Source: a bacterium
Lineage (GTDB): Bacteria > Patescibacteriota > Minisyncoccia > UBA6257 > GWB1-50-10
Direction of reading: 5' to 3'
Length of the DNA stretch: 48,456 nt
Assembly: GCA_030647415.1 (NCBI GenBank)
Contig: JAUSKB010000023.1
Span: forward strand, 1 to 48,456
The notes under the pieces are model-generated. The model ran no database searches, was not told the origin of the DNA, and saw only the letters and a list, made by a program, of their open reading frames with translations. The translations under genes and the position numbers were made by a program. This document shows positions 1 to 48,456 of the stretch, one piece after another. How positions within the stretch are numbered: position 1 is the first letter of the stretch; each line of letters starts with the position of its first letter.

Positions 1-137
1 GCTCGGGAACCACTCCAGTACGCCGCTTTGAACTCATCAAATATCTCCTTCCTTGTTTCCATGGTCATAGGTGACCACGGTAACCCATTTATGAGCTATA
101 CACTCCTCGCTCGGTAACAGTTTCAATGAGCTGGAAC
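1..137 (-). mobile_element. Left end of an IS copy (terminal sequence plus first codons of transposase), cut by window edge
   Basis: Exact reverse complement of 47312-47448; identity stops abruptly at 138/47311, defining the element end GTTCCAGCTCATTGAAACTGTTACCGAG. Confidence 0.9.
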
Positions 138-186
138 GGCCCCTTCCCGCCACCCGCCACGCTGGCGTATACTGGAAACGCAACCC

Positions 187-282
187 ATGGCACTCGCAAT
201 CTCCGAGGCGAGAGAGAGGCGAGACCTTGGAATTCCTTTTAAGGTCTCGCCTCTCGTACGCTCATTATGGCACTCGCAATCT
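187..282 (+). repeat. 16-bp direct repeat of the dnaX start (ATGGCACTCGCAATCT at 187 and 267) enclosing a 15-bp-stem hairpin
   Basis: GAGAGGCGAGACCTT (214-228) pairs with AAGGTCTCGCCTCTC (241-255); direct repeats seen in sequence. Confidence 0.85.
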
Positions 283-1391
283 ATAGAAAATACCGGCCGG
301 CGACATTCGATGACGTTATCGGCCAGGAAACAACCGTGCGGATTCTCCGCGAGGCGGCGCGGCGGGACACGCTCGCCCATGCCTACCTCTTCGCGGGACC
401 GCGCGGGACCGGAAAAACCACCACGGCCCGCCTCGTGGCGAAAATCGCGAACTGCGAACGGCGGGGCACGGATGCGGCATTTCGCGCAACCGGCGAGCCG
501 TGCAATGCGTGCCGACTCTGCCGCGAGATCGATGAGGGAAGGAGCCTTGACGTTGTCGAGATCGATGCGGCATCGAACCGCGGCATCGATGAAATCAGAA
601 ATCTCAAGGAAAACGTCCGCCTCGCGCCCATTGCGGCGCGTGCGAAGGTGTTTATCATCGACGAGGCGCACCAGCTCACGCCACCCGCGTGGAACGCGCT
701 CTTGAAGACGCTTGAGGAACCGCCGGCATCGGTATATTTCGTGCTGGCAACAACTGAAGCGGACCGCATTCCGGCGACCATCGTCTCCCGAACGCAGCAG
801 TGCTACTTCCGTTACATCGGGCTTGAAGCGCTCACCAGCAAACTTTCGCGGATTGCCGAGCGCGAAGGAATCGTGATCGAGCACGAGGCGCTTGACCTTA
901 TCGCGGCCGCCGCAGAAGGAAGTTTCCGCGATGCCGAATCGCTCTTAGACCAGCTTGCGACAGGTGGTACCCCGCTCACGGTCCGGGACGTGGAGGCGGC
1001 GATCGGGAAGGTCGGTTTCGAAACGCTGGCGCGGTTTATTGACCGCCTCGTCGCGCGCGACCTTCCCGCGGCGCTTCAAGACCTCGCGGCCATCCAGGAT
1101 GGTGGATTCAATCTCGCGCAGTTCACGAAAGACATCATCATCTATCTGCGTCGCATGCTCGTCATAAAACACGCTCCCGCGCTCGCGACGGTGCTTGCGC
1201 GCGAACTGGTCCCTGAACACCTCGCCCGGATTGCCGCCCACGCCGCGCACCGTGGCAGTGCCCCGACCGTGCTCCTCCGTGCGCTCATTGTCGCCTACGG
1301 CCAGATGCGGTACAGCCAATTTCCGCTCGTAATCCTCGAGGTGGCTCTTGTTGAATCGCTCTCGTCCCCATTGACCGCCTCGTCCTCCTGA
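267..1391 (+). CDS. dnaX: DNA polymerase III subunit gamma/tau (short form)
   Basis: YRKYRP, AHAYLFAGPRGTGKTT Walker A, PCNACRLC zinc motif, EIDAASNRGIDEIR, IIDEAH, NALLKTLEEPP, ATIVSR. Confidence 0.97.
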   Translation: MALAIYRKYRPATFDDVIGQETTVRILREAARRDTLAHAYLFAGPRGTGKTTTARLVAKIANCERRGTDAAFRATGEPCNACRLCREIDEGRSLDVVEIDAASNRGIDEIRNLKENVRLAPIAARAKVFIIDEAHQLTPPAWNALLKTLEEPPASVYFVLATTEADRIPATIVSRTQQCYFRYIGLEALTSKLSRIAEREGIVIEHEALDLIAAAAEGSFRDAESLLDQLATGGTPLTVRDVEAAIGKVGFETLARFIDRLVARDLPAALQDLAAIQDGGFNLAQFTKDIIIYLRRMLVIKHAPALATVLARELVPEHLARIAAHAAHRGSAPTVLLRALIVAYGQMRYSQFPLVILEVALVESLSSPLTASSS

Positions 1392-1392
1392 A

Positions 1393-1432
1393 AAACCAAA
1401 CTACCCTCGCCACGGCGAGGGCAGTTTGGTTT
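1393..1432. terminator. Bidirectional terminator between convergent dnaX and pilin
   Basis: ACCAAACTACCCTCGCC...GGCGAGGGCAGTTTGGT stem with A- and T-rich flanks. Confidence 0.7.
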
Positions 1433-1445
1433 GTCTGCTACCTGG

Positions 1446-1898
1446 TTACCGCGTAACGCTAATGACCTCGCCAAGCTCCTGCGTTGGGGCGCTCACCGTG
1501 ATACGGCCGCTCGACGCATCCCGTTGGACAGTGTAGCCGGTGTTGTAGTTGGTATTCGACGTATATTGGGCGTTTGTTGCGCTCGGGTCGAATGGAAGAA
1601 TGGATATATAGGTCGGCACAATGCAGGGAGCAATGTCATATCCTCCGGTATTCACCATGTTCGTCGCAGTGGTTGGAATGACCCCAGCCGCACACCCGGT
1701 TTCGAACAGCCCGCGATTGTCCGCCATCCGCTGCCCAATACCGTTCAGGATGGCATTCACATTCGCGCGCCGCTGAGTGTTTCGCGCTTGGGCGAACTGC
1801 CGTGCGGGGTTTAGGGCAACAATGACGACACCCGACAGAATGGCGATGATACCGATGACAACGAGGAGTTCGAGCAGTGTAAAACCTTTTCGATTCAT
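1446..1898 (-). CDS. Type IV pilin (prepilin N-terminal cleavage/methylation domain)
   Basis: MNRKG|FTLLELLVVIGIIAIL class III signal, hydrophobic helix, two Cys. Confidence 0.93.
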   Translation of the reverse strand: MNRKGFTLLELLVVIGIIAILSGVVIVALNPARQFAQARNTQRRANVNAILNGIGQRMADNRGLFETGCAAGVIPTTATNMVNTGGYDIAPCIVPTYISILPFDPSATNAQYTSNTNYNTGYTVQRDASSGRITVSAPTQELGEVISVTR

Positions 1899-1995
1899 CT
1901 TTATATTGTTACAGAAAATACCGACCTTTGCATACGATAATCATACCACAGATGTCCTCCCCTACAAAGCGCACCGTGTGAACCTGTAGAAAACG

Positions 1996-2023
1996 CCCCA
2001 GTCCCATCGCGGCGGGACTGGGG
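1996..2023. terminator. Hairpin between the two pilin genes
   Basis: CCCCAGTCCC-ATCGCGGC-GGGACTGGGG followed on the minus strand by TTTT. Confidence 0.6.
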
Positions 2024-2049
2024 TATGCATCATAACGTTACACCAATCC

Positions 2050-2502
2050 TTACCGCGTAACGCTGATGGTTTCTTGGAGCTCCGCCGTCGGGGCGCTCAC
2101 CGTGATGCGGCCGGTCGTCGCGTCCTTCAGGACGAAGTAACCGGTGTTGAACGATGAGGTGCTCGTGTAGCTCGCGCCTGCCGCACTCGGATCGAACGGC
2201 ATAATCGAGATGTAGGTCGGAACGAGACACTGGGCAATGCTGTACGCCGTTGACGCCATAAGCGTCGAGGTTGTCGGAATCGCGCCTGCCGCACAGCCGG
2301 TCTCGAAGGTTCCCTTATTGTCCGCTAGTCGCTGCCCAATACCGTTCAAAATGGCGTTCACATTCGACCAGCGCTGAGTGTTTCGCGCTTGGGCGAACTG
2401 CCGTGCGGGGTTTAGGGCAACAATGACGACACCCGCCAGAATGGCGATGATACCGATGACAACGAGGAGTTCGAGCAGTGTAAATCCTTTTCGTTTTTTC
2501 AT
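2050..2502 (-). CDS. Type IV pilin, paralog of 1446-1898
   Basis: MKKRKG|FTLLELLVVIGIIAIL; start moved from 2568 to 2502 to match prepilin leader length. Confidence 0.93.
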   Translation of the reverse strand: MKKRKGFTLLELLVVIGIIAILAGVVIVALNPARQFAQARNTQRWSNVNAILNGIGQRLADNKGTFETGCAAGAIPTTSTLMASTAYSIAQCLVPTYISIMPFDPSAAGASYTSTSSFNTGYFVLKDATTGRITVSAPTAELQETISVTR

Positions 2503-2610
2503 AATATATTTCAGTTGAATTTCGCTCTTTGCTCGACCTTTTTCATACACCAGCATAAAGTATAGCACAATCCCGGCTTTACTCCACCTATTTATCCACA
2601 GTAGATCTGC

Positions 2611-4089
2611 CTACCGGACCTCTTCCCAGGAAACTTGCACATACTGGCTCGATGTCTGTGGCGACTCGGGCGGCGGACCATAGAGTAGGTTCGAATCATA
2701 TACCAGCTCTCGATTTTGGTACCCGGTGCCGTCAGTGTACGCAAACCCGTACCGCAAATTCGTTGCAATCATACCGTATGAGGTGATTTTTTGACGGATA
2801 TGGTAGGGCGAACATCCGGAAGGATAGTAGTACCGTCCGACCCTCCCGTTCTGGGCAATGAGCGCTGCGTCAACGCGCAGGGTGTCGCTTGAAAAAAGTC
2901 CGATATTGAAATTGTTCTGCATAATGAGCTGGATGACGTCCGTGCCGTCATAGTTCGTATAGCGAAGGTCCTGATTCACTGCAATACTCGTCCGGGTCGT
3001 GGAATTATCGGGGAAACGGCCGGAACCGATGGTGAGGCGGGCGCCGTTTATCATGCCTCGGACCCAGAGGTTATCCTCAAAGAAGAAGATACCGTTTGCT
3101 GGAAACGGTCCGCTTTTCACCAGCGTTTCCGTCTGGACGCTCCATGTTCCCCATCCGGTTTGCCCCAGTGCATTTGAACAGCTTCCCGACGGCGGTGGGG
3201 CGAGCGCGGTCACTCGATAGAGGGCATAGGTACCTGTCGCGTTTAAGACCAACTCAAAACCGTAACTTCCCGAACTCGTCGCGTAGATACCAGAGGTCGA
3301 CGCAATGGTTCGGATATCCGAGAGGTTCTGTGACAAGCCCACAAAGTTCACCGCCGGCACGCCGACCGCCCGGCCGGCCAAGAAAACATCAGAACGCTCC
3401 GCGAGCGGATTCGGGGGCGCTTCAAGCGGACGGAATGTATTGTCCGTAGCAGTCGACGGCGGCAGGTCGCGGTGAGTATGGACTGCATACTCGTCAGCGC
3501 CAGCGTGGTCGGGGTCGTTGTACGTGGTCCGCGCACTTTGCACCAAGTTGTGCGCCGTGCCGTCAATGCGCAGTCCCTGGTTTGAGATAATCTCACCATA
3601 AATGTCGGTGCCTTCCCCGAATCGCATGTTATTATTCGTCGCCACGGCGTACTTCGCGAATGACGGAATGCCGAACTTCACCTGGATTATTTTTTGAACG
3701 GTGGGGTCCGCATCCACCCGACCGGTGCTTCGGACGGTCACAATCGTGGAACCGGATGGCGGTGGGGTAATATCAAGCGTGAACGTTCCGAACCGTTCAC
3801 CAAGACGATTGTAGTACGGATGCACGTAGGGACCGGGGGTGCCGGTGCCATCCTGGTAGTCGGACTTATTGTGCGCGAGGTGCCACCGGTAGTACTCGAT
3901 GCCTGCCTCTGCGATACTGAATGATGCGGCGCGGTGGAGTCCGCGGAGCGAGAAAGTGAGCGCCGAGTAGGTCCAAAGCATAAATCCAGATAGCATAATG
4001 ACCGTGACGCCGCCAAACACCAGAATCTGCATCGTAATAGCCGCACCCCGCCGCGGTGCCAAAGCTGGATAAATGGATTGGTTATTCAT
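2611..4089 (-). CDS. PilX-like minor pilin/pilus assembly protein
   Basis: RRG|AAITM leader lacking E5, hydrophobic helix, AFSIAEAG-type motif (SFSIAEAGIEY), C-terminal SWEE, position in pilus cluster. Confidence 0.75.
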   Translation of the reverse strand: MNNQSIYPALAPRRGAAITMQILVFGGVTVIMLSGFMLWTYSALTFSLRGLHRAASFSIAEAGIEYYRWHLAHNKSDYQDGTGTPGPYVHPYYNRLGERFGTFTLDITPPPSGSTIVTVRSTGRVDADPTVQKIIQVKFGIPSFAKYAVATNNNMRFGEGTDIYGEIISNQGLRIDGTAHNLVQSARTTYNDPDHAGADEYAVHTHRDLPPSTATDNTFRPLEAPPNPLAERSDVFLAGRAVGVPAVNFVGLSQNLSDIRTIASTSGIYATSSGSYGFELVLNATGTYALYRVTALAPPPSGSCSNALGQTGWGTWSVQTETLVKSGPFPANGIFFFEDNLWVRGMINGARLTIGSGRFPDNSTTRTSIAVNQDLRYTNYDGTDVIQLIMQNNFNIGLFSSDTLRVDAALIAQNGRVGRYYYPSGCSPYHIRQKITSYGMIATNLRYGFAYTDGTGYQNRELVYDSNLLYGPPPESPQTSSQYVQVSWEEVR

Positions 4090-5683
4090 GGTGCAAATTT
4101 CGGAACGAGACCATGCTGGTGAAGTAGCTCGGCTGGGGCGCTAGGGACGGCGTGAGGTCGGTATAGAGGTCGAGCCGCACCATGCGGACCGACGGAACCG
4201 CGAAGCTGGGCGAGGACGAGGCAACCCGCTTCATCTGAACGTCATCGATATAATAGCTGTCGCCGTTCGAGGCATACCCATTGAGGGCAAACATGAGGCG
4301 TCCGTCGGTCACCGGACCGTAGAAGCCAGCTGTGGTGAAATCTGTGGTATACAGCTGCCAACCAGTCGTGAGGTCCACCGCAAAATTATTCAAACCATAG
4401 TTCGTGTAGGGCGAGGTATGTTTCAGGACCGATATGCCGACATTGTGGCCGGTCGACGAGTACGCGGCGAATGAGAGGCGATACTTTGTCTCTGACTCCA
4501 GATCCACGTTCGCTTGGTACAACTGGGTGTTAGAACCGACGGTCGTGAGCGAGAGGCGGCCGCTCTGAACACCTTCGTACCCCGGCGTCGTGGTAGTAAA
4601 AGCCCCACTGCCATTCGTGTAGAAGGTCCATGGCGACGCGAGGGGCTCGAACCCCGAATTCTCGATGACATTCACCGGCACGGGAAGAATCTTTCGCAGT
4701 TTCACGTTGTCAATTGCATACGCATCCCCGTTCACGGCGAACCCCGGAAACCAAAACATGAGCCGCGCGTCAGTCACCCGAGATGAAAACCCGCTCGTCA
4801 TGAAATTCACCGTAAAGGTCTGCCAGCCGGTCCCAATGCCCGCGACGTAGTTCGAAAGGCCGTAGTTCGTGTAGGGCGAGGTATGTTTCAGGAGCGAAAC
4901 CGAAAGGTCGTGGCCGGTCGAGGAGTACGCGGCAAACGTGAGCTCGTAGTTCGTGTTCGGATCGAGCGTGAGATAGGCCTCATAGAGCTGCGTGTTGGAG
5001 CCGATGGTCGTGAGGGCTACCCGACCGTAGAATGCGCCGTCGAATCCGGGCGACGACGCCGAGAAGCTCCCCATGCCGTTCGTGTAGAAGGTCCACGGCG
5101 ATGTTCCCGACTCGAAACTCGGGTTCGTGAGGACATTCGGACCGTACTCGACGCTCGAAGTCGAGTTAACCGACTCGCCGGTGTATGTCGAATTATAGTA
5201 GGTGAACCTACTTGAAGTGCTGACCACATTCGTCACGAGGGTCCGCACTGTCTCAGTGGAGGTTGCATAGGTGAGCGGGTTGCCGGTTGGCTCGATGATG
5301 CCGCGTTCGAATGTGGTCGAGGTGAATGAGTACCGGACTCGCTCATAGATGCCATCCGAATCGACGTCGCTGTAGAAGACAAATTGCGACGAGCTCGCCA
5401 CTTCAATCGAGTAGGCGCCGATGGACGAGGGCCCCATTGAGCGGGCCTCGGTCTGGAATGTCTGCATGACCTGGTCCAGTCCTTGCTGGTTCGAGAGCTC
5501 CTGGTTCACAAATCCCGCCACCTGAGTAAACTGGCTTTCAGTAACACCCACGACCGCGAGCACAATTACCGAAAACCCCATAGCAACGATGAACTCGATA
5601 AGGGTAAACCCCCACACCAAACGATTGTTTGGTGTGGGGGTGAACCTCCCACGAGATGCTCCGAGATTTCGAGATTTTGACAT
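4082..5683 (-). CDS. PilW-like minor pilin with two tandem carbohydrate-binding (CBM4/9-like) domains
   Basis: WG|FTLIEFIV; two ~150-aa repeats starting NVLTNPSFE / NVIENSGFE and ending IDNV / IDDV. Confidence 0.75.
   Translation of the reverse strand: MSKSRNLGASRGRFTPTPNNRLVWGFTLIEFIVAMGFSVIVLAVVGVTESQFTQVAGFVNQELSNQQGLDQVMQTFQTEARSMGPSSIGAYSIEVASSSQFVFYSDVDSDGIYERVRYSFTSTTFERGIIEPTGNPLTYATSTETVRTLVTNVVSTSSRFTYYNSTYTGESVNSTSSVEYGPNVLTNPSFESGTSPWTFYTNGMGSFSASSPGFDGAFYGRVALTTIGSNTQLYEAYLTLDPNTNYELTFAAYSSTGHDLSVSLLKHTSPYTNYGLSNYVAGIGTGWQTFTVNFMTSGFSSRVTDARLMFWFPGFAVNGDAYAIDNVKLRKILPVPVNVIENSGFEPLASPWTFYTNGSGAFTTTTPGYEGVQSGRLSLTTVGSNTQLYQANVDLESETKYRLSFAAYSSTGHNVGISVLKHTSPYTNYGLNNFAVDLTTGWQLYTTDFTTAGFYGPVTDGRLMFALNGYASNGDSYYIDDVQMKRVASSSPSFAVPSVRMVRLDLYTDLTPSLAPQPSYFTSMVSFRNLHHE
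5608..5641. repeat. Palindromic insertion within the prepilin leader (encodes TPTPNNRLVWG)
   Basis: ACCCCCACACCAAAC-GATT-GTTTGGTGTGGGGGT, 15-bp perfect stem. Confidence 0.8.
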
Positions 5684-5687
5684 GGAA

Positions 5688-7568
5688 TTATAACTGTACG
5701 AGCGGGACCGTAAGCTCTTGCCACGAAGCTGTGGTCGAGGCGGTACCCGTCGCTATCTGGTAGCCACTCATGGTCACGGTGTAGGGGTATGAACTCCCGG
5801 CAAGCCCATCAAAATATGCTGTGTCTGGGGGAACGCACGGGCCCCGATACCCAATGCCTATCTCATTGACCTGTGGCGTCACCACGGCATTCGTGGTGGT
5901 GAGCCAAACCTGATATCGGAGATACCGGCGGTTTGTGTGGATGCCCGCGAGTGCCGTGCCACTTTCCGTATAGTAGGTGCTGGGTGTGCCGTCCGGGCCC
6001 ACGAAGGCCCAAAACGATGCGTCATCGTTCGAGGCAACCTGGAACCGGACGTTCGCACCGGCCGGCTGACTCAAAGGGTTCCACACCAGCGTCGTATATT
6101 CGGTGCTCGTACTTCCGGTATCGATAGTCTTCGAAACTAGCCACTCAGTCGAGGTAGCATATCCACCCGGACCTACCGCGAGTACGAGCGACCCCGGCAC
6201 GGTATCGGTAGATAAGGAATCGCTCTTCGAAGCATAGGCCCCGGCGGACCAATCCGTAGAACGAAGTGTGTCATATCCCGTTATCTGCGGGGCAAGCGAC
6301 ACCAGCAAAACGGTGGCATTTTGGATACCGGCGGCAGTTGCCGCATCACGTACATGAATAGCGAGAGCCCGGGATAGTGTCGGTGCAAATGAGGTACTGA
6401 ACGGCACGGTGGCAGAGGGTGCGACAGTGAGCGGCACGGCGGGCATCGTGCCGACAAGAGACCAGGTAGTGGTGGCGATGCCGACCGCATACGTGTCCCA
6501 TTCAAGACCCGTGATAGTTGCCAGGCCGTTTATGCCAGTCACGGTAGTGGTAGTGACCTTCACCACATCTGGTCCGGTTCCGATAAGCTTTGCACCCGTG
6601 AAAGTCGCGGCAACTCCCTGAAGCGGCTGGCAGGTCCGAGAAACTGCGGAAAGCCCGACCGTACTCAAGCCATCGATTGCAAACGTGATGTCGGTTAAGA
6701 CTCCAGCCGCCACCGTTGCATACGGCTTCGCCGGGTTAGGATTCCCCTGCCCGCCCACCGGGTAGGTCCGATCACTTGAATATCCTAACTTCGAGACAGT
6801 AATCTGGTATGACTGCGTTCCAGGTGGCACACCCACGAGTTGCAGTACACCATTGAGGTTGGTCGTATCAGTGAGGTCAATAGTAGGCAGCGTCGCCTCG
6901 TTCACCACCCGCACACTTGCTTCCGGCAGTGCATTTCCGTTTGCATCGATAACATGGATAAAGAGTGACCCACTTGACCCCGTTGCCTCTAAATTCGCGG
7001 GGGCGACTGTCGTCGTCATCGTAATGGGCACGAAGCGCGCACACCGGAGGCAACTCACCTCCACCTCGACCAGCTTGTAATCCGCGGGCGCGGTGTCGTT
7101 CGGGGCCCCACCCAAGGTACCATCGAAGGGGTCGTCCACATTCCGGATGGTGGTGACCACGAGGAATTCTATGGGGCCGACCGTTGAGACCTTCTGCCGG
7201 TCGAGAATACCCGCCGGGATACCGCCCAAGGTCCCCACACTGTCGTAGGGCAGGTTTCGGATAACCTCGATCTCCTGGTTCAACCGCGTGACCGAAGCCG
7301 TGCGGAGCTCGGCGTTCGTGAGTGTGTCAAGAATGGAGGAGTAGGAGAGGTATGCCCCGCCGAAAATGATGACCATGAGGCCTACCGCAATAATGAGCTC
7401 GATGAGGGATATGCCCTGCCGGGTAACCGACAACCGACCCGCCTCGCCAGACCCGCTTCGCCCGCGAAGCGAGGCGAGCGAGTGGGCGAGTCGAGGCGGG
7501 CAACCGACAACCGACAACCCGTTCGGGGTGTCTTTCGCTCGTCTCTCGTCTCTCGTCGCTCGTCTCAT
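5688..7568 (-). CDS. PilV-like minor pilin with beta-rich (carboxypeptidase-regulatory-like) C-terminal domains
   Basis: RQG|ISLIELII; EIEVIRNLPY; IHVIDANGNALPEASVRV...YQITVSKLGY. Confidence 0.75.
   Translation of the reverse strand: MRRATRDERRAKDTPNGLSVVGCPPRLAHSLASLRGRSGSGEAGRLSVTRQGISLIELIIAVGLMVIIFGGAYLSYSSILDTLTNAELRTASVTRLNQEIEVIRNLPYDSVGTLGGIPAGILDRQKVSTVGPIEFLVVTTIRNVDDPFDGTLGGAPNDTAPADYKLVEVEVSCLRCARFVPITMTTTVAPANLEATGSSGSLFIHVIDANGNALPEASVRVVNEATLPTIDLTDTTNLNGVLQLVGVPPGTQSYQITVSKLGYSSDRTYPVGGQGNPNPAKPYATVAAGVLTDITFAIDGLSTVGLSAVSRTCQPLQGVAATFTGAKLIGTGPDVVKVTTTTVTGINGLATITGLEWDTYAVGIATTTWSLVGTMPAVPLTVAPSATVPFSTSFAPTLSRALAIHVRDAATAAGIQNATVLLVSLAPQITGYDTLRSTDWSAGAYASKSDSLSTDTVPGSLVLAVGPGGYATSTEWLVSKTIDTGSTSTEYTTLVWNPLSQPAGANVRFQVASNDDASFWAFVGPDGTPSTYYTESGTALAGIHTNRRYLRYQVWLTTTNAVVTPQVNEIGIGYRGPCVPPDTAYFDGLAGSSYPYTVTMSGYQIATGTASTTASWQELTVPLVQL
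7425..7566. repeat. 63-bp in-frame inverted-repeat element (7438-7500) nested in heptamer tracts in the prepilin leader
   Basis: CCCGCCTCG...CGAGGCGGG ends; flanking (CAACCGA)n and (CGTCTCT)n-like 7-mers. Confidence 0.75.
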
Positions 7569-7574
7569 GGCTCC

Positions 7575-9278
7575 CTATTTCACATTCAGCCCTTGCGTGA
7601 TTGAGTAGATGGGCATGATGATCGACAGTGCGATAAACCCGACCACAAGCCCCATCACGAGCACGAGAATCGGTTCCAGCAAGCTCGTGAGATTCTGCAC
7701 GCTCGTTTCCACCTCCTCGGTGAAATACTCGGCAAGATACCGGAGGTTTTCTTCCAAATTTCCGGTGCTCTCCCCGACTTTGATCATACCGGTCAGTATG
7801 GGTGGAAAGAGGTGGGGTTTCTGCGACATGTGCGTTGCCATCTCTTCGCCGCGGCGCACCGCTTCGATAATCCGTTCGACCTCCCGTTGGTAGTACAGAT
7901 TATGAAACGTTACCCGCGTCACCGCGAGCGAGTCAACGAGTGTCATGCCGCTCCCCAGCAGGATTGCGAGCGATCGGGAAAAGTTCGCGAGCGTAATGTT
8001 CACCACGATTTTCGAGACCACCGGCAGGAGAAGTATGAGCCGGTCAAAGTAGAAGTGAATCTTCCTGAACGAGATGGCGCCGCGGAGCGCGATAATTGCC
8101 ACCACCAGCACGCCGCCCGCAAGGTACCCCTTCGTCTGGATGAATTCCATGAACGCGATGAGGAGCCGGGTGGTGAACGGCAGCGCGACGTGGAGACTCG
8201 TGAATATCGGGAGGATTTTCGGGAAGATGAAGACGGTAAGCCCGATGGACATGCCGAGGGTCGCAACGAGCACGATTGCCGGATATATCATGGCGGATTT
8301 CGCCCGGCCGCGAATGTCATGCTGTTTTTTCAGCTCCTTCGAGAGGTGCAGCAGGTTCTGGGAAAGGTTGCCGGAGGCCTCACCGACCTTCACCATACTG
8401 ATGAAAAATTCCCCGAACGATTTCTGGTACTTCCCGAGCGCCTGGGCGAGCGTCTGCCCGTTGTTCACGCCTCGGATAACCTCCGCCACGACCTTCACGA
8501 GGCGCTTCGAGGGGAGCTGTGCCTGGATGAGGCGAAGCCCTTCAATGAGCGGCAGTCCGCTATGGATGGCGACCGAGAGGTGCCGCGCGAAGTTTATCCG
8601 CTCCTGAATCGAGATATGGGGCGCCCCGCCGAATGAGATGTTGAGTGAGAGCCCCTTCCCCTTCTTACTCGCCTCTGTTTCTTTTTCTTCTGTTTTCTGC
8701 CGCCCGTTGCTCTTTGTTGGTTGTCCCGCGACCCTCCTCGAGATAAAAAATGTATCGAGCCATCGTTTCTTGGTTATGGGTGGTGTCCCCGTCGGCGCCG
8801 ATGTCGGAACTGCCGGTACGGCGTCTGCTTCCGTCGGTTTTGCCTGCGCGAGCGTCGCAATCCGTGGTTCCGGTTTTACTACCATCGGAACATCCATCTC
8901 CCCTCCCTTCTCCTCTGTTTTTTGCTCTCCGTTGTTGGTTGCTCGTTGTGTCACCCTCGGCGCAGGAATCACTGATGGAGCGTCTGTTTCCCCCATTTTT
9001 TCTCTTGTCTCTCGTCTTTTATCTTCTCCGATCCGCATCTCGCTTCCCCTCTCTGTTTCTACTCCTTTTTCTTTTTTCTTCTTTCTTTTATCTTCTCCCA
9101 GTGTGCGCCGCGTGCTGGTCCCTACCTGTACGATTGGCAGACGGTAGACAGGGCTCGCGGTTGCCACGCGTGACGCCACGCCCGAATGACTGGCGGTATC
9201 TTGTTGGGCTGACCCTCCCGCCGGTGCGGAGACCGTCGGGACGGCTGGTTTTCTGAAAAGTCGCGAAAATAGGGACAC
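7575..9278 (-). CDS. pilC: Type IV pilus platform protein PilC (GspF family) with long low-complexity N-terminal extension
   Basis: FARHLSVAIHSGLPL, MVKVGEASGNL, SAMIYP, MIKVGESTGNL, LLEPIL...IIMPIY. Confidence 0.92.
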   Translation of the reverse strand: MSLFSRLFRKPAVPTVSAPAGGSAQQDTASHSGVASRVATASPVYRLPIVQVGTSTRRTLGEDKRKKKKEKGVETERGSEMRIGEDKRRETREKMGETDAPSVIPAPRVTQRATNNGEQKTEEKGGEMDVPMVVKPEPRIATLAQAKPTEADAVPAVPTSAPTGTPPITKKRWLDTFFISRRVAGQPTKSNGRQKTEEKETEASKKGKGLSLNISFGGAPHISIQERINFARHLSVAIHSGLPLIEGLRLIQAQLPSKRLVKVVAEVIRGVNNGQTLAQALGKYQKSFGEFFISMVKVGEASGNLSQNLLHLSKELKKQHDIRGRAKSAMIYPAIVLVATLGMSIGLTVFIFPKILPIFTSLHVALPFTTRLLIAFMEFIQTKGYLAGGVLVVAIIALRGAISFRKIHFYFDRLILLLPVVSKIVVNITLANFSRSLAILLGSGMTLVDSLAVTRVTFHNLYYQREVERIIEAVRRGEEMATHMSQKPHLFPPILTGMIKVGESTGNLEENLRYLAEYFTEEVETSVQNLTSLLEPILVLVMGLVVGFIALSIIMPIYSITQGLNVK

Positions 9279-9318
9279 AGGAAACGAGTGTTGGTGCGGG
9301 ATACGGTCCCGCCGGAAC

Positions 9319-10581
9319 TTATTCGTACACGATGCGAAGCACCTCCTCGATTGTCGTCACGCCCTCCTGCGCCTTCATGAGGCCGTCTTCGATCATCGTT
9401 TTCATGCCGTGCTTCACGGCGACGGTCCTGATCTGCGCCGCATCTGCTCGGCCCACGATAAGCGGGCGGATCTCCTCATTCACGTCGAGCACTTCGTAGA
9501 TACCGATGCGGCCCTTGTAGCTTTTCTGGTCGCACTGCTCGCACCCAGGACCAGCCGTGTACACCTTGTCGATGAGAAGGCTCTTTGCGAGCGGCGCGAT
9601 GCTCTTGAGCTCTGCAAGATTCAGCTTCTTTTTGATGCGGCAGGAGGGGCAAACGACGCGGACCAGGCGTTGCGCGACGACGATGTTCACGGTGGAAGCC
9701 AAGAGGAACGGCGGCGCGCCCATGTCGGTGAGCCGCGGGAAGGTGGTCGCCGCATCATTCGTGTGGAGTGTGGAGAGCACGAGGTGGCCGGTCAGTGCCG
9801 CGTTCACGGCGATGCTCGCCGTCTCGTCGTCGCGAATCTCCCCCACCATGATGATGTTCGGGTCCTGCCGGAGGATGGAGCGCAGTCCCGAGGCGAAGGT
9901 GAACCCCGCCGACACGTTCACCGGCATCTGCGTGATGCCCTCGATGGAGTACTCGATGGGGTCCTCGATGGTGACGATGGAGGCGTCCCGGGTGTTCAGG
10001 AGCTTTATCATCGTGTAAAGCGTCGTCGTTTTTCCGGAGCCGGTCGGACCGTTCGTGAGAAGCATTCCGTACGGCTTCTTGATGGCGTAATCAAGCTGTT
10101 CGAGCTGGAGGGGGTTGAACCCAAGCTGTGCCAAACCGACTGATTTGTCGCTCGCCGCGAGGATGCGCATCACGCAGTTCTCGCCGTAGTAGGTCGGCGC
10201 AATCGAGACGCGGATGTCGATGTCGGATTCCCCGACGACCGGTCGGTCCTTCGCTCCCTTCGTCTCGGCAGGCACATGGACGCGAAACCGCCCGTCTTGC
10301 GGCACATGGTGGATGTCGGTCTTCAGCCCCGAGAGCACCTTGATGCGGGTAATGACCTCGGAGTGGATGCCCTTTGGCAACTCCACGTCGTCGTGCAGGA
10401 TACCGTCAATGCGCTCACGGACGAACACCCGGGTTTCCGCCGGGTCAATGTGGATGTCCGAGGCGCGTGCCGCGTAGGCGTGGCGCACGATGAGGTCCAC
10501 GAGCTTGATGACCGACACCTCCGCGTGCTCCTTCGCCACCTGTTCGGCAATCTGGGTCTTGAGTTCTAGAGCGTTCTCCAT
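9319..10581 (-). CDS. pilB: Pilus assembly ATPase PilB (GspE/PulE family)
   Basis: ASDIHID, PQDGRF, GPTGSGKTTT, TIEDPIE, LRQDPNIIMVGEIRD, TGHLVLSTLHTN, tetra-Cys, GRIGIYE. Confidence 0.95.
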   Translation of the reverse strand: MENALELKTQIAEQVAKEHAEVSVIKLVDLIVRHAYAARASDIHIDPAETRVFVRERIDGILHDDVELPKGIHSEVITRIKVLSGLKTDIHHVPQDGRFRVHVPAETKGAKDRPVVGESDIDIRVSIAPTYYGENCVMRILAASDKSVGLAQLGFNPLQLEQLDYAIKKPYGMLLTNGPTGSGKTTTLYTMIKLLNTRDASIVTIEDPIEYSIEGITQMPVNVSAGFTFASGLRSILRQDPNIIMVGEIRDDETASIAVNAALTGHLVLSTLHTNDAATTFPRLTDMGAPPFLLASTVNIVVAQRLVRVVCPSCRIKKKLNLAELKSIAPLAKSLLIDKVYTAGPGCEQCDQKSYKGRIGIYEVLDVNEEIRPLIVGRADAAQIRTVAVKHGMKTMIEDGLMKAQEGVTTIEEVLRIVYE

Positions 10582-10675
10582 GAATACGTACGTAGTATAG
10601 CACGTACGCGGACGTTTGACGTCCTTCGAACGTTAAACGTCCCACATATTGATCCGTCTGACGCCTCGCGTATAC

Positions 10676-10702
10676 AAAAACGGACCCCATTGGGGGGTCC
10701 GC
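10676..10702 (-). terminator. Terminator-like hairpin about 100 nt upstream of pilB
   Basis: Minus strand CGGACCCC...GGGGTCCG stem followed by TTTTT. Confidence 0.55.
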
Positions 10703-10803
10703 TCTACGCTGATTATTGGATGACTCACCGTAGAAACGTTCGTTGTATGCATGCCACTGCATTGCCGATGCCGGGGCGGCGTTGTAGAGTGTGAACAGTG
10801 AAT

Positions 10804-10874
10804 TGGGGGGTCGTCTAACGGTAGGACAGCGGCCTTTGAAGCCGTGAATTGGGGTTCGATTCCCTGCCCCCCAG
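10804..10874 (+). tRNA. tRNA-Gln (anticodon UUG), CCA not encoded
   Basis: Acceptor TGGGGGG/CCCCCCA, D arm GTC-TAACGGTAG-GAC, anticodon stem GCGGC/GCCGT with loop CTTTGAA, T loop GGTTCGATTCC. Confidence 0.95.
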
Positions 10875-11053
10875 CACCGATTTTGTTCGAGCGGAGCGAG
10901 AGTATAAAATCGAGTGCCCCGCCAACGGCGGGGCGTTCGAAAATCGAAGGGCGGAGCATGTGCAAATCAGCAGGGTACTGTCGTATCCATAGTATGTGTA
11001 AGTCATCTATCCTATTCCCGCCTCCATCCCGCTAATAGTGGTAGAATGAGTAC

Positions 11054-11374
11054 ATGCGTTCCTGGATCATCGCCATCTTCGCACTTCTCCTCACCGCCGT
11101 CCTCGGCGCGGGGACGGTATACCTGTACCAAATCGCGCCGGTCATCGGCGAAGCGAATCGGACGATTGCGGAGGCAAACTCGCTCATTGCCGAGGTGCAT
11201 TTGGCCCTCGAACAAGCAAACCGCGCCGTCGGTGCTGTCGCGCCGGTCGTAGAGGAAGCGCAGGAAACAATCAAGCGGGCGGAGGATGCCACCAACAAAG
11301 CGAACGCAGCTGTCGAAAACGCGCCCGCAGAAGCGCTCAAAAACATCCCCTTCCTGAATTGGTTCGTCCGGTAA
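11054..11374 (+). CDS. Small membrane-anchored helical protein, hypothetical
   Basis: N-terminal hydrophobic helix followed by Ala/Glu-rich heptads. Confidence 0.75.
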   Translation: MRSWIIAIFALLLTAVLGAGTVYLYQIAPVIGEANRTIAEANSLIAEVHLALEQANRAVGAVAPVVEEAQETIKRAEDATNKANAAVENAPAEALKNIPFLNWFVR

Positions 11375-11398
11375 CGGGATTTATCTGTTCTCCTCAAT

Positions 11399-11490
11399 AC
11401 ATTCGCGCTGGCGCGCTCAGTATCTCCTCACCTTTGTTCGTCGGCACATTCGCGCTGGTGCGCTCAGTATCTCCTCACCTTTGTTCGTCG
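11399..11490. repeat. Two tandem 45-bp copies (1 mismatch) covering the stop codon of the HI0933-family gene
   Basis: ACATTCGCGCTGG(C/T)GCGCTCAGTATCTCCTCACCTTTGTTCGTCG at 11399-11443 and 11446-11490. Confidence 0.85.
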
Positions 11491-12755
11491 ACCGCGCTTG
11501 AACCCGCCACGAAGCCGGTGGTCCAACAGAGCTGGAGACTGTACCCGCCGGACGGCCGGTCGATGTCGAGCACGTCGCCCACGAGGTAGAGGTTCGGAAC
11601 CTTCCGCGAGCGCATCGTTTTGAAATCAACCTCGGCGAGCGCAACGCCGCCCGAAGTAACCACCGCCCTCATGACGCCGAGGAGCCCCGTGACATGGAGT
11701 TCCAGCGCCTTCGCCTGCCGCACAAAACGCTCGCGCTCTTCGCGCGTCAAACTGTGGCAGGCGGTAGTGTCGCGGATGCCCGCCCGCTCCACGAGAATGG
11801 GGGCGAGAGCCGCGGGCACCAGGCCGCCCAGCACGTTTTTAAAGTGCCGGTTCTTCTCTGCGTCCACGATTTCGAGGACCTGGCGATCCAGCGCACCGTG
11901 GTCGAGTGAGGGGAAGAGGTCAAGTAACAGCGACACCTCCCCGTACTTCAGGAGCTCTCCGATATCCCGGCTCATATTCAGGACCATGGGGCCGCTCACG
12001 CCGAAATGTGTGAAGAGGAGCCGTCCTTTTTTTGAATCCTGCTTCACGCCATTCTGGACCACCGTGAGCTTCACATCCGGGAGCACCACGCCAGACAGGC
12101 GCCGCGCCCACACGTCGCCGAGTGACACGGGCACCAGCGCCGCTTCCTGTTCCGCGATCGTGTGGCCCATATCCGCAAGCCACCGGAAGCCATCCCCCGT
12201 CGAACCGGTCTCCGGCCGTGATTTCCCTCCCGTCGCGATGACGAACGACCGAGCACGAACGCTTCCTTTGTTTCGTACCCGCACCGCCTCGATAACGTCC
12301 CCGCGCCGTACGAATCCGGTGACGGCAGAATCGCATGACACCGTCACTTTCCCGCGTTTCAGGTATTTCACGAGCGCGTCACGCACCGATACGGCGCGAT
12401 TGCTCACGGGAAAAACCCGCAATCCCTCCTCCACTTTTGTCGGCACGCCGTTCGTGTGAAAAAAATCGAGCGTTTCCTTGACGCCAAACTGCGCGAACGC
12501 GGAAAAGAGGAACTGGTCGTTTTTCCTGAACTTCGAGAGAAATTTTCGCGTGTCGAGCTCCCCGTTCGTAAGATTGCACCGCCCGCCTCCCGTGATGAGG
12601 AGCTTCTTCCCGAGCTCGGGGTTTTGTTCGATGAGGAGCACTCGGGCGTCGAGCTCCGCCGCGCGTCCGGCCGCCATCATGCCCGCCGGCCCGCCACCTA
12701 TAACGATGACGTCCCACGGTCCCGCACTACTTCGCGATGTAGTCGCTTCATACAT
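11475..12755 (-). CDS. HI0933/BaiN-family NAD(P)/FAD-dependent oxidoreductase
   Basis: VIGGGPAGMMAA, GKKLLITGGGRCNLTN, ATGGKSRPETGSTGDG, LFTHFGVSGP, VTSGGV, GGYSLQ; start 12755 or 12770. Confidence 0.95.
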   Translation of the reverse strand: MYEATTSRSSAGPWDVIVIGGGPAGMMAAGRAAELDARVLLIEQNPELGKKLLITGGGRCNLTNGELDTRKFLSKFRKNDQFLFSAFAQFGVKETLDFFHTNGVPTKVEEGLRVFPVSNRAVSVRDALVKYLKRGKVTVSCDSAVTGFVRRGDVIEAVRVRNKGSVRARSFVIATGGKSRPETGSTGDGFRWLADMGHTIAEQEAALVPVSLGDVWARRLSGVVLPDVKLTVVQNGVKQDSKKGRLLFTHFGVSGPMVLNMSRDIGELLKYGEVSLLLDLFPSLDHGALDRQVLEIVDAEKNRHFKNVLGGLVPAALAPILVERAGIRDTTACHSLTREERERFVRQAKALELHVTGLLGVMRAVVTSGGVALAEVDFKTMRSRKVPNLYLVGDVLDIDRPSGGYSLQLCWTTGFVAGSSAVDEQR

Positions 12756-12799
12756 TTGTCCGGTCATCATATACCGTTTAGACAGGAGAGGAAACGCAG

Positions 12800-14689
12800 G
12801 TGTATAGTTGTTTTATGGGTTCCCTTGAAATCCCGCCAATGAACGAGCCAGAGGTGCCCTCCGGGGCGGAAACGACCGTACGCTCGGAACGCGCGGAAAA
12901 TCTCGCAACTCGATTCGAGCAGCGGGTCACCGGGGCGGCACAGCTCCTCCGGCAGGAAATCGAGCGAATCGTACCCGAGCCCGATGCGCGCGAGACGCTC
13001 CGGGAGCAGCTCGCCGAGCTGAAACGCGCCGCGAGCGAGTTCGCCGCCGCGCGGGAACCCGAGGTGGCGCTGAATCACCTCCTCGCCCTCGAGAGCGCGC
13101 GGGCGGGCATCGCGGACGTTCGCGCAACGCTCCCCGTGCCGGACGAGCACCGGGTCGTCGCTGACGCCCTCTTTCGCCACCTCGACGCCGTCCTAGAGTC
13201 GGCGCCGCTGCCCATCATGGGCGCGACGCCCGAAGAGAGCGCGCGGCAAGTGGACGCATTCGTCAAAACGCAGGCTGCCGCGCCGTACGCGAAAATCCTC
13301 AGTGAGGCCTCCGGGCGAGCGCAGAGCAGTACAGAGATCGCAGTGCGCTCCGTTCTCGAGCGCCTCTCGAACCGGATTCCGAGTGAGAAGCTCAACAGGC
13401 TCGTGGAGGCGGCGAGCAAGCTCTCCGGGCGGGCCGCGTTCGCGCTCTCCGCGCTCGGCGTCGGCATCCTCGCGCTCGGTAGCACCGCGGAAGCGGCTGT
13501 GGGCGACATCTCCGTGACGGACCACGCCGGGGAGCGAGGCATCGAGCTCCGGAATGGCGCCACTGGTGAGACCGTCCGGTTCGTCACCCTCATGGACCTC
13601 GACGCCCACCGAACGGAGCAGAACCCGTCGAACCCCCTCTTCGATCGGGTGAAGGAGGCTGATGTGAAAGTGTACGGCGTCGAATACTCGCTGGCGGACC
13701 CGGAGGCGTTCACGAACGCCGTCGTCGCCGACGCGAAATTCACGGCATCTGAGCTGGACGTGTCGCTCGACAAGGTCGGCCCGACGACCCTGTGTACTCT
13801 GGTGAGCCGGATGGTCGAGCGGCGGCTCGCGTACAACTATGCCGTACTGGAAAAAGATGAGAGCGGCCACACGACCCCCGCCGCCAAGGAGGAGGATGTC
13901 CGCATCTCAAAGATACCAATCGACGAGATGTACCTCTCGGGCGGCACGGGAGTGTGCCGACACTACGCGGCGCTCGTCGAGAAGGTCGGCGAAACCATCA
14001 TCGCCGAGGGTCTCGTGCCGTGGTGCGCCGGGGTCGCGTTCGACGAGGTGCAGAGCAACGAACTGACCCACGCCTGGAACGCGGTCTACCTGAACGCCGA
14101 CGGCGACGGGAAAACCGTCGCGGTCGCGTACCTAGACGCCACGTGGCACGACGCTGGGGATTCCGGCAGGTCCCGGTGGCCGCTCGATGCCCTCAACCCG
14201 GAGCACCCTTCGATTGCCGAGAGCGCACACCTGGTGCTGCCGCTCTCGCCCGACGAGCTCATCGAGGCGTACACCAAACTCACCCAGCTGGATTTGGGCG
14301 GCGTCGAGTCGCGCGTCATGCACGAGCGCGTGTTCGCGACATACTTCGAGAAGTACCGAGACATCCAGAAAAACGGCGACTCCGCTTCGCCCGAGGCAAC
14401 CGAAGTACTGACCGAAATGCGCAACTACGCGCTACAAATCGGAATCCTCGGCGATGGGAAGGAAAACCACCTCACCACCATCGCGCGGGAGCGGTACTTC
14501 AATGCGACGGAGAAGCTGATTGATATCTACCTCGCGCAGGGAAACATCGAGCAGGCTGCCGCCCTGATTGAGGAAGGGCTCTCGTTCGCCAACCTGCTCA
14601 AGGGCAAGTTCATCAACTGGGACTTCTACAAGCTCCGCCTCAATCAGGTCAAGGCCACGCTGACAACCGGCGCATCCCGAAGCGACTGA
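12800..14689 (+). CDS. Transglutaminase-like (Cys-His-Asp) domain protein with internal hydrophobic segment
   Basis: GVCRHYAAL, HAWNAV, YLDATW catalytic triad pattern; true start may be 12815 or 12839. Confidence 0.75.
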   Translation: MYSCFMGSLEIPPMNEPEVPSGAETTVRSERAENLATRFEQRVTGAAQLLRQEIERIVPEPDARETLREQLAELKRAASEFAAAREPEVALNHLLALESARAGIADVRATLPVPDEHRVVADALFRHLDAVLESAPLPIMGATPEESARQVDAFVKTQAAAPYAKILSEASGRAQSSTEIAVRSVLERLSNRIPSEKLNRLVEAASKLSGRAAFALSALGVGILALGSTAEAAVGDISVTDHAGERGIELRNGATGETVRFVTLMDLDAHRTEQNPSNPLFDRVKEADVKVYGVEYSLADPEAFTNAVVADAKFTASELDVSLDKVGPTTLCTLVSRMVERRLAYNYAVLEKDESGHTTPAAKEEDVRISKIPIDEMYLSGGTGVCRHYAALVEKVGETIIAEGLVPWCAGVAFDEVQSNELTHAWNAVYLNADGDGKTVAVAYLDATWHDAGDSGRSRWPLDALNPEHPSIAESAHLVLPLSPDELIEAYTKLTQLDLGGVESRVMHERVFATYFEKYRDIQKNGDSASPEATEVLTEMRNYALQIGILGDGKENHLTTIARERYFNATEKLIDIYLAQGNIEQAAALIEEGLSFANLLKGKFINWDFYKLRLNQVKATLTTGASRSD

Positions 14690-14708
14690 GCGTCCGGCAC
14701 AGACGAAA

Positions 14709-14738
14709 CGGCCGCCAGCCGAATCCGGCTGGCGGCCG
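14709..14738. terminator. GC-rich hairpin after the transglutaminase-like gene
   Basis: CGGCCGCCAGCCG-AATC-CGGCTGGCGGCCG 13-bp stem. Confidence 0.7.
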
Positions 14739-14759
14739 CTTTGCCGTGCACCCGAGACC

Positions 14760-14885
14760 CTACCGCACCGTGTTCGAGACCGTCGTCGTCGCCGTCACCC
14801 GGAAGCCGAATGACTTCAGGGCGCAGACTACCGCCGCCACGTCCCATAACCCCGCACTACTTCGCGATGTAGTCGGTTCACTCAT
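14760..14885 (-). pseudogene. 41-aa chimeric remnant: N-terminus of the HI0933 gene fused to C-terminus of the 15021-15887 gene
   Basis: Translates MSEPTTSRSSAGLWDV...LKSFGFRVTATTTVSNTVR*; compare MYEATTSRSSAGPWDV and LRSFGIRASATTTVSSTLP*. Confidence 0.75.
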
Positions 14886-14927
14886 TCGTCAGTCATCATA
14901 CCACACGCCCGGGCGCCGTCCGCCTTT

Positions 14928-14959
14928 ACACAACAGGCCGCTGGAGGCGGCCTGTTGTG
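14928..14959. terminator. Hairpin downstream of 15021-15887
   Basis: ACAACAGGCCGC-TGGAG-GCGGCCTGTTGT. Confidence 0.6.
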
Positions 14960-15020
14960 TATGCCTACTACATTGAGTGGTGAGTGGCTAAATCCTTCCA
15001 CTTTCGGCGGAAATTACTCC

Positions 15021-15887
15021 CTACGGTAGCGTACTCGAAACCGTCGTCGTGGCTGATGCTCGAATCCCGAAGGAGCGCAACCCCTTCATGATGGTCTCCG
15101 CGTCCTTCCGAGCCGTCTTCAGGTCATCTTCCCCCGCTTTGATTTTCACGCGGGCGTCCTGAAGCGCTTTCAAATTCGCCTGCATCATCGCCTGGTCGCC
15201 GTTGTCCGGCGAGAGGTTCGCGATAAGCGCGAGCGCGGCATTCGCCTGGATGGTAGCGTCCGCCGTCTTCACCTGCATGTCCGCAAGTGAGGTTTGGAGG
15301 GCAGAAACGTCCTTGCCGCTTGACGCCGCAGCAGAAATGCGGGTATCCAGCTTCATCGCAAGGTCCGATATAGATTTTGCGACGCTTGTGGTGCGCCCGG
15401 CAGCCGCCGTGATAGCCGCCTTCGGCATGACGAGCGCAAAGATGCGGTACAACTTTGTGATGGACTGGATGTCGCTCCGGAACGTCGCGGCATCCGTATC
15501 AGCATGGATCTTTGCCTTCAGGTCCGTGAGCTCCACGAGGTGCGCTTTGATTGAGGCATCGAGCGATCCCTTCTCATCGACACCGATGCGCTGCATCGCC
15601 TGGATGCGTGCATTCTGTTGCTCGAGCTTTGCGATTCGGCGGTCAATTTCCTGGTCAGCCCGCGCCGTCGCACGCGCTTTGAGATCTGCTTTGATATTGG
15701 TTCGCGCGCCGGTCTCAAACTCCACCTTCACGCCCCCCACCCGAACGGGGCCGTTCACGTCCACATTCGCCTTCAGACCACCACCCACATCCGTCACCTC
15801 GGCAAGCGCCGGAAACGCGATGCCGCCGACGAGCGCCACCGCGATGGAGAATGCAAAAAATGATTTTGTATAAAAAATGTTTTTCAT
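15021..15887 (-). CDS. Secreted alpha-helical/coiled-coil hypothetical protein
   Basis: Signal peptide ending PALA|E; long Ala/Lys/Asp-rich helical body. Confidence 0.8.
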   Translation of the reverse strand: MKNIFYTKSFFAFSIAVALVGGIAFPALAEVTDVGGGLKANVDVNGPVRVGGVKVEFETGARTNIKADLKARATARADQEIDRRIAKLEQQNARIQAMQRIGVDEKGSLDASIKAHLVELTDLKAKIHADTDAATFRSDIQSITKLYRIFALVMPKAAITAAAGRTTSVAKSISDLAMKLDTRISAAASSGKDVSALQTSLADMQVKTADATIQANAALALIANLSPDNGDQAMMQANLKALQDARVKIKAGEDDLKTARKDAETIMKGLRSFGIRASATTTVSSTLP

Positions 15888-15895
15888 GGAGTTGA

Positions 15896-16183
15896 TTACA
15901 GATTTTCCTGTTTTACCGGCGTGTCACTCAAGCTCTCATCGACCGCTGCGGAATCGGAACCGAGCGCATTGAGCTGTGCGTCGATGGACGCCATGTCCTG
16001 CTCGATGCTCGCACCCGACGGGTTCTGCGGCACCGGCGGCGTAATTCCTATTTCGGGCGCCGGCGGAACATCCGTGGCAGTGCCGGGAGCGTAGGCATTT
16101 TGGCTCCTCATAAACCACCAGAGGCCAACAACTACGACCACGACCACACTAACTATGACGGCTGTCTTTACGGTTCGTGACAT
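15896..16183 (-). CDS. Small single-pass membrane protein, hypothetical
   Basis: Val-rich TM helix, Pro-rich linker; 8 nt from next gene. Confidence 0.75.
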   Translation of the reverse strand: MSRTVKTAVIVSVVVVVVVGLWWFMRSQNAYAPGTATDVPPAPEIGITPPVPQNPSGASIEQDMASIDAQLNALGSDSAAVDESLSDTPVKQENL

Positions 16184-16284
16184 GTAAACATTCTACCAGA
16201 TACGGTTACTGGCGAGAAGGTTGCGCAAAATGCAAAAAACACGCATACTAAGCTCCCATCCCGATATGATATCGGGATATATTC

Positions 16285-17826
16285 ATGCAGACCGACGAAG
16301 TCATCATCCGATTCAATGCCGTCTCATTCGAGTATGGCCACACAAAGCCCATTCTCACCGCGGCGACTTTTTCGGTCCGCCGAGGGGCGAAGGTGGCGCT
16401 CATGGGCCAGAACGGTGCCGGGAAGACAACTATATTCCAGCTTATCACCGGCACCCTTAAGCCGGAAACTGGTTCCATCGCCGTCGCGGGAGACCTCACC
16501 ATGGCGACCGCGCGGCAGGTCATCCCCCGTGACCAGCTCAACTGGACCGTCCGCGAGTTCTTTGAGGCCGCCTTCTCAAAAAAGGTGTACGACATCGACC
16601 CCCGCATTGACCGCATCCTCGACGTGGTGCATCTCGCGGCCCCGCATGACCGCACGCTCCGGGGTTTTTCGGGCGGTGAGCAGGCGCGCCTCCTCCTCGC
16701 CTACGCGCTCATCCAGGACCCGGACCTCCTCCTCCTCGACGAGCCGACAAATAACCTCGATACGGCGGGTATAGAGCATCTCACCAAGTTCCTCGTGGAG
16801 TATAAAAAAACCTGCATCGTTATCTCGCACGATGCCGAATTCCTGAACGCCTTCACGGCGGGCGTCCTCTACCTCGAATCTGCGACTCGCGCGGTAGAGC
16901 AGTACGTGGGGAACTACCTTACCGTCGTCGCGGACATCACCGCACGGCTCGATCGCGAACGGATGAAGAACGCCCGGCTCTCGCAGGATATCGAGAACCG
17001 AAAGGAGCAGGCAAACTTCTTCGGTCAGAAAGGCGGCCACATGCGCGATGTGGCGCGGAAGATGCGTGAAAAAATCGAGGAACTTGAGGGCGAGGTGGTG
17101 AATGTGCGCCAGGAGGACAAGACCATCCGGAACTTCGTCATCCCCTGTGAGGACGAGATCACTGGTGTCATTCTTACACTCACCTCCGTCACGGTCATGG
17201 AGGGCCACGAGACGACCACCCGGCCGGTGGTAATCGAGCTCCGGCGAAAGGAGCGCCTCCTCCTCGCGGGGCCAAACGGCATCGGTAAGACCACGCTCCT
17301 CGAGCGGCTCGCGAGCGGCCATGCGACTGGCGAGCACATCGCGCGAGGGACGCGCGTCGGCTACTACCGCCAGGACTTCTCGACCCTCGACTTCGACGCG
17401 ACGGTCTACCGCGCACTCGTGGACGTCGCGACACACGTGAGTGAGCAGGAGCTCCGCTCCATGGCCGCCGGCTTCCTCATTGACGAGCGCATCATGAAGA
17501 CGCGCATCGGCGACCTCTCGGAGGGGCTGAAGGGTCTCGTGGCATTTGCCCAGCTTGTTCTCCTCCGCCCCGGCCTCCTTTTCCTCGACGAGCCCACGAA
17601 CCACATCAACTTCCGGCACCTGCCCGTCATCGCGAAGGCCCTCGACCGCTACGATGGCGCGATGGTGCTTGTGAGCCACGTCCCGGACTTCGTCTCCAAA
17701 ATCCGCATCGACCAGACGCTCGACCTCGGAACACTTCCAAAAACCCCAACCGCCCCGAAATATGCCGAGCAACCAAAAATGAAAAATGCACCAGCCAAGA
17801 AGCGGGCGGGAAAAGCGCAAAAGTAG
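16285..17826 (+). CDS. ABC-F family ribosome-associated ATPase
   Basis: Two NBDs (GQNGAGKTT/FSGGE/LLLDEPTNNLD; GPNGIGKTT/FLDEPTNH), helical linker, no TM segments. Confidence 0.92.
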   Translation: MQTDEVIIRFNAVSFEYGHTKPILTAATFSVRRGAKVALMGQNGAGKTTIFQLITGTLKPETGSIAVAGDLTMATARQVIPRDQLNWTVREFFEAAFSKKVYDIDPRIDRILDVVHLAAPHDRTLRGFSGGEQARLLLAYALIQDPDLLLLDEPTNNLDTAGIEHLTKFLVEYKKTCIVISHDAEFLNAFTAGVLYLESATRAVEQYVGNYLTVVADITARLDRERMKNARLSQDIENRKEQANFFGQKGGHMRDVARKMREKIEELEGEVVNVRQEDKTIRNFVIPCEDEITGVILTLTSVTVMEGHETTTRPVVIELRRKERLLLAGPNGIGKTTLLERLASGHATGEHIARGTRVGYYRQDFSTLDFDATVYRALVDVATHVSEQELRSMAAGFLIDERIMKTRIGDLSEGLKGLVAFAQLVLLRPGLLFLDEPTNHINFRHLPVIAKALDRYDGAMVLVSHVPDFVSKIRIDQTLDLGTLPKTPTAPKYAEQPKMKNAPAKKRAGKAQK

Positions 17827-17892
17827 GCGGGAGAAATAATAACAAAAACAAACCGCCGTGCTTGAAGCAACGGCGGGTACTCTTAGCACATA

Positions 17893-18195
17893 TCAAAAAA
17901 GGTTATAGATCTTTCGGAGCGCCTTCTTGAAATTCTCACCATCACAGAGGGTGTGCTCGTAAGCAGCTAGTGCCTCGTTGAATGTTTTCGCGGCTTTGAT
18001 ATTCTTCAGTGAGAGTTCGTTCCACTTCGCAAGTGCCGCTTGTTTTTCCTCGGTGCCTCTCTGGGCATTTTCATAGGCGTCCCACGCCTCTTTAATCGTT
18101 CTTGCGGAACAGGGTTTCAGTGGTATACCAAGCATTTCCTTGAAAAACACTGCGGGTATCCCCGTTCTTTTGGAAATTTTCTGTAGATCTTTCAT
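17893..18195 (-). CDS. Hypothetical helical protein, AT-rich
   Basis: SD AAGGGAG before ATG; TTGACA-18-TAGCTT upstream; composition differs from neighbours. Confidence 0.7.
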   Translation of the reverse strand: MKDLQKISKRTGIPAVFFKEMLGIPLKPCSARTIKEAWDAYENAQRGTEEKQAALAKWNELSLKNIKAAKTFNEALAAYEHTLCDGENFKKALRKIYNLF

Positions 18196-18366
18196 TTGAC
18201 ATCTCCCTTATATTAGGTTGAATTCATCTGGGTATAAGCTAGCATATTTCTATGCAATTTGTCAAATTTTCTCGCCTCGTGGGCGCGGTACTGCTTCAGG
18301 TATGACTAGAGGAGCTGTATGGTGTAAGGAGTAGGGCGAATATACCACAGATCCGAGCGGACAAGG

Positions 18367-18396
18367 CTGGGTGCTATGCTATAGCATAGCACCCAG
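18367..18396. repeat. Perfect 30-bp palindrome
   Basis: CTGGGTGCTATGCTA|TAGCATAGCACCCAG. Confidence 0.85.
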
Positions 18397-18436
18397 AGTG
18401 GCATACGAGCGGGCGGGATGAGGGACGTGTGTCCAC

Positions 18437-18940
18437 CTACTCCGTTACCGTCAGCGTTCCCCACATGCCCATCGCGCGGTGGTTACCGACCGAGCAGTAG
18501 TATTCGAAGTTCCCTACCTTGTCCGCGGTGAAGGTTACCGTCTCCTCGGTCCCGTCTGCGAGCTGCTTCGTCCTCACGCCGAGCTCATCAATTACAAAGT
18601 CATGGAACCCACCAGCGTTCTTGAGTGTGAGGCGCACCACCGTCCCCTTTTTGACCGTGATGGCCGAGGGCGAGAACGAAAAACTCCGGCCCGTGACCGT
18701 GATGTCCTTCGTCATGCCAACCGAACCGCCAGCCGAAACCGAGGTGTCGATGCCTGCCGCCGCGTTCGCGTTGCCCGGTTGCTGCTCCGGTACCGGTGAG
18801 CCGTTTCCGGATGGAGCCGCTGCAGGCACCGCCGGCGATTCTGTCACAGCGTCCGGTGCCAGCGACGGGCGCGACAGCGCGTACCATACACCTCCCGCGA
18901 CCACCACGACCGCAACCACGATGCCGATTGTCTTGTTCAT
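18437..18940 (-). CDS. Membrane-anchored cupredoxin (plastocyanin-like) protein
   Basis: FSFSPSAITVKKG, HDF, EYYCSVGNHRAMGM type-1 copper ligands. Confidence 0.9.
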   Translation of the reverse strand: MNKTIGIVVAVVVVAGGVWYALSRPSLAPDAVTESPAVPAAAPSGNGSPVPEQQPGNANAAAGIDTSVSAGGSVGMTKDITVTGRSFSFSPSAITVKKGTVVRLTLKNAGGFHDFVIDELGVRTKQLADGTEETVTFTADKVGNFEYYCSVGNHRAMGMWGTLTVTE

Positions 18941-18998
18941 AGGTGTTTCACTATACCATACCGACCGCGCAGTCGGTAAGTTTACACGTTATACCCAG

Positions 18999-19490
18999 TT
19001 ACTGTCCCGGTGGCGCGTTCGGACGAACCTGAATTGACTGCGCCGAGATGCTGCCGTCGGCATTCGTGATCCCCTGAATGGTGAGCTCCTCGCCGACCAT
19101 AACATCGTTGAGCGTGCCTGGACGCGAGGCGAGGACCTGCGTGGAGGTCGAAATAAACACCACACGCGAGCCACCATCCCGAAGCTTCACGGTCACGCTC
19201 GAGGCATCCTTCGAGACCACCTCCCCCGCGAGGAACCCGCCTGCGGTGCCGCCACCCATTCCTGCCGCGCCACGGCCGACGAAACGCTGCCCTCCCGACT
19301 GAACGCCGTCAGTCGTTCGGGCGGGTCCGCCGGTCCCGGTGCCGCCGCCGCTCGCGCCAAGGAAACCGCCTGCGTGAAGGTTCGTTGGTACCGCGGTAAC
19401 CAACGACTTTCCGTAGCTCATGCCGGTCCAGAATCCAACCGCACCAAACACGACTGCGGCAACGACCGATGTGATAATTTGTTTTTTCAT
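18999..19490 (-). CDS. Membrane-anchored hypothetical protein (Gly-rich linker, small beta domain), last gene of ABC exporter operon
   Basis: N-terminal TM; GEVVSKDASSVTVKL...ADGSISAQSIQV. Confidence 0.8.
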   Translation of the reverse strand: MKKQIITSVVAAVVFGAVGFWTGMSYGKSLVTAVPTNLHAGGFLGASGGGTGTGGPARTTDGVQSGGQRFVGRGAAGMGGGTAGGFLAGEVVSKDASSVTVKLRDGGSRVVFISTSTQVLASRPGTLNDVMVGEELTIQGITNADGSISAQSIQVRPNAPPGQ

Positions 19491-19552
19491 GGATGTGTTG
19501 TGTTGACCTTTATCATGGCTGGAAATTAGTAATTGGTAATTAGAAATTGGAA

Positions 19553-20776
19553 CTATTCATACCGCAACGCCTCTATCGGGTTCAGCCGCGCCGCGCGGCG
19601 CGCAGGATAGTAGCCAAAAACGATGCCGATGAAAGCCGACACGCCGAATGCCAGAAGCACCGATGAGAGTGATATCGATGCCTGGATGATGTTGAAGTAG
19701 GTGAATCCGAACGCGATGAGCCAGCCGAGCGCCACACCGAGCACCCCGCCCGTTACCGTGAGTACCACTGCCTCCACGAGGAACTGGCGACTGATGTCCC
19801 GGGAGGTTGCGCCGATGGCTTTCCGGAGGCCGATTTCACGGGTCCGCTCCGTCACCGTCGTAAGCATCATGTTCATGATGCCGATACCACCCACAAGGAG
19901 CGAGATGCCCGCGACGGCGCCAAGGAAGATGGTAAGCGTGTCCGTGATGCTCGAGGCGGTCGCGAGGATATCCGCCTGGTTTAAAACGCTGAAATCGGAG
20001 AGAGTCAGGTCAGAAATGCGGTGGCGAGCGAGCAGGAGATTCGTAATCTGCGCCTGAACCTCCGCCATCGAACCCGCGTCCGCGGCCTGCACGCTCACGG
20101 TTGAGAGGTAACTGTCCCCAGCCAGGAACCGCTGCGCGCTCGTGAGCGGCACGTAAATCATGTCGTCCTGGTTGCCGAAGCCCGACCCGCCCTTTGCCTT
20201 GGTTACCCCAACGATACGAAACTCGATCTGCTTGATGCGAATGGTCTGCCCGATTGCATCCGAGCTGGAGCCGAATAGGTCGTCGCGGACGGCGGGACCG
20301 ATGACGGCGACCTTCGAGAGGCTCCGCACCTGGCTGTCGGTGATGAACATTCCCTCCCCGATTTCGACGTTCCGGACCGACGGGTAGACTGCCACCGTAC
20401 CAACAATCTGCGTATTGGTATTTTTACCCTTACTTGTCACCTGGTACCGGCCGGTGAGCTCGGGCGCGACCGCACGGACACCCGCTACCTCCGCGACAAT
20501 GGCGTCCGCATCCCCCTGCGTGAGCGTCCGCGCGGAGCCGCGGCCCGAAGAAACCGTCGTCCCGTGGCCTTGCTGTGCGCCCGGCGTGACGAGCACCAGA
20601 TTCGAACCGATGGATTCGATGCGGGCCTGAATACTACCCTGGGCTCCCTGGCCAATCGCGACCATCGCAATAACGGAGCTGATACCGATGACAATGCCAA
20701 GCACGGTGAGTCCGGACCGCGCGCGGTTGGACCACAGCACCTCGTAGGTCTCTTGGAGGATGTCAGAAAGATTCAT
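19553..20776 (-). CDS. MacB/FtsX-like ABC transporter permease
   Basis: RSGLTVLGIVIGISSV, ISLLVGGIGIMNMMLTTVTERTREIGLRKAIGA, GYYPARRAARLNPIEALRYE. Confidence 0.95.
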   Translation of the reverse strand: MNLSDILQETYEVLWSNRARSGLTVLGIVIGISSVIAMVAIGQGAQGSIQARIESIGSNLVLVTPGAQQGHGTTVSSGRGSARTLTQGDADAIVAEVAGVRAVAPELTGRYQVTSKGKNTNTQIVGTVAVYPSVRNVEIGEGMFITDSQVRSLSKVAVIGPAVRDDLFGSSSDAIGQTIRIKQIEFRIVGVTKAKGGSGFGNQDDMIYVPLTSAQRFLAGDSYLSTVSVQAADAGSMAEVQAQITNLLLARHRISDLTLSDFSVLNQADILATASSITDTLTIFLGAVAGISLLVGGIGIMNMMLTTVTERTREIGLRKAIGATSRDISRQFLVEAVVLTVTGGVLGVALGWLIAFGFTYFNIIQASISLSSVLLAFGVSAFIGIVFGYYPARRAARLNPIEALRYE

Positions 20777-20777
20777 A

Positions 20778-20925
20778 GAGTAATCGCGAATAATGCGAAT
20801 TTAACTCAAATAATGCGAATGGAATGCGCATACATTCGCATTATTACCTCTGCCATTCGCATTATTCGCAATTACTCTTTTCATTCGCATTATTACCTCT
20901 GCTATTTGCATTATTAGCGATTACT
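20778..20925. repeat. Intergenic palindromic element built from ATTCGCATT/AATGCGAAT units, copy 1
   Basis: One arm GAGTAATCGCGAATAATGCGAAT... and two tandem inverted arms. Confidence 0.85.
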
Positions 20926-21618
20926 AATACGGCGGGTGTGGTGCTTCGAATCCTCAACAATCGCCCCATCGCGGATGTGGATGATGCGCGCCGCATGCTC
21001 CGCGACGTCCTGCTCGTGCGTGATGAGCACGATGGTCCGCCCGAGGTCCCGGTTCAGGCGCTGGAAGGTCCCCAGCACGATTTCGCCCGTCTTTGTGTCG
21101 AGGTTCCCGGTCGGCTCGTCGGCGAGGATGAGCGATGGGTCGTTCACGAGCGCCCGTGCGATGGCGACGCGCTGGATCTCGCCGCCGGAGAGCTGATTCG
21201 AACGATGGTGGTATCGTTCCTCGTCCATCCCGGCGTTCTCGAGCGCCCTTCGAGCCGCCATCTCGCGCGCCTCGCCGTGGATACCCGCATAGACAAGCGG
21301 CAACATCACATTCCGGAGTACCGTCGCGCGCGGCAAGAGATTGAACGACTGGAAGACGAACCCGATCTTCCGCTTCCGAATCTCCGCAAGCTCGTCATCG
21401 GAGAATGATGAAACATCATGGCCGTCCAGCCGGTAGGTACCGGATGAGGGCGTATCGAGGCATCCGAGGATGTGCATGAGCGTCGACTTGCCGGATCCGG
21501 ACGGCCCCATAATGGCGATGAACTCGCCGTCCCGGATCGTGAAGCTCACGCCGGAGAGCGCCACCGTCTCCCCGGCGCCGCCTGTATATACCTTGGTGAC
21601 GTTCTGTACTTCGATCAT
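20914..21618 (-). CDS. ABC transporter ATP-binding protein (MacB/LolD-like)
   Basis: GPSGSGKSTL, IGFVFQSFNL, LSGGE, ADEPTGNLD; start at MIEVQNV (the longer ORF start lies inside the repeat). Confidence 0.95.
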   Translation of the reverse strand: MIEVQNVTKVYTGGAGETVALSGVSFTIRDGEFIAIMGPSGSGKSTLMHILGCLDTPSSGTYRLDGHDVSSFSDDELAEIRKRKIGFVFQSFNLLPRATVLRNVMLPLVYAGIHGEAREMAARRALENAGMDEERYHHRSNQLSGGEIQRVAIARALVNDPSLILADEPTGNLDTKTGEIVLGTFQRLNRDLGRTIVLITHEQDVAEHAARIIHIRDGAIVEDSKHHTRRISNR

Positions 21619-21619
21619 A

Positions 21620-21766
21620 GAGTAATCGCGAATAATGCGAATGTAACTCAAATAATGCGAATGAATGCGGGCTCTATTCGCATTATTACTCTGCTATTCG
21701 CATTATTCGCGATTACTCTTTTCATTCGCATTATTACTCTGCTATTCGCATTATTCGCGATTACTC
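21620..21766. repeat. Intergenic palindromic element, copy 2
   Basis: Closely similar to 20778-20925, same position relative to the downstream ATG. Confidence 0.85.
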
Positions 21767-21767
21767 C

Positions 21768-23576
21768 TTATCGGCCGAAACCGCCCCCACCGACACCACG
21801 GGTTCCGCCGCCACCCAAGAGGCTCGCGGCACTCGGCTGCGTCGTCGCCGCGCTTGTGGTCGTCGGTGCGATGGTCCGGATGACCACCACGTCCCCAACC
21901 TGAAGTCCAGAGACAATCTCGACCGCGGTGTCGCTCGAAAGTCCGATTTTAACCGTTTGCTGATTCGGTGGAACGGAAAGTGCCACACCCTGATTCGAGG
22001 TACCGCTAACAGGCATTGTCCCAGACACGACCATCACGGAATTTTGGACTCCCAGTGATTTCACGGCGGCGGCAGGAACCATCACGACATCGCTCGCTGC
22101 TTTTGCGACGATGGCGGCACTGACGCTCATACCCGACTTCACGCGATTATCCTGCGTCGCGAACCGTATCTGGACGGCATACGTCACCACACCCTGTGAA
22201 ACCGTTCCCAATGAGTCCACGCTTGATACCTCGCCGGCGACCGCGAGGTCCGGGACGGCATCAAAAGTCACGGTCGCCTTCTGGCCGACCGAAATGGCGG
22301 AAACGTCAACCTCGTTCAACGTGATCGTGGCGAGCTGCTCCCTCGTGATGAGCGTCGCGACCGCCGTGCCCGGCGAGGCGGCATCCCCCTTCTTCGCGTT
22401 CACCTTGGCGATGACACCATCGAACGGTGCCCGAACGGTGTAGTCAGTAAGTGCCATTTGAGCGTCTCGGAGCGCGTCCTCGCGCTGCTGAACTATGAGT
22501 TTTGAGGAGCGGACATCGAGCGGATCTGCGCCTGCCATGAGCTTATCGAGTGATGCGGACTTTTCCGAAATCGAACGGCCGACGCTGATAATCGAGCTCT
22601 TTGCGGACTTGATTGAGTCCTGGGCGTTCAAAAGCCCGGAGAGATGCCCATTTACGGTCCCCGTCAGGCTGTTCAAGGTCGAGAGATGCGTGTCCGCGGT
22701 TGCCGGCACCCTGAGGTTCTGCTGCGTAACGCTGTCCTTGAACCGCTGCACGAGATTCACCGCGCTCTTCACTGCGTCGGAAACGGCGATGGTCGCATCG
22801 TACGTCTGCGCCACCAGCACTTCGATGGTTGCCGGGTCGGCGGTTCGATTCGTCGCCTTGTATGCCGTGAATGCCGCCTCATACGCGGCGCGTGCAGCTT
22901 GGTATGCGGCATCCGTCTGGTTCCGAATCATCGAGCCCACCGAATCGTCGGCTGCATGGACGGCACTCGCGTAATAATCAATGTTCCACTGCGAGCCACC
23001 AGTCAAGGAGTTCGAGTGAAGTACGTCGTTTAAGCTCGACATGGCATCGGGAAGGTCCAGGTAGGTGTTGGCGGCGGCGGTGAAGGCGTCCGTGTACGCC
23101 TTCACGAGCGAGGCACTCGCGTTCACGCTCGACTCCATCGCGCTCGCGAGGGCGTGCTGGGACTGGAGGAGCGAGAGTGCGTCAGCCGGCTGCATGAGCT
23201 TTTCATAGTTCAGGTGCGCTGTTTCAAGAGCCGTCTCGGCATCCCGAACTGCTTTTTGTGCGTCTTGGGAATCTATCCGCGCGAGTATGGCGCCCGCGCG
23301 AATACTTTGCCCCGCGACAGCCGGGACGGCCGTGAGGTCGCCGGACACCTTCGGCTTGACCTCAACCTGGTTCGAGGCCGACACCTGGCCCGTACCAGTC
23401 ACGGACTGCACCACCGTGCCCGTCTCGGCGACGGCGAGGACATACCGCGTCATGGGAGCGGGAGTGATTAGTGAGGCGATTGCCCGGTATCCGCCGAACG
23501 CAACGACGACAATTATGAGCACAGAAATAGCCCTGTGACTTCGCGCGAACCCCCAGATTTTTTTGAATGGTTTCAT
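21768..23576 (-). CDS. Membrane fusion protein (MacA/HlyD-like adaptor) with long coiled coil
   Basis: SVTGTGQV, EVKPKVSG, VRAPFDGVI, LNEVDV, KSGMSV, VEIVSGLQVGD. Confidence 0.92.
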   Translation of the reverse strand: MKPFKKIWGFARSHRAISVLIIVVVAFGGYRAIASLITPAPMTRYVLAVAETGTVVQSVTGTGQVSASNQVEVKPKVSGDLTAVPAVAGQSIRAGAILARIDSQDAQKAVRDAETALETAHLNYEKLMQPADALSLLQSQHALASAMESSVNASASLVKAYTDAFTAAANTYLDLPDAMSSLNDVLHSNSLTGGSQWNIDYYASAVHAADDSVGSMIRNQTDAAYQAARAAYEAAFTAYKATNRTADPATIEVLVAQTYDATIAVSDAVKSAVNLVQRFKDSVTQQNLRVPATADTHLSTLNSLTGTVNGHLSGLLNAQDSIKSAKSSIISVGRSISEKSASLDKLMAGADPLDVRSSKLIVQQREDALRDAQMALTDYTVRAPFDGVIAKVNAKKGDAASPGTAVATLITREQLATITLNEVDVSAISVGQKATVTFDAVPDLAVAGEVSSVDSLGTVSQGVVTYAVQIRFATQDNRVKSGMSVSAAIVAKAASDVVMVPAAAVKSLGVQNSVMVVSGTMPVSGTSNQGVALSVPPNQQTVKIGLSSDTAVEIVSGLQVGDVVVIRTIAPTTTSAATTQPSAASLLGGGGTRGVGGGGFGR

Positions 23577-23633
23577 ATAAAAGTCTCGCCTGCCTCCGCC
23601 CCGGGATTCGGAGCGGAGGCGTCGAATCCACCC

Positions 23634-24107
23634 CTAGAGACCGAACCCTCCCCTCATACCCATGCCCATGCCGCCGTGGCCCCTCCGTCCTGATTTCCCG
23701 TTCTGCGTAGACAGATTAGTCTGCATGAACTGGGTCCGCTGGTCGGCCTGCGCCTGCGTGATGACACCCTTGTCAACAAGCGCTTGGAGACGCGTCTTTT
23801 GCTCAACCGCGCGGGCATCCCGGAGCTTCTGCTGCAGCTGGTCCGCCGTGATGCCGTGCGCCGCCGCGAGCTGCGCCACCGTCTGGCCCTTCGCCCATGC
23901 GTTTTTCACATCGTCAATGCTCAAACCAAGGATGCTTGCCTTATTCTGAAACATCGTCTGCTGGCGCGAGGCAGTCTCGTCTGGCGTCGCATTTGAGCCA
24001 AACATGCCGTGCGCCGATACGGTCGCCGCGCCGAAGAGCACGAGGCCGGCGATCGGAACCGTGACGGCTGCAATCCGAAATACATTCCTCTTATTCATTG
24101 CGTTCAT
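23634..24107 (-). CDS. Secreted helical hypothetical protein
   Basis: Signal peptide ending VSA|H; GQTVAQLAAAHGIT and LVDKGVITQAQAD motifs; start reassigned from 24254. Confidence 0.75.
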   Translation of the reverse strand: MNAMNKRNVFRIAAVTVPIAGLVLFGAATVSAHGMFGSNATPDETASRQQTMFQNKASILGLSIDDVKNAWAKGQTVAQLAAAHGITADQLQQKLRDARAVEQKTRLQALVDKGVITQAQADQRTQFMQTNLSTQNGKSGRRGHGGMGMGMRGGFGL

Positions 24108-24304
24108 TTGGTGCACATACGTTACAATACGTTTGACCTTTACCGGAAGCAGATCGGAGAGCTCGATTCCCTCCGTCATGAGTATTCCGTGTTGCGGGAC
24201 GCACTGTCGACCGTGCATGTCCACCGGAAATCGCTGACGGATGCGTTCGGGCAATCCTGCCTTCCGTATCCGTAGTACACCCGCTCAAGTGCAATATTTC
24301 AGAA

Positions 24305-25042
24305 TTACGGCTCCTCACCGACGAGCTCCCGGATTCCGAACGCATCGATTGCGCCGGCGTGCTCGGGGCCAAAAACAACAACGGTGTCGCCCGGTTCGAA
24401 CTCCGCGCCGAAGGGCAACCGAGTTCGTGGTCCCCTGCGGACCGTCCACTGTGTGCCCCCGGCATCCTCGATGAGAAAGCCACGCACGGATAGTGTGGTT
24501 GAACCACCTGAACCGGGACCAACGATAACACCGCGATGGACGTCCGAAAATCGCTGGGACCCGATGTCGCGGTAGAATGAACCCACCACGGGCGGCGGCG
24601 GACCGTGACGGACCATCTTAAAGACACCGCGATGGAACGGCGCCGCGACTATCCCGCCGGCGACCGCGACCACGAGAATGACCGCCAGCGTCAGGACAAG
24701 CGACGTACGGTATGCGAAGGAGTAGTGGCGGACCAGCACCTCAAGAAGCACCACGAAAACCGCGGAGAGCGCGACGAGAAGCCATGGCATGGCCCGAAAG
24801 AAGGCGAACCAACCGCTCGAGCCGAAGGCCGGTGCGAACCACGCGCCGGTCTGCCGGAGCGAAAACACCGCGAAGCTCGCGATAGAGAGGAGGGCGAGAA
24901 GGGCGAGGAGGATGCCGACGCCGACGAGCGTACCCTTCAACACGAAGTGCCAGCGCGGGCGCATGGTGATATCACCGCGCCGCGCGGCCTGGATGATGCG
25001 CTCCTTGATGGACCCGGGATCTATGGTCTTTTTTTCCTCCAT
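24305..25042 (-). CDS. Membrane protein, probable anti-sigma factor
   Basis: Three TM helices; 6 nt downstream of ECF sigma. Confidence 0.7.
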   Translation of the reverse strand: MEEKKTIDPGSIKERIIQAARRGDITMRPRWHFVLKGTLVGVGILLALLALLSIASFAVFSLRQTGAWFAPAFGSSGWFAFFRAMPWLLVALSAVFVVLLEVLVRHYSFAYRTSLVLTLAVILVVAVAGGIVAAPFHRGVFKMVRHGPPPPVVGSFYRDIGSQRFSDVHRGVIVGPGSGGSTTLSVRGFLIEDAGGTQWTVRRGPRTRLPFGAEFEPGDTVVVFGPEHAGAIDAFGIRELVGEEP

Positions 25043-25048
25043 ACGTTT

Positions 25049-25618
25049 TTATTGGAATGGCTCCACGAACTTGCGGAGCATGAGCCGGCCGCGGCGGAGC
25101 CGGACGCCAACGGTCGCGACGGGAATTTCAAGCACATCGGCAATCGCCTGGTAATCAAGCTCGTCGAAGTAAAACAGTATAAGCGGCTCACGATACTTCA
25201 CCGAAAGCTGGTCGAGCGAGCGGTCGATGAGCTGCCGCATCTCGGTACGCGCCGCTGGTCCCTCGGCCGTCTCGGCCGCCGCAAGATGCGGAAATAACGT
25301 GTCCATGTCGAACAGGGAGAACGGCTCCGGTCGCTTCCGCTTCAGAAAGTTCACCACCTCATTGTGCGCGATGCGGTAAATCCACGGCGAGAACCGCCGA
25401 TCCGTGTCAAATCCCCGTAAGTTCGTGTAGGCCTTCATGAAGACGTCCTGGAGAAGGTCGCGCGAGTCCTCGCCGTCGGACACGAACCGTCGAATGTACC
25501 GCCGGAGTTTTGCCTCGTACCGTTCAACCAGCTCGCCGAATCGCTCGGTCTCCCCCGCCTGCACTCGCTCCGCAATCGCCTCATCAGTATGACCCTGAGC
25601 GGAAATCGAATGGGTCAT
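25049..25618 (-). CDS. ECF sigma-70 family sigma factor
   Basis: DLLQDVFMKAY, FSPWIYRIAHN, YQAIADVLEIPVATVGVRLRRGR. Confidence 0.95.
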   Translation of the reverse strand: MTHSISAQGHTDEAIAERVQAGETERFGELVERYEAKLRRYIRRFVSDGEDSRDLLQDVFMKAYTNLRGFDTDRRFSPWIYRIAHNEVVNFLKRKRPEPFSLFDMDTLFPHLAAAETAEGPAARTEMRQLIDRSLDQLSVKYREPLILFYFDELDYQAIADVLEIPVATVGVRLRRGRLMLRKFVEPFQ

Positions 25619-25676
25619 GGGAGGTGGGCAGAGTCGCTCACTGGTACTACAGCCGACCGGGAGCCGCTATTTCATC

Positions 25677-25913
25677 CTAGAACCCCAGGCCAGCCCCCGA
25701 GGTGAGCGACACCGACTTGATGAATGCGGGGATGGCGAAGATGAGGCCGATGGCCGGTAGCACGATGACGGCGATGGTCACGATGAGCGTCCACTTGAAA
25801 TACTTCCGCATCTTTTCAACCGACCGGTAGATGGCGTCAAGCTTCTGCTCCTGCGCCGCGAGCCGGCCCGACACACTCGCTTCATTGCGTTCCTCCCGCC
25901 GTGTTTCATCCAT
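25677..25913 (-). CDS. Small single-pass membrane protein, hypothetical
   Basis: QEQKLDAIYRSVEKMRKYF followed by TM helix; start set by alignment with its truncated copy at 29116. Confidence 0.75.
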   Translation of the reverse strand: MDETRREERNEASVSGRLAAQEQKLDAIYRSVEKMRKYFKWTLIVTIAVIVLPAIGLIFAIPAFIKSVSLTSGAGLGF

Positions 25914-25987
25914 AATGGTAATGGTACCACAGAACAGGTTCATCCACTGCTCATGAATCAAGAACCCCGAGCTTCATATTTTTTTGT

Positions 25988-26015
25988 TTGACGTGATTGG
26001 TTATTTGTATAGAAT
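25988..26015 (+). promoter_or_regulatory. Sigma-70-like promoter of the ATP-grasp island
   Basis: TTGACG-16-TAGAAT upstream of SD GAGGA and GTG start. Confidence 0.55.
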
Positions 26016-26054
26016 ACAGGTAGTATTCGGACTTTAACAAAATGAGGATAAAAC

Positions 26055-27056
26055 GTGAAAATCTTGATTCTTTACAACGTGGCTAGGCAGTTGAAAAAGG
26101 GAATTGAAACTGATCTGGTCTGCGAGCAGGAAATTACCATTATCGTCCCGTTGGTCAAAAGGTTTCTCCAAAAAAATGGCTATTCGGTCCAGACGATGGA
26201 AACCGATTTCAACCTGTGGGAGAAGCTGAAGAGGAAAAAGAAGTCAGTTGACATCGTTCTGAATCTCGCCGAGGCGTTCGGAGGCGGCAATACCAACGAA
26301 ACGTTAGTTCCTGAAATGCTGGAGGCACTGGAAATTCCATTTACTGGGGCGTCGGCCCATAATATGCATCTTACTCTCGACAAAGAGAAAACCAAACTCG
26401 TCTTGGCATATTATGGCGTGCCCATACCAAAACATCAGGTATTCCGCCATCCGGAAGAGAATCTGGCCTCTGGTTTGATGTTTCCCCTGATCGTCAAACC
26501 AATCCGTGAAGAGGCGAGTATCGGCATCTATCGCGACAGCGTTGTATCCTCAAGGAAACAACTTCGCGTGAAGGTACAAACGGTCTTGAAAAACTACCGC
26601 CAACCAGCTCTGGTAGAAGAATTCATCAAGGGAAGGGAAATTTCGGTTGGTATGATTGGGAATGCTTTCGACTTCATCATTTTTCCTCCATTGGAATTCA
26701 TCTTTTCGGAAGCACAATCTCCGCTTGAACAGATTCGTTCTTACGAATACAAGTGGGGAGGCAAGAGGGAGCAAATGACCCGGGCATCCTTGCCAAGAAA
26801 AACAGTAAGGAAACTGGAGGAATACACCAGGATCGCCTACAAAGTCACTGAGTGCAGGGATTATGCGAGAATGGATTATCGCCTGGATGATGCAGGGAAT
26901 ATTTACCTCTTGGAGGTAAACTACAACCCGGGCATCGGGCCGAATACTCATGGCCTGAATAACACGCTTACTATGATGGCGAGCTTCGTGGGTATTAGTT
27001 TTGAGGATTTGGTCGAGAAGATCATTTCAATCGCTCACAAGAGATATCAGTCCTGA
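26055..27056 (+). CDS. D-Ala-D-Ala ligase-like ATP-grasp enzyme
   Basis: LEIPFTGA, LDKEKTK, PLIVKP, LVEEFIKGREISV, ARMDYR, LEVNYNPG. Confidence 0.85.
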   Translation: MKILILYNVARQLKKGIETDLVCEQEITIIVPLVKRFLQKNGYSVQTMETDFNLWEKLKRKKKSVDIVLNLAEAFGGGNTNETLVPEMLEALEIPFTGASAHNMHLTLDKEKTKLVLAYYGVPIPKHQVFRHPEENLASGLMFPLIVKPIREEASIGIYRDSVVSSRKQLRVKVQTVLKNYRQPALVEEFIKGREISVGMIGNAFDFIIFPPLEFIFSEAQSPLEQIRSYEYKWGGKREQMTRASLPRKTVRKLEEYTRIAYKVTECRDYARMDYRLDDAGNIYLLEVNYNPGIGPNTHGLNNTLTMMASFVGISFEDLVEKIISIAHKRYQS

Positions 27057-27081
27057 AAAACTACCAAGAAAGGAGGGATGT

Positions 27082-28425
27082 ATGATGATCAAGGCAATTC
27101 TGATTGCTAACACCGCAGAAGCCTTCAAAGAGATTTTGGGCAAAGATAGCCACACCAGACGGGGCAAAGAGAGAATCAATCATGAACTCACGCTTTCTCA
27201 GAGGGCGTTCTTCTGGGAAAGCGACAACAAGATTGTCGTCACACCCTACCCGATTCCTTCAGTACTCTTGGAGGCAAATAAAAGGGCGTTGGGATTTGGT
27301 AATGTGGTCAATCTGGCTCCCACAAGTGGAAGTGTTAACCTCTGCTCATCGGTCTTGGGGGATAGAAAACTTCTGAGATTGATCGCCGGAGAAATAAGGA
27401 AAAGCCGGTGCGTGGCCGTGTCTCCGTATGCCGTGACGCAGGATTTTTTGCAACTGGTTGCTGGACTCAAAGGATTAGGTCTGCAGTTTGTGGTGGAAGA
27501 GAAACCCGCAGACGCCTCTCTGTGGATCGTTTCTTATTTAGACTCCAAAGCAGGATTTCGCACAGAGATGCTGAAATTGCGGTCTGAACACGTAGAAGTG
27601 AAAGTCCCAGAGGGGTTTGTTGCACAAAATGTAGCGGAAGCTCAACGGATGGCGGAGTGGTTCTACAAAAGTGGCCGGTCGTTAGTGTTGAAGGCAAACT
27701 TCGGAGAGTCCGGGTGGGGAATAAAAATTATTCGAGAAGAAGAATACACCTCGCTCCCTGCTTTCCGAAAAGCATTTGCCACGATACTGAAGAATGATGT
27801 CATTTGGCAAAACACCAGCATTGTGGTTGAGGAGTTTGTAGATCCCGACACTGAAGTTGCCGGAGGATCTCCTTCAACTGAAATGTTAGTTACCGAACAG
27901 GGAGCTTTATTCCTCTATCACTGCGGCCAAGTGGTCAACGATGCCGGCGCATTTTTCGGAGTAGAGATTGGAAGGGGCGCACTTTCCAATTCTCTTTCAA
28001 GAAAACTGCTTGTTATCGGAAACATCATCGGTAAGCGATACTGGGAACTGGGCTATCGTGGATATTTCGACATCGATTTCATCATTTCAAAAACCGGTGA
28101 AATTTTTGTTGCAGAGACCAATACAAGGAGAACCGGCGGCACTCACGTCTATGACGCTGCAAGGCATCTCTTCGGTGGAGAATATGAAAAAGAAGCATAT
28201 CTGCTGTCTCATGATTCATTTCTCTACCACAGGAAAAGAATGTTGCCTGAGGAGCTTCTAGAGAAACTCAAGGTGATACTTTATCCTATTAAAGGAGAGA
28301 AGAAGGGTGTGATTATTACTCTAATCAGTGAATGGAGTCCGGTATTAGGGTATATCATCATTGCCTCAAACCGTTCCGAGGGCCAGAAAATGCAGCGACG
28401 GTTGCTCAGTATTTTCGACAGGTGA
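27082..28425 (+). CDS. ATP-grasp enzyme (peptide-ligase-like)
   Basis: LDSKAGFR, VLKANFGESGWG, IVVEEF, GYRGYFDIDF, ETNTRRTGG; SD AGGAGG before ATG 27082. Confidence 0.75.
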   Translation: MMIKAILIANTAEAFKEILGKDSHTRRGKERINHELTLSQRAFFWESDNKIVVTPYPIPSVLLEANKRALGFGNVVNLAPTSGSVNLCSSVLGDRKLLRLIAGEIRKSRCVAVSPYAVTQDFLQLVAGLKGLGLQFVVEEKPADASLWIVSYLDSKAGFRTEMLKLRSEHVEVKVPEGFVAQNVAEAQRMAEWFYKSGRSLVLKANFGESGWGIKIIREEEYTSLPAFRKAFATILKNDVIWQNTSIVVEEFVDPDTEVAGGSPSTEMLVTEQGALFLYHCGQVVNDAGAFFGVEIGRGALSNSLSRKLLVIGNIIGKRYWELGYRGYFDIDFIISKTGEIFVAETNTRRTGGTHVYDAARHLFGGEYEKEAYLLSHDSFLYHRKRMLPEELLEKLKVILYPIKGEKKGVIITLISEWSPVLGYIIIASNRSEGQKMQRRLLSIFDR

Positions 28426-28482
28426 TTGAATTGATTCTAGTTACAAAACGGGTTACACTTCGCGGTGTAGCCCGTTTTTTAT

Positions 28483-28989
28483 ATGAAAACAGATTTATTA
28501 CCAGTAAAACCATTTCAGGAAACTCTCCACCAGAATATGTGCGGGCCGGCAAGCCTGAAAATGGTTTTCCATTACTACGGAATTGAAAAGTCAGAACAAG
28601 AAATAGCCGAAATGTGTAATGTAGATGAAGACTTGGGAACCAACGACACAACGATTCAAAGGGTGGCTGAAGAATTGGGATTCAAGGTAAAAATAAAAAA
28701 TAATAGCACGTTTGAAGACATTCGGGCCTGGTTAGATGAAAAAGTGCCGGTGATTGTGAATTGGTTTACCAGAGGTCGATCAGATTATGATGATTCAGAG
28801 GTTGCGGATGGCCATTATTCCGTGGTTGTCGGATTAGATGAAGAATTTATTTATTTACAGGATCCAGAAATAGGAAAGTTGAGAAAGATAGAGAAAGAAG
28901 ATTTTATGAAAGTGTGGTTTGATTTTACGGGGAAATATATAAACCCAGATGAGTTGATTATTAGACAGCTTATTGCTATTTCCAAATGA
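28483..28989 (+). CDS. Stand-alone peptidase C39-like cysteine protease
   Basis: Q...CGPASLKMV, GHYSVVVG, LQDP; no signal peptide or transporter domain. Confidence 0.85.
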   Translation: MKTDLLPVKPFQETLHQNMCGPASLKMVFHYYGIEKSEQEIAEMCNVDEDLGTNDTTIQRVAEELGFKVKIKNNSTFEDIRAWLDEKVPVIVNWFTRGRSDYDDSEVADGHYSVVVGLDEEFIYLQDPEIGKLRKIEKEDFMKVWFDFTGKYINPDELIIRQLIAISK

Positions 28990-28993
28990 AAAA

Positions 28994-29116
28994 TCAAGAA
29001 TCCCGCCCCAAGGGGACGGGGTATGACCGGTAGATGGCCTCGAGCTTCCGGTCCTGCGCCGCCAGCCGGTTTGACAAGCTCACCGCAGGCTGTTCCTCGA
29101 ACCGTATGTCATCCAT
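28994..29116 (-). pseudogene. Truncated paralog of the 25677-25913 gene (40 aa)
   Basis: MDDIRFEEQPAVSLSNRLAAQDRKLEAIYRS vs MDETRREERNEASVSGRLAAQEQKLDAIYRS; upstream DNA also similar. Confidence 0.75.
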
Positions 29117-29170
29117 AGGGTAATGATAGCACAGCACAATTGCGTCTTCCCCTCATGCGTATAAAAAGAA

Positions 29171-29192
29171 GAGGGCGGCATGTGCCGCCCTC
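29171..29192 (-). terminator. Terminator after kinase gene
   Basis: GAGGGCGGC-ATGT-GCCGCCCTC with minus-strand TTCTTTTT tail. Confidence 0.7.
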
Positions 29193-29206
29193 GTTGTTGA
29201 TTCAAC

Positions 29207-30943
29207 CTACCTACTGCTATTCATGCGGAGCGACCACACCTCGCCTCGCTGAATATAGGTGACCAGATCCCCCCAGTTCGAGAGGATCATATCGGTCGCG
29301 ATTTGTCTGTCCTCGACTTTCGTAACGCTGCCGCTCGTCGGAGCGAATACGGCTAACGTACCGTCCTCGAGTATCGTCGCGCAAACCCCTTTCGGGAGTA
29401 TGGCGAGATTCAATTCCGGCCCATCAGTTACACCGCTCCACACCTTATATGACGAATAATCGTGATTGAAGGTGAGCTCTATCTTCTGGTAGGTTCCGCT
29501 CTTATCGATGTAGATGAGCGAAACAAAACGGTTTCCTGCCTTGCCGGCGATCACCTGCACACCGTCTAACTCGCGAACTCGCGTTTGCGTTACTGCGGCA
29601 TCGCCGAACGGTGCAATGACAAACTTCGCACCCATCGCATCAATGACACCGCATCCATCAAACCACTTTGTTGAATTCACAAGGATACCCCACGTTTGCC
29701 CAGCGGAAGCTATCACTCGGTCGCCAAGCTGCGTACACTTGATTTCCATGAGACCCTGGTCCGTCACCCCAAACATTCGATTTTCATATCCGACGAGCTG
29801 ACGAACCTTCACTGAAAACGGGAGGATCTCGCTACGTAAACCTCCATCTCGAATAAACTCAAGACGCACTGACCCGCGCTCAACCCATCCGGCGAGCCAC
29901 CCCTTTCTGACGCGTATGACTTCGCAATCACTCGAGGCTACTGTCATACTATGCTGTCTCGTCGCTAGATCTACGAGTTTATTAGATGCGAGGAGTGCTA
30001 ACCCACAAGGAAAAATCCGTGTTGCTTCGTCTCCCGGAAATCCGAAAAGCTTCTCATATACAAGCATTCCCGATGCTGCCGTAGTAACGACACGAAGCAC
30101 CTGGATCGCCCGTGGAGTCGCAAGAGCCTTGTCGAATGGCGACGGTGGTTCCGTACGCTCACCTTTCTGGAACGTCGCTTCGTACCAACTAAGCAACGAA
30201 GTGGGAATGCACGAGAAATCCCGCACCGCCTGATTCAACCTGACGCCAGGCGTGAACACTGAAGCATTCGCTCGCATCCGATTCTCAAGGTCTCCCCTCG
30301 CGTATCCGTCTAACGTACCCTTGTATGGATGGATGCCGGTGTACACCTGGAACGTGACGACCCCCCAAGCAAACCAATCGGTTCGCTCGTCGAATTTTTT
30401 GGCATGCCAATCGCGCACTGACGGCATGACCACCGTCGGTGGCCACCTGCCGATCGACCACGAGTCTACGTCGACTATGCGGGGATCGGGATCACCACCA
30501 GTGAACTGCGCGAACCAGTTGAGCTCGTTCGGATCGACCAGAATCGCCTTGTGCCCATGAGCGAAGACGAACACTTCGCGCATGCGATCGACGAGCGTCG
30601 AGGCGTGCTTCGAGGTGAATTTCTCACGTCGATGGAATTCCGTGGTGAACACGCGCGCGAGCGGGTGCCCATCGACATATGGCATGTAGTACCCTACCGG
30701 ACCTTTGGCCGAATCAACCGCAAGCCCTCGGGGTGCCACAATGCATCGGTGCTGAAGGACCGTGAGCGCCTTGATCTTGTCGATCATGCCGCTCTTCGCC
30801 ATCTTTCCGGGATCCGTGTAGATCTTTACGACCATATCCGAAACCCTATAGATGGAACCCTCCCCGCCGGTCGCGACGTGATCGCTTGGACGGAGCGTCA
30901 CCGGCCCCTTGCCCTCAAGCGTGACCTGTATGGCACCGCTCAT
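29207..30943 (-). CDS. Ser/Thr kinase-like protein (TerY-P type) with beta-rich C-terminal region
   Basis: GGEGSIY, VVKIY, VDPNELN catalytic loop, IVDVDSW, TDWFAWGV...GIHPYKG; SD GAGGAGG and ATGA overlap with PP2C. Confidence 0.85.
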   Translation of the reverse strand: MSGAIQVTLEGKGPVTLRPSDHVATGGEGSIYRVSDMVVKIYTDPGKMAKSGMIDKIKALTVLQHRCIVAPRGLAVDSAKGPVGYYMPYVDGHPLARVFTTEFHRREKFTSKHASTLVDRMREVFVFAHGHKAILVDPNELNWFAQFTGGDPDPRIVDVDSWSIGRWPPTVVMPSVRDWHAKKFDERTDWFAWGVVTFQVYTGIHPYKGTLDGYARGDLENRMRANASVFTPGVRLNQAVRDFSCIPTSLLSWYEATFQKGERTEPPSPFDKALATPRAIQVLRVVTTAASGMLVYEKLFGFPGDEATRIFPCGLALLASNKLVDLATRQHSMTVASSDCEVIRVRKGWLAGWVERGSVRLEFIRDGGLRSEILPFSVKVRQLVGYENRMFGVTDQGLMEIKCTQLGDRVIASAGQTWGILVNSTKWFDGCGVIDAMGAKFVIAPFGDAAVTQTRVRELDGVQVIAGKAGNRFVSLIYIDKSGTYQKIELTFNHDYSSYKVWSGVTDGPELNLAILPKGVCATILEDGTLAVFAPTSGSVTKVEDRQIATDMILSNWGDLVTYIQRGEVWSLRMNSSR

Positions 30944-31839
30944 GGCGCCTCCTCTCTGCCACCCTCGTGGTCGATATGGATCGCCGCAAGCGCGATGTCG
31001 TCGACGGGACCGACACCAAAGCGCTTTGAGTCCTTGATGCCCCAATTCACCCGTCGCTTCACGAATTCCCCGGCGGTCGTCTTGAACGCGAGGAACTCAA
31101 CCACGGCATCTTGCCAACCCATGCCGGCAATCTGCGTGATGCCATCGGTGAGCACCGCGATGAAACGCAATCGCAGCAACTCCTCGGCGGAAATCGGGAT
31201 GGTGATGCCAGAGATCCCGTCACGGAGCGCATACCGAACCATCACAGACTCAGCCTGGGCACCTTCGGGCGCCGATGGGCGAAGAATCGATTCCGATCCG
31301 TATCGTGGCGCGTCAAGGTCCCCGCCATGCCGTCGGACAAAACTCTCAAGATCGACGCCATCATACTCATACCATGGGTAGAATGGCGTGTTGTCATCCC
31401 AGTCGAATCTCGTCATTCGCAACGAACCGTCGAGATACTTCATCGCGACGACGCCATCCCCTCTCACATGAACCACGCCACCGTCATTCGCGACATACGC
31501 ATACGCGCACGTCGCGTACATGTCTCGGGATTTGACGCCAAGGATGTCGAGCGACGGACGAAGTTCCGAGAAGGTCGCTGCCTGTCGCGCGCTGATGGCT
31601 TCCATGGCTCCCTGCGTCGACCCTGGACACGACTTCGCGTGCGCCCGAATCGCCTCAAGGGTCAGGAACGAGACGATGCGCGCACCTACGTCGGTGTATC
31701 CGCCTGTCGAACATCCGTCGGACACGATGGCGCACGCCGCACTGGAACCTGCGCTTGAGAGCGCATAGTCCTGGCATATCTTCCCACCGGTGTAATGCGA
31801 ATGGCCGATCTGAAAGTGATGATCTGCTGAAAGAATCAT
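30940..31839 (-). CDS. PP2C-like protein phosphatase
   Basis: CQDY, VSDGCS, GDG, LTDG, DDIA metal-binding motifs; SD AAGGAG. Confidence 0.88.
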   Translation of the reverse strand: MILSADHHFQIGHSHYTGGKICQDYALSSAGSSAACAIVSDGCSTGGYTDVGARIVSFLTLEAIRAHAKSCPGSTQGAMEAISARQAATFSELRPSLDILGVKSRDMYATCAYAYVANDGGVVHVRGDGVVAMKYLDGSLRMTRFDWDDNTPFYPWYEYDGVDLESFVRRHGGDLDAPRYGSESILRPSAPEGAQAESVMVRYALRDGISGITIPISAEELLRLRFIAVLTDGITQIAGMGWQDAVVEFLAFKTTAGEFVKRRVNWGIKDSKRFGVGPVDDIALAAIHIDHEGGREEAP

Positions 31840-31914
31840 GTTGCTACTCCTTTCCTGTGGATATACGGAAAGGGCGGTGTTGCCACCGCCCTTCTTTTTA
31901 TTTCGAGTGGCCCC

Positions 31915-32673
31915 CTATATGGTGGCCGCGATCGCCTGGCTCGGCCCACCGGTCCCGATGGCCTGTGACTGGCTCGACACAGACTGAGAGACGAACTCGG
32001 CGAGCTTTGCGAGCTTACCCTTCGTCGCGTCCCCGATGTCTATGTATTTGAGATCAGCCTCGGTCGCGAATCGCTGAAGCTCCTTGGTGTGTAGCTTCGC
32101 ATTGACCCCGATGAGGATCGGAACCAAGGACTCGATATCCTCCCCCTTCTGCCCACGATCGATCTCCGCACGGATCATCCGAGGTGTCGAGGACGACGCA
32201 TTGTCGTCACCGTCAGTAAGGACGAACACGATACCGTTCGCGAGGAAGTTCTGTGACATAAGCTGCTTTGCGTAGGCGTTCGTCGCGCCAACGCCGGAAT
32301 ACACGGCGTCGAAAAGCGGCGTCATGCCACCCGTTTTGAGAGGCTGATACGCACCTGGATCGATCTCCCCAAGCGGCTTGAAACCATGAATCTCCTCGAT
32401 GCCGCCACTCAATGACGAGGAGAACAGGATGAGGCGCAACAGCAGATTGTTCGACCGTGGCGACTTCTTGCAGCTCTCCACAGCCGTCTGAAGACACTTG
32501 AGGAGGTCATCCGCAAAGTCGTCTACAGAGCCGGTTACGTCCACCGCGATGGTCACGAGCGTGTACTCGGTTGCGCCGAGATGCTCGATGCGCGTCGCGG
32601 AAAAATGGAACCCCTTCCCGCTCCCGATCTGCATGTTCTCCATGCTCGGATCGATGTTGCTCAAACGTGGCAT
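31915..32673 (-). CDS. vWA-domain protein, TerY-like
   Basis: MIDAS VDVTGS, GGMTPL, LTDGDDN, IGV, C-terminal FVSQSVSSQS; SD AAGGAG. Confidence 0.85.
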   Translation of the reverse strand: MPRLSNIDPSMENMQIGSGKGFHFSATRIEHLGATEYTLVTIAVDVTGSVDDFADDLLKCLQTAVESCKKSPRSNNLLLRLILFSSSLSGGIEEIHGFKPLGEIDPGAYQPLKTGGMTPLFDAVYSGVGATNAYAKQLMSQNFLANGIVFVLTDGDDNASSSTPRMIRAEIDRGQKGEDIESLVPILIGVNAKLHTKELQRFATEADLKYIDIGDATKGKLAKLAEFVSQSVSSQSQAIGTGGPSQAIAATI

Positions 32674-32689
32674 AGGCTTACATCTCCTT

Positions 32690-33517
32690 TCAGTTCAGAA
32701 AATCGGTGGATGTGGCGACGGTCATTCCCCGTCGTTGCATATTGACCAGGAACTCCTGAGCAATCTGAGGGAAATCGATTCCCGGGAGTGCGCCGACCGG
32801 AGACATGCAATCCTTCAAGAGGTGGAACTTCTTGATGTGCTCATCGCCGATGTTGTCGGCGATCTGTTCTACGGTTTTCAAGACGCAATGCGAGGACGCC
32901 TCGCCGGCGACCGCCACGATGTCCGCCCCTGCGAGCATGTTGAGGAAATCGGTGTTGAGCGCTGTGCTCGCGTCGGTGGGGTCAGGAACCTCTGCCATGA
33001 GTGCCCCGTAGTGCTCGGTCCATGGGTTTGACCCCTTGGTCACATAGTCGACCATGGCGAATTCCCTTCCGGACCATTCTTGCAGCGCCTCGTTCAAGTC
33101 AGGGTGGACGTTATGCCCCCACGTGCCGATCAGGCAATGCGTCGGCCAAATACAGATTTTGTAGTGGCCGGGGCGGGCCTCGAGCGCATTCGCGTACGCA
33201 ACCATGCGGGCGCGATGCCCTGGATCCCTCGTCGTCCAGATGCCGGCCCTGATATCCGCCTCTGAGATGATGGTGAACGGTTTTGGTACCTCGCCATTCT
33301 GATCCATCCACATTGCCGCGTGACCTACATCGATCAAACGATGGCTGTCGAGCGTAACGTGAATGTCGTCCAACTTCCTACCGATACGCCGCACAAGCTG
33401 CGCTGTTTGCTTCATATCAGCATCGGCACCCGGCACCGGCAACATGGCACGGGGAATGTCGCAGAAATCGTTCTGTGGGTCGATGATGACAAGATGAATC
33501 TTCAGCCTCTTTCCCAT
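32690..33517 (-). CDS. pncA: Nicotinamidase (isochorismatase-like cysteine hydrolase)
   Basis: IDPQNDFC, TLDSH, WPTHC, KG, AGEASSHCV; SD AAGGAG before ATG 33517. Confidence 0.85.
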   Translation of the reverse strand: MGKRLKIHLVIIDPQNDFCDIPRAMLPVPGADADMKQTAQLVRRIGRKLDDIHVTLDSHRLIDVGHAAMWMDQNGEVPKPFTIISEADIRAGIWTTRDPGHRARMVAYANALEARPGHYKICIWPTHCLIGTWGHNVHPDLNEALQEWSGREFAMVDYVTKGSNPWTEHYGALMAEVPDPTDASTALNTDFLNMLAGADIVAVAGEASSHCVLKTVEQIADNIGDEHIKKFHLLKDCMSPVGALPGIDFPQIAQEFLVNMQRRGMTVATSTDFLN

Positions 33518-33584
33518 ACTGCTTCTCCTTTTTATGGGTTTATGAAATAGGTTCCTGTTGACCAGTGAACCAGTTGCTGGCGCG

Positions 33585-33613
33585 ATTTTATTACATATAT
33601 GGAATTGTGTCAA
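33585..33613 (-). promoter_or_regulatory. Sigma-70 promoter of pncA-vWA-PP2C-kinase operon
   Basis: Minus strand TTGACA (33613-33608)-17-TAAAAT (33590-33585). Confidence 0.7.
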
Positions 33614-33632
33614 TGTTTTAGTCGCTCAAAAA

Positions 33633-33664
33633 AGTTGACTTTATGTCAACTAATGATTTAGAAT
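33633..33664 (+). promoter_or_regulatory. Sigma-70 promoter of NUDIX-pncB-nadE operon with overlapping palindrome
   Basis: TTGACT (33635)-18-TAGAAT (33659); AGTTGAC-TTTAT-GTCAACT inverted repeat. Confidence 0.6.
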
Positions 33665-33721
33665 ATTCCCAGCAATTTCCACACAATTCACTTATATTCC
33701 ACATACGAAAGGGTAAAACCA

Positions 33722-34270
33722 ATGAGGCGATTCAAACCGTTATACCACGGGCGTTTTCTTGATGTCGTCCAGCACCATCAAACCGGTTTCGAGGTGGTGA
33801 GAACCACCAACTCCGTCGCGGTACTCGTCTATATCATCGGCGAGGGACTACTGCTCGTGAAGCAGCGACGCCCGGCAATGATCCGCAAGGGGAACCGATA
33901 CGGATGGATCACCGAGACAGTCGCGGGGCGAAGGGACCGAAAGCTCACCCTGAAACACCTCGCATCGAGTGAGATTAGGGAGGAGACGGGGTGCGCCATC
34001 AAGCCGAAGGACATTAAAATCCTAAACGGCGGAAAAGCGCTTGCCCTCTCCCCAGGAGCGCTCACCGAGCGGATATGGCTTGCGTACGCGGAGATTCCTC
34101 GAAAGCGGGTCAGCAACCGCTGGAACAAGATCTTCGGAGTCGATACGGATGAACGGACAGAACGTGTGTTGGTACCGCTCGCCTCGCTCGAGAAGATGAA
34201 ATTCACCGACATGAAAACCTTCGCGGTGGTGCAATGGTTCCTGCGCAGCCAGACATGGAAAGGGGCCTGA
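33722..34270 (+). CDS. NUDIX hydrolase (ADP-ribose/NDP-sugar pyrophosphatase-like)
   Basis: LLVKQRRP, ETVAG...EIREETG degenerate Nudix box, SPGALTE, DMKT. Confidence 0.82.
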   Translation: MRRFKPLYHGRFLDVVQHHQTGFEVVRTTNSVAVLVYIIGEGLLLVKQRRPAMIRKGNRYGWITETVAGRRDRKLTLKHLASSEIREETGCAIKPKDIKILNGGKALALSPGALTERIWLAYAEIPRKRVSNRWNKIFGVDTDERTERVLVPLASLEKMKFTDMKTFAVVQWFLRSQTWKGA

Positions 34271-34272
34271 CA

Positions 34273-35538
34273 TTGAAAGCAGACAAACCGATTATCAAAT
34301 CGTTCCTGTGGCAGGACTTCTACAAGTTCACCATGGGATACTTCGTGTATCATCTGTACAAGGACGTGACGGTGCGATACGCGTTCAAGAACCGGACGAC
34401 GGGTATCCACATCGGGAACCTCATCGACATCGGGGCCCTCAAGGAGGAGTTGGACCACGTCCGGACTCTGCATATCACGAGGTCGGAACACCACTACCTT
34501 CGCGGGACGTTCGAATACGGGAACAAGATGTTCTCGGACGACTACCTCGACTTTCTCCGCGATATCACAATGCCGGACTACCACTTCGAGGTGGTCGACG
34601 GTCAGATCGCTCTTGAATTCGAGGGTCCCTGGAGCACGGCGATCTACTGGGAGATATTCGCCCTGGTAATCGTACAAACGCTCCTGGGCCGTGCCGTCCT
34701 CAAACGCCATTCGCGATTCGAATTGGATGCGGTGCGCGCAGAGGGCGTACGGAGACTCGCCGATAAGATAGCCATACTGAAGACGCGGCCGGACATCATA
34801 TTCTCTGATTTCGGGACCAGGCGGGCATTCAGCCCGGAATGGCAGGAATACGTCGTCGGAGCGCTCTCTGAAGAGCTTCCCGGCGGATACCAATTCCTCG
34901 GAACGTCGAACGTGTGGCTCGCGATGCAGTATGGGCTCCTGCCTATGGGCACCGACGCGCATGAACGCACGATGGTTATCGCAGCGCTTATGGATAATGA
35001 CCCGGAAGGCAATGGGGTTCGGGCAGCCATCAGTACCGCAACCCAGCAATGGTGGGACCTGTATAACTATGGACTTTCCATCGCGCTTCCAGACACGTTT
35101 GGGACCGACGCCTTCCTTCGCTCGTTCACGCCGGCTCAGGCATACACATGGAAGGGGTTCCGGCAGGATTCTGGCGATCCGCTCGATATCATTGGAAACA
35201 AGTATATTCCCTTCTATCGCCAGTGCGGCATGAACGACGGGGAGATACGTGGGAAGTTAGCTATTCCGAGCGACGGACTCGAATTGCCGCTTATGACCAA
35301 AATCACGGATACGTTCAAAGACGTAGTTCGGATATCGAGCGGCTGGGGCACGAACCTCACCAACGACCTGGGGCTCAAAACCCTCTCGATCGTCATCAAG
35401 GTAGTCAGTGCGAACGGCCGCGGGACGGTGAAACTCTCCGATAATCCCACGAAGGCGATGGGAAGGTCAGAGGATATCGCCCGGTACATGAAGATCTTCG
35501 TGTACGGAGCGCACGATTCGGTGGAATGCAAATACTAG
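34273..35538 (+). CDS. pncB: Nicotinate phosphoribosyltransferase
   Basis: DFYKFTM, SDFGTRR, GTSN, GTDAHE, LPDTFGT, RQDSGDP, SDGL, GWGTNLTND, KLSDNPTK; probable TTG start. Confidence 0.95.
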   Translation: MKADKPIIKSFLWQDFYKFTMGYFVYHLYKDVTVRYAFKNRTTGIHIGNLIDIGALKEELDHVRTLHITRSEHHYLRGTFEYGNKMFSDDYLDFLRDITMPDYHFEVVDGQIALEFEGPWSTAIYWEIFALVIVQTLLGRAVLKRHSRFELDAVRAEGVRRLADKIAILKTRPDIIFSDFGTRRAFSPEWQEYVVGALSEELPGGYQFLGTSNVWLAMQYGLLPMGTDAHERTMVIAALMDNDPEGNGVRAAISTATQQWWDLYNYGLSIALPDTFGTDAFLRSFTPAQAYTWKGFRQDSGDPLDIIGNKYIPFYRQCGMNDGEIRGKLAIPSDGLELPLMTKITDTFKDVVRISSGWGTNLTNDLGLKTLSIVIKVVSANGRGTVKLSDNPTKAMGRSEDIARYMKIFVYGAHDSVECKY

Positions 35539-35543
35539 CAATC

Positions 35544-35573
35544 GGTAGAGACGGGCATATGCCCGTCTCTACC
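35544..35573. repeat. GTAG-type REP-like perfect palindrome
   Basis: GGTAGAGACGGGCAT|ATGCCCGTCTCTACC. Confidence 0.75.
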
Positions 35574-35682
35574 ACCTGTTTTCTCACGAGAGCGCCGAAC
35601 GCCGGCATTCTCGTGAGGGAGCACGAGCGTTCTCCCTCAGTCGTTTCACAATCACATACGAAAACCTAAGAAAGGATATCTC

Positions 35683-37641
35683 ATGCGGTATAAGAATTTT
35701 GGATTCGTGCGCGTCGCTGCGGCGGTGCCAAAGGTAACAATTGGCGACCCGCTGGCGAATGTTGAGCATATGCTACAGCTCGCCACTAGAGCATATACGC
35801 AGGGTGTGCAGGTACTCGCCTTCCCTGAGCTGGGCCTAACCGGATACTCGTGCGGGGACATGTTCTCGCAGGAGCTACTACTCGACACTACGCTGGACGC
35901 GCTCTTCCACTTCACTACGACGACGGCGCGATACAACACGCTGTATGTCGTCGGATTGCCGATGCGCATCGACGGCCAGCTCTATAACGTCGCTGCCTTC
36001 GTCGCAAACGGAAGCATCCTCGGGATCGTGCCGAAAGGACACATCCCGAACTACAAGGAGTTCCAGGAAGACCGCTGGTTCCGTCCAGGGACGGAGCTGC
36101 GCGTTGATATCGCGGCGCTTAATTCGCCGGATGGTATGCCATACCAGGTTCCGGCCGGCATGAACATCATCATCGACGTCGAGAACCTTCCCGGCCTCAT
36201 GGTCGGTGCGGACATCTGCGAAGACATCTGGATGCCTATGTCGCCTGGCGAACGCCACGCGCTCCACGGGGCAACCTTGCTGGTGAATATCTCAGCTTCG
36301 AACGATACGGTGGGCAAGTCAGACTTCCGCCGCCTTCTCGTGAACTCGAGGTCAGGGAAATGTGTCGCCGGGCAGATATATGTGTCCTGCGGGCCGTGGG
36401 AGTCATCCGCGGAGACGGTGTTTGGAGGCGACGCGATGATCAGCGCAAATGGGACGGTCGTTGCGGGATCGAAGCGATTCAGCTTCGAGCCTCAGCTCAT
36501 CGTCGCCGACGTTGACGTTGCGGCACTCACACGCGAGCGGACCCAGACGGGCACCTTCGGAGCCGCTTCGGCACTAGAGCGCGCGGAGTACGTTGTAGTC
36601 CCCTGCTCTATTGGAGAGCTTGATCTCTCAAACAGCTTCCGCATACCAGTGGATCCGTTTCCTTTCGTTCCGTCCGATCCTGCGACGCGCGATGCTCGAT
36701 GCGAAGAGGTGTTCAGCATCCAGATGACCGGCCTCATCCGCCGATTACTCCACGTTTTCAAGGGGAGGACGCCTACCGTAACCATTGGGATCTCCGGTGG
36801 GCTTGATTCCACACTGGCACTGCTTGTTCTGGTGAAGGCGTACCTGCACATAGGGTGGGACCTCAAGGGTATTATCGCGGTCACCATGCCGGGTCCGGGT
36901 ACGAAGTCACGAACGCTGAAAAACGTGTTCCGACTCTGTACGGCGCTCGGCATCACGGTGCGGAAGATACCAATCACTAGGGCGGTGACGCGCCACCTCA
37001 GAGACATCGGACACGAACCATGCTGGGCATGCCTCACCTGCGAGAACGCCCAGGCACGTGAGCGGACCAAGATCCTCATGGACCTTGGCTTCATGATCAA
37101 TACCGGCGACCTATCAGAGGGCATACTCGGGTGGTGTACCTACGGCGGAGATCAGGATGGCATGTATGCCGTAAACGCAGGAGTCCCCAAGACGCTCGTC
37201 CGGCACATTGTTGGCTGGGAGGCAAACCACCAACAAGCTAACATTCGGAAGATTCTCAAGGACATCTTGGAAACACCTATCTCACCCGAGCTGACCAAAG
37301 CGGTGCAACAAACAGAGTCAAGGATCGGTCCATACGCGCTACACGACTTCTTCATCTGGCACATGTTTCGTCATGGATCATGGCCTGAGAAGATTCTCTT
37401 CCTTGCTGAGGTTGCCTTTGAGGGGACATACAGCCGCGAGATAATCCTGAAGTGGATGCTCGTGTACTATGAGCGATTCTTCGGAAACCAGTTCAAGCGG
37501 GACGCGTCGCCGAATGGCCCAAAGATCGGGGCGGTAAGCATCTCGCCGCGAGGCGACCTCAGGATGCCCTCAGATATGGAGGGTAGGCTCTGGGTAGACG
37601 AGGTGATGCGTCTGGGGGCTAATCCACCAGACAACGAGTGA
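35683..37641 (+). CDS. nadE: Glutamine-dependent NAD+ synthetase
   Basis: Nitrilase domain FPELGLTGY, PNYKEF, ICEDIW; synthetase GISGGLDST, ENAQARER, TGDLSE, NQFKR, SPRGD. Confidence 0.96.
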   Translation: MRYKNFGFVRVAAAVPKVTIGDPLANVEHMLQLATRAYTQGVQVLAFPELGLTGYSCGDMFSQELLLDTTLDALFHFTTTTARYNTLYVVGLPMRIDGQLYNVAAFVANGSILGIVPKGHIPNYKEFQEDRWFRPGTELRVDIAALNSPDGMPYQVPAGMNIIIDVENLPGLMVGADICEDIWMPMSPGERHALHGATLLVNISASNDTVGKSDFRRLLVNSRSGKCVAGQIYVSCGPWESSAETVFGGDAMISANGTVVAGSKRFSFEPQLIVADVDVAALTRERTQTGTFGAASALERAEYVVVPCSIGELDLSNSFRIPVDPFPFVPSDPATRDARCEEVFSIQMTGLIRRLLHVFKGRTPTVTIGISGGLDSTLALLVLVKAYLHIGWDLKGIIAVTMPGPGTKSRTLKNVFRLCTALGITVRKIPITRAVTRHLRDIGHEPCWACLTCENAQARERTKILMDLGFMINTGDLSEGILGWCTYGGDQDGMYAVNAGVPKTLVRHIVGWEANHQQANIRKILKDILETPISPELTKAVQQTESRIGPYALHDFFIWHMFRHGSWPEKILFLAEVAFEGTYSREIILKWMLVYYERFFGNQFKRDASPNGPKIGAVSISPRGDLRMPSDMEGRLWVDEVMRLGANPPDNE

Positions 37642-37658
37642 GGTGAGTTATCACAACA

Positions 37659-37689
37659 AACCCCGGCATATGCCGGGGTTGCTTTTTTG
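37659..37689 (+). terminator. Terminator after nadE
   Basis: AACCCCGGC-ATAT-GCCGGGGTT followed by GCTTTTTTG. Confidence 0.75.
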
Positions 37690-37739
37690 TGCATAAAAAT
37701 AGAATCTCCCGGCCGAGGCCGGGAGATAGGTTATTTTTC

Positions 37740-37895
37740 TCAGAAGAATCCGCCGCCCGAAGAGCTTTGGGTTCCTCTTTATTGACAATGCTCACCGTCG
37801 AAACACCGTCCGGCGCCGTTCCACTTTCGATCTGACCGACAAGCTCGTCGGTCGCGCGACCGGTACCCTTGATGAGGACCACTGGCCATTTTTCA
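37740..37895 (-). pseudogene. Possible C-terminal remnant of a SLOG (TRPM-like) domain gene
   Basis: KWPVVLIKGTGRATDEL resembles the SLOG PVxVxxG(S/T)GRxAD motif; no intact N-terminus. Confidence 0.4.
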
Positions 37896-38005
37896 ATGCA
37901 GCCATTTTAATCCCATCGGTGGCATCACTTTACTAGCGCCACATTGACATGCGTGTGCCAAGAAGCGTAGAAAGAGCTTATATCTTTTACAACCAGGAGA
38001 GCTGC

Positions 38006-38284
38006 ATGTTCCATGATATGGAAATTAGCATGGGAGAATTCCCGAAACCCGCCGCAGCGCCAGCAGAGTACCTCGCGAACGAACTTGAGACGGCGCTGGT
38101 GGGAGCGGTGATACGACTCACCCACCGCACCGACCGGGCCGTCTGGAACAACACCAGAAGGTCGCCGCTCGCGCACCGGAAGAACCATATCCGATGCTGC
38201 GAAAGGTGCCAGGCAATGCTGCGCGAAGGTCGCCTAAGCATCGAGGCGCTCCTCGACGAGCTCTCGAACGCGGTCCAGCGATAA
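38006..38284 (+). CDS. Hypothetical protein with CxxC motif
   Basis: SD AGGAG before ATG 38006, TTGACA upstream, HIRCCERCQ, terminator-like hairpin after stop. Confidence 0.55.
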   Translation: MFHDMEISMGEFPKPAAAPAEYLANELETALVGAVIRLTHRTDRAVWNNTRRSPLAHRKNHIRCCERCQAMLREGRLSIEALLDELSNAVQR

Positions 38285-38333
38285 AATAACAAGCCCCCCA
38301 TACTGCGGGACTTTTTCACTCCCTGGAATCAAC

Positions 38334-38375
38334 ACATTCGCGCTGCTGCGCTCAGTATTTCTTCACCGTCGTTCC
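38334..38375. repeat. Third copy of the ACATTCGCGCTG..GCGCTCAGTAT element, abutting recQ stop
   Basis: ACATTCGCGCTGCTGCGCTCAGTATTTCTTCACC matches 11399/11446 copies. Confidence 0.75.
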
Positions 38376-39556
38376 TCAAAGCACACATCGCACATGCCGC
38401 AGTTGTCGCCGTTTAACCGCTCGCCGAAGTACGAGAGGAGCATCTTCCGGCGGCACCGCCAGGCGGTCGCGTACGTCACCATCGTGTCGAGCTGCATCGC
38501 GGCGACCGTCGCTCGGTGCTCGTCCGTCATCTGCCGGATAAAGTACTCGTGCTTCGCCTTGTCGGCATAGCTAAAAAACAGAATGCACTCCGCCGGCAGG
38601 CCGTCGCGGCCCGCCCGCCCCGTCTCCTGGTAGTACCCCTCAAGATTTTTCGGCAAATCGTAGTGGATGACGAACCGCACATCCGGCTTGTCAATGCCCA
38701 TGCCGAAGGCGATGGTCGCGGTGATGACATGGACGGTCCCCTTCATGAAGTGCTCCTGGTTCGCCGTCCGCTCCTTCTGGGGAAGTCCCGCGTGATACGG
38801 CATCGCGGCGATGCCCGCATCGGAGAGGCGTGCCGCGACCCGTTCCGCAGTCGCGCGGCTGTGGCAATACACGATGCCGGATTGCCCCTGGTGGTCCTCT
38901 GCATAATTTATAACCTGCGCGAGTGCCTCCTGCTTCGGCCGAACCTGGTAGATGAGATTCTTCCGGTCGAAGCTCCCAATGAACGCCCGGTGGTTCGAGA
39001 GTGCGAGCTGGCGCACAATGTCCTCGCGGACCTTCAGTGTCGCGGTTGCGGTTAAGGCTACCACCGGCACGTCCGGAAAAAGCTCCCGCAGTTCCCCCAG
39101 GCGGCGGTACTCCGGCCGGAAGTCATGTCCCCATTCCGAGATGCAGTGCGCCTCGTCTACCGCGATGAGCGCGACCGAGAGTGAGGAAATAAGGTCGAGA
39201 AACCCCGGCTTCATGATGCGCTCCGGCGCGACGTACAGGAGCTTCACCTCGCGCGCGGCGAGCCGCCGCCATACTTCGCGCTCTTCCACCACGCCGAGGC
39301 TCGAGTTCAGGTACACTGCGGGAATTGAGCTTTCCTTGAGTCCCGCCACTTGGTCCTTCATGAGCGAGATGAGGGGTGAGATAACGAGCGTGATACCGGA
39401 AAAGAGAAGTGCGGGCAATTGGTAGCAGAGCGATTTCCCGCCGCCCGTGGGCAGGAGCGCCAGCGTGTCCTTGCGCTGGAGCACGTGGAGAATGATGTCT
39501 TCTTGAAGTGGGAGAAACTCCGTGAAACCAAAATGAGTCTTCAGGGTCTTCTGCAT
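38363..39556 (-). CDS. recQ: ATP-dependent DNA helicase RecQ (ends after Zn-binding region; no winged-helix/HRDC)
   Basis: PTGGGKSLCYQLP, VDEAHCISEWGHDFRP, ALTATAT, ATIAFGMGIDKPDVR, QETGRAGRDG, CRR...CGMCDVC. Confidence 0.95.
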   Translation of the reverse strand: MQKTLKTHFGFTEFLPLQEDIILHVLQRKDTLALLPTGGGKSLCYQLPALLFSGITLVISPLISLMKDQVAGLKESSIPAVYLNSSLGVVEEREVWRRLAAREVKLLYVAPERIMKPGFLDLISSLSVALIAVDEAHCISEWGHDFRPEYRRLGELRELFPDVPVVALTATATLKVREDIVRQLALSNHRAFIGSFDRKNLIYQVRPKQEALAQVINYAEDHQGQSGIVYCHSRATAERVAARLSDAGIAAMPYHAGLPQKERTANQEHFMKGTVHVITATIAFGMGIDKPDVRFVIHYDLPKNLEGYYQETGRAGRDGLPAECILFFSYADKAKHEYFIRQMTDEHRATVAAMQLDTMVTYATAWRCRRKMLLSYFGERLNGDNCGMCDVCFEERR

Positions 39557-39634
39557 GTCGGTGCCATAGTACCATGCGAGCCTCGGTCGGACTACCACAC
39601 CGCTACACCCAACCTATGCACAGGCCATGGTTCC

Positions 39635-39676
39635 AGAACTTGTCATTCCGGACGGCCGTCTGGAATGACAAGTTCT
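39635..39676. repeat. 42-bp palindromic repeat, copy 1
   Basis: AGAACTTGTCATTCCGGACGGCCGTCTGGAATGACAAGTTCT. Confidence 0.85.
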
Positions 39677-39865
39677 GGATTTTATGGGAGGGGCGGATAC
39701 GCCGGCGGATAGAAGGCGGCGTACCACTACAGCGACGACCCTGTCCCTATGGGGCGAAGGCCCGGGGAAGCCGTGGGCGGTCCATGCCCGTTAGAATTTT
39801 GCATAGTATCTATATTCAAAAAAATCACATGTGCGTGCAAAACTCTAACGGGGTATACTGGTCGT

Positions 39866-40180
39866 ATGCGGTCACCAAAATACATCGCCCTCCTCCAGTC
39901 GGTCGGCGTCGCGGCATACGTTGCCGTCTTTGCGGCCGTCGTCCAGACGACACAAGCCATCGTACTCCCGCAAAGCCTGGTGCCCGTCCTCGGTATTGCC
40001 CTCTTCCTTCTCGCCTTTGTCACCTCCGCGCTCATCTGCGCCGCCATCGTCTTCGGATATCCGGCAACCCTGTTTTTTGACGGCAAAAAACGCGAGGCGC
40101 TCGAGATCGTCGGGTGGACCATGGCCTGGTGCGTCATCCTCCTCGCAATCATAGGCACTGCCGTTGTACTTTTACAGTAA
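39866..40180 (+). CDS. Small membrane protein (3 TM), hypothetical
   Basis: Hydrophobic helices, LLAFVTSALICAAIVFGYP; TATACT 6 nt upstream of ATG. Confidence 0.75.
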   Translation: MRSPKYIALLQSVGVAAYVAVFAAVVQTTQAIVLPQSLVPVLGIALFLLAFVTSALICAAIVFGYPATLFFDGKKREALEIVGWTMAWCVILLAIIGTAVVLLQ

Positions 40181-40267
40181 CCACGCAAAGCAAACTGAGG
40201 TGTCGGTTGGAACTGAAACAATGAGCGAGAATGTCCCCACCGGCATAACTTACTATGTAACAGTCCT

Positions 40268-40309
40268 AGAACTTGTCATTTCAGACGGCCGTCTGAAGTG
40301 ACAAGTTCT
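40268..40309. repeat. 42-bp palindromic repeat, copy 2
   Basis: AGAACTTGTCATTTCAGACGGCCGTCTGAAGTGACAAGTTCT. Confidence 0.85.
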
Positions 40310-40334
40310 TGGTATTGAGAGAGACTGCCGGAGA

Positions 40335-40394
40335 GCCGAGGGATACCACCAGCGGTACCTCGAGAAGCACGGCGGCGGCGTGTGCCATATATAA
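40335..40394 (+). pseudogene. msrA: 3' remnant of a methionine sulfoxide reductase A gene
   Basis: Translates AEGYHQRYLEKHGGGVCHI*, matching the MsrA AExYHQxY...CH C-terminus; no upstream ORF. Confidence 0.6.
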
Positions 40395-40451
40395 AAATGC
40401 CACGCTGGTAAAGACCAGGTGGCATTTCTTTCAAAGAACAGTTGCCCCTAC

Positions 40452-40679
40452 CTAGGGAGAACGCCTCACGTGAAAACCAAACGCATCGGCTGCGTTCAGT
40501 GTTTCTCTCTCATAACTCTCTCGAGAATCATCGAGATCCGGGTTGACCATAAACATCATGGTCGCCCTCCGTGTTTTCCCTCCGGCGCCATCGTACGTGT
40601 GGCCATCGGAATGAAGTTTTGGCATCCCTACCCCGTTAGTCAGGGTTGTGGTGAGTACTACTATGGGTTTCTTGCCCAT
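40452..40679 (-). CDS. Small hypothetical protein
   Basis: SD GGAGG before ATG 40679; hairpin at about 40395-40428 downstream. Confidence 0.45.
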   Translation of the reverse strand: MGKKPIVVLTTTLTNGVGMPKLHSDGHTYDGAGGKTRRATMMFMVNPDLDDSRESYERETLNAADAFGFHVRRSP

Positions 40680-40968
40680 AATGGAACCTCCCTCGGTGTA
40701 TAGGTGGGTATAAGCTTTTAAACCGTGGCACTGGGAGCGCCACACTGACGATAACGGTATCATACCGCACCCTCACGAGCAACAAGCAACAAAAACAGAC
40801 TTCCTTACTACATTTTTCTACAATGATATCCAGGCGAAACCTACCCGCCCGAATCGCCGCGCGAAGCAGTGAATTCCCGGCGAATCCTACTTTCCCAAGC
40901 GTCGAAACGCTAAGTATCATCGGAACATATTGATTTCACTTCTCTGTCCCCGCCCTGAAATTTTCGTA

Positions 40969-41086
40969 TGCCCGCGTACCCTACTTTCCCGGCCCCCGAG
41001 GGAGCAAGTATCATCGGGCCAAGACACTTTCACTGCTCTGTTCGGAATGGGAAGAGGTGGGTCATGTCTTGGTAAAACACGAGCAA
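40969..41086 (-). rRNA. rrf: 5S rRNA
   Basis: Minus strand CCACCTCTTCCCATTCCGAACAGAGCAGTGAAA...CCGATGATACT...GGGAAAGTAGG; flanked by CTGAAATTTTCGT/ACGAAAATTTCAG stem. Confidence 0.93.
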
Positions 41087-41298
41087 ACGAAAATTTCAGT
41101 GCGGCCGCACAAGAACAACGGGTCAGTTTACTGAAGTAGAGAGGTTCGGTCGCATATCGCTTCTCCGTCCGCGTAATTCGCGAACGGAACAAGCAGTGGG
41201 GGTATTAGTACTCCTAGGCTAAACACCTTACGGTGCGTACACCGAGAGCCTATCAACCTGGTAGTCTTCCAGGGCCCCATAGTGTCTCATCTTGGGAG

Positions 41299-41332
<34 letters not shown>

Positions 41333-41473
41333 CGTCCGAACATAGCTACCTGGCGATTCACCTGGTGGCAAAGCCAGTAGACCAGAGGTTCGTTCAACCC
41401 GGTCCTCTCGTACTAGGGTCGACTTCCCTCAAACACTCACGCCGACAGTAGATAGAGACCAACCTGTCTCACG

Positions 41474-41957
41474 CATGTTCTCGCGCATTGCTGCGCGCAT
41501 AGGACTATATCTTCATCCAAGTTTTGGATGATCGACGTGTAGTCTCTACGGGGTTAATGTTATTTTATAATTATTCTTCTCCGATTTGGGCTTTTATACT
41601 ATCTCCAATAGTTGATTCTATATCAACTCTTATGTCATTCAATTCCCAAAAAATCTTACGCAATACAACAAGTATTGCTATTAGAAGTCCAATAATTATC
41701 AATAAACTTAGTAGAATTATTATTTCCATAATTTCATTATAACACAACTTCCCTCGGTATTGTCCGTCATGATTTTGGTCAAACCATGTGGATTCCACCG
41801 AAATAGTCGATTTTTGCACCATAACATTACTGCTATGGGCCGCCGTGATGTGATCTGTCTTCTATCTCTCTTCGTTGACGAAAAAAACTAAAACATACTC
41901 GACGTCTGAGTCCCAGATTCAAACCGTTCATGCGCCAATCGCTCGATTAGCACATCA
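41474..41957 (-). ncRNA. Group I intron at 23S position 2593 (E. coli numbering)
   Basis: Splits AAACCGT|CGTGAGACA; ends in G; IGS TCACGGCGG gives P1 with U-G and P10; core elements TTTCGGTGGAATCC, AATACCGAGGGAAG, GTAGAGACTACACG, GAAGATATAGTCC. Confidence 0.92.
41571..41729 (-). CDS. Intron-encoded 52-aa single-TM protein (not a homing endonuclease)
   Basis: MEIIILLSLLIIIGLLIAILVVLRKIFWELNDIRVDIES...; AT-rich, located between Q and R core elements. Confidence 0.5.
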   Translation of the reverse strand: MEIIILLSLLIIIGLLIAILVVLRKIFWELNDIRVDIESTIGDSIKAQIGEE

Positions 41958-41983
41958 ACGGTTTGAACCCAGCTCACGTACCA

Positions 41984-42014
<31 letters not shown>

Positions 42015-43398
42015 GCTTCTTCACCCCCGGGATGTGGTGAGCCGACATCGAGGTGCCGAGCGCGGTCGTCGCTAGGGACGCTCGGACCGCACCAGCCTGT
42101 TATCCCCGGAGTAACTTTTATCCGTTATCTCCAACCTTCCTATGAAGCACTCGCGCATTATAAATAACGCGCGAGCATTGTTGTCGGGTCGCTAACCTCC
42201 GCTTTCGCGCCTGCGCGACTTGTAGGTCTTGCAGTTAAGCCGGCTTTTGCGTTTGCACGTCCAGCGCGATTTCCATCCGCGCCAAGCCGACCTTGATAGG
42301 CCCCTCCGTTACCTTTTAGGAGGGTTCCGCCCCAGAAAAACTGCCCGCCAGGCACTGTCCCTGTGCGTTTTTGCCGCACTGGTTAGACAGTAGCAATTCG
42401 AAGATGGGTGTTTCATTGACGGATCCACTCCGACCGAGGTCGGAGCTTCAAATCCTCCCCACTACGCTACGCAGCGAACCACTACTTTCAATACCAAGCT
42501 ACAGTAAAGCTTCCGGGGTCTTTTCGTCTTACTGCCGGTAACCCGCGTCTTCACGGGTATCGCACTTTCATCGAGCGTGCCGCTGAGACAGTTCTCCGAT
42601 CATTACGCCTTTCATGCGCTCCGGAACTTACCCGGAAAGGAATTGCGCTACTTTAACACGGTTATAGTTACCGCGGACATTGACGAGGGCTTCGGGCAGT
42701 GAGCCATAACCATCCTTGCGGATGACCACGACCCCCACCGTTAACCTTCTCGCATCGGTCAGGCGTCACCCCCTATACATCCTCTTGCGAGTTCGCAGGG
42801 AGCTGTGTTTTTGGTAAACAGTTGCCAGAGAAACTTTAGCTGCGGCCCCGCTTGCGCGGGGCAAGGCTTATCCCGAAGTTACGCCTAGCTTTTTTGCCGA
42901 GTTCCTTAGCGGCAGGTCACTCGTTCCCCTGAGGCTACTCGCCTCATCCACCTGTGGCGGTTTACGGTACGGGGCCAATAGCGCCCTTAGAGGGTTTTCT
43001 CGAGAGGCTCTTCTGCTGCATTGCCCACGGAAAACCGTGGACTGCCGCCGCCGCCGCATGCCGCCAGTGAAGGCCGACTCCCGGATTTGCCAGGGAGCCC
43101 ATGCTTACGGTAGCGATGTCAAACCAGTGAGACACGCAGCTCTATTTCCTCTGTCACCCCATCGGTATCTCGCTATTGGCGGGCTGGAATATTAACCAGC
43201 TGTCCATCAGCTGCGGCTTTCGCCATTGCCTAAGGGCCGCCTCACCCTCCGACGATGTTCGTTGCGGAGGAAACCTTGGATTTGCGGGGAGCGCGGTTTT
43301 CACGCGCTTTGTGATTACTCGTCCCAACATTCTCTCTTCCCTGCGCTCCACCGGCCCTCACGGATCCGGCTTCAGTGCACAGGAAATGCTCTCCTACC

Positions 43399-43519
43399 GT
43401 CGTTACTCGCCCGAATGCAACACACGAATGAAATCGAATATAACCGAATAAAAACGCATTCGTTCAGTATTCGATTAGATTCGTTCATATTCGTGGGCTC
43501 CATTCGAGCGAGCAGCGAC
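43399..43519 (-). other. Intervening sequence in 23S helix 45 region
   Basis: Long hairpin closed by GTCGTTACTCGC/GCGAGCAGCGAC with repeated CGAAT/ATTCG units, at the position of E. coli ~1170. Confidence 0.75.
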
Positions 43520-44138
43520 CCGCGTCTTCGGTGGCGTGCTTAAGCCCCGGTAAATTTTCGGCGCACGCGTCCTCGAATAGTGAGTTGTTACACACTCTTT
43601 AAAGGATGGCTACCTCTAAGCCAACCTCCTATCTGTCAATGGACGCGCACTACCTTTCACACTGAGCACGCACTTGGGGACCTTAGACGGCGATCTGGGC
43701 TCTTCCCCTCGCGACCACGGAGCTTAGCCCCCGCAGTCTGACTCCCGCGCTTATACGTTCCGGCATTCGGAGTTTGATTGGTGGCCCGAGCTTTCGCCCA
43801 TTGGCTACCATCCAGTGCTCTACCTCCGGAACGGAACACGCGAGGCTAGTCCTAAAACTATTTCGGAGAGAACCAGCTATTACCAAACTCGATTAGCTTT
43901 TCACTCCTTACCCCAGCTCATCCGAGAGTGTTGAACAACTCACCGGTGCGGGCCTCCCTCTGTATTTCTACAGAGTTCACCCTGGCCAAGGCAAGCTCGT
44001 CTGGTTTCGGGTCTTACGCACGCGACTGAACGCCCTGTTCAGACTCGGTTTCCCTGCGGCTTCGTCGCCTGAGGCGACTTAACCTTGCCGCGTACGTAAA
44101 GTCGTTGGGTCATTCTTCAATAGGCACACCGTCACCCC

Positions 44139-44269
44139 GTGTGCGCAGCACACAGTTGGCTAGTTTGTTAGTCACGCTTCGCTTTGGTTTGTTAGTTTGA
44201 AGACTAATCAACTAATAAACTGCAAACGAGCGTAGCGAGTGAAACTATTAAACTGTGTGCTACGCACAC
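44139..44269 (-). other. Intervening sequence in 23S helix 25 region
   Basis: Hairpin closed by GTGTGCGCAGCACACAGTT/AACTGTGTGCTACGCACAC with 8-nt periodic TAGTTTGT/AAACTAAT units. Confidence 0.8.
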
Positions 44270-44332
44270 TTAAGGCTCCGGTTCCTTGTAAGTGGATGGT
44301 TTCAGGTACTATTTCATCGCCCTCCCGGGCTG

Positions 44333-44376
<44 letters not shown>

Positions 44377-44553
44377 CAGGTATTTAGCCTTGCCAGATAG
44401 TACTGGCGGATTCCCCCGAGGTTTTTTGGCCTCGAGGTACTCAAGGATACAGACGAGAGTTCGCTCGGTTTTCGTCTACCGGCCTATCACCGTCTTTGGG
44501 TCCGCTTTCCAGCGGATTCGACTAACCGGCGAGTTTGTAACTCTCTATCGGCA

Positions 44554-44624
44554 TAACCAAACAACAAACAACCTACAACCTACAACGATGAAGTCGTTGG
44601 TTGTGTGTTGTTCGTTGTCGGTTA
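44554..44624 (-). other. Heptamer-repeat hairpin insertion in 23S domain I
   Basis: ACAACAA/ACAACCT units pairing with GTTG-rich arm. Confidence 0.65.
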
Positions 44625-44649
44625 CCCAAAGTGTCCACACCTTACAACC

Positions 44650-44782
44650 CCCATGCACAGCACGCAGTTAACTAGTTTGTCAGTTACGCTTCGCTTTAGT
44701 TTGTTAGTTTGAAAACTAATCAACTAATAAACTGCAAACGAGTGTAGCGAGTGAAACTAATAAACTATGTGCCGTGCACGGG
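44650..44782 (-). other. Second copy of the helix-25 insertion element, in 23S domain I (~E. coli 270-290)
   Basis: Core nearly identical to 44139-44269. Confidence 0.8.
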
Positions 44783-45275
44783 TTTAGGCTGCTCCCCGTT
44801 CGTTCGCCACTACTTAGGGAATGCAATTGGTCTATCTTCCTCCGGGTACTGAAATGTTTTACTTCCCCGGGTATGCGCCGCTCGCAAGCGTTACTCGCGA
44901 GGGCCGTGCGGGTTCGCCGCACGAGGTTGCCCCATTCGGAAATCTCCGGATCACAGGTTGCTACGCACCTCCCCGAAGCTTATCGCAGCTACGCCACGTC
45001 CTTCATCGCCCTGTGGTGCCAAGGCATCCACCATCCACCCTTATATTGCTCGCTCCGTTCGCGATCGGTCGCCTAAGGCGACCGCTCCGAACAGAGGTAT
45101 GATATGCGATTTTTTGGTACTCTCTACTTCAGTAAACTAACTCGTTGTTTAGTTGGAAAGCATCAGTCGAGACAAGAAAAATCCGCCAGTCGGCGGAGTT
45201 CAGGGTGCGCGCGTCGCCGTGCGTTAAATCCCTGGTCCGCCTCGGTATGTCGCGTTCGCGTACATTCGCCACGAA

Positions 45276-45303
45276 AGTGTATCACAGCCGTATGGGGCGT
45301 CAA
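45276..45303 (-). promoter_or_regulatory. Putative promoter of the stand-alone 23S-5S unit
   Basis: Minus strand TTGACG-16-TACACT with TG before the -10. Confidence 0.55.
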
Positions 45304-45357
45304 CCCCGTAAAGGCGCTAGTGCGCCCACGGGGTGAACCCGTATAAGAGCCGTTGGA

Positions 45358-45552
45358 TTACTCTTGTGAATCCTTCTTTTTCTCCCCTCTTGCCCATCTC
45401 GAAAATAGTCCATCTCCCTCTGCCCATCCACGTTGCGAACCCTCCCGAGTATAATCACTTTGCCCTTTATTGTCTCCGTGAATGGCGATTCCAATGAGCG
45501 CCGCCAAAAGCGCAATAACCAAAGATGCAGCAATCGCAAGGTCTGTACTCAT
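45358..45552 (-). CDS. Small membrane protein, hypothetical
   Basis: N-terminal TM helix; 5 nt after upstream ORF stop. Confidence 0.5.
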   Translation of the reverse strand: MSTDLAIAASLVIALLAALIGIAIHGDNKGQSDYTREGSQRGWAEGDGLFSRWARGEKKKDSQE

Positions 45553-45557
45553 ATAAA

Positions 45558-45785
45558 TTAGGCGACAATACGCACCAGTGGCCCTAACACAATCTTTATT
45601 TCTTTAATATCATTCTCCATCGCGCCGAGTTTCCGTTCAACCGCTTGGAAATGACTATCGGTATCCTCTCGAAGCGCTCCTACAACCTCACGAAGTTCAT
45701 CCACCTCGACCTTCGTCGCGGTTGCCTCGAACCCTCGCGAAATCATCTCGGCGAGCTCTTCGCGTGTTACCTTTTTCTCCGCCAC
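45558..45785 (-). CDS. Small coiled-coil hypothetical protein
   Basis: EELAEMISRGFEATATK...VERKLGAMENDIKEIK heptads; GTG start assumed. Confidence 0.6.
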   Translation of the reverse strand: MAEKKVTREELAEMISRGFEATATKVEVDELREVVGALREDTDSHFQAVERKLGAMENDIKEIKIVLGPLVRIVA

Positions 45786-45991
45786 AATGTCCGTATGATG
45801 CCGCAATCCCCGCCTGTACAACAACGACATGACACTCAATATATCGACACCCGATGTCGACACTAACGTGCGAGTTACCCCTAATTTCACAAGAACATAA
45901 ACATTATTCCTTGCATAGGTGGTATGACATGTCATACCACCTGACAGCTACATATAAAATTTTGTTGTATGGGAAAGGCACGGAACTTATT

Positions 45992-46627
45992 CTAACCAAG
46001 TCCAGTAACTAGCGGGACGAACTGGAAGCCGGGGAAGCGGCGCTCGGTGAACTCGTCCGCCCCCGTCTTCTCGAGGAGCACGAGCGACTCCCCTACCGGC
46101 GCCACGATGCGTCCGCCCACGACAAGCTGGTCCTTCCACGCGTGCGGTATCGCGGAACCGGAAGCGGCGCTGATAATGCGGTCGTAGGGCCCACCCTCGG
46201 CGAACCCCGCCGTCGCGTCTGCGTGGACCACGCGCACGACGCCACGGACATCCTCCGGCAACACCTCTGCAAGCACCGCGGCTGCCCGGTCAGCCAGCGT
46301 CTTTGTCCGCTCGAGGGCGACCACCTTTCCATGGACACCGACAACGTGCGAGAGGAGCGCCGCCTGCCATCCGGAGCCACACCCTACATCGAGCACGGCG
46401 TTGCCGCGGACCGGCGCAAGGAGCTCAAGCATGAGTGCGACAGTGAGGGGCTGGGAAATGGTCTGTCCCGTGCCGATAGGCAGGGGGCAGTTCTCGTACG
46501 CCCGACCCCGAACCTCCTCCGGCACGAACCGAGCACGGTCCGCTGCGGCGAATGCCTCGATAAGGGAAGGCGACTTGAGGTAGCCGTCTCGCACTAACGC
46601 ATCGAGCAGTTCCTTATATGTGTTCAT
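45992..46627 (-). CDS. pcm: Protein-L-isoaspartate O-methyltransferase
   Basis: RARFVP, PIGTGQTISQP, VLDVGCGSGWQAALL, GPYDRI, GGRIVAPVG, FVPL. Confidence 0.95.
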   Translation of the reverse strand: MNTYKELLDALVRDGYLKSPSLIEAFAAADRARFVPEEVRGRAYENCPLPIGTGQTISQPLTVALMLELLAPVRGNAVLDVGCGSGWQAALLSHVVGVHGKVVALERTKTLADRAAAVLAEVLPEDVRGVVRVVHADATAGFAEGGPYDRIISAASGSAIPHAWKDQLVVGGRIVAPVGESLVLLEKTGADEFTERRFPGFQFVPLVTGLG

Positions 46628-47311
46628 ATATGTTGGTAGTGCTAATTTTTCCTTTTTCTTTTGTCCTTTTTCTTATCTCCATAAGTGTACGCGGCGCATA
46701 GAAAATGAACAACCGCGCAATCGGTACGGTATCCGCTGCGGCATTGGCTGTTGTTCACCCCGCCGCGGCGGGGTTTATTGTTTGTATCTCCATTCATCCG
46801 CGCCGCGCGCGGCGTAGTATTCTGGAGACAAACAATAAAAAGCCCGCTCCATCAGTATCCTTTGTGTCGAATTGTTCGACGGATACCAAATTGGTGCGGG
46901 CTTGCCTGTTGCGGAACATGCGCTCATAGAAACCCCTTCATTCGAGATTTGTGAAAAAAATCGCCTTTCCCGCTCCATCCCTTCCCACTTTAACTGTGTA
47001 GTCACAATCAATACCAACAAAAATCGGCTCACCGCGTTCCCCTCGAAGGGTAATGCTGGTGCACTGATGATTGCCGTCATGTTGCAGACGCATCCCGCGC
47101 CGTTTTCGCATCACGAACACCCGCGCCACGGCGACACAGTTTCGGATGATTCCACGGACGGGCTCCTGGTATTCCCCCTGAATGATTCGTTCAGAGAGAA
47201 GCTTCAACACACGCACATGTTCCCGCTCTTTCCTCTGCGCTTCCATACTATCACCTCCTTTTCAAGTCAGAAGCTACCGTAAAGTATCAACCCACACGAT
47301 GTAAACGTCAA

Positions 47312-48456
47312 GTTCCAGCTCATTGAAACTGTTACCGAGCGAGGAGTGTATAGCTCATAAATGGGTTACCGTGGTCACCTATGACCATGGAAACAAGGAA
47401 GGAGATATTTGATGAGTTCAAAGCGGCGTACTGGAGTGGTTCCCGAGCGGAGAAGGGCGAGATCCTGGATCACGTCTGCGCGGTGATGCAGCTACATCGC
47501 AAAGCGGCGATACGGAGGTTTGCCGCCCTGCAAATGCGCGATCCACTCCGAGAAGACGGCCGCGGTCGGTCTGCCTACTACACGCCTGATGTGACCGCTG
47601 CCCTCAAAGACATCTGGGAAGCGGGTGACGAGGTCTGTGGGGAGCTCTTGCACCCGCAGATCGCCGAGTACGTCGCTATACTCCGGCGGGATCACCTGTG
47701 GGCGCATCCCGACCTGACGACCCGAAAGCTCCTCACGATGAGTGAGGCGACCGTGAAGCGGCGCGTGGGATGCTTTCTCAAAGCGCGCCGCACCAAGCAC
47801 GGCATCACGACAACCAGACCGTCGCATATCAAGCACCTCGTGCCAATCTTCATCGGCCCCTGGAAGGACAAGCCACCCGGGTTCGGGCAGATAGATACCG
47901 TACTCCACAGCTCGAGCGCCTCGGGAGACGCGGTCTATACAGTCAATTTCACTGATGCCGCTACGCTCGCGGTGGTTCCGTATGCCCAGTGGAATAAGGG
48001 TCAGGAAACCACGCGGGAGAGCATGTGGGCGATTCGGGAGCGGATGCCGTTTCCCCTCTTAGGTGCACACCCGGACACGGGGAGCGAGTTCATCAATCGG
48101 ATGGTCATGGATTGGTGCCGCGAGGAACATATCGACCTCTCGCGGAGCCGTCCGAACCATAAGAACGACAACATGTATGTCGAGGAGCGGAATGGCCACG
48201 TCATCCGGAAGACCGTCGGGTATATCACCCTAGACTGCCGGGAGGCGGTGGATGCACTGAATCGGGTGTACGACGTGCTCGCGCCCTACCGCTTCCACTT
48301 TATTGCCGTGAGGAGAATGGTCGAGAAGGAGAAGCTATCATCACGGTACCGCAGGGTGTATGAACAGACGCCGAAGACCCCCTACCGGCGGACGCTGGAA
48401 CATCCGGCGGTGTCGGAAGAGATTAAAACCAAACTCCGTGCGGTGCATGAAACCTT
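47312..48456 (+). mobile_element. Insertion sequence with DDE/integrase-core transposase, cut by window edge
   Basis: End defined by identity with 1-137; contains transposase ORF. Confidence 0.88.
47381..48456 (+). CDS. Transposase (integrase catalytic core), 3' partial; absent from ORF track because it has no stop
   Basis: MTMETRKEIF...EKGEILDHVC...HRKAAIR; PGFGQIDTV, HPDTGSEFIN, SRSRPNHKNDNMYVEERN. Confidence 0.9.
   Translation, partial: MTMETRKEIFDEFKAAYWSGSRAEKGEILDHVCAVMQLHRKAAIRRFAALQMRDPLREDGRGRSAYYTPDVTAALKDIWEAGDEVCGELLHPQIAEYVAILRRDHLWAHPDLTTRKLLTMSEATVKRRVGCFLKARRTKHGITTTRPSHIKHLVPIFIGPWKDKPPGFGQIDTVLHSSSASGDAVYTVNFTDAATLAVVPYAQWNKGQETTRESMWAIRERMPFPLLGAHPDTGSEFINRMVMDWCREEHIDLSRSRPNHKNDNMYVEERNGHVIRKTVGYITLDCREAVDALNRVYDVLAPYRFHFIAVRRMVEKEKLSSRYRRVYEQTPKTPYRRTLEHPAVSEEIKTKLRAVHET

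Follow-up and report, generated by a model that had tools for sequence, protein, structure and literature searches.

Four adjacent genes, encoding a PncA-like protein, a vWA protein, a PP2C-type protein phosphatase and a Ser/Thr kinase, form a conserved cassette that is no local accident of the 48,456-nucleotide contig analyzed here (JAUSKB010000023.1; the window). The cassette is physically linked to NAD genes, and its proteins retain all of their catalytic and binding residues. The best explanation is a mobile NAD-salvage island of the Preiss-Handler type in which a phospho-switch gates the first enzyme, a reading to which we assign a probability of roughly 60%. No account of the cassette was found in a full-text literature search.

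The window carries two divergent gene sets on either side of a short spacer (Table 1). All seven open reading frames of the locus outlined in the first-pass annotation are open and intact, and the spacer that it put at about 200 bp measures 204 bp. The ATG at 33517 is the likely start of the PncA-like gene (a Shine-Dalgarno sequence is present), 16 nt separate pncA from vWA, and the kinase start codon, picked by alignment of homologues, overlaps the PP2C stop (ATGA). The back-to-back promoters of the annotation hold up in part. The two best promoter-like matches of a 10-kb scan do sit in the spacer, TTGACA-17-TAAAAT on the minus strand (33613-33585, 11/12 consensus) and TTGACT-18-TAGAAT on the plus strand (33635-33664, 10/12 consensus), but the regionwide number of such sites shows no excess over chance (9 observed versus 6.7±2.1 shuffled), and the two are therefore consensus matches only. 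An inverted repeat, GTTGAC-N5-GTCAAC (33634-33650), overlaps the plus-strand -35 element and occurs just once in the genome. The gene order Nudix-pncB-nadE is as annotated, but a terminator-like hairpin precedes nadE, which may thus be transcribed separately from Nudix-pncB and not within a single operon.

Table 1. Features of the NAD-salvage locus, in window coordinates
Feature	Position	Strand	Description
Terminator-like hairpin 3' of kinase	29171-29192	minus	9-bp stem, 8 GC pairs, then T-rich tail
Ser/Thr kinase with probable 7-bladed β-propeller	29207-30943	minus	
PP2C-type protein phosphatase	30940-31839	minus	299 aa
GC-rich hairpin between vWA and PP2C	31870-31893	minus	10-bp stem; possible internal attenuator or terminator
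vWA-like	31915-32673	minus	252 aa; intact MIDAS, conserved Ser/Gln-rich C-terminal tail
PncA-like	32690-33517	minus	275 aa; first gene of cassette
Divergent control region	33518-33721		204 bp; back-to-back promoter-like sites and inverted repeat
Nudix hydrolase	33722-34270	plus	182 aa
pncB, nicotinate phosphoribosyltransferase	34234-35538	plus	
Terminator-like hairpin after pncB	35544-35573		
nadE, glutamine-dependent NAD+ synthetase	35683-37641	plus	CN-hydrolase and NAD-synthase domains
Terminator-like hairpins after nadE	37659-37680, 37704-37727		

A genome scan confirmed 121 relatives, of which the best 80 were kept, all of them loci from other species. All four genes were detected in 74 of these 80 loci, and in all 74 they are adjacent in the order pncA-vWA-PP2C-kinase, which bears out the earlier observation that a nicotinamidase heads the signaling triad. 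The other 6 loci miss a pncA or vWA match, five of them on contigs that stop less than 1 kb upstream of the kinase. Related loci are not independent of one another, and some viral ones nearly duplicate each other (96 distinct kinase rows out of 102). The kinase family spans at least 666 clusters at 90% identity, and at E ≤ 1e-30 the vWA family comprises 543 representatives. Within the cassette, PncA and vWA are the most tightly paired: they adjoin in 35 of the 38 viral loci that contain both, including loci in which vWA, PP2C and kinase are split up by other genes. On Variovorax megaplasmids, a PP2C-kinase pair lies beside pncB, with neither a PncA-like nor a vWA gene detectable, so the switch may target something besides PncA.

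The domain calls made at first pass for the kinase, vWA, Nudix and PncA-like proteins either fall below curated thresholds or have no Pfam match, but those for all except the Nudix protein are sustained by profiles, models or residues. The four cassette proteins appear active: among 96-109 rows, viral ones among them, their active-site and metal residues are conserved in 94% or more. The PncA-like protein matches Isochorismatase (PF00857) at E = 7e-6 with 26.6 bits (cut-off 27) and scores far under the NCBIfam equivalog cut-off. When its family profile is compared with the PDB, all 6 matches are nicotinamidases (best 2h0r, 1.2e-10). The full nicotinamidase triad (D13, K161, C211) and metal site (D57, H59, H127) are retained, each residue being conserved in no fewer than 103 of 104 rows (32 viral). 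Members of the family also have an insertion and a C-terminal extension that canonical enzymes of 180-235 aa lack. A canonical 210-aa PncA is additionally present in 7 of the best 80 of 121 loci, so the cassette enzyme may differ from a plain housekeeping nicotinamidase; in the window's genome it is the sole nicotinamidase candidate.

The vWA protein has no Pfam match. Its AlphaFold2 model (pLDDT 86) finds integrin I and vWA domains as best Foldseek matches (E ~1e-8), and every one of 106 rows has the MIDAS residues D45, S49, T118 and D154. Conservation within the protein is highest in the tail FVSQSVSSQSQALGTGGPSQ; the tail serines S229, S231, S233, S236 and S245 are conserved in at least 101 of 106 rows. 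Downstream, the hairpin between vWA and PP2C has no clean T-run after its stem in the window. Across 69 other loci, the folding energy (MFE) of this spacer is -15 kcal/mol or lower in 68 and lies more than 5 kcal/mol below that of shuffled sequences in 62.

The phosphatase matches PP2C_2 (PF13672) at E = 1.1e-12 with 48.5 bits (cut-off 24), and its motifs D41-G42, D128-G129 and D232-G233 are conserved in all 96 rows, D280-D281 in 94 of them. The kinase matches Pkinase at E = 0.012 only, but its Gly-loop, Lys, catalytic Asp/Asn and DFG-like Asp are conserved in 105 or more of 109 rows. Its kinase domain occupies approximately residues 1-270, and residues ~288-578 probably form a seven-bladed β-propeller. 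The AlphaFold2 model (pLDDT 83) shows 29 β-strands after the kinase fold, the best Foldseek matches are LRRK2 kinase-WD40 structures, and an Atlas structure search returns mostly viral clusters (TM 0.86-0.96) and then seven-bladed propellers (TM 0.64-0.69).

On the opposite strand, pncB matches PF04095 (2e-40), PF17767 (2e-22) and TIGR01514 (272.5 bits; cut-off 269.55), and nadE matches NF002730 (E = 1.2e-218, 727.6 bits; cut-off 473) as well as PF00795 and PF02540. The Nudix protein weakly resembles ADP-ribose pyrophosphatases of the YffH/AdpP subfamily, an assignment whose sole basis is TIGR00052 (E = 1.9e-10, 40.6 bits; cut-off 79.55). It has no Pfam or PDB match and is unlike the NrtR-type and 305-aa Nudix proteins at other loci. 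Neither PF01467 nor custom HMMs match a NadD in the window's genome, whereas the same family search detects NadD in 22 of 40 relatives; with no recognizable NadD, the assembled pathway is incomplete there. Small genomes were expected at first pass usually to lack cofactor pathways, and this fits the presence of pncB in just 4 of 61 related genomes (the window's genome included). The kinase occurs in 2 of the 61, and in both pncB adjoins the cassette.

The link between the cassette and NAD salvage is real and extends well beyond the window. At the best 80 of 121 genome loci, pncB lies no more than 10 kb from the cassette in 40, nadE in 25 and either one in 45, in varying positions and orientations. 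Either gene is also found within 10 kb in 20 of 41 viral loci, and in 6 of the 41 it lies inside the cassette, between pncA and kinase. The signaling triad and the salvage enzymes thus belong together, as the first-pass annotation had proposed, and the neighborhood comparison repeatedly finds the two sets side by side in other genomes. De novo clustering of flanking open reading frames at the same 80 genome loci, followed by Pfam searches, recovers NrtR at 37 loci, NadD-like proteins at 13, NAD kinase at 12, ADP-ribosylglycohydrolase (ARG) at 8, Prs at 7, and PnuC, NadR-like proteins and short NadE at 5 each.

Several known systems share parts of this arrangement. In Preiss-Handler salvage (PncA, PncB, NadD, NadE) under NrtR control, for which NrtR regulons of NAD genes have been described (PMC2330246), pncA-like, pncB and nadE genes are likewise clustered, and NrtR is adjacent to the cassette in the 37 loci noted above. 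The cassette nicotinamidase, however, belongs to a longer, divergent subfamily and is locked to three signaling proteins; the terms "protein kinase", "phosphatase" and "Willebrand" are absent from the text of that paper. The window's genome differs further in having neither NrtR nor a detectable NadD. The phage NAD+ reconstitution pathways NARP1-3 resemble the jumbo-phage cassettes beside pncB, nadE, nadD, prs and Nudix genes in being phage-borne sets that rebuild NAD, either from precursors or from what its breakdown leaves. In PMC13464706, however, NARP1 recycles ADP-ribose, NARP2 proceeds via NMN and NARP3 relies on PnuC and a NadR-like enzyme; none is described there as using nicotinamidase, NaMN or a kinase/phosphatase/vWA switch, and "PncA", "PncB" and "NadE" do not appear in the text. 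The ARG-centered host systems of Iyer et al. 2022 (section 3.8), in which vWA chaperones and Nudix or WYL regulators occur, combine an NrtR-like Nudix regulator with an ADP-ribosylglycohydrolase and sometimes a vWA protein, and the cassette has an ARG gene nearby in the 8 loci counted above. The core of those systems is nevertheless ARG with a phosphatase of other superfamilies; nicotinamidase, PP2C and protein kinase are not described as part of it in that section, and "nicotinamidase", "PncA" and "PP2C" are absent from the text.

The strongest competitor concerns the purpose of the island and its trigger and otherwise overlaps the best explanation. The cassette and its NAD-gene neighbors might serve counter-defense, rebuilding NAD from nicotinamide and ADP-ribose after attack by NADases (Sir2, TIR and others), with the kinase/propeller switch firing when an attack is sensed; this would be a Preiss-Handler-type counterpart of NARP1-3. 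The phage connection suggested at first pass is borne out, as the cassette is present in two deposited huge phages and 39 IMG/VR contigs, and many of these records also hold pncB, nadE, nadD, prs and Nudix genes. A large terminase is matched in 4 of 5 viral records checked (one, bearing terminal repeats, is estimated as complete), and the kinase tree contains a purely viral clade of 16 rows with support 100. Around the Bradyrhizobium copies, an integrase, a terminase-like protein, an exonuclease and a DNA-polymerase exonuclease subunit make up a phage-like setting; genes for ADP-ribosylglycohydrolase, NADAR and Nudix proteins are repeatedly found near the cassette; and its occurrence is patchy, with the 2 kinase-bearing genomes among 61 as an example. 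Phage NAD reconstitution is itself established as a means of counter-defense (PMC13464706; PMC9503650, section 3.6). The window's kinase, however, is a member of the cellular clade, whose usual neighbors are NAD genes of the housekeeping kind and NrtR, a repressor that responds to ADP-ribose (37/80), and not defense or anti-defense genes, and no phage genes are seen around the window's locus. Counter-defense is a plausible but less likely reading.

The remaining alternatives are much less probable. The TerY-P triad of a TerY-like vWA protein, a PP2C and a Ser/Thr kinase was reportedly described by Anantharaman et al. in 2012 and is said to have been recognized as a stand-alone defense by Gao et al. 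in 2020. If the cassette were such an anti-phage system, the PncA-like protein would be its effector and the NAD genes would be adjacent for unrelated reasons. The three genes have the same folds and order as the published triad, which is predicted to be a phosphorylation-dependent switch around a metal-binding vWA protein (PMC10542128); the cassette is patchy and mobile, and its kinase weakly matches PADLOC/NCBIfam models of the defense kinases PD-T4-6 (E = 0.0046) and MADS6 (E = 3.7e-4). Membership is not supported, however, and neither is the first-pass assignment to TerY-P: at E ≤ 0.1 the vWA, PP2C and PncA-like proteins are matched by none of the PADLOC models, and the kinase ends in the probable propeller and not in the zinc ribbon or OB fold given for TerY-P kinases in the same source. 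The cassette thus appears comparable to the triad in its working but, judged by sequence, no member of it. Its vWA protein, unmatched by PADLOC or Pfam, has a family-specific Ser/Gln tail; its triad is preceded by a nicotinamidase without obvious toxic or abortive activity; and it is embedded in NAD-salvage clusters and common in jumbo phages, where it is interleaved with NAD biosynthesis genes. A TerY-P-type defense is accordingly improbable. The PncA-like protein could instead be an amidase acting on proteins or peptides, which would deamidate the conserved glutamines in the tail of the vWA protein and so create an acidic MIDAS ligand. The extreme conservation of that tail, the tight PncA-vWA pairing, the insertion and C-terminal extension, and the canonical PncA at some loci would suit this idea, but the metal site, which holds the pyridine ring in nicotinamidases, is invariant, nicotinate is the substrate of PncB (the commonest neighbor), and the window's genome offers no other nicotinamidase, which leaves it a very doubtful proposal. 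Least credible is chance adjacency of unrelated triad and NAD genes. Neither pncB nor nadE lies near 35 of the 80 genome loci within the available DNA, those of Bradyrhizobium among them, but chance is contradicted by the invariant order in 74 of 74 loci and by the variously arranged NAD neighbors that most loci have, in several phyla as well as in phages, when a 20-kb flank is ~2% of a 1-Mb genome.

In the preferred reading of a switchable salvage island, the PncA-like enzyme would deamidate nicotinamide to nicotinate, and PncB and NadE, whose genes lie on the far side of the divergent region, would carry nicotinate towards NAD by the Preiss-Handler route, as their enzyme families suggest. 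The Nudix protein, by its family, probably degrades the ADP-ribose that NAD cleavage also yields. The vWA protein, PP2C and kinase would act as a reversible phosphorylation switch over the first, committing step. Encoded directly after PncA, the vWA protein may be a Mg2+/MIDAS-dependent adaptor or regulatory subunit whose invariant Ser/Gln-rich tail is a likely substrate of the kinase and PP2C, and the β-propeller is a likely sensor or docking domain. The vWA-PP2C hairpin probably keeps PncA and vWA plentiful and PP2C and kinase scarce. The occurrence of this cassette beside NAD-rebuilding genes in both tiny symbiotic bacteria and giant phages would point to a previously undescribed, switchable means of restoring NAD.

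The PncA-like, vWA, PP2C and kinase genes of this locus form a four-gene cassette that is physically linked to NAD-salvage genes in both cells and phages. As the first-pass annotation had it, all seven genes of the locus are open reading frames at their window coordinates. They lie in divergent minus-strand and plus-strand sets separated by a 204-bp spacer. Its proposal of back-to-back promoters holds in part: the two best promoter-like matches of a 10-kb scan (11/12 and 10/12) fall in this spacer, but they are consensus matches only, and the total for the region (9 vs 6.7±2.1) is not above chance. A perfect inverted repeat that occurs once in the genome overlaps the plus-strand promoter-like -35 element and may be the operator of some regulator. 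An NrtR operator was considered for this repeat and rejected, since its GT-N13-AC spacing departs from the GT-N7-AC core published in the accessible part of PMC2330246 and the genome yields no NrtR.

Features of the locus and its surroundings (window coordinates)
Feature	Position	Strand	Description
Kinase gene	29207-30943	minus	open ORF
PP2C gene	30940-31839	minus	open ORF
vWA-like gene	31915-32673	minus	open ORF
PncA-like gene	32690-33517	minus	open ORF, 275 aa
Inverted repeat	33634-33650		GTTGAC-N5-GTCAAC
Nudix gene	33722-34270	plus	open ORF
pncB	34234-35538	plus	open ORF
nadE	35683-37641	plus	open ORF
Low-GC stretch	26055-28989	plus	with 16285-23576; GC 0.47 vs ~0.58
5S gene	40969-41084
23S rRNA gene	41185-45055	minus	3871 nt vs 2925-nt model

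Within the minus-strand set, the pncA-vWA gap is 16 nt, the PP2C and kinase genes overlap as ATGA, and the 75-nt gap between vWA and PP2C contains a 10-bp GC hairpin. Terminator-like hairpins also occur 3' of the kinase gene, pncB and nadE. The locus is neighbored by pilus, efflux, ATP-grasp and RecQ genes and by an rRNA operon, and no phage genes were seen around it within the window. The genome as a whole (963,714 bp in 38 contigs) is 99.65% complete by marker genes. Insertions of ~950 nt account for the length of the 23S rRNA gene, and such insertions are often reported in CPR bacteria. The low-GC stretch codes for a D-Ala-D-Ala-ligase-like ATP-grasp protein, a second ATP-grasp protein and a C39 peptidase-domain protein, and it adjoins HlyD, MacB/FtsX and ABC genes. 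It may be an export cluster for an ATP-grasp-modified peptide or bacteriocin, possibly acquired horizontally.

Relatives of the kinase are numerous. A word-indexed search finds at least 666 clusters at 90% identity, and among the 120 relatives listed the proteins are 555-594 aa long, 52-64% identical, and called 'hypothetical protein' wherever they are named; the named homologues come mostly from Patescibacteria (CPR). A scan in which one genome stood for each species confirmed 121 relatives, of which the best 80 were taken as cellular loci, and tblastn with the window's seven proteins detects PP2C in 76 of them, vWA in 74 and pncA in 74. The order pncA-vWA-PP2C-kinase is found in all 74 loci that have the four genes, with every neighboring pair adjacent. 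Five of the remaining six loci end within 1 kb 5' of the kinase gene, and locus L021 has only ~500 bp upstream. In 68 of 69 loci the vWA-PP2C spacer has a predicted fold of -15 kcal/mol or below, and in 62 of 69 this fold is more than 5 kcal/mol lower than in shuffles; the like measures for the pncA-vWA spacer are 29/59 and 30/59. Many of the vWA-PP2C hairpins resemble intrinsic terminators.

The four cassette proteins have intact active or binding sites and are inherited as a unit. The PncA-like, vWA, kinase and Nudix proteins each score below curated thresholds, and three of the four were examined by family alignments and models; profiles and models were needed because the kinase, vWA and Nudix proteins fall short of the single-sequence Pfam and NCBIfam thresholds. 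The window's PncA-like protein reaches neither the gathering score of Pfam PF00857 (26.6 bits vs 27) nor the cut-off of the NCBIfam PRK11609 equivalog (27.3 bits vs 174), and a whole-genome search with PF00857 also missed it. Its catalytic residues D13, K161 and C211, which align with the motifs of M. tuberculosis PncA and yeast Pnc1, are kept in 103/104, 104/104 and 104/104 rows of a family alignment that includes 32 viral rows. The metal site and WPxHC motif (D57, H59, W124, H127 and C128) are kept in every row (104/104), and an Asp/His/His metal site distinguishes nicotinamidases from other isochorismatase-like enzymes. All six PDB matches of the family profile are nicotinamidases, the best being yeast Pnc1 (1.2e-10). 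The matched bacterial and yeast enzymes, at 180-235 aa, are shorter than the 275-aa protein. Judged by its enzyme family, the protein would make nicotinate from nicotinamide. A second PncA-like paralogue is present 3' of the kinase gene in one locus (L009, 12742-13776).

The model of the vWA protein (pLDDT 86) has the Rossmann-like vWA fold and matches integrin I-domains with TM up to 0.72 by target and a probability of 1.00. Its MIDAS residues D45, S49, T118 and D154 (the DxSxS...T...D site) are kept in 106/106 rows, and the family sequence profile reaches its best solved vWA structure in the PDB only at E=0.31. The most conserved part is the C-terminal tail (consensus LAKLAxFVSQSVSSQSQALGTGGPSQ), which is kept even in phage copies with ~40% overall identity. 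Of 1.84 billion cluster representatives, 543 belong to the family at E<=1e-30, almost all of them 240-260 aa long. When the seven proteins are compared with PHROGs, the one informative family besides generic NAD enzymes is phrog_7371 (unknown function) for vWA. A predicted PncA-vWA complex (score 0.00, mark 0.32) speaks neither for nor against an association.

PP2C passes the PF13672 cut-off (48.5 bits vs 24) and keeps metal-binding D41, D128 and D232 in 96/96 rows and D280/D281 in 94/96. The kinase does not reach the cut-off of Pfam Pkinase (15.4 bits vs 31.7); its profile match is MAP3K9 (E=7e-4), and in the alignment it keeps the residues of a Hanks-type Ser/Thr kinase, namely the Gly-rich loop, the β3 Lys, the catalytic Asp...Asn and the DFG-like Asp on a predicted kinase fold. 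In the model (pLDDT 83), the kinase domain is followed by a disordered linker and then by 29 β-strands, so that residues ~288-578 are all-β. Foldseek matches this model best to LRRK2 kinase-WD40 structures. For the C-terminal part, the nearest ESM Atlas structures are mostly viral 'hypothetical' clusters (TM 0.86-0.96), followed by 7-bladed propellers (TM 0.64-0.69). Three other genomes divide the kinase into two ORFs at the kinase/propeller border (L006/L075, 5319-7078; L079; L080). In G037, a genome related to that of the window, the two ORFs of the split kinase are in different frames and share 4 nt; the division could be natural or the result of a frameshift. Among the plus-strand genes, the identities of pncB (above the TIGR01514 cut-off) and nadE (727 bits vs NF002730) are unambiguous. 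The Nudix protein is placed only by a match, below threshold, to the ADP-ribose pyrophosphatase subfamily YffH/AdpP, and a PDB sequence search gave no match to it.

The first-pass annotation had suggested that the signaling triad and NAD salvage belong together, and this association recurs elsewhere, in phages as well. Within flanks of up to 10 kb, pncB occurs in 40 of the 80 cellular loci, nadE in 25 and either in 45, upstream or downstream of the cassette and on either strand. Blind clustering of all flank ORFs in these loci, followed by Pfam searches with the cluster representatives, adds NrtR (a Nudix + winged-helix NAD regulator; 37 loci), NadD-like proteins (13), NAD kinase (12), a TrmB-type regulator (9), ADP-ribosylglycohydrolase (8), PRPP synthetase (7), a canonical 210-aa isochorismatase (PncA; 7, cluster 13), a 305-aa Nudix protein (5), PnuC (5), NadR-like proteins (5), a short NadE (5) and a deoxyribosyltransferase-Nudix fusion (4). 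The NrtR model PF21906 gave 0 matches in the window's own genome. Among 60 relatives of this genome, one (G037) has a strong kinase match and three have pncB; in G037, pncB is directly beside the cassette in an arrangement unlike the window's.

The genome encodes PncA-like, PncB and NadE proteins and a NAD kinase (contig C2, 35691-36521). A NaMN/NMN adenylyltransferase (PF01467; NadD, NadR and NadM types) was not found in its 38 contigs, and the same family search is positive in 22 of 40 relatives. The complete Preiss-Handler set (PncA, PncB, NadD and NadE) is therefore not found in this genome, although absence of NadD is not proven by an assembly of 38 contigs.

The cassette is also carried by viruses. 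Full-length matches to the kinase occur in two deposited huge phages, of 485 and 595 kb, and further matches in 39 IMG/VR contigs, many of them 100-470 kb. The 41 viral loci include pncA in 39, vWA in 38, PP2C in 28 and pncB in 19; pncA and vWA are adjacent in 35 of the 38 that have both genes. In six of the 41, two of which are near-duplicates, pncB or nadE is located between pncA and the kinase gene, and NadD-like, Prs and Nudix genes recur. Large terminase was matched in four of the five viral records checked, above the Pfam cut-off in three; one of the records carries terminal repeats and is complete by estimate. Of the 41 viral loci, 12 (for example, L100, L104, L106, L107 and L121) carry a relative of the 305-aa Nudix cluster, whose Nudix domain occupies the C-terminal half and whose N-terminal half has no assignment; in most of them this gene is directly upstream of pncA.

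In a FastTree phylogeny of 96 distinct kinases, whose support values are SH-like only, 16 purely viral rows form a clade of their own (support 100) apart from a cellular clade. The window kinase belongs to the latter, where it groups with six other CPR-labeled rows (support 100) assigned to Paceibacterota, Zambryskibacteria, Saccharibacteria, Gracilibacteria and Parcubacteria. The scrambled taxon labels in the cellular clade are what would be expected of horizontal transfer. Bradyrhizobium copies are found among exonuclease, DNA-polymerase-exonuclease, terminase-like and integrase genes and are near-identical to IMG/VR proviruses. In a variant on 800-kb Variovorax plasmids, PP2C and the kinase adjoin pncB, NADAR and NadE genes, and no PncA-like or vWA gene is detectable at the locus. 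At one such locus (L087; Variovorax sp. SRS16 plasmid 2, 606964-628373), the genes beside the pair are pncB and those for an AlkB-like dioxygenase, a MazG-like pyrophosphohydrolase, a NADAR protein and NAD synthase, and hhalign shows no kinship between the 304-aa protein encoded upstream and the vWA family (probability 0.2%).

Adjacent vWA, PP2C and Ser/Thr kinase genes, in an order kept in 74/74 loci, make the cassette resemble TerY-P, to which the first-pass annotation had likened it. Two tests of TerY-P membership failed. PADLOC, whose DB 2.0 presumably contains TerY-P models, finds no family at E<=0.1 for vWA, PP2C or PncA; its matches to the kinase, PD-T4-6 and mad6, are weak. The C-terminus of the TerY-P kinase is a zinc ribbon in the classical form or an OB fold in the defense form, according to the accessible part of PMC10542128, whereas that of the cassette kinase is all-β and propeller-like in the model. 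Simple TerY-P membership is rejected on these two grounds. The proposal of a phospho-switched NAD module is supported in part: the linkage to NAD salvage is real and conserved. The triad is predicted to work like TerY-P.

The metabolic part of the locus corresponds to the classical Preiss-Handler route, which is often under NrtR control (PMC2330246, accessible part). Three phage pathways that rebuild NAD (NARP1-3) have been described since 2024, and they use enzymes other than those of the locus (PMC13464706, accessible part). None of their signature enzymes (the ADP-ribose-recycling pair of NARP1, Nampt + Nmnat of NARP2, PnuC + NadR-like of NARP3) is in the window, and PnuC and NadR-like genes are near the cassette in 5 of the 80 other loci. 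Other phage NAD enzymes are NadV, NadM and NadR (PMC9503650, accessible part). Full texts, among them few subscription-journal papers, gave no paper that joins a nicotinamidase with vWA, PP2C and kinase proteins, or that describes this combination in phages or Patescibacteria; this search leaves out Anantharaman et al. 2012 and the supplements of the phage NAD papers, where a mention is possible.

Chance adjacency of the triad and the NAD genes is rejected by the order kept in 74/74 loci and by the recurrence of NAD genes as neighbors. We favor, with a probability of roughly 0.6, regulated NAD salvage in which the first enzyme is behind a phospho-switch. PncB and NadE, judging from their families, would carry nicotinate toward NAD, and the Nudix enzyme would handle ADP-ribose. 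The vWA protein may be the partner of PncA because theirs is the tightest gene pair, and its Ser-rich tail could be the substrate of the kinase and PP2C. The propeller would sense or dock something, and the internal hairpin might set PncA and vWA high relative to the two regulators. Three observations count against regulated salvage: NadD is undetectable in this genome, yet its family is found in relatives; seven loci have a second, canonical PncA; and the Variovorax variant has no detectable PncA or vWA.

NAD depletion is among the main bacterial means against phages. An overlapping explanation, which we consider unlikely, is that NAD rescue during NADase attack is the true purpose of the locus. 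A tentative proposal, less likely than not, sees in the cassette the regulated core of a fourth pathway of NAD+ reconstitution, of Preiss-Handler type, common to jumbo phages and CPR symbionts. In such a pathway, the kinase β-propeller would sense from an NADase, an ADP-ribosylated protein or a breakdown product that NAD cleavage has begun, and the kinase would then phosphorylate the vWA adaptor on its Ser/Gln tail. This phosphorylation could release the nicotinamidase or assemble it with PncB, NadD and NadE. Nicotinamide, plus ADP-ribose via Nudix and Prs, would return to NAD only on need, and PP2C would reset the switch.

The novelty is a signaling triad wired to NAD salvage that is widespread and unannotated. 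The cassette would add a nicotinate route, which none of the three phage pathways uses, and a built-in kinase/phosphatase switch, which is not described for NARP1-3, as far as the accessible part of PMC13464706 extends. It would also give the vWA-PP2C-kinase triad a concrete metabolic output, the TerY-P mechanism being only predicted so far in the accessible parts of the literature. If the fourth-pathway proposal is true, this would be the first NAD-rescue system with post-translational gating, and a TerY-P-type signaling triad would be tied to a metabolic enzyme and not to a nuclease. The cultured Bradyrhizobium copies in prophage-like DNA and the related Variovorax pair make these predictions testable at the bench. 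CPR bacteria are mostly without cofactor synthesis. Among them, the cassette would mark lineages able to produce NAD from scavenged nicotinamide.
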